A stretch of DNA of 64,000 nucleotides from Gammaproteobacteria bacterium (GTDB lineage: Bacteria; Pseudomonadota; Gammaproteobacteria; G965277405). Below, piece after piece: positions 1 to 64,000 of the stretch; the first letter of the stretch is position 1, and the number at the start of each line of letters is the position of its first letter. The DNA lies in the NCBI GenBank assembly GCA_965277405.1, contig OZ255726.1:608001-672000 (forward strand). The letters are read 5' to 3'. The notes beneath the pieces were generated by a model. The model was not told the DNA's origin. It searched no databases and worked only from the letters and a program-made list of their open reading frames with translations. The translations under genes were made by a program, and so were the position numbers.

Positions 1-3000
1 CGTTGGCATACCTGTTAGCTGACAAGTTGCTGTATCATCTACTATGGTGGCAACTGCCAGCTGCAAACCACCAATTAGCTGTGGAGCAACATCACAGCTT
101 GTCACCGCACCGCCTGCGTTGCCAAAATCAACAGCTGCTATCGCTGTGTTGATGGTGTATATCCGCGGGCTTGGGGTTGCTAGCGCTGGGATATTATCGT
201 TCACCGTGATGCTGATAGCTGCGCTGCTAGTGCCGCCGCTATTCGTCGCTGTTATTGTATACGTTATCGCGTCTTCTTGCAGTGCCGTTGGCATACCTGT
301 TAGCTGACAAGTTGCTGTATCATCTACTATGGTGGCAACTGCCAGCTGCAAACCACCAATTAGCTGTGGAGCAACATCACAGCTTGTCACCGCACCGCCT
401 GCGTTGCCAAAATCAACAGCTGCTATCGCTGTGTTGATGGTGTATATCCGCGGGCTTGGGGTTGCTAGCGCTGGGATATTATCGTTCACCGTGATGCTGA
501 TAGCTGCGCTGCTAGCACCGCCGCTATTCGTCGCTGTTATTGTATACGTTATCGGTTCTTCTTGCAGTACGGTTGGAGTGCCTGTTAGCTGACAAGTTGC
601 TGGATCTGCTATGGTGGCAAGCTGCAAGTCACTAGGTAGCGGTGTTGAAACATCACAGCTTGTTACCGCACCGCCTGTGTTGCCAAAATCAACAGCTGCT
701 ATCGGCGTGTTGATGGTGTATATCCGCGGGCTTGGGGTTGCTAGCTCTGGGATATTATCGTTCACCGTGATGCTGATAGCTGCGCTGCTAGTGCCGCCGC
801 TATTCGTCGCGGTGATGGTATACGTTATCGGTTCTTCTTGCAGGGTGGTTGGCGTACCTGTTAGCTGGCAACTAGCTCCGTCTGGCGTTTTCTTAAGTGT
901 TAAACCATCAGGCCATGCTGCGCTATTATCCCCGCCTACTTCGCAACTTGTCACCGCACCGCCTGTGTTGCCAAAATCAACAGCTGCTATCGCTGTGTCT
1001 ATTGTGTAATGCTGCGGACTGGGACTTACTAACGCTGGGATATTATCATTCACCGTGATGGTTATCGCTGCGTTGCTAGTGCCGCCGCTATTCGTCGCGG
1101 TGATGGTATACGTTATCGGTTCTTCTTGCAGTACGGTTGGAGTGCCTGTTAGCTGACAAGTTGCTGGATCTGCTATGGTGGCAAGCTGCAAACCACCAAC
1201 TAGCGGCGGTACAACGCCACAGCTTGTCACCGCACCGCCTGTGTTGCCAAAATCAACAGCTGCTATCGCTGTGTTGATGGTGTATATCCGCGGGCTTGGA
1301 TTTACTAGCTCTGGGATATTATCGTTCACCGTGATGCTGATATCTGCGCTGCTAGTGCCGCCGCTATTCGTCGCGGTGATGGTATACGTTATCGGTTCTT
1401 CTTGCAGTGTGGTTGGTATTCCTGTTAGCTGACAAGTTGCTGGATCTGCTATGGTGGCAAGCTGCAAACCACCAACTAGCGGCGGTACAACGCCACAGCT
1501 TGTTACCGCACCGCCTGTGTTGCCAAAATCAACAGCTGCTATCGGCGTGTTGATGGTGTATATCCGCGGGCTTGGATTTACTAGCTCTGGAATATTATCG
1601 TTCACCGTGATGGTTATCGCTGCGTTGCTAGTGCCGCCGCTATTCGTCGCTGTTATTGTATGTGTTATCGGATCTTCTTGCAGTACGGTTGGAGTGCCTG
1701 TTAGCTGACAAGTTGCTGGATCTGCTATGGTGGCAAGCTGCAAACCACTAGGTAGCGGTGTTGAAACATCACAGCTTGTCACGCCACCGCCTGTGTTGCC
1801 AAAATCAACAGTTGGTATCACTGTGTTGATGGTGAATGACTGCGGGCTGGGGCTGACTAGCTCTGGGATATTATCGTTCACCGTGATGCTGATAGCTGCG
1901 CTGCTAGTGCCGCCGCTATTCGTCGCGGTGATGGTATACGTTATAGCGTCTTCTTGCAGCGTGGTTGGTATTCCTGTTAGCTGACAAGTTGCTGGATCTG
2001 CTATGTTGACAAGCTGCAAACCACCAATTAGCTGTGGAGCAACATCACAGCTTGTCACCGCACCGCCTGCGTTGCCAAAATCAACAGCTGCTATCGGCGT
2101 GTTGATGGTGTATATCCGCGGGCTTGGATTTACTAGCTCTGGAATATTATCGTTCACCGTGATGGTTATCACTGCGTTGCTAGTGCCGCCGCTATTCGTC
2201 GCTGTTATTGTATACGTTATCGGTTCTTCTTGCAGTGCGGTTGGCGTACCTGTTAGCTGACAAGTTGCTGGATCTGCTATGGTGGCAAGCTGCAAACCAC
2301 TAGGTAGCGGTGCTGAAACATCACAGCTTGTTACCGCACCGCCTGCGTTGCCAAAATCAACAGCTGCTATCGGTGTGTTGATGGTGTATATCCGCGGGCT
2401 GGGGCTGACTAGCTCTGGGATATTATCGTTCACCGTGATGCTGATATCTGCGCGGCTAGTGCCGCCGCTATTCGTCGCGGTGATGGTATACGTTATAGCG
2501 TCTTCTTGCAGTGTGGTTGGAGTTCCTGTTAGTTGACAAGTTGCTGGATCTGCTATGGTGGCAAGCTGCAAACCACTAGGTAGCGGTGTTGAAACATCAC
2601 AGCTTGTTACCGCACCGCCTGTGTTGCCAAAATCAACAGCTGCTATCGGCGTGTTGATGGTGTATATCCGCGGGCTTGGGGTTGCTAGCGCTGGGATATT
2701 ATCGTTCACCGTGATGCTGATATCGGCGCTGCTAGTGCCGCCGCTATTCGACGCTGTTATTGTATACGTTGCCTCTTCTTCATGCAGTGCGGTTGGGGTT
2801 CCTGTTATCTGGCAACTAGCTCCGTCTGTCGTTTTCTTAAGTGTTAAACCATCAGGCCATGCTGCGCTATTATCCCCGCCTACTTCGCAACTTGTCACCG
2901 CACCACCTGTGTTGCCAAAATCAACAGCTGCTATCGCTGTGTTGATGGTGTATATCCGCGGGCTTGGATTTACTAGCTCTGGGATATTATCGTTCACCGT

Positions 3001-6000
3001 GATGCTGATATCTGCGCTGCTAGTGCCGCCGCTATTCGTCGCGGTGATGGTATACGTTATCGGTTCTTCTTGCAGTGCGGTTGGTATTCCTGTTAGCTGA
3101 CAAGTTGCTGGATCTGCTACGGTGGCAAGCTGCAAACCACCAACTAGCTGTGGCGCAACATCACAGCTTGTTACCGCTCCGCCTGTGTTGCCAAAATCAA
3201 CAGCTGCTATCGGCGTGTTGATGGTGTATATCCGCGGGCTGGGGGTTGCTAGCGCTGGGATATTATCGTTCACCGTGATGCTGATATCGGCGCTGCTAGT
3301 GCCGCCGCTATTCGTCGCTGTTATTGTATACGTTGCCTCTTCTTCATGCAGTGCGGTTGGGGTTCCTGTTAGCTGGCAACTAGCTCCGTCTGGCGTTTTC
3401 TTAAGTGTTAAACCATCAGGCCATGCTGCGCTATTATCCCCGCCTACTTCGCAACTTGTCACCGCACCGCCTGTGTTGCCAAAATCAACAGCTGCTATCG
3501 CTGTGTCTATTGTGTAATGCTGCGGACTGGGACTTACTAACGCTGGGATATTATCATTCACCGTGATGCTGATAGCTGCGCTGCTAGTGCCGCCGCTATT
3601 CGACGCTGTGATTGTATACGTTGCCTCTTCTTCATGCAGTGCGGTTGGGGTTCCTGTTATTTGGCAACTAGCTCCGTCTGGCGTTTTCTTAAGTGTTAAA
3701 CCATCAGGCCATGCTGCGCTATTATCCCCGCCTACTTCGCAGCTTGTCACCGCACCACCTGTGTTGCCAAAATCAACAGCTGCTATCGCTGTGTTGATGG
3801 TGTATATCCGCGGGCTTGGATTTACTAGCTCTGGGATATTATCGTTCACCGTGATGCTGATATCTGCGCTGCTAGTGCCGCCGCTATTCGTCGCGGTGAT
3901 GGTATACGTTATCGGTTCTTCTTGCAGTGCGGTTGGTATTCCTGTTAGCTGACAAGTTGCTGGATCTGCTACGGTGGCAAGCTGCAAACCACCAACTAGC
4001 TGTGGCGCAACATCACAGCTTGTTACCGCTCCGCCTGTGTTGCCAAAATCAACAGCTGCTATCGGCGTGTTGATGGTGTATATCCGCGGGCTTGGATTTA
4101 CTAGCTCTGGAATATTATCGTTCACCGTGATGGTTATCGCTGCGTTGCTAGTGCCGCCGCTATTCGTCGCTGTTATTGTATACGTTATCGGTTCTTCTTG
4201 CAGTGTGGTTGGTATTCCTGTTAGCTGACAAGTTGCTGGATCTGCTATGTTGACAAGCTGCAAACCACCAACTAGCGGCGGTACAACACCACAACTTGTT
4301 ACCGCACCGCCTGTGTTGCCAAAATCAACAGCTGCTATCGGCGTGTTGATGGTGTATATCCGCGGGCTTGGATTTACTAGCGCTGGGATATTATCGTTCA
4401 CCGTGATGCTGATAGCTGCGCGGCTAGTGCCGCCGCTATTCGTCGCGGTGATGGTATACGTTATAGCGTCTTCTTGCAGGGTGGTTGGTATTCCTGTTAG
4501 CTGACAAGTTGCTGGATCTGCTATGGTGGCAAGCTGCAAACCACCAATTAGCTGTGGCGCAACATCACAGCTTGTCACCGCACCGCCTGTGTTGCCAAAA
4601 TCAACAGCTGCTATCGGCGTGTTGATGGTGTATATCCGCGGGCTTGGATTTACTAGCGCTGGGATATTATCGTTCACCGTGATGCTGATAGCTGCGCGGC
4701 TAGTGCCGCCGCTATTCGTCGCGGTGATGGTATACGTTATAGCGTCTTCTTGCAGGGTGGTTGGTATTCCTGTTAGCTGACAAGTTGCTGGATCTGCTAT
4801 GGTGGCAAGCTGCAAACCACCAATTAGCTGTGGCGCAACATCACAGCTTGTCACCGCACCGCCTGTGTTGCCAAAATCAACAGCTGCTATCGGCGTGTTG
4901 ATGGTGTATATCCGCGGGCTGGGGGTTGCTAGCTCTGGGATATTATCGTTCACCGTGATGCTGATATCGGCGCTGCTAGTGCCGCCGCTATTCGTCGCTG
5001 TGATGGTATACGTTGCCTCTTCTTCATGCAGTGCGGTTGGGGTTCCTGTTAGCTGGCAACTAGCTCCGTCTGGCGTTTTCTTAAGTGTTAAACCATCAGG
5101 CCATGCTGCGCTATTATCCCCGCCTACTTCGCAACTTGTCACCGCACCGCCTGCGTTGCCAAAATCAACAGCTGCTATCGGCGTGTTGATGGTGTATATC
5201 CGCGGGCTGGGGCTGACTAGCTCTGGGATATTATCGTTCACCGTGATGCTGATAGCTGCGCGGCTAGTGCCGCCGCTATTCGTCGCGGTGATGGTATACG
5301 TTATAGCGTCTTCTTGCAGGGTGGTTGGTATTCCTGTTAGCTGACAAGTTGCTGGATCTGCTATGTTGACAAGCTGCAAACCACCAACTAGCGGCGGTAC
5401 AACACCACAACTTGTTACCGCACCGCCTGCGTTGCCAAAATCAACAGCTGCTATCGGCGTGTTGATGGTGTATATCCGCGGGCTTGGGGTTGCTAGCGCT
5501 GGGATATTATCGTTCACCGTGATGCTGATATCTGCGCTGCTATCGCCGCCGCTATTCGTCGCGGTGATGGTATACGTTATCGGTTCTTCTTGCAGTACGG
5601 TTGGAGTACCTGTTAGCTGACAAGTTGCTGGATCTGCTATGGTGGCAAGCTGCAAGTCACTAGGTAGCGGTGCTGAAACGCCACAGCTTGTTACCGCACC
5701 GCCTGCGTTGCCAAAATCAACAGCTGCTATCGGCGTGTTGATGGTGTATATCCGCGGGCTTGGGGTTGCTAGCGCTGGGATATTATCGTTCACCGTGATG
5801 CTGATATCTGCGCTGCTAGTGCCGCCGCTATTCGTCGCGGTGATGGTATACGTTATAGCGTCTTCTTGCAGCGTGGTTGGTATTCCTGTTAGCTGACAAG
5901 TTGCTGGATCTGCTATGGTGGCAAGCTGCAAACCACCAACTAGCGGCGGTACAACGCCACAGCTTGTTACCGCACCGCCTGTGTTGCCAAAATCAACAGC

Positions 6001-9000
6001 TGCTATCGGCGTGTTGATGGTGTATATCCGCGGGCTTGGATTTACTAGCGCTGGGATATTATCGTTCACCGTGATGCTGATATCTGCGCTGCTAGTGCCG
6101 CCGCTATTCGACGCTGTGATTGTATACGTTGCCTCTTCTTCATGCAGTGCGGTTGGGGTTCCTGTTATCTGGCAACTAGCTCCGTCTGTCGTTTTCTTAA
6201 GTGTTAAACCATCAGGCCATGCTGCGCTATTATCCCCGCCTACTTCGCAACTTGTCACCGCACCACCTGTGTTGCCAAAATCAACAGCTGCTATCGCTGT
6301 GTCTATTGTGTAATGCTGCGGACTGGGACTTACTAACGCTGGGATATTATCATTCACCGTGATGCTGATAGCTGCGCTGCTAGTGCCGCCGCTATTCGAC
6401 GCTGTGATTGTATACGTTGCCTCTTCTTCATGCAGTGCGGTTGGGGTTCCTGTTATTTGGCAACTAGCTCCGTCTGGCGTTTTCTTAAGTGTTAAACCAT
6501 CAGGCCATGCTGCGCTATTATCCCCGCCTACTTCGCAACTTGTCACCGCACCACCTGTGTTGCTAAAGTTCACAGTTGGTATCGCTGTGTCTATTGTGTA
6601 ATGCTGCGGACTGGGACTTACTAACGCTGGGATATTATCGTTCACCGTGATGCTGATATCTGCGCTGCTAGTGCCGCCGCTATTCGTCGCGGTGATGGTA
6701 TACGTTGCCTCTTCTTCATGCAGTGCGGTTGGCGTTCCTGTTATTTGGCAACTAGCTCCGTCTGGCGTTTTCTTAAGTGTTAAACCATCAGGCCATGCTG
6801 CGCTATTATCCCCGCCTACTTCGCAGCTTGTCACCGCACCGCCTGTGTTGCTAAAGTTCACAGTTGGTATCGCTGTGTCTATTGTGTAATGCTGCGGGCT
6901 GGGGGTTGCTAGCTCTGGGATATTATCGTTCACCGTGATGCTGATATCGGCGCTGCTAGTGCCGCCGCTATTCGACGCTGTTATTGTATACGTTGCCTCT
7001 TCTTCATGCAGTGCGGTTGGGGTTCCTGTTATCTGGCAACTAGCTCCGTCTGGCGTTTTCTTAAGTGTTAAACCATCAGGCCATGCTGCGCTATTATCCC
7101 CGCCTACTTCGCAACTTGTCACCGCACCGCCTGTGTTGCTAAAGTTCACAGTTGGTATCGCTGTGTCTATTGTGTAATGCTGCGGACTGGGACTTACTAA
7201 CGCTGGGATATTATCGTTCACCGTGATGCTGATAGCTGCGCGGCTAGTGCCGCCGCTATTCGACGCTGTGATTGTATACGTTGCCTCTTCTTCATGCAGT
7301 GCGGTTGGGGTTCCTGTTATCTGGCAGCTAGCTCCGGCTGTCGTTTTCTTAAGTGTTAAACCATCAGGCCATGCTGCGCTATTATCCCCGCCTACTTCGC
7401 AGCTTGTCACCGCACCACCTGTGTTGCCAAAATCAACAGCTGCTATCGGCGTGTTGATGGTGTATATCCGCGGGCTTGGATTTACTAGCGCTGGGATATT
7501 ATCGTTCACCGTGATGCTGATATCTGCGCTGCTAGTGCCGCCGCTATTCGACGCTGTGATTGTATACGTTGCCTCTTCTTCATGCAGTGCGGTTGGGGTT
7601 CCTGTTATTTGGCAACTAGCTCCGTCTGGCGTTTTCTTAAGTGTTAAACCATCAGGCCATGCTGCGCTATTATCCCCGACTACTTCGCAACTTGTCACCG
7701 CACCGCCTGTGTTGCCAAAATCAACAGCTGCTATCGGCGTGTTGATGGTGTATATCCGCGGGCTTGGATTTACTAGCGCTGGGATATTATCGTTCACCGT
7801 GATGCTGATATCTGCGCTGCTAGTGCCGCCGCTATTCGTCGCGGTGATGGTATACGTTATCGGTTCTTCTTGCAGTACGGTTGGAGTGCCTGTTAGCTGA
7901 CAAGTTGCTGGATCTGCTATGGTGGCAAGCTGCAAGTCACTAGGTAGCGGTGTTGAAACATCACAGCTGGTTACCGCTCCGCCTGTGTTGCCAAAATCAA
8001 CAGCTGCTATCGGCGTGTTGATGGTGTATATCCGCGGGCTTGGGGTTGCTAGCGCTGGGATATTATCGTTCACCGTGATGCTGATAGCTGCGCGGCTAGT
8101 GCCGCCGCTATTCGTCGCGGTGATGGTATACGTTATCGGATCTTCTTGCAGTACGGTTGGCGTACCAGTTAGCTGACAAGTTGCTGGATCTGCTATGGTG
8201 GCAAGCTGCAAACCACTAGGTAGCGGTGCTGAAACATCACAGCTTGTTACCGCACCGCCTGTGTTGCCAAAATCAACAGCTGCTATCGGTGTGTTGATGG
8301 TGTATATCCGCGGGCTTGGGGTTGCTAGCTCTGGGATATTATCGTTCACCGTGATGCTGATATCTGCGCTGCTAGTGCCGCCGCTATTCGTCGCGGTGAT
8401 GGTATACGTTATAGCGTCTTCTTGCAGTACGGTTGGAGTGCCTGTTAGCTGACAAGTTGCTGGATCTGCTATGGTGGCAAGCTGCAAACCACCAACTAGC
8501 GGCGGTACAACGCCACAGCTGGTTACCGCACCGCCTGCGTTGCCAAAATCAACAGCTGCTATCGCTGTGTCTATTGTGTAATGCTGCGGGCTTGGGCTGA
8601 CTAGCTCTGGGATATTATCGTTCACCGTGATGCTGATATCTGCGCTGCTAGTGCCGCCGCTATTGAATCCAGTCACCGTATAGGTGGTTGCAACTTGCAG
8701 TGCCGTTGGCATACCTGTTAGCTGACAAGTTGCTGTATCATCTACTATGGTGGCAACTGCCAGCTGCAAACCACCAATTAGCTGTGGAGCAACATCACAG
8801 CTTGTCACCGCACCGCCTGCGTTGCCAAAATCAACAGCTGCTATCGGCGTGTTGATGGTGTATATCCGCGGGCTTGGATTTACTAGCTCTGGAATATTAT
8901 CGTTCACCGTGATGGTTATCGCTGCGTTGCTAGTGCCGCCGCTATTCGTCGCTGTTATTGTATACGTTATCGGTTCTTCTTGCAGTGCGGTTGGCGTACC

Positions 9001-12000
9001 TGTTAGCTGACAAGTTGCTGGATCTGCTATGGTGGCAAGCTGCAAACCACTAGGTAGCGGTGCTGAAACATCACAGCTTGTTACCGCACCGCCTGCGTTG
9101 CCAAAATCAACAGCTGCTATCGGTGTGTTGATGGTGTATATCCGCGGGCTGGGGCTGACTAGCTCTGGGATATTATCGTTCACCGTGATGCTGATAGCTG
9201 CGCTGCTAGTGCCGCCGCTATTCGACGCTGTGATTGTATACGTTGCCTCTTCTTCATGCAGTGCGGTTGGGGTTCCTGTTATTTGGCAACTAGCTCCGTC
9301 TGGCGTTTTCTTAAGTGTTAAACCATCAGGCCATGCTGCGCTATTATCCCCGCCTACTTCGCAACTTGTCACCGCACCACCTGTGTTGCTAAAGTTCACA
9401 GTTGGTATCGCTGTGTCTATTGTGTAATGCTGCGGACTGGGACTTACTAACGCTGGGATATTATCGTTCACCGTGATGCTGATATCTGCGCTGCTAGTGC
9501 CGCCGCTATTCGTCGCGGTGATGGTATACGTTGCCTCTTCTTCATGCAGTACGGTTGGCGTTCCTGTTATTTGGCAACTAGCTCCGTCTGGCGTTTTCTT
9601 AAGTGTTAAACCATCAGGCCATGCTGCGCTATTATCCCCGCCTACTTCGCAGCTTGTCACCGCACCGCCTGTGTTGCTAAAGTTCACAGTTGGTATCGCT
9701 GTGTCTATTGTGTAATGCTGCGGGCTGGGGGTTGCTAGCTCTGGGATATTATCGTTCACCGTGATGCTGATATCGGCGCTGCTAGTGCCGCCGCTATTCG
9801 ACGCTGTTATTGTATACGTTGCCTCTTCTTCATGCAGTGCGGTTGGGGTTCCTGTTATCTGGCAACTAGCTCCGTCTGGCGTTTTCTTAAGTGTTAAACC
9901 ATCAGGCCATGCTGCGCTATTATCCCCGCCTACTTCGCAACTTGTCACCGCACCGCCTGTGTTGCTAAAGTTCACAGTTGGTATCGCTGTGTCTATTGTG
10001 TAATGCTGCGGACTGGGACTTACTAACGCTGGGATATTATCGTTCACCGTGATGCTGATAGCTGCGCGGCTAGTGCCGCCGCTATTCGACGCTGTGATTG
10101 TATACGTTGCCTCTTCTTCATGCAGTGCGGTTGGGGTTCCTGTTATCTGGCAGCTAGCTCCGGCTGTCGTTTTCTTAAGTGTTAAACCATCAGGCCATGC
10201 TGCGCTATTATCCCCGCCTACTTCGCAGCTTGTCACCGCACCACCTGTGTTGCCAAAATCAACAGCTGCTATCGGCGTGTTGATGGTGTATATCCGCGGG
10301 CTTGGATTTACTAGCGCTGGGATATTATCGTTCACCGTGATGCTGATATCTGCGCTGCTAGTGCCGCCGCTATTCGACGCTGTGATTGTATACGTTGCCT
10401 CTTCTTCATGCAGTGCGGTTGGGGTTCCTGTTATTTGGCAACTAGCTCCGTCTGGCGTTTTCTTAAGTGTTAAACCATCAGGCCATGCTGCGCTATTATC
10501 CCCGACTACTTCGCAACTTGTCACCGCACCGCCTGCGTTGCCAAAATCAACAGCTGCTATCGGCGTGTTGATGGTGTATATCCGCGGGCTTGGATTTACT
10601 AGCTCTGGGATATTATCGTTCACCGTGATGCTGATATCTGCGCTGCTAGTGCCGCCGCTATTCGTCGCGGTGATGGTATACGTTATCGGATCTTCTTGCA
10701 GTACGATTGGAGTGCCTGTTAGCTGACAAGTTGCTGGATCTGCTATGGTGGCAAGCTGCAAACCACCAACTAGCGGCGGTACAACACCACAGCTTGTTAC
10801 CGCACCGCCTGCGTTGCCAAAATCAACAGCTGCTATCGGCGTGTTGATGGTGTATATACGCGGGCTTGGATTTGCTAGCGCTGGGATATTATCGTTCACC
10901 GTGATGCTGATATCTGCGCTGCTATCGCCGCCGCTATTCGTCGCGGTGATGGTATACGTTATCGGTTCATCTTGCAGGGCGGTTGGGGTTCCTGTTATCT
11001 GGCAACTAGCTCCGTCTGGCGTTTTTTTAAGTGTTAAACCATCAGGCCATGCTGCGCTATTATCCCCGCCTACTTCGCAACTTGTCACCGCACCGCCTGT
11101 GTTGCCAAAATCAACAGCTGCTATCGCTGTGTCTATTGTGTAATGCTGCGGACTGGGACTTACTAACGCTGGGATATTATCGTTCACCGTGATGCTGATA
11201 TCTGCGCTGCTAGTGCCGCCGCTATTCGTCGCTGTTATTGTATACGTTGTCGCGTCTTCATGCAGTGCGGTTGGGGTTCCTGTTATCTGGCAACTAGCTC
11301 CGTCTGGCGTTTTCTTAAGTGTTAAACCATCAGGCCATGCTGCGCTATTATCCCCGCCTACTTCGCAACTTGTCACCGCACCGCCTGTGTTGCTAAAGTT
11401 CACAGTTGCTATCGCTGTGTCTATTGTGTAATGCTGCGGACTGGGACTTACTAACGCTGGGATATTATCATTCACCGTGATGCTGATATCGGCGCTGCTA
11501 GTGCCGCCGCTATTCGACGCGGTGATTGTATACGTTGCCTCTTCTTCATGCAGTGCGGTTGGGGTTCCTGTTATTTGGCAACTAGCTCCGTCTGGCGTTT
11601 TTTTAAGTGTTAAACCATCAGGCCATGCTGCGCTATTATCCCCGCCTACTTCGCAACTTGTCACCGCACCGCCTGTGTTGCCAAAATCAACAGCTGCTAT
11701 CGCTGTGTCTATTGTGTAATGCTGCGGACTGGGACTTACTAACGCTGGGATATTATCGTTCACCGTGATGCTGATATCTGCGCTGCTAGTGCCGCCGCTA
11801 TTCGTCGCTGTTATTGTATACGTTGTCGCGTCTTCATGCAGTGCGGTTGGGGTTCCTGTTATCTGGCAACTAGCTCCGTCTGGCGTTTTCTTAAGTGTTA
11901 AACCATCAGGCCATGCTGCGCTATTATCCCCGCCTACTTCGCAACTTGTCACCGCACCGCCTGTGTTGCTAAAGTTCACAGTTGCTATCGCTGTGTCTAT

Positions 12001-15000
12001 TGTGTAATGCTGCGGGCTGGGGGTTGCTAGCGCTGGGATATTATCGTTCACCGTGATGCTGATATCTGCGCTGCTAGTGCCGCCGCTATTCGACGCTGTG
12101 ATTGTATACGTTGCCTCTTCTTCATGCAGTGCGGTTGGGGTTCCTGTTATTTGGCAACTAGCTCCGTCTGGCGTTTTCTTAAGTGTTAAACCATCAGGCC
12201 ATGCTGCGCTATTATCCCCGACTACTTCGCAACTTGTCACCGCACCGCCTGTGTTGCCAAAATCAACAGCTGCTATCGGCGTGTTGATGGTGTATATCCG
12301 CGGGCTGGGGGTTGCTAGCGCTGGGATATTATCGTTCACCGTGATGCTGATAGCTGCGCTGCTAGTGCCGCCGCTATTCGTCGCTGTTATTGTATACGTT
12401 ATCGGGTCTTCTTGCAGGGTGGTTGGCGTACCTGTTAGCTGACAAGTTGCTGGATCTGCTATGGTGGCAAGCTGCAAACCACCAACTAGCGGCGGTACAA
12501 CGCCACAGCTTGTTACCGCACCGCCTGCGTTGCCAAAATCAACAGCTGCTATCGGCGTGTTGATGGTGTATATCCGCGGGCTTGGATTTACTAGCGCTGG
12601 GATATTATCGTTCACCGTGATGCTGATAGCTGCGCGGCTAGTGCCGCCGCTATTCGTCGCGGTGATGGTATACGTTATCGGATCTTCTTGCAGTACGGTT
12701 GGCGTACCTGTTAGCTGACAAGTTGCTGGATCTGCTATGGTGGCAAGCTGCAAACCACTAGGTAGCGGTGCTGAAACATCACAGCTTGTTACCGCACCGC
12801 CTGTGTTGCCAAAATCAACAGCTGCTATCGCTGTGTTGATGGTGTATATCCGCGGGCTTGGGGTTGCTAGCTCTGGGATATTATCGTTCACCGTGATGCT
12901 GATAGCTGCGCGGCTAGTGCCGCCGCTATTCGTCGCGGTGATGGTATACGTTATAGCGTCTTCTTGCAGTGTGGTTGGTATTCCTGTTAGCTGACAAGTT
13001 GCTGGATCTGCTATGGTGGCAAGCTGCAAACCACCAACTAGCGGCGGTACAACGCCACAGCTTGTTACATCCCCACCAAGATTGCCAAAATCAACAGCTG
13101 CTATCGGCGTGTTGATGGTGTATATCCGCGGGCTGGGGGTTGCTAGCGCTGGGATATTATCGTTCACCGTGATGCTGATAGCTGCGCTGCTAGTGCCGCC
13201 GCTATTCGTCGCGGTGATGGTATACGTTATAGCGTCTTCTTGCAGTGTGGTTGGTATTCCTGTTAGCTGACAAGTTGCTGGATCTGCTATGGTGGCAAGC
13301 TGCAAACCACCAACTAGCGGTGGTGCAACACCACAGCTTGTTACCGCACCGCCTGTGTTGCCAAAATCAACAGCTGCTATCGGCGTGTTGATGGTGTATA
13401 TCCGCGGGTTTGGGGTTGCTAGCTCTGGGATATTATCGTTCACCGTGATGCTGATAGCTGCGCTGCTAGTGCCGCCGCTATTCGACGCTGTTATTGTATA
13501 CGTTGCCTCTTCTTCATGCAGTGCGGTTGGGGTTCCTGTTATCTGGCAACTAGCTCCGTCTGGCGTTTTCTTAAGTGTTAAACCATCAGGCCATGCTGCG
13601 CTATTATCCCCGCCTACTTCGCAGCTTGTCACCGCACCGCCTGTGTTGCCAAAATCAACAGCTGCTATCGGCGTGTTGATGGTGTATATCCGCGGGCTGG
13701 AGGTTGCTAGCTCTGGGATATTATCGTTCACCGTGATGCTGATATCTGCGCTGCTAGTGCCGCCGCTATTCGACGCTGTGATTGTATACGTTATCGGTTC
13801 TTCTTGCAGGGCGGTTGGCGTACCTGTTAGCTGACAAGTTGCTGGATCTGCTATGGTGGCAAGCTGCAAACCACTAGGTAGCGGTGCTGAAACATCACAG
13901 CTTGTTACCGCACCGCCTGCGTTGCCAAAATCAACAGCTGCTATCGGCGTGTTGATGGTGTATATCCGCGGGCTTGGATTTACTAACTCTGGGATATTAT
14001 CGTTCACCGTGATGCTGATATCTGCGCTGCTAGTGCCGCCGCTATTAGACGCTGTTATTGTATACGTTATAGCGTCTTCTTGCAGGGTGGTTGGTATTCC
14101 TGTTAGCTGACAAGTTGCTGGATCTGCTATGGTGGCAAGCTGCAAACCACCAACTAGCGGCGGTACAACGCCACAGCTTGTTACCGCACCACCTGTGTTG
14201 CCAAAATTCACAGCTGCTATCGCTGTGTTGATGGTGAATGGCTCCAAGATTGGGCTTGCTAACTCAGGGATATTAGCGGTCAATTCTGGACTACCACCGC
14301 TCAACTCTGGAATATCAGTATTCAATTCTGGAGTATCATAATTCAACTCTGGGATATCAGTATTCAATTCTGGGGTATCACTGTTTAATTCTGGGATATC
14401 AGCGATCAGTTCTGGGCTACCACCGCTCAACTCAGGGACATCACCGTTTAATTCTGGGATATCACCGTTCAACTCTGTGATATCACCGTTTAATTCAAGG
14501 ATATCACCGGTCAATTCTGGAATATCACCATTCAACTCTGGGGTATCATCATTCACAGTGATACTTATCGCTGCGCTACTAGCACCGCCGCTGTTGGATG
14601 CTGTCACCGTATGCGTAGTTGTAGCTTGCAACTGCGCTGCTGTTCCTATCATCAAACACGTTGCTGTATCAGCTATGATTGCAACAACAATCTGTAAACC
14701 TTCAGGTAGCTGTGGAGAAACTTCGCAGGTAACCACATCTCCGCCAATATTGCTAAAGTTCACAGCTGGTATCGCTGTGTTTATGGTGAATAGCTGATGG
14801 CTGGGACTTACTAATTCTGGGGTATCATCATTCAATTCTGGAATATGGCCGTTCAACTCTGGGGTATCATCATTCACAGTGATACTTATCTCTGCGTTAC
14901 TAGTGCCGCCGCTGTTGGATGCTGTCACCGTATGCGTAGTTGTAGCTTGCAACTGCGCTGCTGTTCCTATCATCAAACACGTTGCTGTATCAGCTATGAT

Positions 15001-17625
15001 TGCAACAACAATCTGTAAACCTTCAGGTAGCTGTGGAGAAACTTCGCAGGTAACCACATCCCCGCCAATATTGCTAAACTTCACAGCTGGTATCGCTGTG
15101 TTTATGGTGAATATCTGACGGCTGGGACTTACTGATTCTGTGGCATCACCATTCAACTCTGGAATATCACTGTTCAAATCTTGGGTATCATCATTCACCG
15201 TGATACTTATCTCTGCGCTGCTAGTGCCGCCGCTATTCGTCGCGGTGATGGTATACGTTATCCCATCTTCTTGCAGGGTGGTTGGCGTACCTGTTATCTG
15301 ACAAGTTGCTGTATCATCTACTATGGTGGCAACTGCCAGCTGCAAACCACCAATTAGCTGTGGAGCAACATCACAGCTTGTCACCGCACCGCCTGCGTTG
15401 CCAAAATCAACAGCTGCTATCGCTGTGTTGATGGTGTATATCCGCGGGCTTGGATTTACTAACTCTGGGATATTATCGTTCACCGTGATGCTGATATCTG
15501 CGCTGCTAGTGCCGCCGCTATTAGACGCTGTTATTGTATACGTTATAGCGTCTTCTTGCAGGGTGGTTGGTATTCCTGTTAGCTGACAAGTTGCTGGATC
15601 TGCTATGGTGGCAAGCTGCAAACCACCAACTAGCGGCGGTACAACGCCACAGCTTGTTACCGCACCGCCTGTGTTGCCAAAATTCACAGCTGCTATCGCT
15701 GTGTTGATGGTGAATGGCTCCAAGATTGGGCTTGCTAACTCAGGGATATTAGCGGTCAATTCTGGACTACCACCGCTCAACTCTGGAATATCAGTATTCA
15801 ATTCTGGGGTATCATAATTCAACTCTGGGATATCAGTATTCAATTCTGGGGTATCACTGTTTAATTCCGGGATATCAGCGATCAGTTCTGGGCTACCACC
15901 GCTCAACTCAGGGACATCACCGTTTAATTCTGGGATATCACCGTTCAACTCTGTGATATCACCGTTTAATTCAAGGATATCACCGGTCAATTCTGGAATA
16001 TCACCATTCAACTCTGGGGTATCATCATTCACAGTGATACTTATCGCTGCGCTACTAGCACCGCCGCTGTTGGATGCTGTCACCGTATGCGTAGTTGTAG
16101 CTTGCAACTGCGCTGCTGTTCCTATCATCAAACACGTTGCTGTATCAGCTATGATTGCAACAACAATCTGTAAACCTTCAGGTAGCTGTGGAGAAACTTC
16201 GCAGGTAACCACATCCCCGCCAATATTGCTAAACTTCACAGCTGGTATCGCTGTGTTTATGGTGAATAGCTGATGGCTGGGACTTACTAATTCTGGGGTA
16301 TCATCATTCAATTCTGGAATATGGCCGTTCAACTCTGGGGTATCATCATTCACAGTGATACTTATCTCTGCGTTACTAGTGCCGCCGCTATTGGATGCTG
16401 TCACCGTATGCGTAGTTGTAGCTTGCAACTGCGCTGCTGTTCCTATCATCAAACACGTTGCTGTATCAGCTATGATTGCAACAACAATCTGTAAACCTTC
16501 AGGTAGCTGTGGAGAAACTTCGCAGGTATCCACATCCCCGCCAATATTGCTAAAGTTCACAGCTGGTATCGCTGTGTTTATGGTGAATATCTGACGGCTG
16601 GGACTTACTAATTCTGTGGCATCACCATTCAACTCTGGAATATCACTGTTCAAATCTTGGGTATCATCATTCACAGTGATACTTATCGCTGCGCTACTAG
16701 CACCGCCGCTATTGGACGCTGTCACCGTATGCGTAGTTGTAGCTTGCAACTGCGCTGCTGTTCCTATCATCAAACACGTTGCTGTATCAGCTATGATTGC
16801 AACAACAATCTGTAAACCTTCAGGTAGCTGTGGAGAAACTTCGCAGCTAACCACATCCCCGCCAGTATTGCTAAACTTCACAACTGGTATTATTACACCT
16901 TTTATGAAAACTTGCGCTGCAGGACTACTAAGATTTGCTGGCTCTGTTGGAGTAATAACGTCGCTTGATGAGTTATCTTGCTGCCACTCATCTGAATGTA
17001 TTGTTTGTAAAACAGTCGCAGTATTAGAGCCTGTAGCATTTGTCGCAGTTATTGTATAGTTCTTGGCAATTAGTTGTTCTACAGTTGGTGTCCCAATTAT
17101 TTGGCATGAATTGCCGTCATCTGTAACTGCTATCTCAAGCCCGCTCGGCATATCTGGGCTGACGTCACAGCCTGTTAAAAATACTCCACCATCGTTATCA
17201 AATACGGTGTTCTGTACAGGTGAATTTACCTTAAACACTTGCTTTGGTAAATTTTTGAGGTTGGGCTTTAACTGAACATTGATTCTGATCGTTACATCGG
17301 CAACAGAAATACCTAGAGCATTAAACGCAACGATTGTAACTATTTGACCACTGCTATCTGTTGTGGCATCAGGAGTTCCTGATATTTGGCATGTATCATT
17401 TGCTGCTCTTACTTGTAAATTAGCAGGCATATTTGTAGCAGTGCAGAATACAGCTGCGCCACCAATATTAGCAATTTCTAAGGAGGTATCAATGGTAATA
17501 CCCTTTGTATATACGACTTCGCCCGCGTTTGTTAATGCAGGTTTTTCTGTAACAGGATTTATTGAATCATCATTACTACAAGATGTAAGTAGTAACAAAA
17601 AACAAACTGCTATGTGTTTCCACAT
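1..17625 (-). CDS. Giant surface lipoprotein/adhesin with ~60 tandem Ig-like (He_PIG/putative Ig) repeats; 3' end lies outside the window
   Basis: ATG at 17625 gives MWKHIAVCFLLLLTS-C-SNDD (lipobox). No stop found in the segments translated by hand, all repeat units are multiples of 3, and the ORF track lists no closed minus-strand ORF here. Repeat consensus: NDNIPELxxPSPRIYTINTPIAAVDFGNTGGAVTSC...GLQLATIADPATCQLTGxPT.LQE..ITYTITATNSGGTSSAxISITV. Confidence 0.93.
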   Translation of the reverse strand, partial: MWKHIAVCFLLLLTSCSNDDSINPVTEKPALTNAGEVVYTKGITIDTSLEIANIGGAAVFCTATNMPANLQVRAANDTCQISGTPDATTDSSGQIVTIVAFNALGISVADVTIRINVQLKPNLKNLPKQVFKVNSPVQNTVFDNDGGVFLTGCDVSPDMPSGLEIAVTDDGNSCQIIGTPTVEQLIAKNYTITATNATGSNTATVLQTIHSDEWQQDNSSSDVITPTEPANLSSPAAQVFIKGVIIPVVKFSNTGGDVVSCEVSPQLPEGLQIVVAIIADTATCLMIGTAAQLQATTTHTVTASNSGGASSAAISITVNDDTQDLNSDIPELNGDATELVSPSRQIFTINTAIPAVNFSNIGGDVDTCEVSPQLPEGLQIVVAIIADTATCLMIGTAAQLQATTTHTVTASNSGGTSNAEISITVNDDTPELNGHIPELNDDTPELVSPSHQLFTINTAIPAVKFSNIGGDVVTCEVSPQLPEGLQIVVAIIADTATCLMIGTAAQLQATTTHTVTASNSGGASSAAISITVNDDTPELNGDIPELTGDILELNGDITELNGDIPELNGDVPELSGGSPELIADIPELNSDTPELNTDIPELNYDTPELNTDIPELSGGSPELTANIPELASPILEPFTINTAIAAVNFGNTGGAVTSCGVVPPLVGGLQLATIADPATCQLTGIPTTLQEDAITYTITASNSGGTSSADISITVNDNIPELVNPSPRIYTINTAIAAVDFGNAGGAVTSCDVAPQLIGGLQLAVATIVDDTATCQITGTPTTLQEDGITYTITATNSGGTSSAEISITVNDDTQDLNSDIPELNGDATESVSPSRQIFTINTAIPAVKFSNIGGDVVTCEVSPQLPEGLQIVVAIIADTATCLMIGTAAQLQATTTHTVTASNSGGTSNAEISITVNDDTPELNGHIPELNDDTPELVSPSHQLFTINTAIPAVNFSNIGGDVVTCEVSPQLPEGLQIVVAIIADTATCLMIGTAAQLQATTTHTVTASNSGGASSAAISITVNDDTPELNGDIPELTGDILELNGDITELNGDIPELNGDVPELSGGSPELIADIPELNSDTPELNTDIPELNYDTPELNTDIPELSGGSPELTANIPELASPILEPFTINTAIAAVNFGNTGGAVTSCGVVPPLVGGLQLATIADPATCQLTGIPTTLQEDAITYTITASNSGGTSSADISITVNDNIPELVNPSPRIYTINTPIAAVDFGNAGGAVTSCDVSAPLPSGLQLATIADPATCQLTGTPTALQEEPITYTITASNSGGTSSADISITVNDNIPELATSSPRIYTINTPIAAVDFGNTGGAVTSCEVGGDNSAAWPDGLTLKKTPDGASCQITGTPTALHEEEATYTITASNSGGTSSAAISITVNDNIPELATPNPRIYTINTPIAAVDFGNTGGAVTSCGVAPPLVGGLQLATIADPATCQLTGIPTTLQEDAITYTITATNSGGTSSAAISITVNDNIPALATPSPRIYTINTPIAAVDFGNLGGDVTSCGVVPPLVGGLQLATIADPATCQLTGIPTTLQEDAITYTITATNSGGTSRAAISITVNDNIPELATPSPRIYTINTAIAAVDFGNTGGAVTSCDVSAPLPSGLQLATIADPATCQLTGTPTVLQEDPITYTITATNSGGTSRAAISITVNDNIPALVNPSPRIYTINTPIAAVDFGNAGGAVTSCGVVPPLVGGLQLATIADPATCQLTGTPTTLQEDPITYTITATNSGGTSSAAISITVNDNIPALATPSPRIYTINTPIAAVDFGNTGGAVTSCEVVGDNSAAWPDGLTLKKTPDGASCQITGTPTALHEEEATYTITASNSGGTSSADISITVNDNIPALATPSPQHYTIDTAIATVNFSNTGGAVTSCEVGGDNSAAWPDGLTLKKTPDGASCQITGTPTALHEDATTYTITATNSGGTSSADISITVNDNIPALVSPSPQHYTIDTAIAAVDFGNTGGAVTSCEVGGDNSAAWPDGLTLKKTPDGASCQITGTPTALHEEEATYTITASNSGGTSSADISITVNDNIPALVSPSPQHYTIDTAIATVNFSNTGGAVTSCEVGGDNSAAWPDGLTLKKTPDGASCQITGTPTALHEDATTYTITATNSGGTSSADISITVNDNIPALVSPSPQHYTIDTAIAAVDFGNTGGAVTSCEVGGDNSAAWPDGLTLKKTPDGASCQITGTPTALQDEPITYTITATNSGGDSSADISITVNDNIPALANPSPRIYTINTPIAAVDFGNAGGAVTSCGVVPPLVGGLQLATIADPATCQLTGTPIVLQEDPITYTITATNSGGTSSADISITVNDNIPELVNPSPRIYTINTPIAAVDFGNAGGAVTSCEVVGDNSAAWPDGLTLKKTPDGASCQITGTPTALHEEEATYTITASNSGGTSSADISITVNDNIPALVNPSPRIYTINTPIAAVDFGNTGGAVTSCEVGGDNSAAWPDGLTLKKTTAGASCQITGTPTALHEEEATYTITASNSGGTSRAAISITVNDNIPALVSPSPQHYTIDTAIPTVNFSNTGGAVTSCEVGGDNSAAWPDGLTLKKTPDGASCQITGTPTALHEEEATYTITASNSGGTSSADISITVNDNIPELATPSPQHYTIDTAIPTVNFSNTGGAVTSCEVGGDNSAAWPDGLTLKKTPDGASCQITGTPTVLHEEEATYTITATNSGGTSSADISITVNDNIPALVSPSPQHYTIDTAIPTVNFSNTGGAVTSCEVGGDNSAAWPDGLTLKKTPDGASCQITGTPTALHEEEATYTITASNSGGTSSAAISITVNDNIPELVSPSPRIYTINTPIAAVDFGNAGGAVTSCDVSAPLPSGLQLATIADPATCQLTGTPTALQEEPITYTITATNSGGTSNAAITITVNDNIPELVNPSPRIYTINTPIAAVDFGNAGGAVTSCDVAPQLIGGLQLAVATIVDDTATCQLTGMPTALQVATTYTVTGFNSGGTSSADISITVNDNIPELVSPSPQHYTIDTAIAAVDFGNAGGAVTSCGVVPPLVGGLQLATIADPATCQLTGTPTVLQEDAITYTITATNSGGTSSADISITVNDNIPELATPSPRIYTINTPIAAVDFGNTGGAVTSCDVSAPLPSGLQLATIADPATCQLTGTPTVLQEDPITYTITATNSGGTSRAAISITVNDNIPALATPSPRIYTINTPIAAVDFGNTGGAVTSCDVSTPLPSDLQLATIADPATCQLTGTPTVLQEEPITYTITATNSGGTSSADISITVNDNIPALVNPSPRIYTINTPIAAVDFGNTGGAVTSCEVVGDNSAAWPDGLTLKKTPDGASCQITGTPTALHEEEATYTITASNSGGTSSADISITVNDNIPALVNPSPRIYTINTPIAAVDFGNTGGAVTSCEVGGDNSAAWPDGLTLKKTTAGASCQITGTPTALHEEEATYTITASNSGGTSRAAISITVNDNIPALVSPSPQHYTIDTAIPTVNFSNTGGAVTSCEVGGDNSAAWPDGLTLKKTPDGASCQITGTPTALHEEEATYTITASNSGGTSSADISITVNDNIPELATPSPQHYTIDTAIPTVNFSNTGGAVTSCEVGGDNSAAWPDGLTLKKTPDGASCQITGTPTALHEEEATYTITATNSGGTSSADISITVNDNIPALVSPSPQHYTIDTAIPTVNFSNTGGAVTSCEVGGDNSAAWPDGLTLKKTPDGASCQITGTPTALHEEEATYTITASNSGGTSSAAISITVNDNIPALVSPSPQHYTIDTAIAAVDFGNTGGAVTSCEVGGDNSAAWPDGLTLKKTTDGASCQITGTPTALHEEEATYTITASNSGGTSSADISITVNDNIPALVNPSPRIYTINTPIAAVDFGNTGGAVTSCGVVPPLVGGLQLATIADPATCQLTGIPTTLQEDAITYTITATNSGGTSSADISITVNDNIPALATPSPRIYTINTPIAAVDFGNAGGAVTSCGVSAPLPSDLQLATIADPATCQLTGTPTVLQEEPITYTITATNSGGDSSADISITVNDNIPALATPSPRIYTINTPIAAVDFGNAGGAVTSCGVVPPLVGGLQLVNIADPATCQLTGIPTTLQEDAITYTITATNSGGTSRAAISITVNDNIPELVSPSPRIYTINTPIAAVDFGNAGGAVTSCEVGGDNSAAWPDGLTLKKTPDGASCQLTGTPTALHEEEATYTITATNSGGTSSADISITVNDNIPELATPSPRIYTINTPIAAVDFGNTGGAVTSCDVAPQLIGGLQLATIADPATCQLTGIPTTLQEDAITYTITATNSGGTSRAAISITVNDNIPALVNPSPRIYTINTPIAAVDFGNTGGAVTSCDVAPQLIGGLQLATIADPATCQLTGIPTTLQEDAITYTITATNSGGTSRAAISITVNDNIPALVNPSPRIYTINTPIAAVDFGNTGGAVTSCGVVPPLVGGLQLVNIADPATCQLTGIPTTLQEEPITYTITATNSGGTSNAAITITVNDNIPELVNPSPRIYTINTPIAAVDFGNTGGAVTSCDVAPQLVGGLQLATVADPATCQLTGIPTALQEEPITYTITATNSGGTSSADISITVNDNIPELVNPSPRIYTINTAIAAVDFGNTGGAVTSCEVGGDNSAAWPDGLTLKKTPDGASCQITGTPTALHEEEATYTITASNSGGTSSAAISITVNDNIPALVSPSPQHYTIDTAIAAVDFGNTGGAVTSCEVGGDNSAAWPDGLTLKKTPDGASCQLTGTPTALHEEEATYTITATNSGGTSSADISITVNDNIPALATPSPRIYTINTPIAAVDFGNTGGAVTSCDVAPQLVGGLQLATVADPATCQLTGIPTALQEEPITYTITATNSGGTSSADISITVNDNIPELVNPSPRIYTINTAIAAVDFGNTGGAVTSCEVGGDNSAAWPDGLTLKKTTDGASCQITGTPTALHEEEATYTITASNSGGTSSADISITVNDNIPALATPSPRIYTINTPIAAVDFGNTGGAVTSCDVSTPLPSGLQLATIADPATCQLTGTPTTLQEDAITYTITATNSGGTSRADISITVNDNIPELVSPSPRIYTINTPIAAVDFGNAGGAVTSCDVSAPLPSGLQLATIADPATCQLTGTPTALQEEPITYTITATNSGGTSNAVITITVNDNIPELVNPSPRIYTINTPIAAVDFGNAGGAVTSCDVAPQLIGGLQLVNIADPATCQLTGIPTTLQEDAITYTITATNSGGTSSAAISITVNDNIPELVSPSPQSFTINTVIPTVDFGNTGGGVTSCDVSTPLPSGLQLATIADPATCQLTGTPTVLQEDPITHTITATNSGGTSNAAITITVNDNIPELVNPSPRIYTINTPIAAVDFGNTGGAVTSCGVVPPLVGGLQLATIADPATCQLTGIPTTLQEEPITYTITATNSGGTSSADISITVNDNIPELVNPSPRIYTINTAIAAVDFGNTGGAVTSCGVVPPLVGGLQLATIADPATCQLTGTPTVLQEEPITYTITATNSGGTSNAAITITVNDNIPALVSPSPQHYTIDTAIAAVDFGNTGGAVTSCEVGGDNSAAWPDGLTLKKTPDGASCQLTGTPTTLQEEPITYTITATNSGGTSSAAISITVNDNIPELATPSPRIYTINTPIAAVDFGNTGGAVTSCDVSTPLPSDLQLATIADPATCQLTGTPTVLQEEPITYTITATNSGGASSAAISITVNDNIPALATPSPRIYTINTAIAAVDFGNAGGAVTSCDVAPQLIGGLQLAVATIVDDTATCQLTGMPTALQEDAITYTITATNSGGTSSAAISITVNDNIPALATPSPRIYTINTAIAAVDFGNAGGAVTSCDVAPQLIGGLQLAVATIVDDTATCQLTGMPT
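14260..14553 (-). repeat. 14 x 21-bp coding repeat (NxDIPEL heptad), copy 1
   Basis: Translates NDDTPEL NGDIPEL TGDILEL NGDITEL NGDIPEL NGDVPEL SGGSPEL IADIPEL NSDTPEL NTDIPEL NYDTPEL NTDIPEL SGGSPEL TANIPEL. Confidence 0.9.
15736..16029 (-). repeat. 14 x 21-bp coding repeat (NxDIPEL heptad), copy 2
   Basis: Near-identical to 14260-14553 at an offset of 1476 bp. Confidence 0.9.
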
Positions 17626-18057
17626 TTGTATTTCACGTAAGTTGCTGTTAACGAATCAATCAACTGGCATAAGCACACCGCTGCATTGGCGTTGGCATAA
17701 TTCAAAATTATTAATTTTGACTCTGTTGCAACAGATTAAAATTTTATATATCTATATGTTTTATACAGATATTTTCTATAGATTAAAAGTTTAAATATTA
17801 GTTTAAAGTTGTTTGTTCAGTCAAACAGCTATTCTGACGCGACTATCCTACGAAATGCCCGCCATACCCTACTAACACCACCTACCTTTTTGATTGCACG
17901 CTATTGCTGCCATACATATCACCAACTAATTATTTGCTACTCCTACTCGATGTTGCGTTGTGGAAAACACCATTGCATACGACATTCATTGCCATTCTCT
18001 GCGCATGATATAAAAAATTCATTTGGTGTAATTACAAGTTTCTTCACCAAGTTATTC

Positions 18058-18200
18058 GCAATCGCTGCTGATTGCCAGGCGCATTGGACTGACGCATGCC
18101 GAAGCATATACGCCAAGGAATGCAATACAGCAAGTACCACAACTGCAGTAAACCAAACGTATATTGAACAGAGTGTGGAGAAAACCGCTGCGTTAACTGC
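18058..18200 (+). mobile_element. Degenerate partial MITE copy (left internal half, no TIRs)
   Basis: TTGCCAGGCGCATT...GCATATACGCCAAGGAATGCAATACAGCAAGTACC aligns with the full copies at 24643 and 32890. Confidence 0.7.
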
Positions 18201-18471
18201 GTGTTTTTGCGATGCGGGTTATGTAGCTGTGCAGCAACGGGCAATGGATGGTGAGTCAACGTTATTGGCAAGCAGCGTCAATTGAAAACAAGGAGTGGAG
18301 AGCAGCAACTTGAGAAATTGCAAGTTAGTGTTCGCTGAGCAAGCGGAAAAGCAATTGATAGACTATTACAAGAAAATAAAATAGAGATTTGAAATATATA
18401 ATGAATTATGAGAACCCATTTAAGTATCACTTTGAAAAAGATTTGATTTTAGTTGTTGAAACTAAACTGGC

Positions 18472-18610
18472 ATGGCGAATAATTGGCATTACGATAAGTT
18501 TAATATGCAGCTTGGCGATACACTCATCAATCCACATTTTGGTGATGACAAACCATTTGATGCTATTGTTGCCAACCCGCCTTATTCGGTGAAGTGGCTT
18601 GGCTATATCC
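18472..18610 (+). pseudogene. hsdM: Type I restriction-modification methyltransferase (HsdM) fragment
   Basis: [36 protein letters not shown]: NPPY motif IV in HsdM-like context; only ~45 aa, rest of gene and hsdS/R absent. Confidence 0.75.
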
Positions 18611-19422
18611 CGCTGCAAGGCAAAAAATTCTCAATAACAATCGGCATGGTATGAAAAAAATCATCGCCAAAAGTGTGTTGATATCACGGTTATTGGGGCT
18701 TGTGGATGCACTGTATACATAATAGGCTATATTGATTATACAAGCACTGATTTGCTTGATGGTATAAACAATTTTTGCTTTTGTGTGGGGTTATTGTTTA
18801 TGCGCCATGTCCTCCCGCCTTATTTTAACTAGGTGTATAGCCGCTTTGCAAACCCTGCAGCTGCGGGAATGGTTTGTTCGGTGTTGGACGCGGTTCTGTC
18901 GTCAATTAGCATCTAAGCGGGATATTGTGGGAGTTTGGCGGCAGTTTTCTCAATGCTGCTGCAACGTTTAAGATACGAGAAAATTCTCCTTTTGAAAACG
19001 ATTAAATTCTAGGAGATAACGTTGGCTACGGCAATAGATAAACAAGCCATTGGTCATGTCATTCATAGCAACAAAAGATCAAGCCAGTGCAGCGGACTAA
19101 ACAACGGCGACATTTGGCAGCTATAAAAAAATAGTACGCAAGATACGGACACAGACCCATTGATTAGCAAGCTGCGCTGTACGTATGCAAGCGTGTTTGC
19201 AAAACCAGTATCGGGTTAGATATGCGGGGAATAGCAACATCAATTGGCTGATATGGTGGCGTAGTGGCGGATACTGCGCCAAACAATAGGTTGTTTGACT
19301 GAAAAGACCAGCACAAATTGATTTGTAACCGTTGGATTGATAGAAAATTCTGTGTTTGTAGCAAATTTAACTCTGATGGTTACGGAGCCATGGTAGCATA
19401 TTTCCTGTTTAATATTAGGTTT

Positions 19423-20523
19423 ATGGTAGCGCCAGTGCTGATAACTAAAACAAAAAAATATAACATCGCAGTCGACATTGACAATGTAACCAAGCTCTTT
19501 GGTAACTTTGTAGCGCTGGACAATGTTTCACTTTGCGTCCGCGACAACGAATTTTTCACCCTTCTTGGTCCATCTGGGTGCGGAAAGACCACGCTTTTGC
19601 GCGTGATTGCTGGATTTGAGGACGTTACAAGAGGAGCAATCCGTCTCTATAACGAAGATATCGCGGACCTCCCACCAAACAAACGTCCAGTTAATACAGT
19701 ATTTCAACAATATGCTTTGTTTCCGCACATGGATGTAACAAACAATGTGATGTTCGGGTTACTGTGTCTCGGGATGGCTAAAAATGCAGCCAGAAAACGA
19801 GTGGATGAAGTTCTTGAATTAGTGCAATTAACTCCGTTCGCTGCTCGCATGCCTGCACAAATGTCAGGTGGTCAGCAACAACGAGTGGCTCTGGCCAGAG
19901 CTCTGGCTCCAGCCCCAAAAGTGTTACTTTTGGATGAACCGTTTTCCGCTCTAGATCTTAAACTACGACAGACCGTTCGCTTAGAACTGCAACAAATCCA
20001 GCAGAAAACTGGCATCACTTTTATTTTTGTCACGCATGACCAAGAAGAAGCTCTAACCATGTCGGATAGAATCGCGGTTATGAGCCATGGCAAAATCCAG
20101 CAAGTTGGTTCGCCTCAAGAGATTTATGAATCACCAGAAAATAAATTTGTTGCTTATTTTATCGGTGAGATCAACCTCATTAACGTCAGTGTTACAAAAG
20201 TTAGCAGCAACACGGCAATTTGCAAACTTCCTGGATCAAAACCCTTTTCCTGCCCAGCACCAGATGGCGCGGCGGTAGGCGCAGGGCAACTTTCTGTACG
20301 CCCAGAACGTGTTGCAATCGTCAGCCCGTCAACGGGTTTGTTGCAGGGTGTCGTTACTCGGCAGGTTTATTTGGGCACCGACATGCATGTCGAGGTTAGG
20401 CTCGATGACGGAGCAGTCGTCACCGCGCGAATACAGAATTTAGCAAAGACAACCATACCGCCGATTGGTAAATCTGTTGGTTTGAATTTCGACGTTGCTG
20501 TCGCGCGCCTATTGGTGAATTAA
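19423..20523 (+). CDS. potA: Polyamine-type ABC transporter ATPase (PotA-like)
   Basis: Walker A GPSGCGKT, MSGGQQQR signature, LLLDEP, C-terminal TOBE-like region; start uncertain (ORF open from 19318). Confidence 0.88.
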   Translation: MVAPVLITKTKKYNIAVDIDNVTKLFGNFVALDNVSLCVRDNEFFTLLGPSGCGKTTLLRVIAGFEDVTRGAIRLYNEDIADLPPNKRPVNTVFQQYALFPHMDVTNNVMFGLLCLGMAKNAARKRVDEVLELVQLTPFAARMPAQMSGGQQQRVALARALAPAPKVLLLDEPFSALDLKLRQTVRLELQQIQQKTGITFIFVTHDQEEALTMSDRIAVMSHGKIQQVGSPQEIYESPENKFVAYFIGEINLINVSVTKVSSNTAICKLPGSKPFSCPAPDGAAVGAGQLSVRPERVAIVSPSTGLLQGVVTRQVYLGTDMHVEVRLDDGAVVTARIQNLAKTTIPPIGKSVGLNFDVAVARLLVN

Positions 20524-21446
20524 TGGCTGCGCTAATTTCCAAAAAAACTAATTCTAACGGGAGTGTTTATACGGGTCTCGGCAATTTGTTGATGTTGCCT
20601 TCTTGGTTGATAATCGGCTTTTTTCTTGTTCTACCGCTTGGACTAATGCTTATCTATTCATTTCTGACGAAAGAATTTCGTGGGGGTGTTATCTGGGAGT
20701 TTTCACTCGGTGCTTACGATCAGTTCTTCGTCTACAGAGGACTATTTGGTGATGAGCCAGCACAGATTGAGTGGACCTATATAACAATTTTCTGGCGTTC
20801 CATCTGGCAGGCCACTGTCTCCACTTTCTTCTGCCTCATCATTGGCTTCCCGACGGCGTGGTTCATAGCAACACGGACAGGGAGTAACAAGTCTATCTGG
20901 TTATTTATGATCACAATTCCCTACTGGGTGAACCTGCTGATTAGAACGATTTCGATGAAGTTTCTAATACGAGATGCAGGTCCATTCAATGAATGGCTGA
21001 TGTCATTGGGAGTTATAAGCGAACCAATCCACATCATCAACACTAATTTTGCTGTGCAACTTGGACTTTTCTATTCGTATCTGCCATTCATGGTGTTGCC
21101 AATTTACGCCAGCGTGGAACGGTATAATTTTGTTCTTTCAGAAGCAGCCGCGGATCTGTATGCATCGCGTTGGATTACATTAAGGCACATCATTTTGCCA
21201 GCGATCAAGCCTGGAATCATTGCTGGTGCTATCCTCGTTTTTGTCCCAAGCCTCGGCACATTTTTGGCTCCTGATCTTCTTGGAGGAGCTAAGACATTTA
21301 TGATCGGCTCTCTCATTGAAGAACAGTTCAAAGGCAATGCTGGCAATTGGCCATTTGGTGCCGCCGCCGCAATGCTGTTGCTCACAATGATTCTAATTGT
21401 GCTGGGGTTGTATGCTCGAGAACAGGGCAAAGGTATGGCGCAATGA
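20523..21446 (+). CDS. potB: Polyamine-type ABC permease (PotB-like)
   Basis: Hydrophobic, EAAADLYA loop, NWPFGAA; TAATG overlap with potA. Confidence 0.88.
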
Positions 21447-22255
21447 AGAGCGCGCAAATCAATTTAAGGTTCTTCCCTGGATTTATGCCGCTGACGTATC
21501 TTTGCCTGTTCCTACTGTATGCCCCCTTGATTATCATCATGGTCTATTCATTCAATGATAGCAATTCCATTACGATCTGGGGCGGGTTTTCACTGCGTTG
21601 GTATGAAGAAGTTTTCTTTGGTGTGGAAGCTGCAAAATTACGCTCAGCAGCTTTCAACTCACTGACTATCGCGGTTATTGCTGCTACTGTATCTACAGTC
21701 ATCGCCACGTTAGCGGCGACTGCAATGGCCAGGAGCGGTCAATTCCGCGGCAAATCGTTTGGCTTCTTGCTGATTAATCTTCCTATCATGGTGCCAGAAA
21801 TTGTAACGGCTGTGGCTACCTTAATTTTCTTTTCGACAATTGGGTTCACGACCAGTTACCTAACAATAGTGCTTGTCCATATCGTATTCTGCATACCTTT
21901 CGCGTATCTGCCGATAGCGGCACGGATGCTGAGCATCGATAACAATTATGAGCAAGCAGCACTTGATCTTTATGCAACGCGTTTTCAGGCATTCAGATTG
22001 ATACTGCTGCCGCTGATGTCCCCTGGCATCATCTCGGGATACCTGCTGGCATTCATCATTTCACTTGATGACTTCATCATAACAAATTTTGTAAAAGGTG
22101 CTGGTATCGAGACATTGCCTACGGCAATTTACGGATCCGTAAAACTAGGGATAAAACCCAATATAATGTCTATATCTACACTGCTTCTGCTAGTATCGGC
22201 AATTTTCGTCACCCTATCTTATCTGGTCGGTAGGTCGGGTGGGCAGAAGCAATAA
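21443..22255 (+). CDS. potC: Polyamine-type ABC permease (PotC-like)
   Basis: YSFN...[23 protein letters not shown]; ATGA overlap with potB. Confidence 0.88.
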
Positions 22256-22281
22256 CGACCAATAACCATAGGGGAAATATC

Positions 22282-23316
22282 ATGCATAAATCATTTTTAA
22301 GCAGCATTACTGCCGTAGTCTTGGTCCTGTCAGCGTCTACTGCGCATGCCAAAGGCGAACTGTTAATCTACCACTGGTTTGACTACATCCCTCAAAAACT
22401 GGTCGACGAATTTTCACAGGAAAACGATATCAAGGTAATAATTGATACCTTCGACTCTAACGAGTCGATGCTTGCGGCGCTGAAAGCTGGAAAGCTAGGC
22501 AGTTATGATGTCGCCGTACCTGGTGACTACATGGTTAAAATCCTTGGTAATGAAGGCATGCTCGATACTTTTGATTCTGCGCGATTGAGCAATTTTGGCA
22601 ACATCCCGGCAAAATGGATCGACGTTGAATTCGACCAGGGTCGTAAGAGTTCGGTTCCCTATCAGTGGGGTTCTACCAGCTTCTCAGTAAACCGCGACAT
22701 GTACAAGGGCGATATAAACACGCTTGCCATTCTATTCGACCCACCAGCGGAACTTAAAGGGAAGATCAACGTATTGGACAGCCAAGGTGATGTGTTAACG
22801 ATGGCATCGATGTATCTTGGGATTCCCCAATGTACCGCTGACCGTGGTCAACTGAAAAAACTGAATGATCTCGTTCAGTCTGCTAAAGTTAATTGGGCGT
22901 CTTTTGGATCCGACACGGCAAAAGACGTTCTGGTCTCAGGGGACGCAGCGGTGGGAATGATTTACAACGGGTTTTCGGTGAAAGCGCGAGAAGAGAATCC
23001 GAACATCGAATACGCATATCCGCAAGAAGGCTATATCATCACAATGGAAAATATTGTTCTTTTGAAAGACGCTCCTAACCGCGAAAACGCGCTGATATTC
23101 ATGAACTTCATGCTTGAACCAGAACATGCGGCTGCCGTATCCAACTACGCAAAATATGCCTCTGCCGTGAGCGGCGCGGAAAACTTTTATGATGCTTCTC
23201 TTAAAAATCTCCCTGAAGCAACCCCGCCAGCTGATCAAATTGGACAGTTTGTACAGGTGTGCACCCAAGAAGTACAGGCCGTGTACGACACTATCTGGAC
23301 CAACTTGAAAAAATAG
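22282..23316 (+). CDS. potD: Periplasmic polyamine-type solute-binding protein (PotD/PotF family)
   Basis: Signal peptide ending AHA-K, W.DYI, FDSNE, PYQWG; RBS GGGGA. Confidence 0.85.
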   Translation: MHKSFLSSITAVVLVLSASTAHAKGELLIYHWFDYIPQKLVDEFSQENDIKVIIDTFDSNESMLAALKAGKLGSYDVAVPGDYMVKILGNEGMLDTFDSARLSNFGNIPAKWIDVEFDQGRKSSVPYQWGSTSFSVNRDMYKGDINTLAILFDPPAELKGKINVLDSQGDVLTMASMYLGIPQCTADRGQLKKLNDLVQSAKVNWASFGSDTAKDVLVSGDAAVGMIYNGFSVKAREENPNIEYAYPQEGYIITMENIVLLKDAPNRENALIFMNFMLEPEHAAAVSNYAKYASAVSGAENFYDASLKNLPEATPPADQIGQFVQVCTQEVQAVYDTIWTNLKK

Positions 23317-23364
23317 CAGGCGAAGAGTACAGGATAAATGACTGCTGCATACTCTGCGTCAATC

Positions 23365-23537
23365 TAGAAGATGAAAAAACGTTGTTCAACTCTATGCAAG
23401 AGCTTAACAAAGCTGCGCTAACGTCGTTGCAGCACTTGGATACCCACAAGACTGCACCAGTGTTAGCTGCGCACTGCGCTTAAGTTTTATCAGCGTTTTT
23501 TCTCCGTCTCGCCGATCATGGACTTAATCAGTGGCCC
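23365..23537 (+). mobile_element. Partial MITE copy (right half with degenerate TIR)
   Basis: GCTGCGCTAACGTCGTTGCAGCACTTGG...CAGCGTTTTTTCTCCGTCTCGCCGATCATGGACTTAATCAG matches the right half of the full copies. Confidence 0.8.
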
Positions 23538-23667
23538 GTAAAGCGATAATTGGGCAAATTGCGCGGCAGCATTGTATCGCGCAATGTAGCGTAATATCTG
23601 CCATTTACCGTGTAAATATGTGAAATAGCTAAGCCAACGTAGCTGACAATTCTTCTTTTATGGAGAG

Positions 23668-24003
23668 ATGTTTATGAATACGTTAAAAAACATAGTCCCG
23701 CTGTTAGTGTTGCTGGCTTGTGTGCTCGGCAGCTCCGCAGCTTTTGCCGAAGAACAACAACACAGGATAGGGGTCAATCTCAATAGCGCCGATGCCCAAA
23801 CGATTGCGGCGTCAATTAAAGGTGTTGGACAGCAGAAAGCGCAGGCCATCGTTGCATATCGCCAGCAATATGGCGAATTTACTGATTTCTCACAACTTGA
23901 AAATGTCAAAGGCATCGGCGCGAAGCTCGCACAGAAAATCAGTATGCAAGCCCACCTGATGCCAGTCTCTGCCAAACAACACGATACTAATGCGACTAAT
24001 TGA
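23668..24003 (+). CDS. comEA: ComEA-family helix-hairpin-helix DNA-binding protein
   Basis: Signal peptide, then VNLNSADA...KGVGQQKAQAIVAYRQQYGEF...VKGIG. Confidence 0.88.
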   Translation: MFMNTLKNIVPLLVLLACVLGSSAAFAEEQQHRIGVNLNSADAQTIAASIKGVGQQKAQAIVAYRQQYGEFTDFSQLENVKGIGAKLAQKISMQAHLMPVSAKQHDTNATN

Positions 24004-24442
24004 TGTGCAACTCAAAGCGTCACTCAAAGCTAGCATCAGCATAACAACACTGCTCATACTTGCGCAGACATTAGTAGTATTCCAACCTTGGCCAACCAGC
24101 GTAGTAATTGTGGCAAGTGGCTGCGTTTGGCTGTATTGCATCGAACTACTGCGCCTCCATGCTTGGCTATTAGATGCAGAATCAGTGGTGCGAGTAGAGC
24201 ATGACCCGACCGGACATAGCGTACAATGCAGCCTACGCAATGGTGGAGTGCAAACATACAGCAAGGTACGGTTTCAATCGCTTGGTTGGTGTGTGCTGAT
24301 ACATTGCAGCGATGGTCAAAACAACAATGCCCCGCAGCGAAAATACGCCGCAACACCAAAGAAGCGCACACTGACGGTGTTTACTGACCAATGTATTGAT
24401 CATTACCAATTGCGGATAATGGCACAATGGGGGAGCAGCTGA
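23990..24442 (+). CDS. Hypothetical membrane protein (two N-terminal TM segments, YgfX-like layout)
   Basis: 150-aa ORF overlapping the comEA end, hydrophobic N-terminal half. Confidence 0.5.
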   Translation: MRLIDVQLKASLKASISITTLLILAQTLVVFQPWPTSVVIVASGCVWLYCIELLRLHAWLLDAESVVRVEHDPTGHSVQCSLRNGGVQTYSKVRFQSLGWCVLIHCSDGQNNNAPQRKYAATPKKRTLTVFTDQCIDHYQLRIMAQWGSS

Positions 24443-24642
24443 TTCTGGGTCTGTTATGAATATGTGCAACATATTCTTATTGATTGGGTCTATTATCAGA
24501 GGATCTCAATCGCTAGGGCGACACCTGATGATTATGCAGCAAAGTGATTAGTGTTGTATAGTAACCAACCTAGCCATGATGTTGGTGAATACTTGCTCTA
24601 TCAAGAGGCTTCGATGCAAGCGATAACAGTACATCCGGTTAG

Positions 24643-24936
24643 GGAAGCTCTGATTAAGTCGCTGGATGGAGCGAGTTTGCCTGCAATTGAGATGATTGCA
24701 AGGCGCAAACCGCTAAGCGCATGCCGTAGCATATACGCCAAGGGATGCAACACAGCAAGTACCGCTGCAGCAAACCCAAAGTATATTCAACAGATGGACG
24801 GGAAAAAACGCTGCGCTAACGTCGTTGCAGCACTTGGCAGCACCCACAAGACCACCAGTATTATCTGCGCACTGCGCTTAAGTTTCATCAGCGTTTTTTC
24901 TCCGCCTCGCCCATGATGGAATTAATCAGAGCTTCC
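24643..24936 (+). mobile_element. MITE (294 bp) with IS5-family TIRs
   Basis: GGAAGCTCTGATTAA...TTAATCAGAGCTTCC; flanks TTAG/TTAT. Confidence 0.9.
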
Positions 24937-25090
24937 TTATATCTGTTTTGACGACATGGTATTCCCTCCTTGTCTTGCAGTGTGGGAGTCTTTTGTATAA
25001 ATTTATTGACTGTGGATATATTCAAGGCATCATTACCAATCATTAAAGGAACTTGGTTTTTTACTCTGGTTTTATTCTAAGGAGAAAACA

Positions 25091-26116
25091 ATGCAAAAAT
25101 CTATCCCACTGAGCGTATTAGGCGTTCTTGCCTTGAATATTTGTGCCATCGCTCCAGCAACAGCTGCAAACATATCCGCGTGTTTGATAACGAAAACAGA
25201 TACCAACCCTTATTTTGTGAAAATGAAAGAAGGCGCACAAAAAGGAGCGCAACAACATGGTATCGATTTGCAAACATTTGCTGGTAAAATTGATGGAGAT
25301 GTAGAAACGCAAATTGCCGCTGTTGAAAGTTGTATTGCATCTGATGTACAGGGGATTTTGATTACGCCAACGAATTCAGCGGCGCTTATTCCAATCGTTA
25401 CCCAAGCCCGCGCCGCTGGGATTCTGGTGATTGCACTCGACACTAAGTTTGACCCTCCCAGCACTGTAGATTCGACATTCACAACCGATAACTTTCAAGC
25501 TGGCATGTTAATTGGACAATGGGCAAAAGCCAAAATGGGGGCTGCTGCCGCCAATGCTAAAATTGCGCTGCTTAACCTCAGCGTTAGCCAAGTACCTGTG
25601 GACTACAACCGCAATAATGGTTTTTTGCAAGGGTTTGGTATCGATATAAAAAATCCTAAAAAAATAGGAGATGAAGTCGACCCACGCATTGTTGGCAATG
25701 ATGTTACTAGAGGGAACGAAGAAGGGGGCCGTAAAGCAATGGAAAATCTGTTGCAAAAAGATCCTGAAATCAATCTTGTCTACACAATCAATGAACCTGC
25801 TGCTGCTGGAGCATATGAAGCGTTAAAAGCTATAGGTCGCGCGGACGATGTACTGTTGGTCTCAATAGACGGTGGCTGCCCTGGGGTGGACAATGTTCAA
25901 GATGGCATTATTGGTGCAACGTCAATGCAGTTTCCGTTGCTTATGGCAACAATGGGCATTGCAGCGATAAAAAATTGGGCAGAGGATGGTACCAAGCCAA
26001 AAAACACTGCTGGTCTCGACTTCTTTGATACAGGGGTTGAGTTGATTACCAACGAACCTGTGCCAGGCATTCCAAGTATCAATGCCAAACAAGGCTTGGC
26101 CAAATGCTGGGGATAA
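25091..26116 (+). CDS. frcB: Fructose-type sugar ABC transporter substrate-binding protein
   Basis: Signal peptide, [39 protein letters not shown]-terminal CWG as in FrcB; RBS AAGGAG. Confidence 0.85.
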
Positions 26117-26177
26117 ATGCTACTAGCCCATTGCACGGGTTTTGTGAAATATAGATCAGCCAATTCATAGTATGACG

Positions 26178-26206
26178 GCAATACCATACAATGCGGATGG
26201 TATTGC
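26178..26206 (+). terminator. Stem-loop downstream of frcB
   Basis: GCAATACCAT-9 nt-ATGGTATTGC; no clear U-tract. Confidence 0.4.
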
Positions 26207-26395
26207 TCATTATGGGTGCCAGTTACGCTCCGCTGTAAGTCAACGACTGCTGCAGCACTACGCAAACTTACCACTGCTGTTCTTTCCTCACTTCGCTATA
26301 TGATTGAATGGTCGTTCACCGATATTCTGGATTAGATCGCGCGCCTTAGCCATACTCAGCAATTCAATACACGTTTACTTTTTTCCGAGGCTGCC

Positions 26396-27451
26396 ATGGC
26401 TAAACAAAAATTACAGAGGGTGCTCGACCAAAGCAATACCTCAGCCGCAAGTTTTGTGGCTAATATAAAAAGTTTGCTTTATAAGTTGCAGCTCAAGCTT
26501 CATGCCAATCCAACTATTGTGCCTTTGGTGGTTTTGATTGTTTCAATTATTGTGTTTACAATCATCTCAAATGGCAAATTTCTGTCGCTGTACAATGCCA
26601 ATGTGATTTTACAACGCGTTTCGATTATCGGCATGTTGGCGATGGCGCAAACCCTGATCATATTGACCGCAGGCATCGATCTTTCGATTGGCGCAATTAT
26701 GATTTTTTCAACTATGTTGATGGGTCACTTTGCTGTCCATATGGGTGTCCCAGCCCCAATTGCAATAATTTTGGCGATCGTGGTTGCTGGCGCCATAGGC
26801 TTGCTCAACGGAGTATTAATCGCAAAAATTAAACTGCCTCCATTTATTGCGACACTTGGCACGTGGCGCATTTTTTATGCAGTTACTTTTATAATTTTTG
26901 GTTCACAGTCTATTCGCGGCTCAGATATTGACGTTGCGGCACCCCTGCTTAAATATTGGGGCAACACCTTGTTGCTAGGACCGATGACAATCAGTTTTGG
27001 ATCTATTGTATTCATCATATTCGCGGTTAGTGGTTGGTATGTGTTACGCCATACAGCTTGGGGTCGTCATGTATATGCAGTTGGCGACGATGAAGAGTCT
27101 GCAAAGCTTTCAGGAATTCGCACAGGAAGAACTCTTATTTCTGTATACGTCGTCGCTGGGGCACTAGCTGGATTTACTGGATGGATGGTCATCGGCCGTT
27201 TAGGCTCTGCATCACCAATTACCTATGTTGAGGCTAATTTACAATCAATCACCGCAGTTGTGATAGGTGGCATTTCTCTTTTTGGCGGGCGCGGGTCAAT
27301 TCTTGGGGTTATTTTTGGCGCGTTTATCGTGCAAGTTTTTGATTCTGGCTTAAATTTCACTGCACTTGACACCCAAGTAAAATATCTTGCCTTAGGGCTG
27401 TTAATCATTATCGCCGTAGCAATTGATCAATGGATCAGAAAGGTATCATAA
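26396..27451 (+). CDS. frcC: Sugar ABC transporter permease
   Basis: ILTAGIDLSIG, WGRHVYAVGDD, ITAVVIGGISLFGGRG. Confidence 0.85.
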   Translation: MAKQKLQRVLDQSNTSAASFVANIKSLLYKLQLKLHANPTIVPLVVLIVSIIVFTIISNGKFLSLYNANVILQRVSIIGMLAMAQTLIILTAGIDLSIGAIMIFSTMLMGHFAVHMGVPAPIAIILAIVVAGAIGLLNGVLIAKIKLPPFIATLGTWRIFYAVTFIIFGSQSIRGSDIDVAAPLLKYWGNTLLLGPMTISFGSIVFIIFAVSGWYVLRHTAWGRHVYAVGDDEESAKLSGIRTGRTLISVYVVAGALAGFTGWMVIGRLGSASPITYVEANLQSITAVVIGGISLFGGRGSILGVIFGAFIVQVFDSGLNFTALDTQVKYLALGLLIIIAVAIDQWIRKVS

Positions 27452-28233
27452 TGGTAGAACCAATTTTAAAAGCACGCGGACTTGTTAAGCGCTATGGCAA
27501 AGTAACCGCACTTGACCATGCCGATTTCGACCTCTACCCAGGTGAAATCCTTGCGGTAATTGGTGATAATGGTGCAGGTAAGTCATCCTTAATCAAAGCA
27601 CTCTCGGGCGCCGTGCAAGTAGATACTGGCAAGATGTGGCTTGAAGGAAAAACTTTCAGTTTTCGCTCGCCGATGTATGCACGCAAAGCAGGTATTGAAA
27701 CCGTGTATCAAAACCTCGCACTAAGCCCAGCGCTTTCTATAGCTGATAATATGTTTATGGGTCGCGAAATCCAAAAGGCTGGGTTGTTAGGAAAGGTATT
27801 GCGGATGCTTGACCATGCCCAGATGCAGCAAATTGCTCGAGATAAACTCAATGAGCTTGGACTGATGACTATTCAGAATATTAACCAAGCAGTTGAAACT
27901 CTTTCTGGAGGCCAGCGTCAAGGAATTGCAGTGGCGCGCGCCGCTGCTTTTGGTTCAAAAGTTATCATCATGGACGAACCGACCGCAGCACTTGGCGTTA
28001 AAGAAAGCCAGCGGGTGTTGGATTTAATTTTAGATGTGCGCTCACGCGGGCTAACAATTGTATTGATTTCACACAACATGCCGCATGTGTTTGAAGTTGC
28101 TGACCGTATTCATGTACACCGCCTTGGAAAACGCCTGTGTGTAATTGATGCAAAACAATGTTCAATGTCAGATGCGGTTGCATTAATGACTGGAGCGATG
28201 CCGCCTGCGCAAACATCACGCGATGAATCCTGA
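27451..28233 (+). CDS. frcA: Sugar ABC transporter single-domain ATPase
   Basis: GDNGAGKS, LSGGQRQ, MDEPTAALG; TAATG overlap with frcC. Confidence 0.88.
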   Translation: MVEPILKARGLVKRYGKVTALDHADFDLYPGEILAVIGDNGAGKSSLIKALSGAVQVDTGKMWLEGKTFSFRSPMYARKAGIETVYQNLALSPALSIADNMFMGREIQKAGLLGKVLRMLDHAQMQQIARDKLNELGLMTIQNINQAVETLSGGQRQGIAVARAAAFGSKVIIMDEPTAALGVKESQRVLDLILDVRSRGLTIVLISHNMPHVFEVADRIHVHRLGKRLCVIDAKQCSMSDAVALMTGAMPPAQTSRDES

Positions 28234-28846
28234 TAACCTTGCGCCCGTTATCGCAGCAATCGATGCTGCATGCAAAACCAATCATCGGCTACTCGTTGCA
28301 GTGGTTGGGCCGCCTGCTTCAGGAAAATCGACATGCAGCGCAGCACTGCAAGCACGTTATGGAAAACGCGCCGCTATTGTGCCAATGGATGGATTTCATT
28401 TTGATAATACCACGCTCATTGAACGCAATATATTCGAAAAAAAAGGCGCTCCAGAGACCTTTGATGTTGTGAGTTTTTTGCAACTTGTTAGTCAAATTGC
28501 TGATGGGTTGCAACCCAAGTATCCAATATTTGACCGAGAAAATGATTGTGTAATAACAGATGCGGCAACAATTGCGGCTGACGCAGCAATACTTATTTTT
28601 GAAGGTAACTACTTATTGCTCAACGCAGCAATTTGGCATGAATTATCTGCATTTTGGGGTCTGTCAATTTGGATTGATGCGCCAGTTGACTTGCTCGAAC
28701 GGCGACTTATTCAGCGCTGGATAAATTATGGGTTATCGCTGGAAGATGCCACAGCGCGCGCACACACCAATGACTTGGTCAATGTAACAACAACGCTGGA
28801 TAAATCAATTTTGCAACCTGCAACCATTATCCTCAAGGTTGAATAG
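28223..28846 (+). CDS. frcK: P-loop kinase (FrcK/uridine-pantothenate kinase-like)
   Basis: GPPASGKST, PMDGFH, KGAPETFD, EGNYLLL; position after frcA as in frcBCAK. Confidence 0.75.
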   Translation: MNPDNLAPVIAAIDAACKTNHRLLVAVVGPPASGKSTCSAALQARYGKRAAIVPMDGFHFDNTTLIERNIFEKKGAPETFDVVSFLQLVSQIADGLQPKYPIFDRENDCVITDAATIAADAAILIFEGNYLLLNAAIWHELSAFWGLSIWIDAPVDLLERRLIQRWINYGLSLEDATARAHTNDLVNVTTTLDKSILQPATIILKVE

Positions 28847-28901
28847 TTGAATAGTTGAATAGTTGAATAGTTGAATAGTTGAATAGTTGAATAGTTGAAT
28901 A
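28838..28901. repeat. Perfect octamer tandem repeat (GTTGAATA)x8
   Basis: Read directly; overlaps the frcK stop codon. Confidence 0.95.
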
Positions 28902-28970
28902 TATTCCCGTGCTTGAGGCATATTAGCAATCTGCAAATTATCGCTACTCTATCAATGTTATTCTCCCCAA

Positions 28971-29256
28971 GGAACCTCTGATTAAGTCGCTGATGTAGCG
29001 AGTTTGATGGCAATTGCTGATGATTGCAAGGCGCATTCCGCAGGTGCATGCCCAGCTATACGCCAAGGGATGCAACACAGCAAGCGTAAGCAATTGCCGC
29101 AAACCCAAAGTATATTCAACAGATGGACGGGAAAAAACGCTGCGCTAACGTCGTTGCAGCACTTGATAATACCACCAGTATTATCTGCCCACTGCGTCTA
29201 GTTATCATCAGCGTTTTTTCTCCGTCTCGCCCATCATGGACTTAATCAGAGCTTCC
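28971..29256 (+). mobile_element. MITE (286 bp) with IS5-family TIRs and CCAA target duplication
   Basis: CCAA-GGAACCTCTGATTAAG...CTTAATCAGAGCTTCC-CCAA. Confidence 0.92.
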
Positions 29257-29865
29257 CCAAGTGTCATGGATAAATTGCTTGCGACCTGAGTGGTAGCTAT
29301 AAAACTTATAGCGTAATGGATTTTTTAGATAATAATCTTGATGGTATTTTTCGGCTGTATAAAATGGTCTAATGCCAAGAATCTTGGTCACTATAGCGTC
29401 GTCAAACTTGCCGCTCCTTGCAAGTTGTTGCTTTGATGCTGCGGCAATGCTCCGTTGTTGCGTTGTTGGAAAAATAGCTGTGGCGTATTGGCTCCCCCTA
29501 TCAACAAATTGTCCCCCTACTTGCGTTGGGTCAATATTTCGCCAAAAAATGTCGAGTATTTGTGCATAACTAATGATAGCTGGATTGTATATTACTGCTA
29601 CTGCTTCCACGTGGCCTGTATTACCACTCGAGGTTGATTGGTATGTTGGGTCTAATGTGGTCCCGCCTGTATAGCCAACAATCGTATCTACTACGCCATC
29701 AATACTATCAAATGGCGGTTGCATACACCAAAAACAGCCACCAGCTAACACCGCAACTTGCAGATTATTTTTTAAATAGTTTGAAAAATCAAGTGGTGCT
29801 GCAACTGCAAACGCTGCATACAACATCAATCCAGATGCAGCAGTTTGGACAATATATTTTCTCAT
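29242..29865 (-). CDS. msrA: Peptide-methionine (S)-sulfoxide reductase with signal peptide
   Basis: AGGCFWC, GYTGG, TGHVEAV, GQFVDRGSQY, AEKYHQDYY; N-terminal signal ending AVA-A. Confidence 0.93.
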   Translation of the reverse strand: MRKYIVQTAASGLMLYAAFAVAAPLDFSNYLKNNLQVAVLAGGCFWCMQPPFDSIDGVVDTIVGYTGGTTLDPTYQSTSSGNTGHVEAVAVIYNPAIISYAQILDIFWRNIDPTQVGGQFVDRGSQYATAIFPTTQQRSIAAASKQQLARSGKFDDAIVTKILGIRPFYTAEKYHQDYYLKNPLRYKFYSYHSGRKQFIHDTWGSSD

Positions 29866-30014
29866 TGATGCTCACAATATAGCCTATAATGACGGTGCGA
29901 CAATATGCAGATCTGCAAATTACCCTAGTTCATCCACCACGGATGTATATAGGCTGTTGCCCCTCAATCAATACTGGAATTCCTGTATTGCCCTGCGACG
30001 AACATTGACGATGT

Positions 30015-32714
30015 ATGACAGATGCTGCACTGATTAGCAAAGTTTGCGCTTTGAGCAACTACGTGCACACGCAGTACAAAGCTCACCCAATTGATACTGC
30101 AGCCTCGATCAACAGCGCCGCACACACAGCCATTACAGCAAAATATTTAGCGCAACAGTTTCCGCAATATAGCCAACAGTACCATTCTTTGGCGACAGCT
30201 GTAGCAAACATCAAGCCTGCCCTGCGCAGATTTCGCCATACAATTATGGTGCAAATCATCACCCGCCTATATTTACAGACCACACCGTTTACCCAACATC
30301 TTGCTGAGATCACGGCATTAGCGGATTGCTGCCTACAACAGACGCTTACGTTATTACAACAAGCGTATAATCGGCAAGTAGGCATCTCATGCGCTACTGC
30401 AGGTGATCAGCAGCAGCTATTGGTGATTGGTATGGGAAAACTTGGTGCGCAACAACTCAACATTTCGTCTGATATTGATTTGATTTTCTGCCATCCAGCA
30501 AGTGGCGCAACACGCCCAGGACTCGATAGCCACACGTATTGTATCCGTCTCGGTCAAGCATTGATTCAATGCCTTGATGACCATACAGCTGAAGGCATTG
30601 TATTTCGGGTTGATATGCGGTTGCGTCCATATGGGCAAAGCGGCGCTTTAGTGGTGAGTTTTGCCCAGCTTCAACGCTATTATCAAGAGCAAGCGCGACC
30701 GTGGGAGCGGCTGGCAATGACCCGTGCCCGTGTTATAACAGGTAGTCGTACCCATACTGTTGCGCTTGAATCAATCATTCAAAAATTTGTATATCGAAAA
30801 TATATTGATTACAGCGTTATCGCCAGCTTGCGTGCTATCAAGCAGTCCATCCGCCAGCAAAATAATGAACAAGATAACAATATTAAGCTTGGCACTGGCG
30901 GTATTCGTGAAGTTGAATTTTTGGTGCAGACTTATCAATTGATGTACGGTGGTCAACACATCAAATTACAAAAAACCAGCACAACACAGTTGCTGGATGA
31001 CTTGCAGTCGTTAGGGTTGATTGACAGCAAACTTACCACTGCGCTCAAGCATGACTATTTATATCTGCGGCAAATTGAACACGTGCTGCAAGCACAAAAC
31101 GACGCACAAACGCATCAAATTCCCTTGGTTACGGACACCGAGCAATGGCGACTTATTGCAGCTACTATCGGCTGTGCTGCAGCGGATGTGCAGCAACACA
31201 TTGCGCATGTGCGCAAGCAAATATCACAGGCGTTTGATAATTTGGTGCTTGGTGAAGATGCGCATTCACAACGCAAATTACCTGCACTACCACCTGTGTT
31301 ACACAGTACTTGGCGGCACGGTCTAACTGCTGAATTGTTGCAGTTACATACAGGTTGGAAAAACAACCGTTTGCTCCACCAATGCACGTTATATGGGCTC
31401 AATTTTATTAACAAAATCGTTCCTGCAGCACATATAGCCGTCGCCCAGACGCGGTTATTTAATTTGTTGCATGCAATTAGGAATCGCAGCGTATATGCCT
31501 CGATGTTGATTGAAAATCAGCATATGTATGAGCTGTATTGCAAGTTGATTGCATCCAGTAATTGGTTGAGTCAAATTACCATTCGCGCCCCAAGTATTCT
31601 GGATGTTCTCATTCGTCAAACTGCATTGTATACAACGCTATCCAGCAGCGAGCTAACAGCGCGGCTACGGGAAATGACAACTTCATTTCCTGACGGTGAT
31701 GACGAGCAAGCGATGGAGTTAATGCGTTTATTCGTGTTGCGCTATCAATTGCAGTTTGGTGTTGCACAAATTCTCGGTACACTACCATTGATAAAAATTA
31801 GTGATGCCTTAACAGCATTGGCTGAATCAACAATTGACTTAGCCTTGCAACTTGCGTGGCAGTACACCATACGAAAATATGGCAACCTGCCAAATTGTAG
31901 CGATCAAGTTGCGGCTAATTTTGCCGTGATTGCCTATGGTAAATTAGCAGGGAAAGAATTGAGTTTCACCTCCGACCTTGACATAGTATTCGTCTACGAT
32001 GTCAACTCAAACGCCATGACAGACGGCAAGCGCCCGCTTGCTGCAGATCAATTTTACACCCGTCTTGCTCAACGTTTGTTGCACCTTGTGTCAACCCCAT
32101 GCCTGCATGGTAGCGCCTATGATGTGGACACTCGACTGCGCCCACAAGGGAGCAAAGGCATGTTAGTGTACGCTCTTTCTCACCTAGAACGATATTTCAA
32201 TGAACAAGCGTGGACATGGGAAATTCAAGCACTGATTCGTGCGCGACCTATTTGTGGTGATCCTGCTATCATGCAAGACTTTGCAGATATTCGCAGTCGC
32301 GTGCTGCAACAACACCGCGAACAATCACAGCTACGTCAAGATATCGGCTGGATGCGCGGGCGTATCCGCGCGGCCAAAGGCAACACATCCGCTAAATTGC
32401 TGGCAGGAGGGATAGTTGATATTGAGTTTTTGAGCCAATATTTGCTGTTATTGCACAGCCATATATTACCAACAATTACCCAAGCTGATAACACAATTGA
32501 TGTCTGTAAAGCGCTATATAGGCACGGGGTGATTGATGCCGACACCCTGACGTTGCTGGTCGATTCGTATTGCGAGCAACGCGATGCAATTCATCTACAA
32601 ACGTTATTAGATACACCACCTGATGTGCGTACTCACCCACAGATTATTGCGCAATGGAATAAACATATTGGTAACATTGAGCAGTTTACTCGCCCAGCAA
32701 AATCACAAAAATAA
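30015..32714 (+). CDS. glnE: Bifunctional glutamine synthetase adenylyltransferase/deadenylase
   Basis: Two nucleotidyltransferase domains: GMGKLG..LNISSDIDL...RVDMRLRP and YGKLAGKEL..SDLD...DTRLRP; GGIREVEF. Confidence 0.95.
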   Translation: MTDAALISKVCALSNYVHTQYKAHPIDTAASINSAAHTAITAKYLAQQFPQYSQQYHSLATAVANIKPALRRFRHTIMVQIITRLYLQTTPFTQHLAEITALADCCLQQTLTLLQQAYNRQVGISCATAGDQQQLLVIGMGKLGAQQLNISSDIDLIFCHPASGATRPGLDSHTYCIRLGQALIQCLDDHTAEGIVFRVDMRLRPYGQSGALVVSFAQLQRYYQEQARPWERLAMTRARVITGSRTHTVALESIIQKFVYRKYIDYSVIASLRAIKQSIRQQNNEQDNNIKLGTGGIREVEFLVQTYQLMYGGQHIKLQKTSTTQLLDDLQSLGLIDSKLTTALKHDYLYLRQIEHVLQAQNDAQTHQIPLVTDTEQWRLIAATIGCAAADVQQHIAHVRKQISQAFDNLVLGEDAHSQRKLPALPPVLHSTWRHGLTAELLQLHTGWKNNRLLHQCTLYGLNFINKIVPAAHIAVAQTRLFNLLHAIRNRSVYASMLIENQHMYELYCKLIASSNWLSQITIRAPSILDVLIRQTALYTTLSSSELTARLREMTTSFPDGDDEQAMELMRLFVLRYQLQFGVAQILGTLPLIKISDALTALAESTIDLALQLAWQYTIRKYGNLPNCSDQVAANFAVIAYGKLAGKELSFTSDLDIVFVYDVNSNAMTDGKRPLAADQFYTRLAQRLLHLVSTPCLHGSAYDVDTRLRPQGSKGMLVYALSHLERYFNEQAWTWEIQALIRARPICGDPAIMQDFADIRSRVLQQHREQSQLRQDIGWMRGRIRAAKGNTSAKLLAGGIVDIEFLSQYLLLLHSHILPTITQADNTIDVCKALYRHGVIDADTLTLLVDSYCEQRDAIHLQTLLDTPPDVRTHPQIIAQWNKHIGNIEQFTRPAKSQK

Positions 32715-32889
32715 TTTAACAAACACTGCTATGATACTGCAGCAATTCAAGCGCTAGTACTAGCCATTATTTTTTTATGGTCAATGAGCGACGGCTACGG
32801 TCATCCCCCCATTCTTAACAGCACACAGCAGCACAAGTTTGTAGGTAAGCCACATTTCACTTAAGCCACCTCCGTAGCATTTACATTAG

Positions 32890-33173
32890 GGAACCTCTGA
32901 TTAAGTCGCTGATGGAGCGAGTTTGATGGCAATTGCTGATGATTGCAAGGCGCATTCCGCAGGCGCATGCTGTAGCATATACGCCAAGGGATGCAACACA
33001 GCAAGTACCGCTACCATCAAACCGTTGTATATTCAACAGAAGGACGGGAAAAAACGCTGCGCTAACGTCGTTGCAGCACTTAATAATACCACCAGTATTA
33101 TCTGCGCACTGCGTCTAGTTATCATCAGCGTTTTTTCTCCGTCTCGCCCATCATGGACTTAATCAGAGATTCC
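32890..33173 (+). mobile_element. MITE (284 bp) with TTAG target duplication
   Basis: TTAG-GGAACCTCTGATTAAG...CTTAATCAGAGATTCC-TTAG. Confidence 0.92.
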
Positions 33174-33177
33174 TTAG

Positions 33178-34416
33178 GGAAGCTCTGATTAAGACTCGCA
33201 TATATTCCAATAACTCGCATATACTCCAAAAAAATAATAGCAATAATTTTCAATGGTCAATATTTGACCATTTCGCTGATCTTCGTGTTGCTGTTTTACT
33301 GTTTTTTACTGTTTTTTATTGTTTTTCTTGAATTTTGGGCGGTTCTATCCTGTTAGTCGTCCTCGCAGCATGTATAAGTTCGTCAATGCAAGCAAAGAAA
33401 ATACTTGTACTCGATTCTTTTCTAGTCCTTTGTAGCGAGCTTTCTTATAACCAAACTGACATTTGATTACCCGAAAACAGTGCTCAATCCGGGCGCGCAC
33501 CTTAGAGTTCTGTGTATTGCGTTGGCGCTGCGAGGTGCTCATTTGCTGCTTTGGCTTGCGTTTATCATTCACACGCCAATCTATCCCAAGGTGACGCGAG
33601 CCGCGTTTATAACTGTCGCTCGTATATCCTGCATCGGCAAAGATGACCTTATCTGTTTCAAGCAGCAATTTGGGGAGTTCATTGATGTCCTCTTCATTCG
33701 CGGCTGTCGTGGTGGACCGCGGCTGTGGTGGTAGGCATTGCCGCGCTATGAATCATATTGCTATTAGCGTCAGTTCCTATATGAATCTTCATGCCAAAAT
33801 ACCACTGCTTGTCTTTCCTTGTTTGCTGCATTTCAGGATCCCGTTTTTTCTCTTTATTCTTCGTAGATGATGGCGCATTGATGGTCGTGGCATCAACCAT
33901 TGTCCCTTGTGAGATTATTATATTATTTTCCATACAATACTCATTCACGACAGCAAGTATCTTGACGCTGAGTTGATGTTTTTCTATGATCCTGCGGGCA
34001 AGTTCAAGATGGTAGTTTCATCAGGGATGGCATCGTCTATCAGCTCTATATGGGCAAAACGCCGCATGCTTTCCATGTCATATAGTGCTTCTTCTACCCC
34101 TGGGTCTGATAAGTTGTACCATTGCTGTAAAAAATAAATGCGTAACATGGTCTGCATATTAATCGGTGGGCGGCCATTCCCTTTCTTGGGATAATGCGGT
34201 TCTATTAACTCTAACAACTGTTGCCATGGAGCTAATTTGTCCATTAACTGCAAGAATTTTTCACGTTTTGTTGTTACTTTCTTGTGGTCGTATGCAGCAC
34301 TGGCAAAAGTTGTTTGTTGCATAAGATTATCCGCTTATTCAAATATTCAAATAGATTCACCATTGTATATCTTTGTAGCTGATATTGCTGTTGTTTGGGA
34401 CTTAATCAGAGCTTCC
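33178..34416 (-). mobile_element. IS5-family insertion sequence, 1239 bp
   Basis: Perfect 16-bp TIR GGAAGCTCTGATTAAG, TTAG direct repeats on both sides, DDE transposase. Confidence 0.95.
33345..34322 (-). pseudogene. IS5-family transposase broken by two frameshifts
   Basis: Three pieces: MLRIYFLQQWYNLSD..PDETTILN / VDATTINAPSS..QWYFGMKIHIG / ADAGY..RARIEHCFRVIK.FGY.KARYKGL. Confidence 0.9.
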
Positions 34417-34582
34417 TTAGGAGACTAAATGCTTCTCATCCGTTAAATAAGCACGATTGCAGTTTCTCCATGGGTGGAATGCAGGGCGATATTTGCATTG
34501 CGGGTTTCAAGCGCTGGCGCGACATATTGAATTTTGACGGACAGCAAGCTGATATTATTAAGTTACCACAACGGAGACTATC

Positions 34583-35536
34583 GTGAAATATACCAAATTT
34601 GAGGCCAAAGAATATGCGAGAGAAAATATGCGCGGTATTTGGGCTGCCGCGTTAAACCCTTTTCATCAAGATGGATCATTTAACGCGGCTGGTCTGCGTG
34701 CCAATATTCGGCATTGGATTGATGATTTGGATATTCAGGGTCTTTTCATCGCAGGTAAGCAAGGAGAATTTTTTTCTATGTCAGTCACTGAACGCAAACA
34801 CAATTTCGAAATTGCGGTTGATGAATGCGGTGATAAGGCTGCGACAATTATGTCTGCATCCGACCAAAATGTGAACACAGTTTTAGAGCTTGCCTTGCAC
34901 GCGCAGAATTGCGGGGCTGATTACGTCGTTGTCCATGCACCTGTATTGAGTTTCTGCCACGACCGTGCTGCCCTGTTGCTTAATTATTACCAACATCTTT
35001 GCGATCACCTTGAAATTGGCATTGCCATGTGGAGCCATCCTGACAGCGGCTATCTTATGGAACCAGAAATCTGCGCGCGCATTGCCAAGTTACCAAATAT
35101 TGTGGCTATAAAATATTCGGTACCGCGTGAAATGTATGTGCGCCTCTCGCATCTGGTTGGTAATAGTATCCATGTTTCTACCTCAACAGAAGATGACTGG
35201 TTAGACAATATCGAGGAATTGGGTTGGAAACTGTATCTTTGTTCATCTCCTCCTTATCAATTACAAAGCAAGAATGATCGACGCATGCACGACTATACGC
35301 AACTGGCGTTTGCAGGGAAATTCAAAGAAGCGCGGCTAGTAAGAGACAGTTTAAACCCAGTTCGTGATGCGATTAAGAATACCAAACCAGGCGGTAAACC
35401 TACCGCCCATGGAAAATATTGGCAAGAACTATTAGGACAAGTTGGTGGGTGTGTCCGCCACCCTATGTTAGAACTAACAGACGAGGAAAAAGAACGGATA
35501 CGCAAGGCGTTTAATTGCTGCGGTTTACGATTGTAA
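34583..35536 (+). CDS. DapA/NanA (DHDPS) family class I aldolase-like protein, non-canonical active site
   Basis: GIWAAALNPF, GKQGEF, GADYVVV, PNIVAIKYS (Schiff-base Lys); GTG start with GGAG RBS. Confidence 0.85.
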   Translation: MKYTKFEAKEYARENMRGIWAAALNPFHQDGSFNAAGLRANIRHWIDDLDIQGLFIAGKQGEFFSMSVTERKHNFEIAVDECGDKAATIMSASDQNVNTVLELALHAQNCGADYVVVHAPVLSFCHDRAALLLNYYQHLCDHLEIGIAMWSHPDSGYLMEPEICARIAKLPNIVAIKYSVPREMYVRLSHLVGNSIHVSTSTEDDWLDNIEELGWKLYLCSSPPYQLQSKNDRRMHDYTQLAFAGKFKEARLVRDSLNPVRDAIKNTKPGGKPTAHGKYWQELLGQVGGCVRHPMLELTDEEKERIRKAFNCCGLRL

Positions 35537-35704
35537 CTGTGGCATCGTCGCTGTGCAGATAGCTGTGATTTTTTTGTTAAAAATTCGGATAGTCGCTGCG
35601 TCGATAACTAAACAGCAGCGATGAACCGATACAGATTAAAAACTTGAGCAGCTAAACCTGTCGCAGTTGGGCGGTTAATGATATGTCCAGCGCTAAATAC
35701 CTGT

Positions 35705-35997
35705 GGAACCTCTGATTAATTCCATGATGGGCGAGATGGAGAAAAAACGTTGATGAAACTTAAGCGCAGTGAGCAGATAATACTGGTGGTCTTGTGGGTG
35801 CTGCCAAGTGCTGCAACGACGTTAGCGCAGCGTTTTTTCCCGTCCTTTTGTTGAATATACTTTGGGTTTGCTGCAGCGGTACTTGCTGTGTTGCATCCCT
35901 TGGCATATATGCTACGGCATGCGCCTGCGGAATGCGCCTTGGAATCATCAGCAATTGCAGGCAAACTCGCTCCATCAGCGAGTTAATCAGAGGTTCC
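35705..35997 (-). mobile_element. MITE (293 bp), inverted orientation
   Basis: GGAACCTCTGATTAA...TTAATCAGAGGTTCC; internal sequence is the reverse complement of the other copies; flanks CTGT/TTAA do not match. Confidence 0.9.
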
Positions 35998-36196
35998 TTA
36001 AGTCCATGATGGGCGTGACGGCGCAACAACGCTGCTGATAACTTAAGTGCAGTGCCAAGCTAACACTGCTGGGTCTTGTGGGTATTGTGGGTATTGTGGG
36101 TATTGCCAAGTACTACAACGACGCAGCGCAGCGTTTTTTTCCGTCCCTCTGTTGCATATATATACTTTTGGTATGCGGCAGTTGTTTATGCTTATT
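35998..36196 (-). mobile_element. Older degenerate MITE copy (partial), contains (TGTGGGTAT)x3
   Basis: TTAAGTCCATGATGGGCG...GCGCAGCGTTTTTTTCCGTCC aligns with 35716-35870. Confidence 0.75.
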
Positions 36197-37395
36197 AAGA
36201 CCATTGCATTAACAGATATTTTCATAATAAATATCTGTATTCCTCATCACTCAAAAAATCATCTTATGCGGAGTATCAACAGGTTAAAATCTTAGTTTTA
36301 GTGATGCTTTGGTGGAAATTCCCTCTAGTAAACTTGATTGTTTGAAGACCTCATAGATTGGAAAGATCTTCGCCAACACCTGCGCATTGTGCGTGGAGAC
36401 TATGACAATATCAGTATGTTTCAAATACTCTTATTACCAACATGGTACGACTTAGCGGATGAAGCAGTGAGCCATGCAGTTGCTCGCGCTTTAGTTTTCT
36501 TAAACTTTTGTAATTTTACTCTTGCAGGCAGCTAATGCGGCAATGTGTGTCGTTTTCGGAAAAAGGTAACCACATAATCTTTTCAAAGCCCTCCTTGATA
36601 GCAGCAACGCTGCCATTGAACGTCACGGCTTAAAACTTAGCAATGCCAATATGTATCGGCGGATGCTACGTTGATACAAAGTGCTCGTCGTCCACGCCAG
36701 AAGCTATCGAGTACGAATTAGCGGATGGAACATATGAATTAGGAGAAGTTTAATATGCCGATGATGTTGCTGCGTCATGGATGAGCAAAGGTGATAAGTT
36801 GCTGTATGGATATAACTCTACTGTTGTAACAGATGAACATGGTATAGCGTAATCTATTGATACGCATGCGGCGAATACCAGCGAGATGGGTAGATTTTCA
36901 GATTGATATAGCACAAAGTAGGGCAAACGCTTATGTATGGATATGGATAGGATAAGGGAGCTGCCAGCAAAGCAAATCTAGGTGATAAGCTAATTCATGA
37001 TGGAATTATGCGGAAAAAGCCACGCGGTAAAGCAATGCCACACTGGCAAAAGGTTGGTAACAAGTTGATATCATCAAAACGTTTTGTGGTCGAGAGAACT
37101 TCCGCACAATGAAAAGGGTGTATGGTCTTCACCGCGCACGATATCTTGGAATAGCCAAAGTCCATGCTGAGGTTATAACTAAGGCGATGGCGTATAACTT
37201 GAAAAGGGCTATCAACTTATATCAAGAACAGCAGAAGTATTGCTCTTAAATGTTGGGAAATAGGACCAAAAAAGACCAGACAAATGGGCATATATGCACC
37301 ATTTTCGGCACATTCTATGTTTTTTTAGTAAAAATCTCCAATTTGCAATGTTTTACTCTTCAAAGCAAAAAGTGATGGGGTATTGCAGTGGTCTT
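36197..37395 (+). mobile_element. Decayed IS5-family (IS1106-like) element with transposase pseudogene
   Basis: Imperfect IRs AAGACCATTGCATTA / TATTGCAGTGGTCTT; remnants MFQILLLPTWYDLAD and KRVYGLHRARYLG.AKVHAE...AYNLKRA; many stops and frameshifts. Confidence 0.8.
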
Positions 37396-37546
37396 GCTAT
37401 GTGTTGCAATCACCGGGTTTGCAGAGATGCCTGGTTATAGTGCCAAGGCTGCGTGTGCTTTGCTGAGAATAAAATTCACAATATCGCGACTTAATTAAGC
37501 ATACCTTTAGTATATTGCGCGTAATACCACCACTCATAAGGAATAC

Positions 37547-38272
37547 ATGCCTTACAAAAAATTGATTGACGGGTTCAGGGTTTTTCAGGCAGATTATCTG
37601 ACAGCAAACAACAAAGATGAATTTCAGAAACTCGTTCTAGAAGGGCAAAAACCTACAACATTAGTGATTGCTTGTTCTGATTCACGCATTGATCCAGCCA
37701 TTATCACCAATAGCAAACCAGGGGATTTCTTTGCAGTACGCAATGTTGCCGCACTCGTTCCACCATATGACAACAGCGATTCCCTCCACGGCACAAGTTC
37801 CGCCATTGAATACGCTGTGCGGTTTTTGCAAGTTAAACATATTGTCATTCTCGGGCATGCAAATTGTGGAGGAATTCAGGCATTGGCAACTAACAATTAT
37901 GCGATCGACACCGATAGCAGTTTCCACTTTATTGAGCAGTGGTTGAACATTGCCAAAGATGCTAAGGAATTAGTGTCTAAGCAGTTTGCCACATATGATC
38001 AAACGACACAAACACGTATCTTGGAGCGTGCCGCGATATTAGTCTCTTTGCATAATTTACTCACGTTTCCGTGGATTGCCGATAAATGTCAGGCGAACGA
38101 ACTCAACATCCATGGCTGGTTTTTTGATATAAACGCTTCTGAATTACTAGAATATGACTGTGAGTCTGCCAGTTTTATCGATGTGCTTAAACATGAAATT
38201 ACCCCGTTAACTACGCATCCTGATATGACTGCATTTCTGAGCAATTGTGATTGCCATAATTTAGCTCAGTAA
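37547..38272 (+). CDS. can: Beta-class carbonic anhydrase
   Basis: CSDSR, RNVAALVP, GHANCGG zinc ligands. Confidence 0.93.
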   Translation: MPYKKLIDGFRVFQADYLTANNKDEFQKLVLEGQKPTTLVIACSDSRIDPAIITNSKPGDFFAVRNVAALVPPYDNSDSLHGTSSAIEYAVRFLQVKHIVILGHANCGGIQALATNNYAIDTDSSFHFIEQWLNIAKDAKELVSKQFATYDQTTQTRILERAAILVSLHNLLTFPWIADKCQANELNIHGWFFDINASELLEYDCESASFIDVLKHEITPLTTHPDMTAFLSNCDCHNLAQ

Positions 38273-38283
38273 TATTGAAATCG

Positions 38284-39018
38284 ATGTTTTCTGAACACAT
38301 CAATACCCATTGTGGCGGTCGAATATTTCACTTTGACAGCATCGCCTCGACGAATTCGTTTCTGATTAACCACGCTGCACCAGCTATTTGTACCGCAAAT
38401 CATCAAACAGCTGGCCGTGGTCGCCATGGCAAAATATGGCAAAGTACAGCAGGCCATGGCATTGCTCTGTCAATATCATGGCCTGTTGATACGCTTGAAC
38501 ATTCAACTGGATTGAGCTTGGTAATTGGTATTGCTGTGTTGCGTGTATTGCAACAATACGGCATTGCCGCAAAAGTAAAATGGCCAAATGATTTACTGAT
38601 ATACAATGGCAATGGTCAATTACAAAAAGTGGCAGGAATATTGATAGAAGTTCACCAAGATGCTGGTGGGCATAAACTTATCATCGGCTGTGGAGTGAAT
38701 GTGTTTTCTGCACCTGATGGTGCAACATTTCTACAACATCATACTAACATTCAGCTAGATATAGCGCTGCTCATCCGCCAGTGTGTTGATGAAATATGCG
38801 TGGCTTGTCAACAATTCTTTCAATATGGATTGCTGACGTTTCGACCACAATGGCTGCAACATGCAGCGTTTATCCACAAGCCAGTCACGCTACAACAAAC
38901 TGATATTATCCACTCTGGCTTGTTTATCGATATAGATACTATTGGGGCTTTAGTCCTTGAGCAGCATGGCATTCATCATGCTTTTAGCAGCGGTACATTG
39001 CGGTTGGCTACACCTTGA
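38284..39018 (+). CDS. birA: Biotin--[acetyl-CoA-carboxylase] ligase lacking the N-terminal HTH
   Basis: STNS, QTAGRGRHG, VKWPNDL, KVAGILIE, IGCGVN; start uncertain (TTG 38275 or ATG 38284). Confidence 0.9.
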   Translation: MFSEHINTHCGGRIFHFDSIASTNSFLINHAAPAICTANHQTAGRGRHGKIWQSTAGHGIALSISWPVDTLEHSTGLSLVIGIAVLRVLQQYGIAAKVKWPNDLLIYNGNGQLQKVAGILIEVHQDAGGHKLIIGCGVNVFSAPDGATFLQHHTNIQLDIALLIRQCVDEICVACQQFFQYGLLTFRPQWLQHAAFIHKPVTLQQTDIIHSGLFIDIDTIGALVLEQHGIHHAFSSGTLRLATP

Positions 39019-39707
39019 TGAGCAGCCTATATATTGACCACGGTAATTCATCGTGCAAGTGGTGCTCTGATGGCGCAAATAATGTGCACAGTGGCAATTT
39101 GGGTGATTTGCGTAAATGGCTGGCTATGTACCCGCAGCAGTCTGTGTATATTGCCTCCGTTAGCGCCAATGCTGCTGCACTTGCTGCACTATTTGGCTGC
39201 GACACTGTGGTTACTTGGCTGCAAAGCAATGCACAATGGCATGAGTTAACCAATGCCTATTCGCCGCCAAATGGTTTAGGTGTTGATCGTTGGTGTGCGA
39301 TGATTGCGGCGTGGGCTAGTCTGCGGCATCAGTCGTTATGCGTTATTAGCTGTGGCAGTGCGACTACAATAGATTTTGTCAATGCTGATGGGCGACATCT
39401 AGGGGGGTTAATTACACTTGGCGTTACGGGGGCATTTCACGCGCTTGCTGGTGCAACCAATCTACCGATAGTTACTGTGCGTGAGCGCATCCAACCATAT
39501 GCGAACAATACCCAAGATGCAATCAATAGTGGTATATTAGGTATGATTGTTAATTGGCTGAACGCGCAAATACAGCAGCAGTTACCATCAAAAATAGTAG
39601 TCTATGGTGGTAATAGCGGCATAATTGCAAAACACTTACAATACCCTTATGTCATTCAAGATCATTTGGCACTTACAGGAATACAACTACAATGCGAATA
39701 CTCATAA
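39018..39707 (+). CDS. coaX: Type III pantothenate kinase
   Basis: IDHGNS, LGVDRW, GSATTID, HLGGLI; follows birA. Confidence 0.88.
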   Translation: MSSLYIDHGNSSCKWCSDGANNVHSGNLGDLRKWLAMYPQQSVYIASVSANAAALAALFGCDTVVTWLQSNAQWHELTNAYSPPNGLGVDRWCAMIAAWASLRHQSLCVISCGSATTIDFVNADGRHLGGLITLGVTGAFHALAGATNLPIVTVRERIQPYANNTQDAINSGILGMIVNWLNAQIQQQLPSKIVVYGGNSGIIAKHLQYPYVIQDHLALTGIQLQCEYS

Positions 39708-40486
39708 TAGTTCTAGCGGTCATCAACGTCGGTGTATTTATCATTTTCTTCCCCGACATCATGAACTCGTGGCAATCACCTGCTATGCAGGATCAGCTGT
39801 CGCAGACCATATTAGCAAAATTCAATAGTAATGATACGCCGCTGCAAAACACTGCTGCGCAGCAATCTACAGCAGTTACTACAGCGCTTAGCGATGCAGT
39901 TAGCCCTACCAGTGCACTCAAACAAAACACTGCAGCTAATAAACAAAATGTCAACAACGCCTCGGTTGCAAGTGATGCCAATGCAGCGACTGTGCCTGTA
40001 GTGACTGAAATACAGGCAATGTGTATCCAAATTCAGCGGTTTAAAACAAAAAAAGCAGCGGAGTCAGTGAAGGTGTGGTTGAAAGCGCGCGGTGTGGTAA
40101 GTTTACTCAAAACCAATGTGCTGTTGGTAGACCAAATGTACCGAGTGTATATTGGCAATACAGTCAGCAAGTCAAATGCCAAGCGCTTACAAGATTGGGT
40201 GGCTGATAAAAGTGTAGATGGTTTTGTATACCGCAGTGGTACTGGGACTTGGAGAGTATCTGTTGGGTCATTTAGTAGTGAAGAACTTGCAAAAAAACAA
40301 GCAGAACAACTCAAACCAAGATTAGAAAACACTGCAATTAAAATCGAACAGTTGGCGCAAACAAAGTCATATTTCACTTTACGCATTGAAGGTGTGTCAC
40401 TCAGTCGCTACGACAGCATTGACGCCATCATTCGCCAACAACAATTAAGCAAATACAAGGTTAGCACGCTTATATGTGGGCAATAA
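39692..40486 (+). CDS. SPOR-domain membrane-anchored periplasmic protein
   Basis: N-terminal TM, low-complexity linker, YRVYIG and WRVSVGSFSSEELA motifs; usual position after coaX. Confidence 0.75.
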   Translation: MRILIIVLAVINVGVFIIFFPDIMNSWQSPAMQDQLSQTILAKFNSNDTPLQNTAAQQSTAVTTALSDAVSPTSALKQNTAANKQNVNNASVASDANAATVPVVTEIQAMCIQIQRFKTKKAAESVKVWLKARGVVSLLKTNVLLVDQMYRVYIGNTVSKSNAKRLQDWVADKSVDGFVYRSGTGTWRVSVGSFSSEELAKKQAEQLKPRLENTAIKIEQLAQTKSYFTLRIEGVSLSRYDSIDAIIRQQQLSKYKVSTLICGQ

Positions 40487-40492
40487 ATAATA

Positions 40493-41179
40493 ATGTGGGT
40501 TGATATCACCACAATTCTTGGACTTACAGCACTCGAGCTCGTCCTTGGCATTGATAATATTTTAATGATATCACTGCTGGTTGCGCATATTCCTCAGGAG
40601 CAGCGCCAAAACGTTCGCCTGCTTGGATTGACGTTTGCTTTGGTTGCGCGCATTTTAATGGTAATAGGTGCTGTATATCTTGCACAAATGGTAGACCCCA
40701 TTGTTTTGATTTTTTCATTGCGTGACTTGTTGTTTTTATTTGGTGGGGCATTCCTGCTGTATAAGTCCACAGAAGAAATCCTGTATATCTTTCGACCCAA
40801 AGATATAGCAGTCAAAACAGTGTCCCCAAAAAAAAGCATCCTAGTGCTGCAGATTATTGCCATGGATATGGTGTTTGCATTAGATTCTGTGCTCACCGCA
40901 ATCGCTGTAACGGAAAACACATGGATCATTATTGTGGCAGTCATTTTATCATTTATCATTGTGATGATTTTCGCAGGAGCAATTAGCGATTTCATCTGGC
41001 GCAACAAGTATATAAAAGTGATTGCTCTGGGCTTTTTATTTGCCATCGGTATTGCGCTTGTGACCGCGGCGTTTCATTTTACCTTCAATAAAAGTATTCT
41101 GTATGCACTGGTTGGAATTGCCTTGGTTATCGAATTTGGGCGTTTAGCATGGTTGCGCTGGAAGCGTCATGCCACGTAA
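40493..41179 (+). CDS. TerC-family integral membrane protein
   Basis: LELVLGIDN, DMVFALDSVLTA. Confidence 0.88.
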   Translation: MWVDITTILGLTALELVLGIDNILMISLLVAHIPQEQRQNVRLLGLTFALVARILMVIGAVYLAQMVDPIVLIFSLRDLLFLFGGAFLLYKSTEEILYIFRPKDIAVKTVSPKKSILVLQIIAMDMVFALDSVLTAIAVTENTWIIIVAVILSFIIVMIFAGAISDFIWRNKYIKVIALGFLFAIGIALVTAAFHFTFNKSILYALVGIALVIEFGRLAWLRWKRHAT

Positions 41180-42074
41180 AAAAATCACCATTGCCACACG
41201 CAAAAGTCCATTGGCAATGTGGCAAACAGAATTTGTTCGCGACCAGCTGCAACAGCTCTACCCAGATATTGAGATTGTCTTACTCCCTATGCTCAGCAGC
41301 GGTGATCTGCGCTTGGATGCCCCATTATATGAAATCGGCGGTAAGGGTTTATTTATGAAAGAACTTGAGCTTGCATTACTCAATGGCTCCGCAGACATCG
41401 CAGTGCACTCGCTCAAGGATGTTCCGGCACGCCTTGAAGAACCATTTTCATTAGCTGCAATTTTGCAGCGCGGCAATGTCCATGATGCTTTAGTTGGCAG
41501 CAGTGGCGGTATCGCGCAGCTGCCAGAAAACGCAATAGTTGGCACATCAAGCAAACGCAGAAAACTACAATTACTTGCGATAAGACCAGACCTACAAATT
41601 ATCCCTGTACGCGGCAACGTGCAGACGCGTTTAGCTACAATACAACCGTCTGTTATTGATGCAGTCGTGTTAGCACAAGCAGGTCTTGAGCGCTTAGGTA
41701 TTGACAGCTATCCTTCTTCACTTTTGTCGACTGATGTCATGCTCCCAGCAGCAGGTCAAGGAGCATTAACAATTGAATGTGTCGCAACAAGAACAGATAT
41801 TATCGAACAGCTTGCTCCATTCCACCACCAACACACGGCAATATGCTGTACCACTGAACGTGATTTTGTTGCTGCCTTGGGTTTGGGATGTACTTCGCCT
41901 GTTGCCGCCTATGCAACGCTTGCAGATGGTATACTGTCGCTACAGACCTATTTTGTTGGTAGCAAGACCTACCGTCAACAACTGTCTGCGGCTGTAGCAG
42001 ACTATCGAACCCTAGGTCAAAAACTCGCTGCGCATATTACCGACGATGAAGTTACGCTTTCCCAGCAACACTAA
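41169..42074 (+). CDS. hemC: Hydroxymethylbilane synthase (porphobilinogen deaminase)
   Basis: IATRKSPLAMWQ, GGKGLF.KELE, AVHSLKDVP, RGNVQTRL, LGCTSP. Confidence 0.95.
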   Translation: MPRKKITIATRKSPLAMWQTEFVRDQLQQLYPDIEIVLLPMLSSGDLRLDAPLYEIGGKGLFMKELELALLNGSADIAVHSLKDVPARLEEPFSLAAILQRGNVHDALVGSSGGIAQLPENAIVGTSSKRRKLQLLAIRPDLQIIPVRGNVQTRLATIQPSVIDAVVLAQAGLERLGIDSYPSSLLSTDVMLPAAGQGALTIECVATRTDIIEQLAPFHHQHTAICCTTERDFVAALGLGCTSPVAAYATLADGILSLQTYFVGSKTYRQQLSAAVADYRTLGQKLAAHITDDEVTLSQQH

Positions 42075-44226
42075 GCAACCGCTGCATAAAGACCCATTGT
42101 GGCAGCAGCTGCGTAGGCATCTGGTATACCTGCCAAAACGTCAAATTAGCCAAGTTCTTCAAGCATTCATGGTTGCCAAAACAGCCCATGAGGATCAAGA
42201 CCGCAGAAGCGGCGAGCCGTATATTTCACACCCTGTCAATGTGTGTGTTTTACTCGCGCAGCAAAAACTTGACGTTGCCTCGCTACAAGCTGGCTTATTG
42301 CATGATGTTATCGAAGATACCGCAGTCAGCAAACAAGATTTAACCGAAGAATTTTCACTGGACGTTGCAGAAATTGTTGATGGCGTCAGTAAATTAAAAT
42401 CTTTAAAAGACCTTCCCGCAGAGCAGCAGCAGGCCGAGAATTTTCAAAAAATGGCGTTCGCCATGTCACAGGATATTCGAGTTATTATTATCAAGCTAGC
42501 TGATCGACTGCACAATATGCGGACATTGCACCATTTACCTGAGCACAAACAGCGCAAAATTGCATTAGAGACACAAGCTATTTTTGCCCCAATTGCAGAT
42601 AGATTGTCGATGGAAAAAGTCAGAATTGAACTAGAAGATTTGAGCTTCAAAGTACTGTATCCACTGCGCTATCGGATGATCGAAAAAGCATTGCTCAAAG
42701 CGCGACGAACGCATAGCGACTATGTTGCAGAATTGATTAAGTTTTTTACCGAAACGTTAAAAAAATCAGGTTTTAAAGTACAGGTAGAAGGAAGGCGCAA
42801 ACACATTGCAGGTATTTATAAAAAAATGTCGCGAGGGCGTGCAGATAGCTTAGACCCGCTGCAAGAAAGCGACCAATTGCCCTCACGTACCTCATTTAAA
42901 GAAATGATGGATGTGCATGGCTTTCGCATTATTACTGACAGTGTCGATAATTGTTATCGCATCCTTGGACAAGTACATCAACGGTTTCGACCTTTTCCTG
43001 GTCGATTCAAAGACTACATTGCTGTGCCTAAATCGAATGGCTATCAATCGCTCCATACCTCGATTTTCGACCCAAGACGCTATCCTATTGAAGTGCAAAT
43101 ACGCACCCAAGAAATGCATGTTAATTCTCAGTTGGGCATTGCATCGCATTGGAGTTATAAATCACATCAAGCACACACTGCCAACCATGCAAGTTCATGG
43201 CTGAATAATTTAACAGGTTTACACGCTACATCAAACAGCCCCATTGAATTCATTAATTATGTAAAAACCGACCTGTACCCAAATGAAGTGTTAGTTTTTA
43301 GTCCTAATGGTCGTGTTTTTGCCTTGCCATCCGGTGCCACTGCCATCGATTTTGCCTATGCGGTGCACACAGATGTTGGCAACACCGCGATTAGTTGTGA
43401 GATTGACAAAATTCCAACCACACTATCTGCCAAACTTGTATCTGGTCAATGGGTGAAAATTATCACAAATCCAAATGCTAAGCCAAGTATTCATTGGCGC
43501 CGCTTTGCGGTGACTGCCAAAGCACTTTCAAGTATTGGCTATCATTTGCGCAGACTTGAACACAGCGATGCAAGCCGGCTTGGGCGCAGGTTATTGAACG
43601 ACGCGCTGGCGCGGTATGACGTTCATTTCGACAGTCTTGATGATAGAGATCTGCAAAAATTCTTAACGCTACGTGGTTTCACCTCTCCTGAACATTTATT
43701 AGAATCGATTGGCAAAGGAAAAGCGTATCCTGCTGGAGTAGCTTCTAGTTTGGCAACAATGTCAGACCACGATGAAAATACGCCCATCGCCCCGGTGAGT
43801 ATCGGTGAAGATGATACGTCACTTATTCAAATCCAATCTTGTTGTTATCCTATCAAAGGTGACGAAATAACAGCGGTGTTTACCGGCGGTCAAGGGCTAG
43901 TAATCCACCGTAGAAAATGCAAATTATTGCGTAAATCACTCAACAAGCCAGACACATATAGCCCTGCAGTCTGGTCGCACCGTTATAATACTGCAAATAC
44001 TGTGCAGGTGCGCGTTGATATTCCCAACCATAAGAACTTAATTGCTCATATTGTCAACACAGTCACAGCGACCAACTCCAGCATCCTGAAAATTGAAACC
44101 AATAAACAAGATCTGCACGTTCACTCGGTAATACTCGATTTGCAAATAGCCGACCGTGTCCACCTTGCTAAAGTCATCCGCAAACTCTACCGAACACAAA
44201 GTGTTATCGCCGTCCGTCGTCTGTGA
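42046..44226 (+). CDS. spoT: Bifunctional (p)ppGpp synthetase/hydrolase
   Basis: RRSGEPYISHP, LHDVIED, KLADRLHNMRT, KDYIAVPK.NGYQSLHT, EVQIRT, TGS (DFAYAVHT), CC and ACT domains. Confidence 0.95.
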   Translation: MKLRFPSNTKQPLHKDPLWQQLRRHLVYLPKRQISQVLQAFMVAKTAHEDQDRRSGEPYISHPVNVCVLLAQQKLDVASLQAGLLHDVIEDTAVSKQDLTEEFSLDVAEIVDGVSKLKSLKDLPAEQQQAENFQKMAFAMSQDIRVIIIKLADRLHNMRTLHHLPEHKQRKIALETQAIFAPIADRLSMEKVRIELEDLSFKVLYPLRYRMIEKALLKARRTHSDYVAELIKFFTETLKKSGFKVQVEGRRKHIAGIYKKMSRGRADSLDPLQESDQLPSRTSFKEMMDVHGFRIITDSVDNCYRILGQVHQRFRPFPGRFKDYIAVPKSNGYQSLHTSIFDPRRYPIEVQIRTQEMHVNSQLGIASHWSYKSHQAHTANHASSWLNNLTGLHATSNSPIEFINYVKTDLYPNEVLVFSPNGRVFALPSGATAIDFAYAVHTDVGNTAISCEIDKIPTTLSAKLVSGQWVKIITNPNAKPSIHWRRFAVTAKALSSIGYHLRRLEHSDASRLGRRLLNDALARYDVHFDSLDDRDLQKFLTLRGFTSPEHLLESIGKGKAYPAGVASSLATMSDHDENTPIAPVSIGEDDTSLIQIQSCCYPIKGDEITAVFTGGQGLVIHRRKCKLLRKSLNKPDTYSPAVWSHRYNTANTVQVRVDIPNHKNLIAHIVNTVTATNSSILKIETNKQDLHVHSVILDLQIADRVHLAKVIRKLYRTQSVIAVRRL

Positions 44227-45491
44227 TGCAGCTGCAACATACGCTACAACTGATTTGTACTTGTTGTGTATTTGCCAGTGTCACGGTGTATGCGACCGAT
44301 CACAGTATGGCTAGTTCACTTGTTATCGATCGCAGCATTGCCCCACTATTGACTAATGGCTACGTAGCCTTGTGGAATAGTGACGGCTCGACGCGGTATC
44401 AATACGGCAGTCTCAGCGTATTCACCCCTGCCTCAATAACAAAAATAGTAACAGCATGGGCGGCTATTCAAACGCTCGGACTGGATGCGGTCTTCAACAG
44501 TGACGTATATAGGCGCGGCAATACGCTTATTGTCAAAGGATTGGGAGACCCAATGTTATTATCTGAACACCTTGCCGTGCTGGCTAATGCACCGCAGTTG
44601 CGTCGTGCTAATTGTTGGGATGGCTTAGCAATTGATGACAGTTGGCAAGGAGATAGTCGTGTTGATGGCATTAGTATTTCGGCAAACCCATACGATAGCC
44701 AGCTTAACGCATTGACTGTTAATTTTAATAGTGGCTATCTTCGTAAGAATGCTGACGGCAGCATTGCTTCCGCCGAATCGCAAACACCACTCACCAACAT
44801 TGCCAAACGTTTTGGTGAACGGTTTTTTTCCACCCACCCACAGCAACACACGGTACGACTAAATATTGGTATTGATCAAATAAGCATCCGCAACAATACG
44901 CACCAACTATTGCTACGCTTCTTCCACAACGCTGGGGCTTGCTTCACCAATAACAGACTACAAATCGCCACAGTAACTCGCAACGATGTATTCCTCTATC
45001 AATTCAAAAACCCAGCAACGCTGCGGACTATACTGACTGCAATGCTGCAATTTTCTAATAACACAATTGCCAATCAGCTGGCTATACACATCGGCGCTCA
45101 ACTCCATCCAAACAACCAATCACATACACTGGCAACAGGAATCCAGCGCATATCCGCAATGCTTGCGCAACACCATATAGGTCAAATGACGTTGATTGAA
45201 GCATCAGGAATATCGCGGAACAACCGCATGGATATTCAATTTCTAAAATCATTATTGTTTGCCTTCCGACCGTGGCATACCATGCTCCCTGCAGCAAAAA
45301 ACAAAGGTATTACTGGCGTTAATGCTAAATCAGGCACATTGACAAGTGTCTACCACTATGCAGGATACATCCAAAAGCAACAACAATCACTGCCTTTTGT
45401 CATCATCAGCGAGCAACCAACAAACAACCGCGACGAAATTTTGTCTATACTCACCACGGCTGCTTTCGACAATACGGACAAAAGCAATTGA
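44226..45491 (+). CDS. dacB: D-Ala-D-Ala carboxypeptidase/endopeptidase (peptidase S13, PBP4-like)
   Basis: PASITK (SxxK), GDPML, SNN, SGISR.NR, KSGT. Confidence 0.8.
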   Translation: MQLQHTLQLICTCCVFASVTVYATDHSMASSLVIDRSIAPLLTNGYVALWNSDGSTRYQYGSLSVFTPASITKIVTAWAAIQTLGLDAVFNSDVYRRGNTLIVKGLGDPMLLSEHLAVLANAPQLRRANCWDGLAIDDSWQGDSRVDGISISANPYDSQLNALTVNFNSGYLRKNADGSIASAESQTPLTNIAKRFGERFFSTHPQQHTVRLNIGIDQISIRNNTHQLLLRFFHNAGACFTNNRLQIATVTRNDVFLYQFKNPATLRTILTAMLQFSNNTIANQLAIHIGAQLHPNNQSHTLATGIQRISAMLAQHHIGQMTLIEASGISRNNRMDIQFLKSLLFAFRPWHTMLPAAKNKGITGVNAKSGTLTSVYHYAGYIQKQQQSLPFVIISEQPTNNRDEILSILTTAAFDNTDKSN

Positions 45492-45522
45492 TTTGCAATA
45501 TTTTGTTGCTTAATACAAAATT

Positions 45523-45612
45523 GGAGAGATGCCTGAGTGGTTGAAAGGGCTCGCCTGGAAAGCGTGTAAGGGGGTAACTCCTTCGAGGGTTCGAATCCCT
45601 CTCTCTCCGCCA
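45523..45612 (+). tRNA. tRNA-Ser (GGA)
   Basis: GGAGAGA/TCTCTCC acceptor stem, anticodon loop CT-GGA-AA, long variable arm, GGTTCGAATCC, encoded CCA. Confidence 0.96.
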
Positions 45613-45687
45613 TTGCTGTGTGTAAAATGCTATATATAATCAAGGTTATTTGAATAAATGATGGCAATATTCTTTATTTGTGTACCA

Positions 45688-46160
45688 CATTTTGTAGCAA
45701 CGTAATCCGCTGACACATATTGCCATTGCTAAGTTTTAACCCTTGACGTTCAATGGAATGCTGCTATCAAGGAAGGCTTTCCAAGATTATCTGTTTACCT
45801 TTTTCGCAAGCGGACACCCATTGCCGTGTCAGCTGCCTGCAAGAGTAAAATTACAAAACTTTAAGAAAACTAAACCGCGAGCAACTGCATGGCTCAAGCT
45901 TCGTCCGCTAAGTTGTACCATGTTGGTAATAACAGTATTTTAAACATACTGATATTGTCTCAAGGCACAATGCGCAGGTGTTGGCGCAGATCTTGCAATG
46001 TATGATGTCTGCCAAACAATCGAGTTCACTAGCGGGAATTTCCACCAAAGCATCACTAAAACTCAGATTTTGATCTGTTGATACCCCGCAGACGCTGATT
46101 TTCTGAGTAATGAGGGATACAGATATTTTCTATGCAAATATATGTTAATGCAATGACCTT
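45688..46160 (-). mobile_element. Truncated second copy (left end) of the IS1106-like element
   Basis: Reverse complement aligns with ~36197-36680, including the left IR and the LLLPTWY.LAD coding segment. Confidence 0.8.
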
Positions 46161-46243
46161 ATATGTTGCAGTATGTGTGCTAACGTGTCGCGTTGGCGAT
46201 TGAATGCGCGATTTATTCATCAATTCACGGGTGATTGCAGCAT

Positions 46244-47389
46244 ATGAGTCAAATTGCAAAAGTATTTGTTGGCGCTGATATCCACGATGGCACTGAACTC
46301 TACAACGATTCAGCTCTGCTGTGTTTTACCAACAATAGCGCTGAGATTGTTAAAGTTGCCAGCCTTGCTGCCAACATCCCAATACATATGCTGGCAGGCG
46401 GTATTATAATGCCAGGTTTTGTTGACCTGCAAGTAAACGGTGGTGGTGGGGTAATGTTTAACGAGCACCCATCTGTGGCAACATTGCGCTGCATGGCTAA
46501 TGCGCATGCCAACTGCGGCACTATGGCGCTGCTACCGACGTTGATTACTGACAGCCGTGCACGAACTATTGCGGCAATAAATGCTGTTGCGCAGGCGATA
46601 GCGGAGAAAGTGCCCACCATTATTGGCCTGCATCTTGAAGGTCCACATCTATCATCGGTGCGTAAGGGAGCGCATACGGAGGAATTGATTCGACCGATGT
46701 TAGCAGCAGATATGCAGGTGTTGCTAGATGCAGCCGCTCGGCTAGCAAATGTTATGCTGACTGTTGCGCCAGAGTCGACAACCAATACGCAAATTACCAC
46801 ACTTGCTGATGCTGGCGTCATTGTGTCTCTTGGACATACCGATGCAAGTTACGATTGTTGTATGGCCGCATTTGATGCGGGTGCAACGTGTGTGACGCAT
46901 TTGTTTAATGCGATGAGCCAGCTTGGCAACCGCCAGCCAGGTTTGGTTGGCGCTGCGCTGGCACATGGTGAGGTGTATGCGGGCATCATTGCTGATGGAA
47001 TCCATGTGCACCCAGCAACGATGCGGGTAGCGTTTGCTGCAAAACCTGATGGTGGGCGTATATTCTTAGTGACTGATGCAATGGCAACGGCGGGGTCTGC
47101 AATAAATACATTCATGTTGAATAACCGTGAAGTTGTGCGCCGAGACGGGCGCCTTGAACTGCTAGACGGCACATTGGCAGGAGCTGACATCAATATGGTG
47201 AGAGGAATATCGGTGTTGGTCAATCAAGTTGGGCTGTCTGTTAACCGCGCCATTAACAGCGCAACATCGTTACCTGCACAGCTGCTTTGCCACGACTTTG
47301 GATTTGGTAGATTTACTCAGTGTGCAGATGGGCTTATCTATCTTGACGAGGGAATGACCAAGGCGACGAGATTGGATGAGATGATATAG
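46244..47389 (+). CDS. nagA: N-acetylglucosamine-6-phosphate deacetylase
   Basis: PGFVDLQVNGGGG, HLEGP, LGHT, THLFNAM, DGIHV, VTDAM, GTLAG. Confidence 0.92.
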   Translation: MSQIAKVFVGADIHDGTELYNDSALLCFTNNSAEIVKVASLAANIPIHMLAGGIIMPGFVDLQVNGGGGVMFNEHPSVATLRCMANAHANCGTMALLPTLITDSRARTIAAINAVAQAIAEKVPTIIGLHLEGPHLSSVRKGAHTEELIRPMLAADMQVLLDAAARLANVMLTVAPESTTNTQITTLADAGVIVSLGHTDASYDCCMAAFDAGATCVTHLFNAMSQLGNRQPGLVGAALAHGEVYAGIIADGIHVHPATMRVAFAAKPDGGRIFLVTDAMATAGSAINTFMLNNREVVRRDGRLELLDGTLAGADINMVRGISVLVNQVGLSVNRAINSATSLPAQLLCHDFGFGRFTQCADGLIYLDEGMTKATRLDEMI

Positions 47390-47494
47390 GATTGGTTGGT
47401 GCAGCCTTGAGTAAGCTAGCGGCTCTGATGAAGCGAATGTAGCCAGCGCAACAGTAGGCTATTGCTGGTTAGCAATCGCAACGCCATCGTTGTA

Positions 47495-47531
47495 AAATAT
47501 ATTTGACGACAGCAAATATATTTGCTAGCAT
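47495..47531 (+). promoter_or_regulatory. Candidate sigma70 promoter with overlapping palindromic operator
   Basis: TTGACG(47503)-17 bp-TAGCAT(47526); perfect palindrome AGCAAATATATTTGCT at 47511-47526; AAATATATTTG occurs twice, 19 bp apart. Confidence 0.55.
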
Positions 47532-47581
47532 TAACAAAGCATGCGTTGAACATGAAAATATTCATTAAAACTAAACATTAA

Positions 47582-49042
47582 ATGCAAAAACCAGAATTTG
47601 ATCCTTACAACAATAGAGGCTTGTTTTATAACGGAACGTGGCAGCCTGCCAACGGATCTGGTAATTTGCCAGTGTACAACCCTTGTAATGAAGAAATTGT
47701 AGGGCGAATACAACCAGCGAATGCAGACGATACCCGCAAGGCAATATCATCCGCAGCGAATGCGTTAGCAAAATGGCGCGCAGTAGTACCTTGGGAGCGC
47801 GCAATGTTGTTGCACAAGGTTGCCGCAGTCATGAGACAGCACACACAAGACGCAGCGTATTTTCTTGCAACAGAGCTTGGTAAGCCAGTTGCTCAAGGTG
47901 AGCGTGAATGGGGCATGGCTATCGACCAATTTGAGTGGTACGGAGATGAAGCGCGAAGATTACATGGCGATATAATTGCCAGCCGTTTACCAGATGCGCA
48001 TTATGAAGTAACAATTGAGCCAGTTGGTGTTGTCGCGGCATTTACTGCATGGAATTTTCCGCCTTTATTAGCAAGTCGTAAAATTGCCCCGGCACTTGCC
48101 GCAGGGTGTTCGATTGTATTAAGACCTTCTGTTGAGGCTCCTGCTGCGGTATTGCTGTTAGTAGATTGCTGTCGTCATGCTGGCATTCCTGCTGGTGTGG
48201 TGAATGTTGTGGTCGGCCCTATTGATGCTACATATCAGCCATTAGTTGCCGACAAACGCGTTAAGAAAATTAGCTTAACTGGTTCAACAGCCGTTGGTAA
48301 GCAAATGATTCGTGATTGCGCTGATACTGTAAAAAAAATGAGTATGGAGCTTGGCGGTAATGCGCCAACCATCATATTTGACGACGTTGATATTCCGTCT
48401 GTTGTCGCCCAAGCTGTGGCCTCGAAGCATGCCAATGCGGGCCAAGTGTGCGCAGCTCCAGATCGGTTTTTTGTGCACGCGGCAATTTACAAAAAATTTG
48501 TTGCTGAATATGTCAAACAGGTTAAAAAAATTGTCGTGGGGGATAGCTTTGACGCAGCGACGAATATGGGTCCATTGGTGAATCAAAAGCGTGTTATTGC
48601 TGTTGATAAGGTCGTTCGTGACAGCATTGAAAAAGGTGCACAGCTACTTATTGGCGGCAAGCAACTTGATACAAAAGGTTTTTTTTATGCCCCGACGGTG
48701 CTGGCAGATGTTACGGATGACATGCTGTGTAGCTGTGAAGAAAACTTTGGTCCAATTACAGCATTTACTAGCTTTGATAATGAAGAGGAAGTTGTGCAGA
48801 GGGCGAATGCTGCGGAGCTTGGTTTAGCTGCATATGTCTTTAGCAAGCATCATAATAGACTGCGGAGGGTGGTGAGCCAGATACAAACGGGAATGGTCGC
48901 GGCAAATACATTCGCATTGGCCAGCGCGCAGATGCCATTTGGCGGAATAAAGCAAAGCGGCTATGGCCGCGAAGGCGGGTCAAATTCTATGCGTGATTAT
49001 TGTAATATTAAAGTAGCTCATTTTTTTACAGGTGGTGAGTAA
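47582..49042 (+). CDS. NAD(P)-dependent aldehyde dehydrogenase (SSADH/KGSADH-like, non-CoA-acylating)
   Basis: WNFP, TGSTAVGK, ELGGNAP, AGQVC, EENFGP, PFGGIKQSG.GREGG. Confidence 0.9.
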   Translation: MQKPEFDPYNNRGLFYNGTWQPANGSGNLPVYNPCNEEIVGRIQPANADDTRKAISSAANALAKWRAVVPWERAMLLHKVAAVMRQHTQDAAYFLATELGKPVAQGEREWGMAIDQFEWYGDEARRLHGDIIASRLPDAHYEVTIEPVGVVAAFTAWNFPPLLASRKIAPALAAGCSIVLRPSVEAPAAVLLLVDCCRHAGIPAGVVNVVVGPIDATYQPLVADKRVKKISLTGSTAVGKQMIRDCADTVKKMSMELGGNAPTIIFDDVDIPSVVAQAVASKHANAGQVCAAPDRFFVHAAIYKKFVAEYVKQVKKIVVGDSFDAATNMGPLVNQKRVIAVDKVVRDSIEKGAQLLIGGKQLDTKGFFYAPTVLADVTDDMLCSCEENFGPITAFTSFDNEEEVVQRANAAELGLAAYVFSKHHNRLRRVVSQIQTGMVAANTFALASAQMPFGGIKQSGYGREGGSNSMRDYCNIKVAHFFTGGE

Positions 49043-49788
49043 TGAGTAATATTTGGCAGAAAGACAAAGTACTACTGAATGGTTGGCTATCAATAGCTAA
49101 TAGTTTTAGTGCCGAAATTATGGCTAAGCAAGGTTGGGATTGCGTTTGTATTGATGCCCAACATGGCATGCTGGATTTTTCTGATGCTTTTGGTATGTTG
49201 CAGGCAATCAAGACTACTGATGCAATTCCGTTGGTGCGGATACCGTGGTTGCGACCAGAACAGATATCAAAATATTTAGATGCTGGTTGTATGGGGCTGA
49301 TTTGCCCGATGATTAACAGCGTCGATGACGTTAAGAATTTTGTGAAGTGGAGCAGCTACCCAAAACAGGGTGAGCGCAGTTTTGGTCCTTCACGCGTGAT
49401 TTTTGAGAATCCTAATTATTTTCATGAGGCAAATGAGGCAATTACTCGTTTAGCGATGATAGAAACACAGCAGGCGGTGGAAAACCTCGAACAAATTTGT
49501 TGTGTGGAAGGTTTGGATGGACTGTATATTGGGCCTGCTGACTTGTCTTGTGCGTTTGGGTATGCGCCAGCTTTAGATAGGGAGGAAGATGAAATGATTG
49601 GCTTGATTAAAACAATCATTGCTACTGCTCATAAACAAGACAAAAAAGTTGGTATACACACGGCTTCTGCAGCATATGCAAAAAAGGCTATCGCATGGGG
49701 TGTTGACATGGTCACCATTTCAAACGATGTGCGACTGCTGGCATCTGCGGCACAAGATATTCTCAGTGAAATGAGGATAAGTAGTTAG
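49042..49788 (+). CDS. HpcH/HpaI-family class II pyruvate aldolase
   Basis: IDAQHG, LVRIP, LDAG..GLICPMI, MIET, IGPADL; TAATG overlap with the ALDH. Confidence 0.9.
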   Translation: MSNIWQKDKVLLNGWLSIANSFSAEIMAKQGWDCVCIDAQHGMLDFSDAFGMLQAIKTTDAIPLVRIPWLRPEQISKYLDAGCMGLICPMINSVDDVKNFVKWSSYPKQGERSFGPSRVIFENPNYFHEANEAITRLAMIETQQAVENLEQICCVEGLDGLYIGPADLSCAFGYAPALDREEDEMIGLIKTIIATAHKQDKKVGIHTASAAYAKKAIAWGVDMVTISNDVRLLASAAQDILSEMRISS

Positions 49789-49861
49789 GGGGGATTCTAG
49801 ATAACACAATGATTGTTGAGTTCTTTAGAGTTCCTTATTTTATTATTATGAAGGAGAGAAA

Positions 49862-50797
49862 ATGAAAAAAATCTTACTGGTTATATTAACTATCTGTATG
49901 GCAGCACCGCTGCTGGCAGCCGATAGATATACATTTATATCGCATGCTCCAGACTCTGATTCTTGGTGGAACACTATTAAGAATTCATTGAAGGATGCTG
50001 AAAAAGCATTTACTGTGACTGTCGATTATCGTAATCCAGCTAATGGTGATTTAGCTGAAATGAGCCGCTTAATTGAGCAAGCAGTTGCGAGAAACAGTGA
50101 TGGTATTATCACTACTATTGCCGACTATGATGTATTGAAAGGACCAATCCAAAAAGCTGTGAATAAAGGAATTCCAGTAATCACGGTGAACTCAGGTACA
50201 CCTGAGCAAAGCAAATCCTTAGGTGCCATCATGCATATTGGTCAGCCAGAATATGCGGCCGGCTTTGGTGCTGGTGATAAAGCAAAAAGAGATGCTGGGG
50301 TGAAAACATTCCTGTGTGTCAACCACTATGCTACCAATCCAGTCTCGTGGGAACGTTGCCGTGGTTTTGCCAATGCCATTGGAATATCAGATGATGACTT
50401 TAGAAAATACGCTGTAGATAGTGGTACTGACCCAAGCACTATTACCGGTCGTGTTTCTGCGTATCTGCGCAAAAATCCAAAAACCGATGCGGTGTTGGCG
50501 CTTGGTCCTACTTCTGCGCATCCTCTGATCAGGTTATTGAAGAAAATGGGCTTGAGTGATAAAACATATTTTGCTACTTTTGATTTAAGTGGTGAAATTG
50601 CAGCTGCGATAAAGAGTGGTGAGATTGCATTTGGTATTGATCAACAACCATACATTCAAGGCTTTTTTGCTGTTGCTGTAATGAAAAAATTCAACCAGTA
50701 CGGCGTGTTACCAGGCAATAACATTAACTCAGGACCTGGGTTTGTTACCAAAGATAATATTGCTTTAGTTGAGAAATATGCAGGCGAGTATAGATAA
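49862..50797 (+). CDS. Inositol-type sugar ABC transporter substrate-binding protein
   Basis: Signal peptide, SHAPDSDSWWNTIKN, GQPEY.AG, IDQQPY, NINSGPGF, AGEYR; iol gene context. Confidence 0.85.
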   Translation: MKKILLVILTICMAAPLLAADRYTFISHAPDSDSWWNTIKNSLKDAEKAFTVTVDYRNPANGDLAEMSRLIEQAVARNSDGIITTIADYDVLKGPIQKAVNKGIPVITVNSGTPEQSKSLGAIMHIGQPEYAAGFGAGDKAKRDAGVKTFLCVNHYATNPVSWERCRGFANAIGISDDDFRKYAVDSGTDPSTITGRVSAYLRKNPKTDAVLALGPTSAHPLIRLLKKMGLSDKTYFATFDLSGEIAAAIKSGEIAFGIDQQPYIQGFFAVAVMKKFNQYGVLPGNNINSGPGFVTKDNIALVEKYAGEYR

Positions 50798-50811
50798 CAG
50801 GAGTATCTGAT

Positions 50812-50840
50812 AAATGGGGCCCTTAGGGCCCCATTTTTAT
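50812..50840 (+). terminator. Intrinsic terminator-like hairpin after the binding-protein gene
   Basis: AAATGGGGCCC-TTA-GGGCCCCATTT followed by TTAT. Confidence 0.75.
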
Positions 50841-50979
50841 GGGGAATATCATCTCCATGGTGACGATTTGCATCGCTAGATGATTTCTCTGGCTAAATCC
50901 GTTGCGTTGCTAGGGTTCTTTTTATGGGTTTTGTGCAGGCAGCAATACTATTGGTTTACAACTTCAGGGGAGTGTATGT

Positions 50980-52071
50980 ATGGCTCATGATGAGCGAGTA
51001 AAGAAAATACCCATTATTAAAAGTTTATTACGCAGACCTGAATCGGCGTCAATTGTTGGTTTTATTTTTGTCACCTTCTTTTTTTTACTAACAGGCGATA
51101 TTGCCATGTTCAGTGTCGAAGGGATATTAAACTGGACCACCGTCGCTGCATACCTTGGCGTTCTTGCAGTAGGGGCATGTTTACTCATGATTGCTGGTGA
51201 ATTTGACCTATCTATTGGCTCAATGATTGGTTTTGCTGGCGTTGCTATTTCTATACCCACGGTGTATTGGGGGCTGCCTATCAGCGTAAGTTTGCTGTTG
51301 AGTCTACTGATATGCCTATTCTTTGGTTATTTGAATGGCTACCTAGTTGTACGCACGGGACTGCCATCTTTTATTATTACGCTGGCACTGTTATTTATAT
51401 TGCGCGGTTTAACGTTGGCGCTATCAATTTTATTTACCAACCAAACCATTGTCAGCGGTTTGGATGGCCCAGTGAGTGAGGATGCATTCGTATCATTTTT
51501 ATTCAAAGGGTATGCGTTTGAAGGTCTTTTTGCGTGGCTTGCTAGCGCAGGCGTGTTGGACACCTTCAAAGATGGCGTTACTCCGGTTGTTCAAGGTGTG
51601 CCAAAAGTCATTATTTGGTGTTTGATAATCACCGCAATTGGCACATTTGTATTGAACAAAACACGGCTTGGCAACTGGATTTTTGCATCTGGTGGCGATG
51701 CACATGCAGCGAGAAATGTTGGTGTCCCTGCTGATAATGTAAAAATTGTAATGTTTATGACAACTGCCTTTTGTGCTTGGTTATTTGCTGTGCTACAAGT
51801 GGTAGAAATAGGCTCTGCATCTGCAGATAGAGGGCTGCTCAAGGAGTTTGAAGCAATTATTGCAGTGGTGATCGGTGGAGCATTATTGACAGGAGGCTAC
51901 GGTTCAATAATTGGAGCATTTTTTGGTGCGATTATTTTTGGTATGGTGCAAATGGGCATCACATATACCGACATTACCTCTGACTGGTTCAGGGTATTCC
52001 TTGGCTTGGTGTTGTTAGCTGCTGTACTGTTTAATAATTATGTTAGACAGCAGGTTATGAAATCTCAGTAA
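50980..52071 (+). CDS. Sugar (inositol) ABC permease
   Basis: MIAGEFDLSIGS, GNWIFASGGD, EFEAIIAVVIGGALLTGGYGS. Confidence 0.88.
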   Translation: MAHDERVKKIPIIKSLLRRPESASIVGFIFVTFFFLLTGDIAMFSVEGILNWTTVAAYLGVLAVGACLLMIAGEFDLSIGSMIGFAGVAISIPTVYWGLPISVSLLLSLLICLFFGYLNGYLVVRTGLPSFIITLALLFILRGLTLALSILFTNQTIVSGLDGPVSEDAFVSFLFKGYAFEGLFAWLASAGVLDTFKDGVTPVVQGVPKVIIWCLIITAIGTFVLNKTRLGNWIFASGGDAHAARNVGVPADNVKIVMFMTTAFCAWLFAVLQVVEIGSASADRGLLKEFEAIIAVVIGGALLTGGYGSIIGAFFGAIIFGMVQMGITYTDITSDWFRVFLGLVLLAAVLFNNYVRQQVMKSQ

Positions 52072-52079
52072 GGGGCAAT

Positions 52080-52874
52080 ATGAGCAATACAGTGTTAGCG
52101 TTACAAGGAGTCAGCAAGTTTTTTGGTACAGTTATTGCGCTTCAGGATGTTTCGTTTAGTTTGGAAAAAGCCGAAGTGCATTGTTTGCTTGGTGATAATG
52201 GCGCTGGTAAATCTACCCTAATCAAAATCTTGTCTGGCGTACACACACCGAGCACAGGTAAATACATATACGAAGGTAAGGAAATGCAGATGGATTCGCC
52301 ACGGAATGCGCTGAAGATGGGTGTGGCAACGGTGTATCAAGATTTAGCGCTAGTACCACTGATGAGTATTACGCGTAATTTCTTTATGGGACGTGAAATA
52401 TATTCATCTGTCGTCGGAATAAAAGTTTTAGATATGCCGACGATGAATGAAATCACCCATACGCAGCTTAAAAAAATAGGCATCGCCATTCGCTCGCCAG
52501 CACAGGCTGTTGGGACCATGAGCGGTGGCGAACGCCAATCATTAGCCATCGCTAGGGCGGTGTATTTTGGTGCAAAAGTATTGATTTTAGATGAACCAAC
52601 TGCCGCATTAGGTGTCGTGCAAACAGTCAATGTATTGAAGACTGTTCACCAAACAAAACTGGCTGGGGTATCTGTTATCTTTATAACTCATAATGTACGG
52701 CATGCAATGGCGGTTGGCGACCGTTTCACAGTGTTAAACAGAGGCAAAACGCTAGAGGTATGCAAGAGGAGCGGCACACACGTGACATTAGATTATTTAC
52801 AAAACTTGATGGCGGGTGACAAGGATTTGGAAGATATTACAGCAGAGCTTGGGGACACCGTCGCCAATGTATAA
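52080..52874 (+). CDS. Sugar (inositol) ABC ATPase
   Basis: GDNGAGKST, MSGGERQ, LDEPTAALG. Confidence 0.9.
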   Translation: MSNTVLALQGVSKFFGTVIALQDVSFSLEKAEVHCLLGDNGAGKSTLIKILSGVHTPSTGKYIYEGKEMQMDSPRNALKMGVATVYQDLALVPLMSITRNFFMGREIYSSVVGIKVLDMPTMNEITHTQLKKIGIAIRSPAQAVGTMSGGERQSLAIARAVYFGAKVLILDEPTAALGVVQTVNVLKTVHQTKLAGVSVIFITHNVRHAMAVGDRFTVLNRGKTLEVCKRSGTHVTLDYLQNLMAGDKDLEDITAELGDTVANV

Positions 52875-52904
52875 ATATTTCAGTAGTTAGGCTCCAAAAC
52901 TATA

Positions 52905-54740
52905 ATGCAAAAATTAACCGTAGCGCAGGGCTTAGTAAAGTATCTTTGTCACCAATATATAATTATTGATGGCAAAAAAAAACAACTTTTCCCTGGGATT
53001 TTTGGCATTTTTGGACATGGCAATGTCACCTGTTTAGCGAGTGCGCTGTATCAAGTTAAAGAAGTATTGCCAACATGGCGAGGGCAGAATGAACAGTCGA
53101 TGGCGCATGCGGCAATAGCGTATAGTAAGGCAGTCCTCAGACAGCAAATTATGGTTACTACCTCATCAGTTGGTCCTGGGGCATTGAACATGGTCACAGC
53201 CGCTGGAGTTGCGCATACCAATCACCTACCGCTGCTAATTTTGTCTGGTGACTATTTTGCCAATCGACGCCCAGATCCTGTGCTGCAACAAGTCGAGCAT
53301 CCACATGATCCAACATTGAGTGTGAATGATGCGTTTAAGCCTGTTACTCGCTATTGGGATCGGATAACCCATCCTGAACAAATTTTGCAAAGTCTGCCGC
53401 ATGCCGTGGCAACGCTGGTTGACCCTGGTAGCTGCGGCCCTGCTTTTATCGGTCTTTGTCAAGATATTCAAGGAGTTGCGTATGATTATCCTGAAGAGTT
53501 TTTTGCCGATTGCGTATGGCATATTCCGCGGCCAGAATCTGATAAACAAGAATTAAACAATGCGCTGGCGTTACTCAAATCAGCACAAAAACCTTTGATT
53601 ATTGCCGGCGGTGGGGTGCGCTATTCAAGAGCGAATGCAACGTTGTCGCAGTTTGCACAAAAATATCAAATACCTGTCGTAGAGACGGTCGCTGGTCGAG
53701 CAACATTAATTCATTCTGACCCATCTTTTGCAGGACCGATTGGGGTGACAGGGAGTGATAGTGCGAATTATATGAGCAAAAATGCTGATGTTATTTTGGT
53801 GCTTGGAACCAAGCTGCAAGACTTCACAACAGGCTCGTGGACTAACTTTTCACCTAGCGCCCAATTCATTGCAGTGAATACTCGGCGGTTTGATACAACC
53901 AAGCACCGAGCACTTGCTGTTGTAGCTGATGTTAAAGTAACACTCGAACAGTTTGACGCGCGTTTTACTGATTTTGCTGGATTCGATGCTGGCTGGTATG
54001 CAACGGCAAGAAGCCAATTACAACAATGGGATGGCGCAATCGATACGTATAACGCCCAAACAGGTACTTTAATGCACTATGGGCATATTATCGCCGCGGT
54101 AAATAAACAGTGCCAAGACAATAGCTATGTGCTTACCGCCGCGGGGGGCTTCCCTGGTGAATTGAATAAGATGTGGCGGACTAGCACACCAGATACTGTT
54201 GATTGTGAGTATGGGTTTTCTTGCATGGGGTATGAAATTGCAGGTGGTTGGGGCGCAAAAATGGCTTGTCCGCACAATGATGTGTATGTGCTCGTCGGTG
54301 ATGGCTCGTATATGATGATGAACAGTGATATATATTCATCAGTGCTCACTGGGCATAAACTCATCGTTATCGTTTGTGATAATTTTGGTTTCGCTGTTAT
54401 CAATCGGCTGCAAAACGCTACAGGCGGTGCGTCGTTTAATAATCAAATTGCAGATTGCAAAATAACCGAACCTTTTTCTGTTAATTTTGCGCAACATGCT
54501 GCGTCTATGGGCGCGTATAGCAAAAAAGTTGAGACGCAAGAGCAGTTTATAGCAGCGCTTAAATGGGCGAAAACTACAGATAAAACGACAGTTATTTGTG
54601 TCGAGATTGACCCTTTTACTTGGTCCAAAGGTGGGTGCTGGTGGGATGTTGGCATGCCAGAGGTGAGCGATAGCACCGCAATTCAACAAGCAAGTGTAGA
54701 GCATCAACACGGGAGATTGCAGCAAAGGCGCGGCATCTAA
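52905..54740 (+). CDS. iolD: 3D-(3,5/4)-trihydroxycyclohexane-1,2-dione acylhydrolase
   Basis: GIFGHGNV, GQNEQSMAH, RRPDPVLQQ, EYGFSCMGYE, GDGSY ThDP motif, WWDV. Confidence 0.95.
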   Translation: MQKLTVAQGLVKYLCHQYIIIDGKKKQLFPGIFGIFGHGNVTCLASALYQVKEVLPTWRGQNEQSMAHAAIAYSKAVLRQQIMVTTSSVGPGALNMVTAAGVAHTNHLPLLILSGDYFANRRPDPVLQQVEHPHDPTLSVNDAFKPVTRYWDRITHPEQILQSLPHAVATLVDPGSCGPAFIGLCQDIQGVAYDYPEEFFADCVWHIPRPESDKQELNNALALLKSAQKPLIIAGGGVRYSRANATLSQFAQKYQIPVVETVAGRATLIHSDPSFAGPIGVTGSDSANYMSKNADVILVLGTKLQDFTTGSWTNFSPSAQFIAVNTRRFDTTKHRALAVVADVKVTLEQFDARFTDFAGFDAGWYATARSQLQQWDGAIDTYNAQTGTLMHYGHIIAAVNKQCQDNSYVLTAAGGFPGELNKMWRTSTPDTVDCEYGFSCMGYEIAGGWGAKMACPHNDVYVLVGDGSYMMMNSDIYSSVLTGHKLIVIVCDNFGFAVINRLQNATGGASFNNQIADCKITEPFSVNFAQHAASMGAYSKKVETQEQFIAALKWAKTTDKTTVICVEIDPFTWSKGGCWWDVGMPEVSDSTAIQQASVEHQHGRLQQRRGI

Positions 54741-54768
54741 GGCTATTTTTTACCAACTAATTTTTTCA

Positions 54769-55665
54769 ATGCAACAATTAAACACAAAAATTGGTGTGTC
54801 AGCTATTGCCTGGCTGAACGACGATACACCAGAACTAACAAACCATGTCACCCTTGAGCAGGCGCTTGCTGATATGGAAAAAATCGGGTTTAAAGGAACA
54901 GAAAATGGCACTGCATTTCCAAAAGATGCTGCTGCTTTATCGAGTGTGCTGTGTCGCTATAACCTAGAGCTGGTTTCAGGCTGGTACACCGGCAAATTAG
55001 CAGAGAGAAGTTATCAAGACGAATTGCAGGCAATCAAAGCGCAGCTTAAGTTGTTCAAAGAGCTTGGTGCAGCGGTTATCGTCTATGGTGAAACCAGCAG
55101 AGCCATGAATCTAAGACAGCCATTGCTGCAAAAGCCAACCATTGCTAAAGATGAGTTTCCTGCATACGCGAGGAAAGTAGACGACCTTGCCAAGTATTGT
55201 AATGACTTTGGTGTGCCATTGGCGTTGCATCAACATATGGGGACCTGTATTCAACATATGGATGAATTACACCGATTGATGGATCTGACCACAGAGTTAC
55301 ATATCACTTTTGATACAGGGCATTGTCTGCTGGCAGGTGGTGATCCATTAGAAATATGTCAAATGTATGCGCAGCGCATCAATCACTTACATTTGAAAGA
55401 TGTCCGTAAGCCAATGCTTGATGCTCTTGATGTCGCGCAAGATTCATTTACTGATGTGCTCAGCAAAGGAGTGTTTACAGTTCCAGGGGATGGTTGCATC
55501 GACTATGACCCTATTATTGATACGTTACGACAGCATGGCTACCAAGGCTGGTTTGTTATTGAGGCTGAACAAGACCCGCGCAAGGCTGACCCATATGCAT
55601 TTTCAAAACAAGGCTATGAATATACGCAGCAGCTTGCCTTAAGACATAATTACCAACTCAATTAA
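54769..55665 (+). CDS. iolE: Myo-inosose-2 dehydratase
   Basis: IAWLNDD, SGWY, HQHMGT, DTGH, HLKDVR, FTVPGDG, EAEQDP. Confidence 0.92.
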   Translation: MQQLNTKIGVSAIAWLNDDTPELTNHVTLEQALADMEKIGFKGTENGTAFPKDAAALSSVLCRYNLELVSGWYTGKLAERSYQDELQAIKAQLKLFKELGAAVIVYGETSRAMNLRQPLLQKPTIAKDEFPAYARKVDDLAKYCNDFGVPLALHQHMGTCIQHMDELHRLMDLTTELHITFDTGHCLLAGGDPLEICQMYAQRINHLHLKDVRKPMLDALDVAQDSFTDVLSKGVFTVPGDGCIDYDPIIDTLRQHGYQGWFVIEAEQDPRKADPYAFSKQGYEYTQQLALRHNYQLN

Positions 55666-55676
55666 GCTAACGCAGC

Positions 55677-56705
55677 ATGAAAAAAATTAAACTAGCGATC
55701 AGTGGCTTAGGTCGATTGGGAGCAATGCAGGCTGAAAATTTAGCGTATAGAATACCAGGCTGCAAACTAATTGCGGCGTGTGATCCTGATACAGCAAAAT
55801 TACAATGGGCAAAGGAGCATTTAGGCGTTGATCACACCTATACAAATTTTACAACACTTTGCAAGCAAGAGGATATAGACGGTATTTTCATTGTATCGCC
55901 GACGGCATTGCATGGTGAGCATATTATTGGGGCATTACAGTCTGGTAAGCATGTTTTTTGTGAAAAACCGTTAGCAATGACCATTAGGGAATGTGTTCAG
56001 ATTGAGCAAGAACGCGAAAAATTTAAAAAATGCATCGCTATGATTGGCTTTTCACGCCGCTATGACGCTGCATATATGCGCGCCAAGGCAAAAGTTGATG
56101 CGGGACAAATAGGCAGACCGTTCTTTATTCGCAGTACTTCAAGCGACATGCACGCAACCGCAGCGTTTCAAATTGAGTTTTCCAAAAAAAGCGGAGGTAT
56201 TTTTGTCGATATGGCAATCCACGATGTAGACATGGTGCATTGGATGAGTGGTCAGCAACTCAAGCGGGTATTTGGTGTAGGCGGCGCATATTGCAACCCT
56301 AGTTTTGCAGAATTTAACGATGCCGATAATGCAGCAGTTTTAGGGGAGCAACAAGACGGAACGATGGCGATGATACAAGTCACCAGAGATTCATTTTATG
56401 GCGACTCAACTGATTTAACGATTCAGGGGACAAAAGGAGCATTGCATGTCAACAATCATTCTCGACGCGACCAGCTCGATGAATATATTGACGGGGCAAT
56501 GAAAATTGAATGCACCGATGGTTTTTCACAACGATTTAGGCAGGCATTTATTACGGAAGCTGAATGTTTTGTAGACCACATTCGCTCAAATACCCAACCA
56601 CAGAACACGCTTACAGAGGCAACGTATGCTACAAAAGCAGCGATTGCCTGCCGTCAGGCATTACAAACGAAATCAATTATCGAACTGGACGAAGTAACAG
56701 ATTGA
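55677..56705 (+). CDS. Gfo/Idh/MocA oxidoreductase, inositol dehydrogenase-like
   Basis: GLGRLG, FCEKP, GFSRRYD, SGGIFVDMAIHDVD. Confidence 0.88.
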   Translation: MKKIKLAISGLGRLGAMQAENLAYRIPGCKLIAACDPDTAKLQWAKEHLGVDHTYTNFTTLCKQEDIDGIFIVSPTALHGEHIIGALQSGKHVFCEKPLAMTIRECVQIEQEREKFKKCIAMIGFSRRYDAAYMRAKAKVDAGQIGRPFFIRSTSSDMHATAAFQIEFSKKSGGIFVDMAIHDVDMVHWMSGQQLKRVFGVGGAYCNPSFAEFNDADNAAVLGEQQDGTMAMIQVTRDSFYGDSTDLTIQGTKGALHVNNHSRRDQLDEYIDGAMKIECTDGFSQRFRQAFITEAECFVDHIRSNTQPQNTLTEATYATKAAIACRQALQTKSIIELDEVTD

Positions 56706-56728
56706 TACGCTAACGAGGCAATTGACAC

Positions 56729-57724
56729 ATGATAAACGTAGCCGTTTTTGGCACAGGTAGAATTGGCAAAATTCATATTAATAATATAGCACAACATGCT
56801 GATGTGCGGCTGGTTGGGATTTGTGACCCATACGCTATAGATATCCACGTGATTGCGGATCGCTATCAAACCAAGGTGATGTTAGCAGTAGATATTTTTG
56901 CAGATACCTCAATCGAGATAGTGGTTATTGCCAGCAGCACCAGTACCCACTTTGAGCTGATACAACAATCCTTGTTACACGGCAAACATATTTTTTGTGA
57001 AAAACCAATAGATCTGGCGATTGATAAGGTTCGCAGCATTCAAGCATTAGCGGAGCAAAGCCAAAGTAAATTTGGCTTTGGGTTGAATAGGCGTCACGAT
57101 ACCAACTTTACCCATTTAAAGCAGGCAATCGATGCTGGTGAAATTGGGCAATTAGAAAGTTTGAGCATTATTTCGCGCGATCCTGCGCCACCACCTTTGG
57201 AATATATTAAAAATTCTGGTGGGCTAATTAGAGATATGATGATTCATGATCTAGATATGGCAAACTTTTTGCTAGGTAGCGACACCATTGTCGACGTGTA
57301 TGCCAGAGGCTCAAACTTTGTTGACCCTGCGATTGGCGCAGCAGGAGACATTGACGGCGCTAGCGTTCACTTTACCACCAACAACGGAGTGCTAGGCAAC
57401 ATCATTAATTCCAGAAGGTGCGCATATGGCTATGATCAAAGAATCGAAGCGTTTGGCGCCAAAGGACATTTGCTCGTCCACAATGTACCGCAGAACTTTG
57501 TCGAGAAGGCCACCGCAGATGCTGTGCAACACCCACTACCCCAGTTGTTTTTTTTGCAACGCTATGCAGCAGCATACCAAATTGAATTAGACGCATTTTT
57601 CAACTGGATACAAGGAGGCAAACCGTTTCGAGCCAATCTTATGGATGCTGTGTATGCCTCAGAGTTAGCAGAAATAATCATGACATCACTTGCAAGAAAA
57701 GAAAAAATGCAGGTTGATTTATGA
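56729..57724 (+). CDS. iolG: Inositol 2-dehydrogenase
   Basis: GTGRIG, FCEKPID, SRDPAPPP, SGGLIRDMMIHD, YGYDQRIE, FFLQRY. Confidence 0.9.
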   Translation: MINVAVFGTGRIGKIHINNIAQHADVRLVGICDPYAIDIHVIADRYQTKVMLAVDIFADTSIEIVVIASSTSTHFELIQQSLLHGKHIFCEKPIDLAIDKVRSIQALAEQSQSKFGFGLNRRHDTNFTHLKQAIDAGEIGQLESLSIISRDPAPPPLEYIKNSGGLIRDMMIHDLDMANFLLGSDTIVDVYARGSNFVDPAIGAAGDIDGASVHFTTNNGVLGNIINSRRCAYGYDQRIEAFGAKGHLLVHNVPQNFVEKATADAVQHPLPQLFFLQRYAAAYQIELDAFFNWIQGGKPFRANLMDAVYASELAEIIMTSLARKEKMQVDL

Positions 57725-58854
57725 TCAAATACAAGGTTGAGAAACCCTTACACATTGGGGTGATTGGTGCTGGATATATGGGGAAAAGCCATGCCCATGC
57801 GTATAGAAATCTTGCTGGTCATCCGTTACACCCGCGATTATACGCGGTTGCTACAAGCAATATTGCCTCGGCAAAACACGCGGCAGAAGCATATAATTTC
57901 CCGCGCTACACCGATTGTTGGCGGTTACTGTGTGAAGATGAGCAAGTAGATGTCGTCTGTGTTACTAGCCCGAATCAATTTCATCTTGAGCAGGCACAAT
58001 ACGCCCTTGAATGCGGTAAAAAATTATCGCTTGAAAAACCGTTGGTTATTAGCATCGCCGAGCTGGCAGTACTCAATACCACAGCAAAAGCGGCGAACAC
58101 TACGATTAACATTGGGTATAATTATTTGCATAACCCAATGCTGTATTACGCTAAGCAACTCATCCAAACGGGAAAAATAGGAGCATTAGTCAGTTTCCGT
58201 GTTATTCACAGTGAGGATTTTTTAGCCCAGCAAGCGAGTACTTTTAAATCATGGCATATTGACAAAAGCGTCGGCGGTGGTGTTGTCAGAGACATCGGCT
58301 CACACCCATTGTCAATGGTAAATTACTTGATTGGTGATGTTCAGCGTGTTTGCGCAATTGGTAAACGCCAGTTTGCGACAAGAGGTCCTAAGCACACCCC
58401 AGTAACCGTGGAAGACCATATTGATGTGCTTATCGCCATGGATGATAACCTGCAAGGTACGCTAACGGCATCGTGGATAGGTTCTGGTCGGGGGATGAAT
58501 CTGGGCTTCGAAATCTACGGCAGCCAAGGTGCATTATGTTTTAACCAAGAACGCCTCAACGAATTGCAACTGTATGTGGTCGATCAACATAATTTAGCCG
58601 ATAAAGGCGCACTGACATTACGCGCTGGTCAGCATCACCCCGAATTCGATGTGGTTTGTCCAGGCAATGAGCACGGGATAGGGTTCATGGATTTAAAAAT
58701 ATTAGAGGCTAAAAATTATTTAGACAGCATTTTGCAGAACAAACAGCCGATTACCAGTTTGGCAATGGGGTTGAAAGTAGAGCAACAAATTGCAGCTATA
58801 TATCAATCAATTGCGGCAAAAAATTGGATTGACGTGTGTTACGAAATTGCGTAA
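57721..58854 (+). CDS. Gfo/Idh/MocA oxidoreductase (third paralogue, different clade)
   Basis: GAGYMGKSH, LEKPL, GYNY, DIGSH, QERLNEL, GFMDLK.LE. Confidence 0.88.
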   Translation: MIKYKVEKPLHIGVIGAGYMGKSHAHAYRNLAGHPLHPRLYAVATSNIASAKHAAEAYNFPRYTDCWRLLCEDEQVDVVCVTSPNQFHLEQAQYALECGKKLSLEKPLVISIAELAVLNTTAKAANTTINIGYNYLHNPMLYYAKQLIQTGKIGALVSFRVIHSEDFLAQQASTFKSWHIDKSVGGGVVRDIGSHPLSMVNYLIGDVQRVCAIGKRQFATRGPKHTPVTVEDHIDVLIAMDDNLQGTLTASWIGSGRGMNLGFEIYGSQGALCFNQERLNELQLYVVDQHNLADKGALTLRAGQHHPEFDVVCPGNEHGIGFMDLKILEAKNYLDSILQNKQPITSLAMGLKVEQQIAAIYQSIAAKNWIDVCYEIA

Positions 58855-58869
58855 TAGCAGAGTATCACC

Positions 58870-59709
58870 ATGGAACTTGATAAAGTTAACACAACAATTG
58901 CTGAGATATATTCGAGCCTGAGTCCTGTTAATAAAAAAATTGCAAATTATTTCTTAACCAATCCAGACGAGATTGTTTTTTATAACATCGTCAGTTTGAG
59001 TCAGATTTTACAAATTAGTCCTTCAAGCATTTTCAAGTTTGCCAAACTATTAGGGTTAACCGGCTTTAAGGAATTACAGAATATCTACAGAATGCATCTG
59101 GTTCAAACTTCTGTAGAAGGTGGTTTTTCTGAAAAGCACAGCGCGCTCAAGCAGAGCGTAGCATTGACCACAAAATACGACCTACAGCGAGTTATTGATG
59201 ATATTGTAAAACAAGATTTACTGGCGCTTGAGCAAATGAGAAAGCATATAGACGTTGCTGATGTCGAACGTGCCATCAGTAAAATGCTTGCTGCAGATAC
59301 TATTTATATTGCAGGACAACTGCGTTCCGAATCGATTGCCAACTGGTTGTGCTATACCTTAACAATGCTTGGGAAAAAAAATCGCCTACTCAATGCCAGC
59401 GCAGCTGCTATGCATGGAGCACAAGGAAAATTCATTGGTTGCAATGATGTCCTGATGAGTATTTCGTTCCAGTTTTATTCAGAATTGGTTATTCAAACAA
59501 CCAACACTGCTAGGCAAAACAAATGCAATATTATTGCCATTACAGATGGAGATGCCTCGCCCTTGCAGCCGTTGGCTGACGTGTGTTTTTCATTGCCCTA
59601 TAAAGAGTATTTGTTTTCTAAATCACTGACAGCGGCAATGAGTTTAGCTCTCATTCTGACAACTGGCTTGGCGCAAAAATTTAAAAGTTATGAAAAAACG
59701 AATATCTAA
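58870..59709 (+). CDS. RpiR/MurR-family transcriptional regulator (HTH + SIS), IolR-like
   Basis: LSPVNKKIANY...SSIFKFAKLLGLTGFKELQ; IIAITD...SPL. Confidence 0.88.
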   Translation: MELDKVNTTIAEIYSSLSPVNKKIANYFLTNPDEIVFYNIVSLSQILQISPSSIFKFAKLLGLTGFKELQNIYRMHLVQTSVEGGFSEKHSALKQSVALTTKYDLQRVIDDIVKQDLLALEQMRKHIDVADVERAISKMLAADTIYIAGQLRSESIANWLCYTLTMLGKKNRLLNASAAAMHGAQGKFIGCNDVLMSISFQFYSELVIQTTNTARQNKCNIIAITDGDASPLQPLADVCFSLPYKEYLFSKSLTAAMSLALILTTGLAQKFKSYEKTNI

Positions 59710-61417
59710 GGAACAGCTGCGCAGTTTTCGCTGGTATGGCAAAGATGATCTGCGCTCGTTTGGACACAGATCACGCAGCAAGCAAATGGGGCTGTGGGAT
59801 GAAGAATATATAGGAAAACCAATCATTGGGATAATCAACCCGTGGAATGAACTCAATACCTGCCATACGCATTTCCCCGATCGAGTTATAGATATTAAAA
59901 GGGGGGTGACTGCCAGTGGAGGGTTCCCCGTTGAAATTCCTGTCATGTCTTTAGGCGAGCAATTGATGAAACCAACGGCGATGTTGTTCCGTAATTTTTT
60001 GGCAATGGAAGTTGAAGAGATTATCCGCGCGTATCCCATCGATGGTGTCGTGCTGCTTGGTGGTTGCGACAAGACAACGCCTGGCGTAATAATGGGTGGC
60101 ATCAGCGTTGGCTTACCGATGCTATATGTGCCTGGAGGAGCAATGCGCAAGGCTGCTTGGCGTGGCGAAGTATTGGGCAGTGGCAGTGATGTTTGGAAGT
60201 ATTGGGAAGAAAAAAGAATTGGCACATTGCCTGCTGCAGATTGGGAAGATTTAGAAAATAGTATTGCCGCGACTCCAGGTACCTGCATGTCTATGGGCAC
60301 CGCCGCGACCATGATGAGCGTTGCCGACGCCCTGGGATTGTGCATTACTGGCGCGTCTTCGATTCCTGCCGTCGATGCCAACCATAGGCGCATGGGGTCA
60401 CAGTCTGGGCGTCTCATTGTGGAAATGGTTTGGCAGGATGTACGACCAACTGATATTATTAGTCGGCAAAGCGTTGAAAATGCTGTCAAAGTCTGCTGCG
60501 CTATTGGCGGCTCTACTAACGCCATCATCCATATTGTTGCAATCGCCAAGCGCGCGAAAATACCATTTTCTCTTGAAGAGTTTGATACGCTTGCAAAAGA
60601 TGTGCCATTACTCGCCAATATTAAGCCAACAGGTAAATATGTAATGGAGGATTTTTATTTTGCAGGTGGGTTAAAGGCGCTGATGTGGCAACTAAGAAGG
60701 CACTTAAATTTGCAGCTACCAACAGTTAATTTTCGCACGCTCCATCAAAACGTGGCTGAGAGTAAAGTGTGGAATGAAACAGTCATTACCAGTGTCGATA
60801 ACCCGCTCTCTCCTGGAGGCTCATTAGTCATCTTGAAAGGCAATATCGCACCAAATGGCTGCGTACTAAAACCGCATGCCATGGAAAAGCGGTTTTTGAA
60901 GCATACTGGCAAAGCGCTAGTGTATGACCACATTAAAACCATGAAAATAGCAATGGAAGATATGGCGCTTGATGTCAGCAAAGATGATGTATTGGTGCTG
61001 CGTAATGCAGGTTCAGTTGGTGCAATGGGGATGCCAGAATGGGGGCAGTTACCGTTACCAAAAAAACTCGTGAAACAAGGTGTTCGCGATATGCTGCGTA
61101 TTTCTGATGCACGGATGAGCGGCACAAGTTATGGCGCGTGTATTTTGCACGTCAGCCCAGAAGCTGCGCTGCATGGGCCGCTGGCGCTGATCCAAAATGG
61201 CGATGAAATTTGTTTAGATGTGGAAAAACGTAGCCTCCACGTTTTAGTCGATGAGGTAACGTTAGCTGCGAGAAGAAAAAAACTACCGCCAATAACAAGC
61301 TATGACTCTGGCTACGCTGCATTATTCAGCAAACACATCCAACAAGCAGATCAAGGCTGTGACTTCGATTTTCTTGCGCATGGCGATAGAACAAGTGATG
61401 AACCGTTTATTGACTAG
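59690..61417 (+). CDS. IlvD/Edd-family [2Fe-2S] sugar-acid dehydratase (AraD-like clade)
   Basis: NTCH, GGCDKTTP, GTCMSMGTA, GGSTNA, GMPEWG, SDARMSGTS, HVSPE. Confidence 0.92.
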   Translation: MKKRISKEQLRSFRWYGKDDLRSFGHRSRSKQMGLWDEEYIGKPIIGIINPWNELNTCHTHFPDRVIDIKRGVTASGGFPVEIPVMSLGEQLMKPTAMLFRNFLAMEVEEIIRAYPIDGVVLLGGCDKTTPGVIMGGISVGLPMLYVPGGAMRKAAWRGEVLGSGSDVWKYWEEKRIGTLPAADWEDLENSIAATPGTCMSMGTAATMMSVADALGLCITGASSIPAVDANHRRMGSQSGRLIVEMVWQDVRPTDIISRQSVENAVKVCCAIGGSTNAIIHIVAIAKRAKIPFSLEEFDTLAKDVPLLANIKPTGKYVMEDFYFAGGLKALMWQLRRHLNLQLPTVNFRTLHQNVAESKVWNETVITSVDNPLSPGGSLVILKGNIAPNGCVLKPHAMEKRFLKHTGKALVYDHIKTMKIAMEDMALDVSKDDVLVLRNAGSVGAMGMPEWGQLPLPKKLVKQGVRDMLRISDARMSGTSYGACILHVSPEAALHGPLALIQNGDEICLDVEKRSLHVLVDEVTLAARRKKLPPITSYDSGYAALFSKHIQQADQGCDFDFLAHGDRTSDEPFID

Positions 61418-61611
61418 CTAAAATCGATACAACAAGAAATTAATGAGCACTTTTACAATACAATACAATTACAAAACAACACAAAACCACACAATACAAC
61501 AAGCCGTGTTAAGCAAGACAGGCATCCTGCAAGACGGTAGAATGCACGCAGACTTTAATAGCCACAATCAACCTGTATACCTGTACAGTAGATAATGAAT
61601 TCGGAGGAAAT

Positions 61612-62592
61612 ATGAAATTTACTAAATTAACCCTCGCAGCAATGCTGCTTGCTACCAGTATTGTTGCTCCTAGTTGGGGCTTTGAACCTGAAAATCCAGA
61701 ATGTATTGCCCCAGCTGATGCTGGTGGCGGGTGGGACTTTACCTGCCGTCAAGTAGGAAAAACGTTGTATGACCTTGGTTTAATACCTACTGTAATGCAA
61801 GTGACCAATCGCTCTGGTGGCGGTGGTGGTGTGGCGTATGCAGAAGTAGCCAATAAAAGAAATGATGACGACAACCTGATCGTTGCTGCAAGTGCCGCCA
61901 CTGCTACTCGTTTAGCGCAGGGAGCATACCCTGGCAACACTATGGCTGACATGCGCTGGATTGGCGCGATCGGCGCAGATTACGGCGTAATCGCAGTTGC
62001 GGCGAATAGCGAGATTACTTCACTTACCGCGCTGTTTGCTGCGATTAAAGCCGACCCTGCGTCGATCAGTTTCGCCGGTGGGTCCGCAGTTGGTGGCTGG
62101 GATCACCTCAAGGTATTATTACTCGCGCAGAAAATTGGTGTCAACAACGTCCGCAAGATTAAATACGTTGCCTTTGATGGTGGCGGTGAAGCAGTAGCAC
62201 AAATTCTGGCTGGATCAGTGCAAGCATTCACCGGTGATGTATCTGAAGTGCTTGGCTTTATGGAGTCTGGTGACTTAAGGGCAATTGCGGTTATGAGCCC
62301 AGTAAGATTGAGCGGGGCATTGGCGGCAGTGGCAACAGCCAAAGAGCAAGGAATAGATGTTATTGGGGCGAATTGGCGTGGGTTTTATGCGCCAGGAAAA
62401 ATGTCAGCCGCGGCGTATACGTATTGGAGTAAACAGATTCACGCTATGTATGCAACTCCACAGTGGCAAACGGTGATGAGTAATAATTCTCTGGCACCGC
62501 TTGATCTAACAGGAGCAGAGTTTGAGGCATTTGTGGCGGAGAGTATTGTAAGTATTGCGCAGCTTTCAAAAGATATTGGTTTGATTCGTTAA
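61612..62592 (+). CDS. tctC: Tripartite tricarboxylate transporter substrate-binding protein
   Basis: Signal peptide, PADAGGGWDFTCR, GGGGG, FDGGGEA, NWRGFY; RBS GGAGG. Confidence 0.9.
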   Translation: MKFTKLTLAAMLLATSIVAPSWGFEPENPECIAPADAGGGWDFTCRQVGKTLYDLGLIPTVMQVTNRSGGGGGVAYAEVANKRNDDDNLIVAASAATATRLAQGAYPGNTMADMRWIGAIGADYGVIAVAANSEITSLTALFAAIKADPASISFAGGSAVGGWDHLKVLLLAQKIGVNNVRKIKYVAFDGGGEAVAQILAGSVQAFTGDVSEVLGFMESGDLRAIAVMSPVRLSGALAAVATAKEQGIDVIGANWRGFYAPGKMSAAAYTYWSKQIHAMYATPQWQTVMSNNSLAPLDLTGAEFEAFVAESIVSIAQLSKDIGLIR

Positions 62593-62656
62593 GGCGACAT
62601 GTATATCTGGTTGAAATTTGCATTGACAGCAGCTGTGGATCAGGTGTGGAGCAGGT

Positions 62657-63088
62657 ATGACTGACCGCATTTTTGGAGTCATTATTATAGTGGTTTCATT
62701 GCTGTTTGCCTGGGGTGCGTCACTGACGCATGAAAGCTTTATTCAAGACCCTGTTGGACCAAAACTATTTCCATACATTTTGGCAGGGCTCGGAACATTG
62801 TTTGGCGCATTTATCGTCTTGCGACCAGATGAAAACCCACGTTGGCCAAACCGTGCTGGTGGCTTTGAGATTGGCGCAGCAGTATTGGCAATGTGTATGT
62901 ATACTGCATCGCTGGAGATGATAGGGTTTGTCATAGCCACGATACTTACCGCAATGTATTTTGCATGGCGGTTTGGTGCAACTGCAAAGGGCGCATTGCT
63001 ATCAGGGCTGCTGATTTCATTTGGCTTGTACGCAGTGTTTCACTTATTGCTAGGACTATCGTTGGCTAAAGGTCCATTTGGGTTTTAA
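62657..63088 (+). CDS. tctB: TTT small membrane subunit
   Basis: DPVGPKLFP, 4-5 TM segments, between tctC and tctA. Confidence 0.85.
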   Translation: MTDRIFGVIIIVVSLLFAWGASLTHESFIQDPVGPKLFPYILAGLGTLFGAFIVLRPDENPRWPNRAGGFEIGAAVLAMCMYTASLEMIGFVIATILTAMYFAWRFGATAKGALLSGLLISFGLYAVFHLLLGLSLAKGPFGF

Positions 63089-63102
63089 ACAAGGTTAGGA
63101 TT

Positions 63103-64000
63103 ATGGATTCGCTTGCATTACTTGTTGATGGGTTTGCCGTCGCGCTGACATTTCAAAATATTTTGCTTGCCCTCGTAGGCTGCGTCCTCGGCACAGTTAT
63201 TGGAGCATTACCAGGGCTTGGACCAGCGAATGGCGTAGCGATACTGATTCCATTAGTCTTTTCGCTGGGGCTTGATGCTGCGGCTGCGATGATTTTGTTG
63301 TCCTCGGTGTATTATGGTGCGATGTACGGCGGGCGTATATCTTCAATTTTATTGAATATTCCTGGTGACGAGCCGGCGATGATGACAACGCTGGATGGAT
63401 ATCCAATGACCCAACAGGGCAGGGCTGGCGAAGCCTTGTTTATTTCTGGTGTTGCAAGTTTCTTTGGGGCGTTTTTTGCTACATGGGGCTTGGTGTTGTT
63501 TGCGCCACTATTGGTAAAACTTGCCTTGCTGTTTGGACCAGCCGAATATCTAGCATTGTTCGTGTTAGCGTTCGCAACCTTGGGGGGAATATCTTCAAAA
63601 AACCAAGCAAAAGCAGGTCTGGCTGCGATTATAGGGCTGGGTATCGCCATAGTTGGTGTCGATGGGCAAACTGGTGTACCCCGGCTCTCGTTTGGTAATG
63701 TGTATTTTTATGATGGCATTGATTTCTTAGTTGCAATCGTCGGGATGTTCGCGTTGAGCGAAGTATTTATGTTTCTTGAAGACAGAACCGCGGCGATCAA
63801 AAGCAAGCCTGTCCCAACGATTGGCAAGATATTACCGAGCAGAAAAACCATTTTTCGAACGCTACGTACCATGTCTAGAGGGACAGTCCTTGGATTTATT
63901 GCAGGAGTACTGCCTGGCGCGGGGGCATCGCTTGGGTCATTTATTGCCTACTCAATTGAGAAGCGGTTTTTCGATAAAAAGCACACTTTTGGAACAGGTG
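63103..64000 (+). CDS. tctA: TTT large membrane subunit (3' end outside window)
   Basis: ATG 63103: MDSLALLVDGF...GALPGLGPANG...YYGAMYGG...NIPGD...GVLPGAGA; missing from the ORF track because it runs off the edge. Confidence 0.92.
   Translation, partial: MDSLALLVDGFAVALTFQNILLALVGCVLGTVIGALPGLGPANGVAILIPLVFSLGLDAAAAMILLSSVYYGAMYGGRISSILLNIPGDEPAMMTTLDGYPMTQQGRAGEALFISGVASFFGAFFATWGLVLFAPLLVKLALLFGPAEYLALFVLAFATLGGISSKNQAKAGLAAIIGLGIAIVGVDGQTGVPRLSFGNVYFYDGIDFLVAIVGMFALSEVFMFLEDRTAAIKSKPVPTIGKILPSRKTIFRTLRTMSRGTVLGFIAGVLPGAGASLGSFIAYSIEKRFFDKKHTFGTG

What the first reader, a model, noticed from the sequence alone, without database searches (positions are those of the whole stretch)
47582..61417. 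Candidate non-phosphorylative myo-inositol degradation pathway (iolGED without iolBCJA, plus dehydratase, HpcH aldolase and ALDH)
Seen: one co-oriented, closely spaced cluster ALDH-hpcH-ABC-iolD-iolE-3x Gfo/Idh/MocA-rpiR-ilvD/edd. ALDH/hpcH overlap by 1 nt and rpiR/dehydratase by 20 nt. No IolB isomerase, IolC kinase, IolJ aldolase or IolA/MmsA is in the cluster; the ALDH has ELGG, so it is not the CoA-acylating IolA type. Established: IolG-IolE-IolD give 5-deoxy-D-glucuronate, IlvD/Edd enzymes convert aldonic acids to 2-keto-3-deoxy acids, and HpcH aldolases cleave 4-hydroxy-2-oxo acids to pyruvate plus an aldehyde. Inference: C1 oxidation (a spare Gfo/Idh/MocA enzyme or the ALDH) gives 5-deoxyglucarate, dehydration gives 4-hydroxy-2-oxoadipate, aldol cleavage gives pyruvate + malonate semialdehyde, and the ALDH could give malonate. 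The extra genes fill the missing lower pathway without ATP. I know of no description of this route but could not search.
Basis: partly seen in the sequence, partly recalled or inferred. Interest (0 to 1): 0.88.

Follow-up and report, generated by a model that had tools for sequence, protein, structure and literature searches.

The report
Inositol breakdown cluster lacking kinase route
This small bacterial genome has the first three enzymes of inositol breakdown but none of the usual next ones, and beside them sit a dehydrogenase, a dehydratase and an aldolase that could finish the job without ATP, a route that has apparently not been described.

Summary
The cluster is real at the stated coordinates: ALDH, HpcH aldolase, a sugar-type ABC transporter, IolD, IolE, three Gfo/Idh/MocA dehydrogenases, RpiR and an IlvD/Edd dehydratase, all on the + strand.

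The complete 2.17-Mb genome has no IolB, IolC or DUF2090 aldolase. It has one stand-alone CoA-acylating MmsA elsewhere.

Comparative evidence links the extra genes to inositol genes:
- Orthologues of this HpcH lie within 10 kb of IolD in 48 of the 80 closest IolD loci. Wherever the ALDH orthologue is also present (35 loci), the two genes are adjacent.
- The dehydratase belongs to a five-member clade. The three members with readable context all sit among iol genes.
- One metagenome contig repeats the whole set in a single operon, with MmsA upstream.
- 88 dehydratase homologues outside the clade show no such link.

Against a simple replacement of IolB/IolC:
- 48 of 55 genomes tested that carry a related IolD locus also have IolB.
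- The closest dehydratase homologue lies beside IolB and IolC.
- Most HpcH-type clusters carry a 2-hydroxyacid dehydrogenase and an SDR, not the dehydratase.

No chemistry was tested, and ten literature searches found no description. Verdict: a plausible new ATP-independent lower branch, about 55% for the specific route.

The parts
47582..49042 (+). NAD(P)-dependent hydrolytic aldehyde dehydrogenase, succinate-semialdehyde-dehydrogenase-like. Proposed: 5-deoxyglucuronate to 5-deoxyglucarate (alternative: malonate semialdehyde to malonate).
   Evidence: PF00171 510 bits. Best NCBIfam is SSADH, 485.6 bits, below its cut-off of 646. Closest solved structure is E. coli SSADH 3JZ4, 403 bits. MELGGNAP and GQVCAAP are present. 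It scores only 196.7 bits to MMSDH, cut-off 448.5. Orthologues of 45% identity or more lie in 38 of 80 IolD loci; in the 35 loci that also hold the HpcH orthologue, the two genes are 19-54 nt apart.
49042..49788 (+). HpcH/HpaI class II (metal-dependent) 2-oxoacid aldolase. Proposed: 4-hydroxy-2-oxoadipate to pyruvate plus malonate semialdehyde.
   Evidence: PF03328 96.8 bits. Best NCBIfam is HpaI, 167.9 bits, below its cut-off. Closest solved structures are the 'hydroxyketoacid aldolase' 6R62 group (177 bits), then HpaI 4B5S (134 bits). It is the only HpcH-family gene in the genome. Orthologues of 45% identity or more lie in 48 of 80 IolD loci and in L145.
49862..52874 (+). CUT2-type sugar/cyclitol ABC transporter: binding protein 49862-50797, permease 50980-52071, single-domain ATPase 52080-52874.
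   Evidence: Peripla_BP_4, BPD_transp_2 and ABC_tran. The binding protein is closest to the rhizopine binding-protein family, 255.9 bits, below its cut-off of 420. 48-55% identical homologues stand in the same position in L145.
52905..54740 (+). IolD, 3D-(3,5/4)-trihydroxycyclohexane-1,2-dione hydrolase (product 5-deoxyglucuronate).
   Evidence: TIGR04377 823.9 bits against a cut-off of 715. It is the only copy in the genome.
54769..55665 (+). IolE, scyllo-inosose (2-keto-myo-inositol) dehydratase.
   Evidence: TIGR04379 346.7 bits against a cut-off of 290.
55677..56705 (+). Gfo/Idh/MocA dehydrogenase 1, IolG-like but below the cut-off. Probably an inositol-isomer dehydrogenase.
   Evidence: TIGR04380 285.4 bits against a cut-off of 355.
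56729..57724 (+). IolG, myo-inositol 2-dehydrogenase.
   Evidence: TIGR04380 358.3 bits against a cut-off of 355.
57721..58854 (+). Gfo/Idh/MocA dehydrogenase 3, scyllo-inositol/levoglucosan-dehydrogenase-like.
   Evidence: Levoglucosan dehydrogenase family 217.8 bits, below its cut-off of 650. Closest named structure is 5YA8, scyllo-inositol dehydrogenase with L-glucose dehydrogenase activity, 191 bits. A homologue lies next to the dehydratase in L141 and L145.
58870..59709 (+). RpiR-family regulator (HTH_6 plus SIS), probable repressor of the cluster.
   Evidence: Pfam. RpiR homologues lie in 43 of 80 IolD loci.
59690..61417 (+). IlvD/Edd-family sugar-acid dehydratase. Proposed: 5-deoxyglucarate to 4-hydroxy-2-oxoadipate.
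   Evidence: ILVD_EDD_N and C domains. NF009559 L-arabinonate dehydratase 864.8 bits, below its cut-off of 882. Closest structures are 8EJ0 (543 bits) and the L-arabinonate dehydratase 5J84 (527 bits). The CDK, GTC and SDARMSGT stretches are kept. It is not the housekeeping IlvD, which lies at C1:1305816-1307447 and is 30% identical. It belongs to a clade of five with SH-aLRT 99, with iol context in L145 and L141.
61612..63999 (+). TctC-TctB-TctA tripartite carboxylate transporter (TctA runs off the window). Whether it belongs to the cluster is uncertain.
   Evidence: Pfam TctC, TctB, TctA. A 194-nt gap follows the dehydratase. TctA ends at genome position 672605, and unrelated genes follow. 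It does not recur in related loci.

Best explanation
The cluster encodes a complete inositol catabolic route that bypasses IolB, IolC and IolJ and uses no ATP.

Upper pathway (assigned by family models that pass their curated cut-offs):
- The ABC transporter takes up an inositol.
- IolG, helped by two further Gfo/Idh/MocA dehydrogenases for other isomers, makes scyllo-inosose.
- IolE dehydrates it, and IolD opens the ring to 5-deoxy-D-glucuronate.

Lower pathway (inferred):
- The SSADH-like hydrolytic ALDH oxidises the aldehyde to 5-deoxy-D-glucarate. This compound is D-xylonate with a carboxyl group in place of the C5 hydroxyl.
- The pentonate-type IlvD/Edd dehydratase removes water across C2-C3 to give 4-hydroxy-2-oxoadipate.
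- The HpaI-like aldolase, whose textbook substrate is one CH2 longer, cleaves this to pyruvate and malonate semialdehyde.
- The stand-alone CoA-acylating MmsA elsewhere in the genome converts malonate semialdehyde to acetyl-CoA and CO2.
- RpiR is the likely regulator.

A commoner sister version of the cluster in other Proteobacteria keeps ALDH and HpcH but has a D-2-hydroxyacid dehydrogenase and an SDR instead of the dehydratase. It may reach a 3-hydroxy-2-oxo acid and release hydroxypyruvate; this is speculation.
For: (1) Need for a substitute.
- The genome is one contig and 98.26% complete. It has one IolD, one IolE and an IolG over their cut-offs.
- It has no IolB, no IolC over the cut-off and no DUF2090.
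- In a sample of its class, the 12 other IolD-positive genomes all have an IolB match: 9 of 12 over the cut-off and 3 weaker matches lying next to IolD.

(2) HpcH and ALDH are linked to IolD.
- Of the 80 IolD loci closest to this one, 48 hold an HpcH orthologue of 45% identity or more, 38 an ALDH orthologue, and 35 both.
- In 42 full 21-kb loci the counts are 30, 27 and 24.
- In the 35 loci with both, the pair is 19-54 nt apart. Across the 48 HpcH loci, HpcH lies a median 2.6 kb from IolD.

(3) The dehydratase is linked to iol genes.
- With L141, L142, L143 and L145 it forms a clade with SH-aLRT 99.
- L145 has binding protein-permease-ATPase-IolD-IolE-Gfo-dehydratase-IolG-ALDH-HpcH in one tight operon, in an organism of 32.5% GC against 44.8% here.
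- L141 has dehydratase-Gfo-ALDH beside IolG, IolC and IolB.
- Outside the clade, none of 75 metagenome loci and none of 13 genome loci has IolD, IolE or a close HpcH.

(4) Malonate semialdehyde as a product.
- MmsA lies divergently upstream in L145 (530 bits).
- It also lies inside the HpcH-type clusters L091 and L109, whose genomes showed no IolB or IolC.

(5) Each enzyme's nearest characterised relatives act on close analogues of the proposed substrate: SSADH, L-arabinonate and D-xylonate dehydratases with the catalytic stretches kept, and HpaI or hydroxyketoacid aldolase.

(6) One genome of 2.1 Mb (G042, found through locus L111) has a single IolD flanked by both the HpcH set and IolC/IolB. 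This fits two lower branches fed by the same IolD product.
Against: - No reaction was assayed, and the proposed intermediates were never observed.
- 48 of 55 genomes tested that carry a related IolD locus also have IolB over the cut-off. In 3 of the 5 genomes tested for IolD copy number there are two IolD copies. The HpcH-type cluster could therefore serve another substrate and not replace IolB/IolC.
- The closest dehydratase homologue (L141, 63% identity) lies beside IolC and IolB.
- The dehydratase is absent from the 80 IolD loci (no good hit; one 28% hit) and from the 12 IolD-positive genomes of the class sample as a neighbour of IolD. Full recurrence therefore rests on one metagenome contig.
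- The dehydratase scores just under the L-arabinonate dehydratase cut-off.
- Its five clade-specific substitutions include no new basic residue that would suggest binding of a second carboxylate.
- The binding protein is nearest to rhizopine binding proteins, below the cut-off.
- Whether the organism grows on inositol is unknown.
Confidence: 0.55

Rival explanations
1. Same enzyme logic, different substrate. The cluster, and the commoner HpcH-type clusters, degrade another cyclitol such as scyllo- or D-chiro-inositol, a methylated inositol or an inosamine. Its IolE/IolD-type products are not handled by IolB/IolC, which would explain why many genomes keep both systems.
For: - 48 of 55 genomes tested keep IolB.
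- 3 of the 5 genomes tested for IolD copy number have a second IolD; in two of them (G041, G043) it lies beside IolC, and in G043 beside IolB too.
- The binding protein's best family is the rhizopine binding protein, 255.9 bits, below its cut-off of 420.
- Three different Gfo/Idh/MocA dehydrogenases are present, one nearest to scyllo-inositol dehydrogenase.
Against: - This genome has only one IolD, IolE and IolG set, and all three pass the curated myo-inositol family cut-offs.
- G042 has a single IolD flanked by both lower-pathway sets.
- All known inositol isomers are funnelled into scyllo-inosose in described pathways (established knowledge, recalled).
Confidence: 0.2
2. Two unrelated modules are juxtaposed. 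The dehydratase, HpcH and ALDH form a Dahms-type non-phosphorylative route for a pentose, hexose or imported sugar acid (perhaps through TctCBA and a Gfo dehydrogenase). IolG, IolE and IolD are then a separate, truncated or differently completed pathway.
For: - The dehydratase scores 864.8 bits to L-arabinonate dehydratase, cut-off 882.
- Its nearest named structures are L-arabinonate and D-xylonate dehydratases.
- HpcH-family aldolases of about 30% identity accompany 9 of the 80 generic dehydratase loci.
- The TctCBA carboxylate transporter lies directly downstream.
Against: - Orthologues of this HpcH and ALDH pair go with IolD in loci that have no IlvD/Edd gene at all (48 and 38 of 80).
- The dehydratase clade has iol neighbours in all three members with informative context. 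None of 88 homologues outside the clade does.
- In L145 the dehydratase sits between IolE-Gfo and IolG.
- No lactonase gene is in the cluster.
- The Tct genes do not recur.
Confidence: 0.12
3. Same overall route, different assignment of steps. A Gfo/Idh/MocA enzyme (Gfo3) oxidises the hemiacetal of 5-deoxyglucuronate to the lactone and so to 5-deoxyglucarate, and the SSADH-like ALDH oxidises malonate semialdehyde to malonate.
For: - Gfo3-like genes lie next to the dehydratase in L141 and L145 and recur in 31 of 80 IolD loci.
- The ALDH is closest to dehydrogenases of short omega-carboxy aldehydes.
Against: - No malonyl-CoA decarboxylase was found, although that search's controls were silent and so it proves little.
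- A CoA-acylating MmsA is available and is clustered in L145, L091 and L109.
- Gfo3 resembles scyllo-inositol dehydrogenase.
Confidence: 0.08

Closest known systems
Canonical myo-inositol catabolism (IolG-IolE-IolD-IolB-IolC-IolJ or DUF2090-IolA; Bacillus subtilis, Caulobacter, rhizobia)
   Same: The upper three enzymes pass their family cut-offs. An RpiR-type regulator and a sugar ABC transporter are present. Malonate semialdehyde is the presumed three-carbon product, and MmsA is present in the genome.
   Different: No IolB, IolC or DUF2090 anywhere in the genome. The proposed branch oxidises 5-deoxyglucuronate where the canonical route isomerises and phosphorylates it. It yields pyruvate in place of dihydroxyacetone phosphate.
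Dahms-type non-phosphorylative pentose route (sugar dehydrogenase, IlvD/Edd pentonate dehydratase, 2-keto-3-deoxy-acid aldolase, aldehyde dehydrogenase)
   Same: The same three enzyme types in the same chemical order. The dehydratase is nearest to L-arabinonate and D-xylonate dehydratases. The aldolase releases pyruvate plus a short aldehyde.
   Different: The genes are embedded in an iol operon. Orthologues of the aldolase and ALDH follow IolD, not pentose genes. The proposed substrate is a six-carbon deoxy-aldarate made from a cyclitol. No lactonase is in the cluster.
HpaI/HpcH 4-hydroxy-2-oxoheptanedioate aldolase and the 'hydroxyketoacid aldolase' group (PDB 6R62, 4B5S)
   Same: Same family (PF03328). 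Best structural relatives score 177 and 134 bits. The proposed substrate is the six-carbon homologue of the HpaI substrate.
   Different: Below the HpaI, GarL and RhmA equivalog cut-offs. The genomic context is inositol genes, not homoprotocatechuate or glucarate genes.
HpcH-type iol cluster found here in other Proteobacteria (Gfo3-IolG-2-hydroxyacid dehydrogenase-HpcH-ALDH divergent from RpiR-IolD-IolE-SDR)
   Same: IolD 55-61% identical, HpcH 45-53%, ALDH about 46-53%; RpiR and Gfo genes are shared.
   Different: Those clusters carry a D-2-hydroxyacid dehydrogenase (38 of 80 loci) and an SDR (33 of 80) and no IlvD/Edd dehydratase. This genome has the dehydratase and neither of the other two.

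Membership tests
Canonical iol pathway | IolG, IolE and IolD present | tested here: met
   TIGR04380 358.3 against 355; TIGR04379 346.7 against 290; TIGR04377 823.9 against 715.
Canonical iol pathway | IolB, 5-deoxyglucuronate isomerase | tested here: not met
   0 matches at E<=0.001 in the whole genome, while the control rang in 3 of 14 known genomes. 0 tblastn hits at E<=1 with three IolB proteins.
Canonical iol pathway | IolC, 5-dehydro-2-deoxygluconokinase | tested here: not met
   Best of 6 matches is 64.7 bits against a cut-off of 300. tblastn with two IolC-DUF2090 fusions gave E>=3.6e-4 only.
Canonical iol pathway | IolJ or DUF2090 aldolase | tested here: inconclusive
   DUF2090: 0 matches. 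One class II fructose-bisphosphate aldolase lies at C1:580391-581359, outside the cluster. The family model cannot tell IolJ from the glycolytic enzyme.
Canonical iol pathway | IolA/MmsA, CoA-acylating malonate semialdehyde dehydrogenase | tested here: met
   TIGR01722 641.4 bits against 448.5 at C1:1861144-1862586. It stands alone between unrelated genes.
Dahms/Weimberg non-phosphorylative pentose pathway | IlvD/Edd pentonate dehydratase | tested here: inconclusive
   NF009559 L-arabinonate dehydratase 864.8 bits, just below its cut-off of 882. The catalytic stretches are kept. The enzyme sits in an iol-linked clade.
Dahms/Weimberg non-phosphorylative pentose pathway | Pentose dehydrogenase plus lactonase in the cluster | tested here: not met
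   No lactonase family appears among the cluster's 13 genes. The Gfo genes score only 61-63 bits to xylose dehydrogenase Gfo6, cut-off 350. Lactonases were not searched genome-wide.
Dahms/Weimberg non-phosphorylative pentose pathway | Alpha-ketoglutarate semialdehyde dehydrogenase (Weimberg) or glycolaldehyde dehydrogenase (Dahms) | tested here: not met
   The ALDH scores 339 bits to GucD (cut-off 770) and 340.7 to AldA-type PRK10090 (cut-off 500). Its best family is SSADH.
HpcH/HpaI aldolase family (PF03328) | Domain match over the gathering score | tested here: met
   96.8 bits against 25, covering profile positions 5-219 of 221.
HpaI / GarL / RhmA equivalogs | Score over the curated equivalog cut-off | tested here: not met
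   167.9 against 368.8; 144.9 against 406.75; 125.8 against 441.
Hydrolytic (non-acylating) ALDH | General-base Glu in ELGG and the catalytic Cys (roles of the residues recalled from the ALDH literature) | tested here: met
   MELGGNAP at residue 256 and GQVCAAP. The genome's MmsA has QALGG at the aligned place.

The most novel reading that the evidence does not exclude
Bacteria possess an undescribed, ATP-independent oxidative lower branch of inositol catabolism: 5-deoxyglucuronate to 5-deoxyglucarate to 4-hydroxy-2-oxoadipate to pyruvate plus malonate semialdehyde. It can fully replace IolB, IolC and IolJ, as it appears to in this genome. A dehydratase-free sister variant (2-hydroxyacid dehydrogenase plus SDR, perhaps releasing hydroxypyruvate) is widespread in rhizobia, roseobacters, Pantoea and Enterobacter. 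This would also give the 'hydroxyketoacid aldolases' used in biocatalysis a physiological role.
Probability: 0.5. Interest if true: 0.8.

Novelty: new variant of a known kind. Interest (0 to 1): 0.7.

Why it matters
Inositols are abundant in soil, plants and seawater, and inositol catabolism affects root and host colonisation. Pathway predictors assume the IolB-IolC-IolJ/DUF2090 branch. In the passages I read of the GapMind carbon-source paper (PMC9007349), 8 of 15 inositol-using microbes had neither IolJ nor DUF2090, so a missing route is expected. A confirmed oxidative branch would fill such gaps. It would assign functions to a conserved ALDH-HpcH pair found next to IolD in many Proteobacteria. 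It would also add a short, kinase-free route from inositol to pyruvate and acetyl-CoA, and two new enzyme specificities (a 5-deoxyglucarate dehydratase and a 4-hydroxy-2-oxoadipate aldolase) of use in biocatalysis.

Tried and rejected
Literature. Ten full-text searches found no description of 5-deoxyglucarate, of an iolD-HpcH link, or of a non-phosphorylative inositol route. Hits for '4-hydroxy-2-oxoadipate' in the listing looked like the aromatic-pathway compound 4-carboxy-4-hydroxy-2-oxoadipate, judging by the titles and abstracts listed. I saw only search listings and abstract starts, except for PMC9007349, where I read the passages on inositol. Its novelty is the DUF2090 aldolase, which is absent here. 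The library lacks most subscription journals, and supplements were not opened, so prior description elsewhere is not excluded.

Kin. The genome has no close relatives in the collection: all 40 'relatives' are from other families of the same class. No within-family comparison was possible.

Phylum sample. 400 genomes searched with the dehydratase gave 30 with homologues of 49-57% identity, and no further member of the iol-linked clade. None of the 13 best loci had iol neighbours.

Specificity positions. Five substitutions are fixed in the five-member dehydratase clade against 76 others (S53N, L133V, P151A, L318V, Y415I in window numbering). None is a new basic residue, and without coordinates I could not place them relative to the active site.

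Promoter and terminator scan. Counts were at or below the shuffled expectation and gave no information on operon limits.

Malonyl-CoA decarboxylase and inositol oxygenase. Neither was found in the genome, but the control genomes were silent too, so these blanks show nothing.

Expression. No RNA holder was listed for the stretch. Three DNA runs of one study hold it.

Structure prediction, fold search, complex prediction, the protein atlas, the search for homologous proteins and the search of protein representatives were not used, because none gives genomic context or ligand specificity.

Caveat on my ORF calls. My crude ORF caller produced spurious antisense ORFs in high-GC loci (clusters x749, x446, x368 and x492). 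For that reason the counts reported come from tblastn, not from the ORF clusters, except where stated.

Full report
OBSERVATION. The region holds thirteen closely spaced + strand genes exactly as described. Pfam and NCBIfam assign them as follows:
- an aldehyde dehydrogenase (47582-49042);
- an HpcH/HpaI aldolase (49042-49788);
- a sugar-type ABC transporter (49862-52874);
- IolD (52905-54740; TIGR04377, 823.9 bits against a cut-off of 715);
- IolE (54769-55665; 346.7 against 290);
- three Gfo/Idh/MocA dehydrogenases (55677-58854), the middle one passing the IolG cut-off at 358.3 against 355;
- an RpiR regulator (58870-59709);
- an IlvD/Edd dehydratase (59690-61417), whose best family is L-arabinonate dehydratase at 864.8 bits, just below the cut-off of 882.

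The 1-nt and 20-nt overlaps and the ELGG motif of the ALDH are real. TctC, TctB and TctA follow after 194 nt. TctA ends at genome position 672605, and unrelated genes come next. Cluster GC (44.0%) equals genome GC (44.8%).

THE GENOME LACKS THE USUAL LOWER PATHWAY. The window lies in a single 2,174,577-base contig rated 98.26% complete.
- IolB: no match at E<=0.001, while the same search rang in 3 of 14 control genomes. tblastn with three IolB proteins taken from other loci gave nothing at E<=1.
- IolC: six weak PfkB-type matches, best 64.7 bits against a cut-off of 300.
- DUF2090, the proteobacterial aldolase domain: none.
- There is one IolD, one IolE and one HpcH gene. The housekeeping IlvD is a separate gene, 30% identical.
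- A genuine CoA-acylating MmsA (641 bits against 448.5) lies 1.2 Mb away as a stand-alone gene between maf and umuDC.
- One class II fructose-bisphosphate aldolase lies outside the cluster. The family model cannot distinguish it from IolJ.
- In an evenly drawn sample of the same class, 13 of 400 scored genomes have IolD, this genome included. The 12 others all have an IolB match: 9 over the cut-off and 3 weaker matches lying next to IolD. This genome is the only one of the 13 without any.

THE ALDOLASE AND THE ALDH TRAVEL WITH IolD. A scan of species-representative genomes with this IolD returned 80 loci, at most 61% identical.
- By tblastn, 48 of the 80 hold an HpcH orthologue of 45% identity or more, 38 an ALDH orthologue, and 35 both.
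- Among the 42 loci with the full 21 kb, the counts are 30, 27 and 24.
- In the 35 loci with both, the two genes are 19-54 nt apart. Across the 48 HpcH loci, HpcH lies a median 2.6 kb from IolD.
- The typical layout is Gfo3-IolG-(D-2-hydroxyacid dehydrogenase)-HpcH-ALDH, divergent from RpiR-IolD-IolE-SDR. It occurs in Pantoea, an Enterobacter plasmid, Erwinia, Shinella, Mesorhizobium, Roseivivax, Spiribacter, Amphritea and others.
- In my ORF clusters the 2-hydroxyacid dehydrogenase occurs in 38 of the 80 loci and the SDR in 33.
- An IolC-DUF2090 fusion occurs in 4 of 80, and IolB in 4 of 80.
- No locus has a good IlvD/Edd hit; there is one 28% hit.
- This genome has no orthologue of that 2-hydroxyacid dehydrogenase or SDR.

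THE DEHYDRATASE BELONGS TO A SMALL iol-LINKED CLADE. A metagenome scan with the dehydratase gave 80 loci of 53-63% identity. In a maximum-likelihood tree of 82 rows (quick search, SH-aLRT only), the window's enzyme groups with L141, L142, L143 and L145 at 99% support.
- L145 (GC 32.5%, so a different organism) carries binding protein-permease-ATPase-IolD-IolE-Gfo-dehydratase-IolG-ALDH-HpcH as one tight operon. Divergently upstream it has a Gfo gene, a hydroxypyruvate-isomerase-like gene and MmsA. No IolB or IolC lies in the 16 kb held.
- L141, the closest homologue, has dehydratase-Gfo-ALDH-(PhyH-type dioxygenase)-IolG-IolC/DUF2090-IolB. The contig ends just upstream of the dehydratase.
- L142 has a sugar ABC transporter, a TIM-barrel gene and a Gfo gene nearby, but no clear iol gene.
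- L143 is a 2-kb contig without context.
- Outside the clade, none of 75 metagenome loci holds IolD or IolE. Nine hold only distant (29-34%) HpcH-family genes.
- In a 400-genome sample of the phylum, 30 genomes have homologues of 49-57% identity, and none of the 13 best has iol neighbours.

WHAT SPEAKS AGAINST A SIMPLE REPLACEMENT.
- Of 55 genomes tested that hold one of the 80 IolD loci, 48 have IolB over the cut-off somewhere (3 of 5; 45 of 50). The other 25 were not tested.
- Of five examined in detail, three have two IolD copies. In two of them (G041, G043) the second copy lies beside IolC, and in G043 beside IolB too. In the third (G044) both copies lie on one contig in a genome that showed no IolB or IolC.
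- One genome of 2.1 Mb (G042) has a single IolD with both the HpcH set and IolC/IolB within 9 kb.
- Two metagenome-assembled genomes (G044, G045) showed no IolB or IolC. Their HpcH-type clusters contain MmsA.
- So in most organisms the HpcH-type genes accompany the canonical branch and do not replace it. The case for replacement rests on this complete genome, on L145 and on the two assembled genomes, whose completeness I do not know.

MECHANISM. The steps up to 5-deoxyglucuronate follow from family models that pass their curated cut-offs. The rest is inference from chemistry and from nearest relatives.
- 5-Deoxy-D-glucarate keeps the C2-C4 configuration of D-xylonate and carries a carboxyl group in place of the C5 hydroxyl. 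It therefore offers the 2,3-dihydroxy acid that IlvD/Edd enzymes dehydrate.
- The dehydratase's nearest solved relatives are a dihydroxy-acid dehydratase entry (8EJ0) and the L-arabinonate and D-xylonate dehydratases. The Cys, Asp-Lys and Ser-containing stretches align unchanged. The roles of these residues are recalled from the literature, not tested here.
- The product, 4-hydroxy-2-oxoadipate, is the lower homologue of the HpaI substrate. The aldolase's nearest structures are the 'hydroxyketoacid aldolase' group and HpaI.
- The ALDH is a hydrolytic enzyme nearest to succinate semialdehyde dehydrogenases. Both 5-deoxyglucuronate and malonate semialdehyde are omega-carboxy aldehydes.
- I favour the ALDH for the first oxidation because MmsA is available for malonate semialdehyde and because Gfo3 resembles scyllo-inositol dehydrogenases.
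- Net result: inositol gives pyruvate, acetyl-CoA and CO2 with no kinase step.

COMPARISON AND NOVELTY. The cluster works like a Dahms-type non-phosphorylative sugar-acid route grafted onto the upper inositol pathway. It fails membership of the canonical iol pathway at IolB and IolC. It fails membership of a pentose route at the lactonase and at the final dehydrogenase. Ten full-text searches found no description. The GapMind carbon-source paper, in the passages I read, reports only the DUF2090 aldolase as new for inositol. It notes that 8 of 15 inositol-using microbes had neither IolJ nor DUF2090. I rate this a new variant of a known kind, resting on comparative genomics alone.

VERDICT. I put about 55% on the specific route and about 70% on the broader claim that ALDH, HpcH and the dehydratase form an IolB/IolC-independent lower branch in this organism. 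Interest 0.7.

Noticed in passing
window 1-17625, minus strand: One open reading frame of at least 5875 codons that runs off the window start. It is built of Ig-like repeats (He_PIG, DUF11, I-set, DUF7507) and explains the higher GC (about 52%) and strong AT skew of the first 14 kb. Probably a giant surface adhesin.
   Followed up: partly
L083, L084, L086, L100, L109, L111 and others among L045-L124; also L223 (G338:C18): A conserved divergent cluster, Gfo3-IolG-(D-2-hydroxyacid dehydrogenase)-HpcH-ALDH against RpiR-IolD-IolE-SDR, occurs in many Proteobacteria, usually alongside a canonical iol cluster. No description turned up in my searches. It may be a second, dehydratase-free oxidative route that releases hydroxypyruvate.
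   Followed up: partly
window 49042-49788: The closest solved structures are the 'hydroxyketoacid aldolase' entries (6R62 group), which I recall as biocatalysts that accept hydroxypyruvate and whose natural role I do not know. The IolD linkage of this aldolase's orthologues suggests a physiological context for that group.
   Followed up: no
L047, L051, L052, L055 (genomes G048, G050, G051, G054): Four genomes, including a Bradyrhizobium isolate, have IolD-IolE with Gfo genes (three of them also an SDR) but showed no IolB in the genome and no HpcH within 10 kb. This may be yet another way of completing the pathway.
   Followed up: no
window 52080-52874: The ABC ATPase is a single 264-residue nucleotide-binding domain. 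Its best family hits are the N-terminal halves of roughly 500-residue two-domain sugar ATPases. The same short form stands in L145 and L142.
   Followed up: no
L141 4686-5843: A PhyH-type Fe(II)/2-oxoglutarate dioxygenase gene sits between the ALDH and IolG in the locus with the closest dehydratase homologue. Its function is unknown.
   Followed up: no
window 61612-63999: The TctCBA tripartite carboxylate transporter lies directly downstream of the dehydratase. It does not recur in related loci, so its substrate and its link to the cluster are open.
   Followed up: partly
G043:C2:74670-76407; G087, G095, G060, G090, G089, G064, G091: Several genomes carry a second, divergent IolB-like gene (139-163 bits, below the cut-off of 205). 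In G043 it lies next to a short IolC-like kinase, away from both IolD copies.
   Followed up: no
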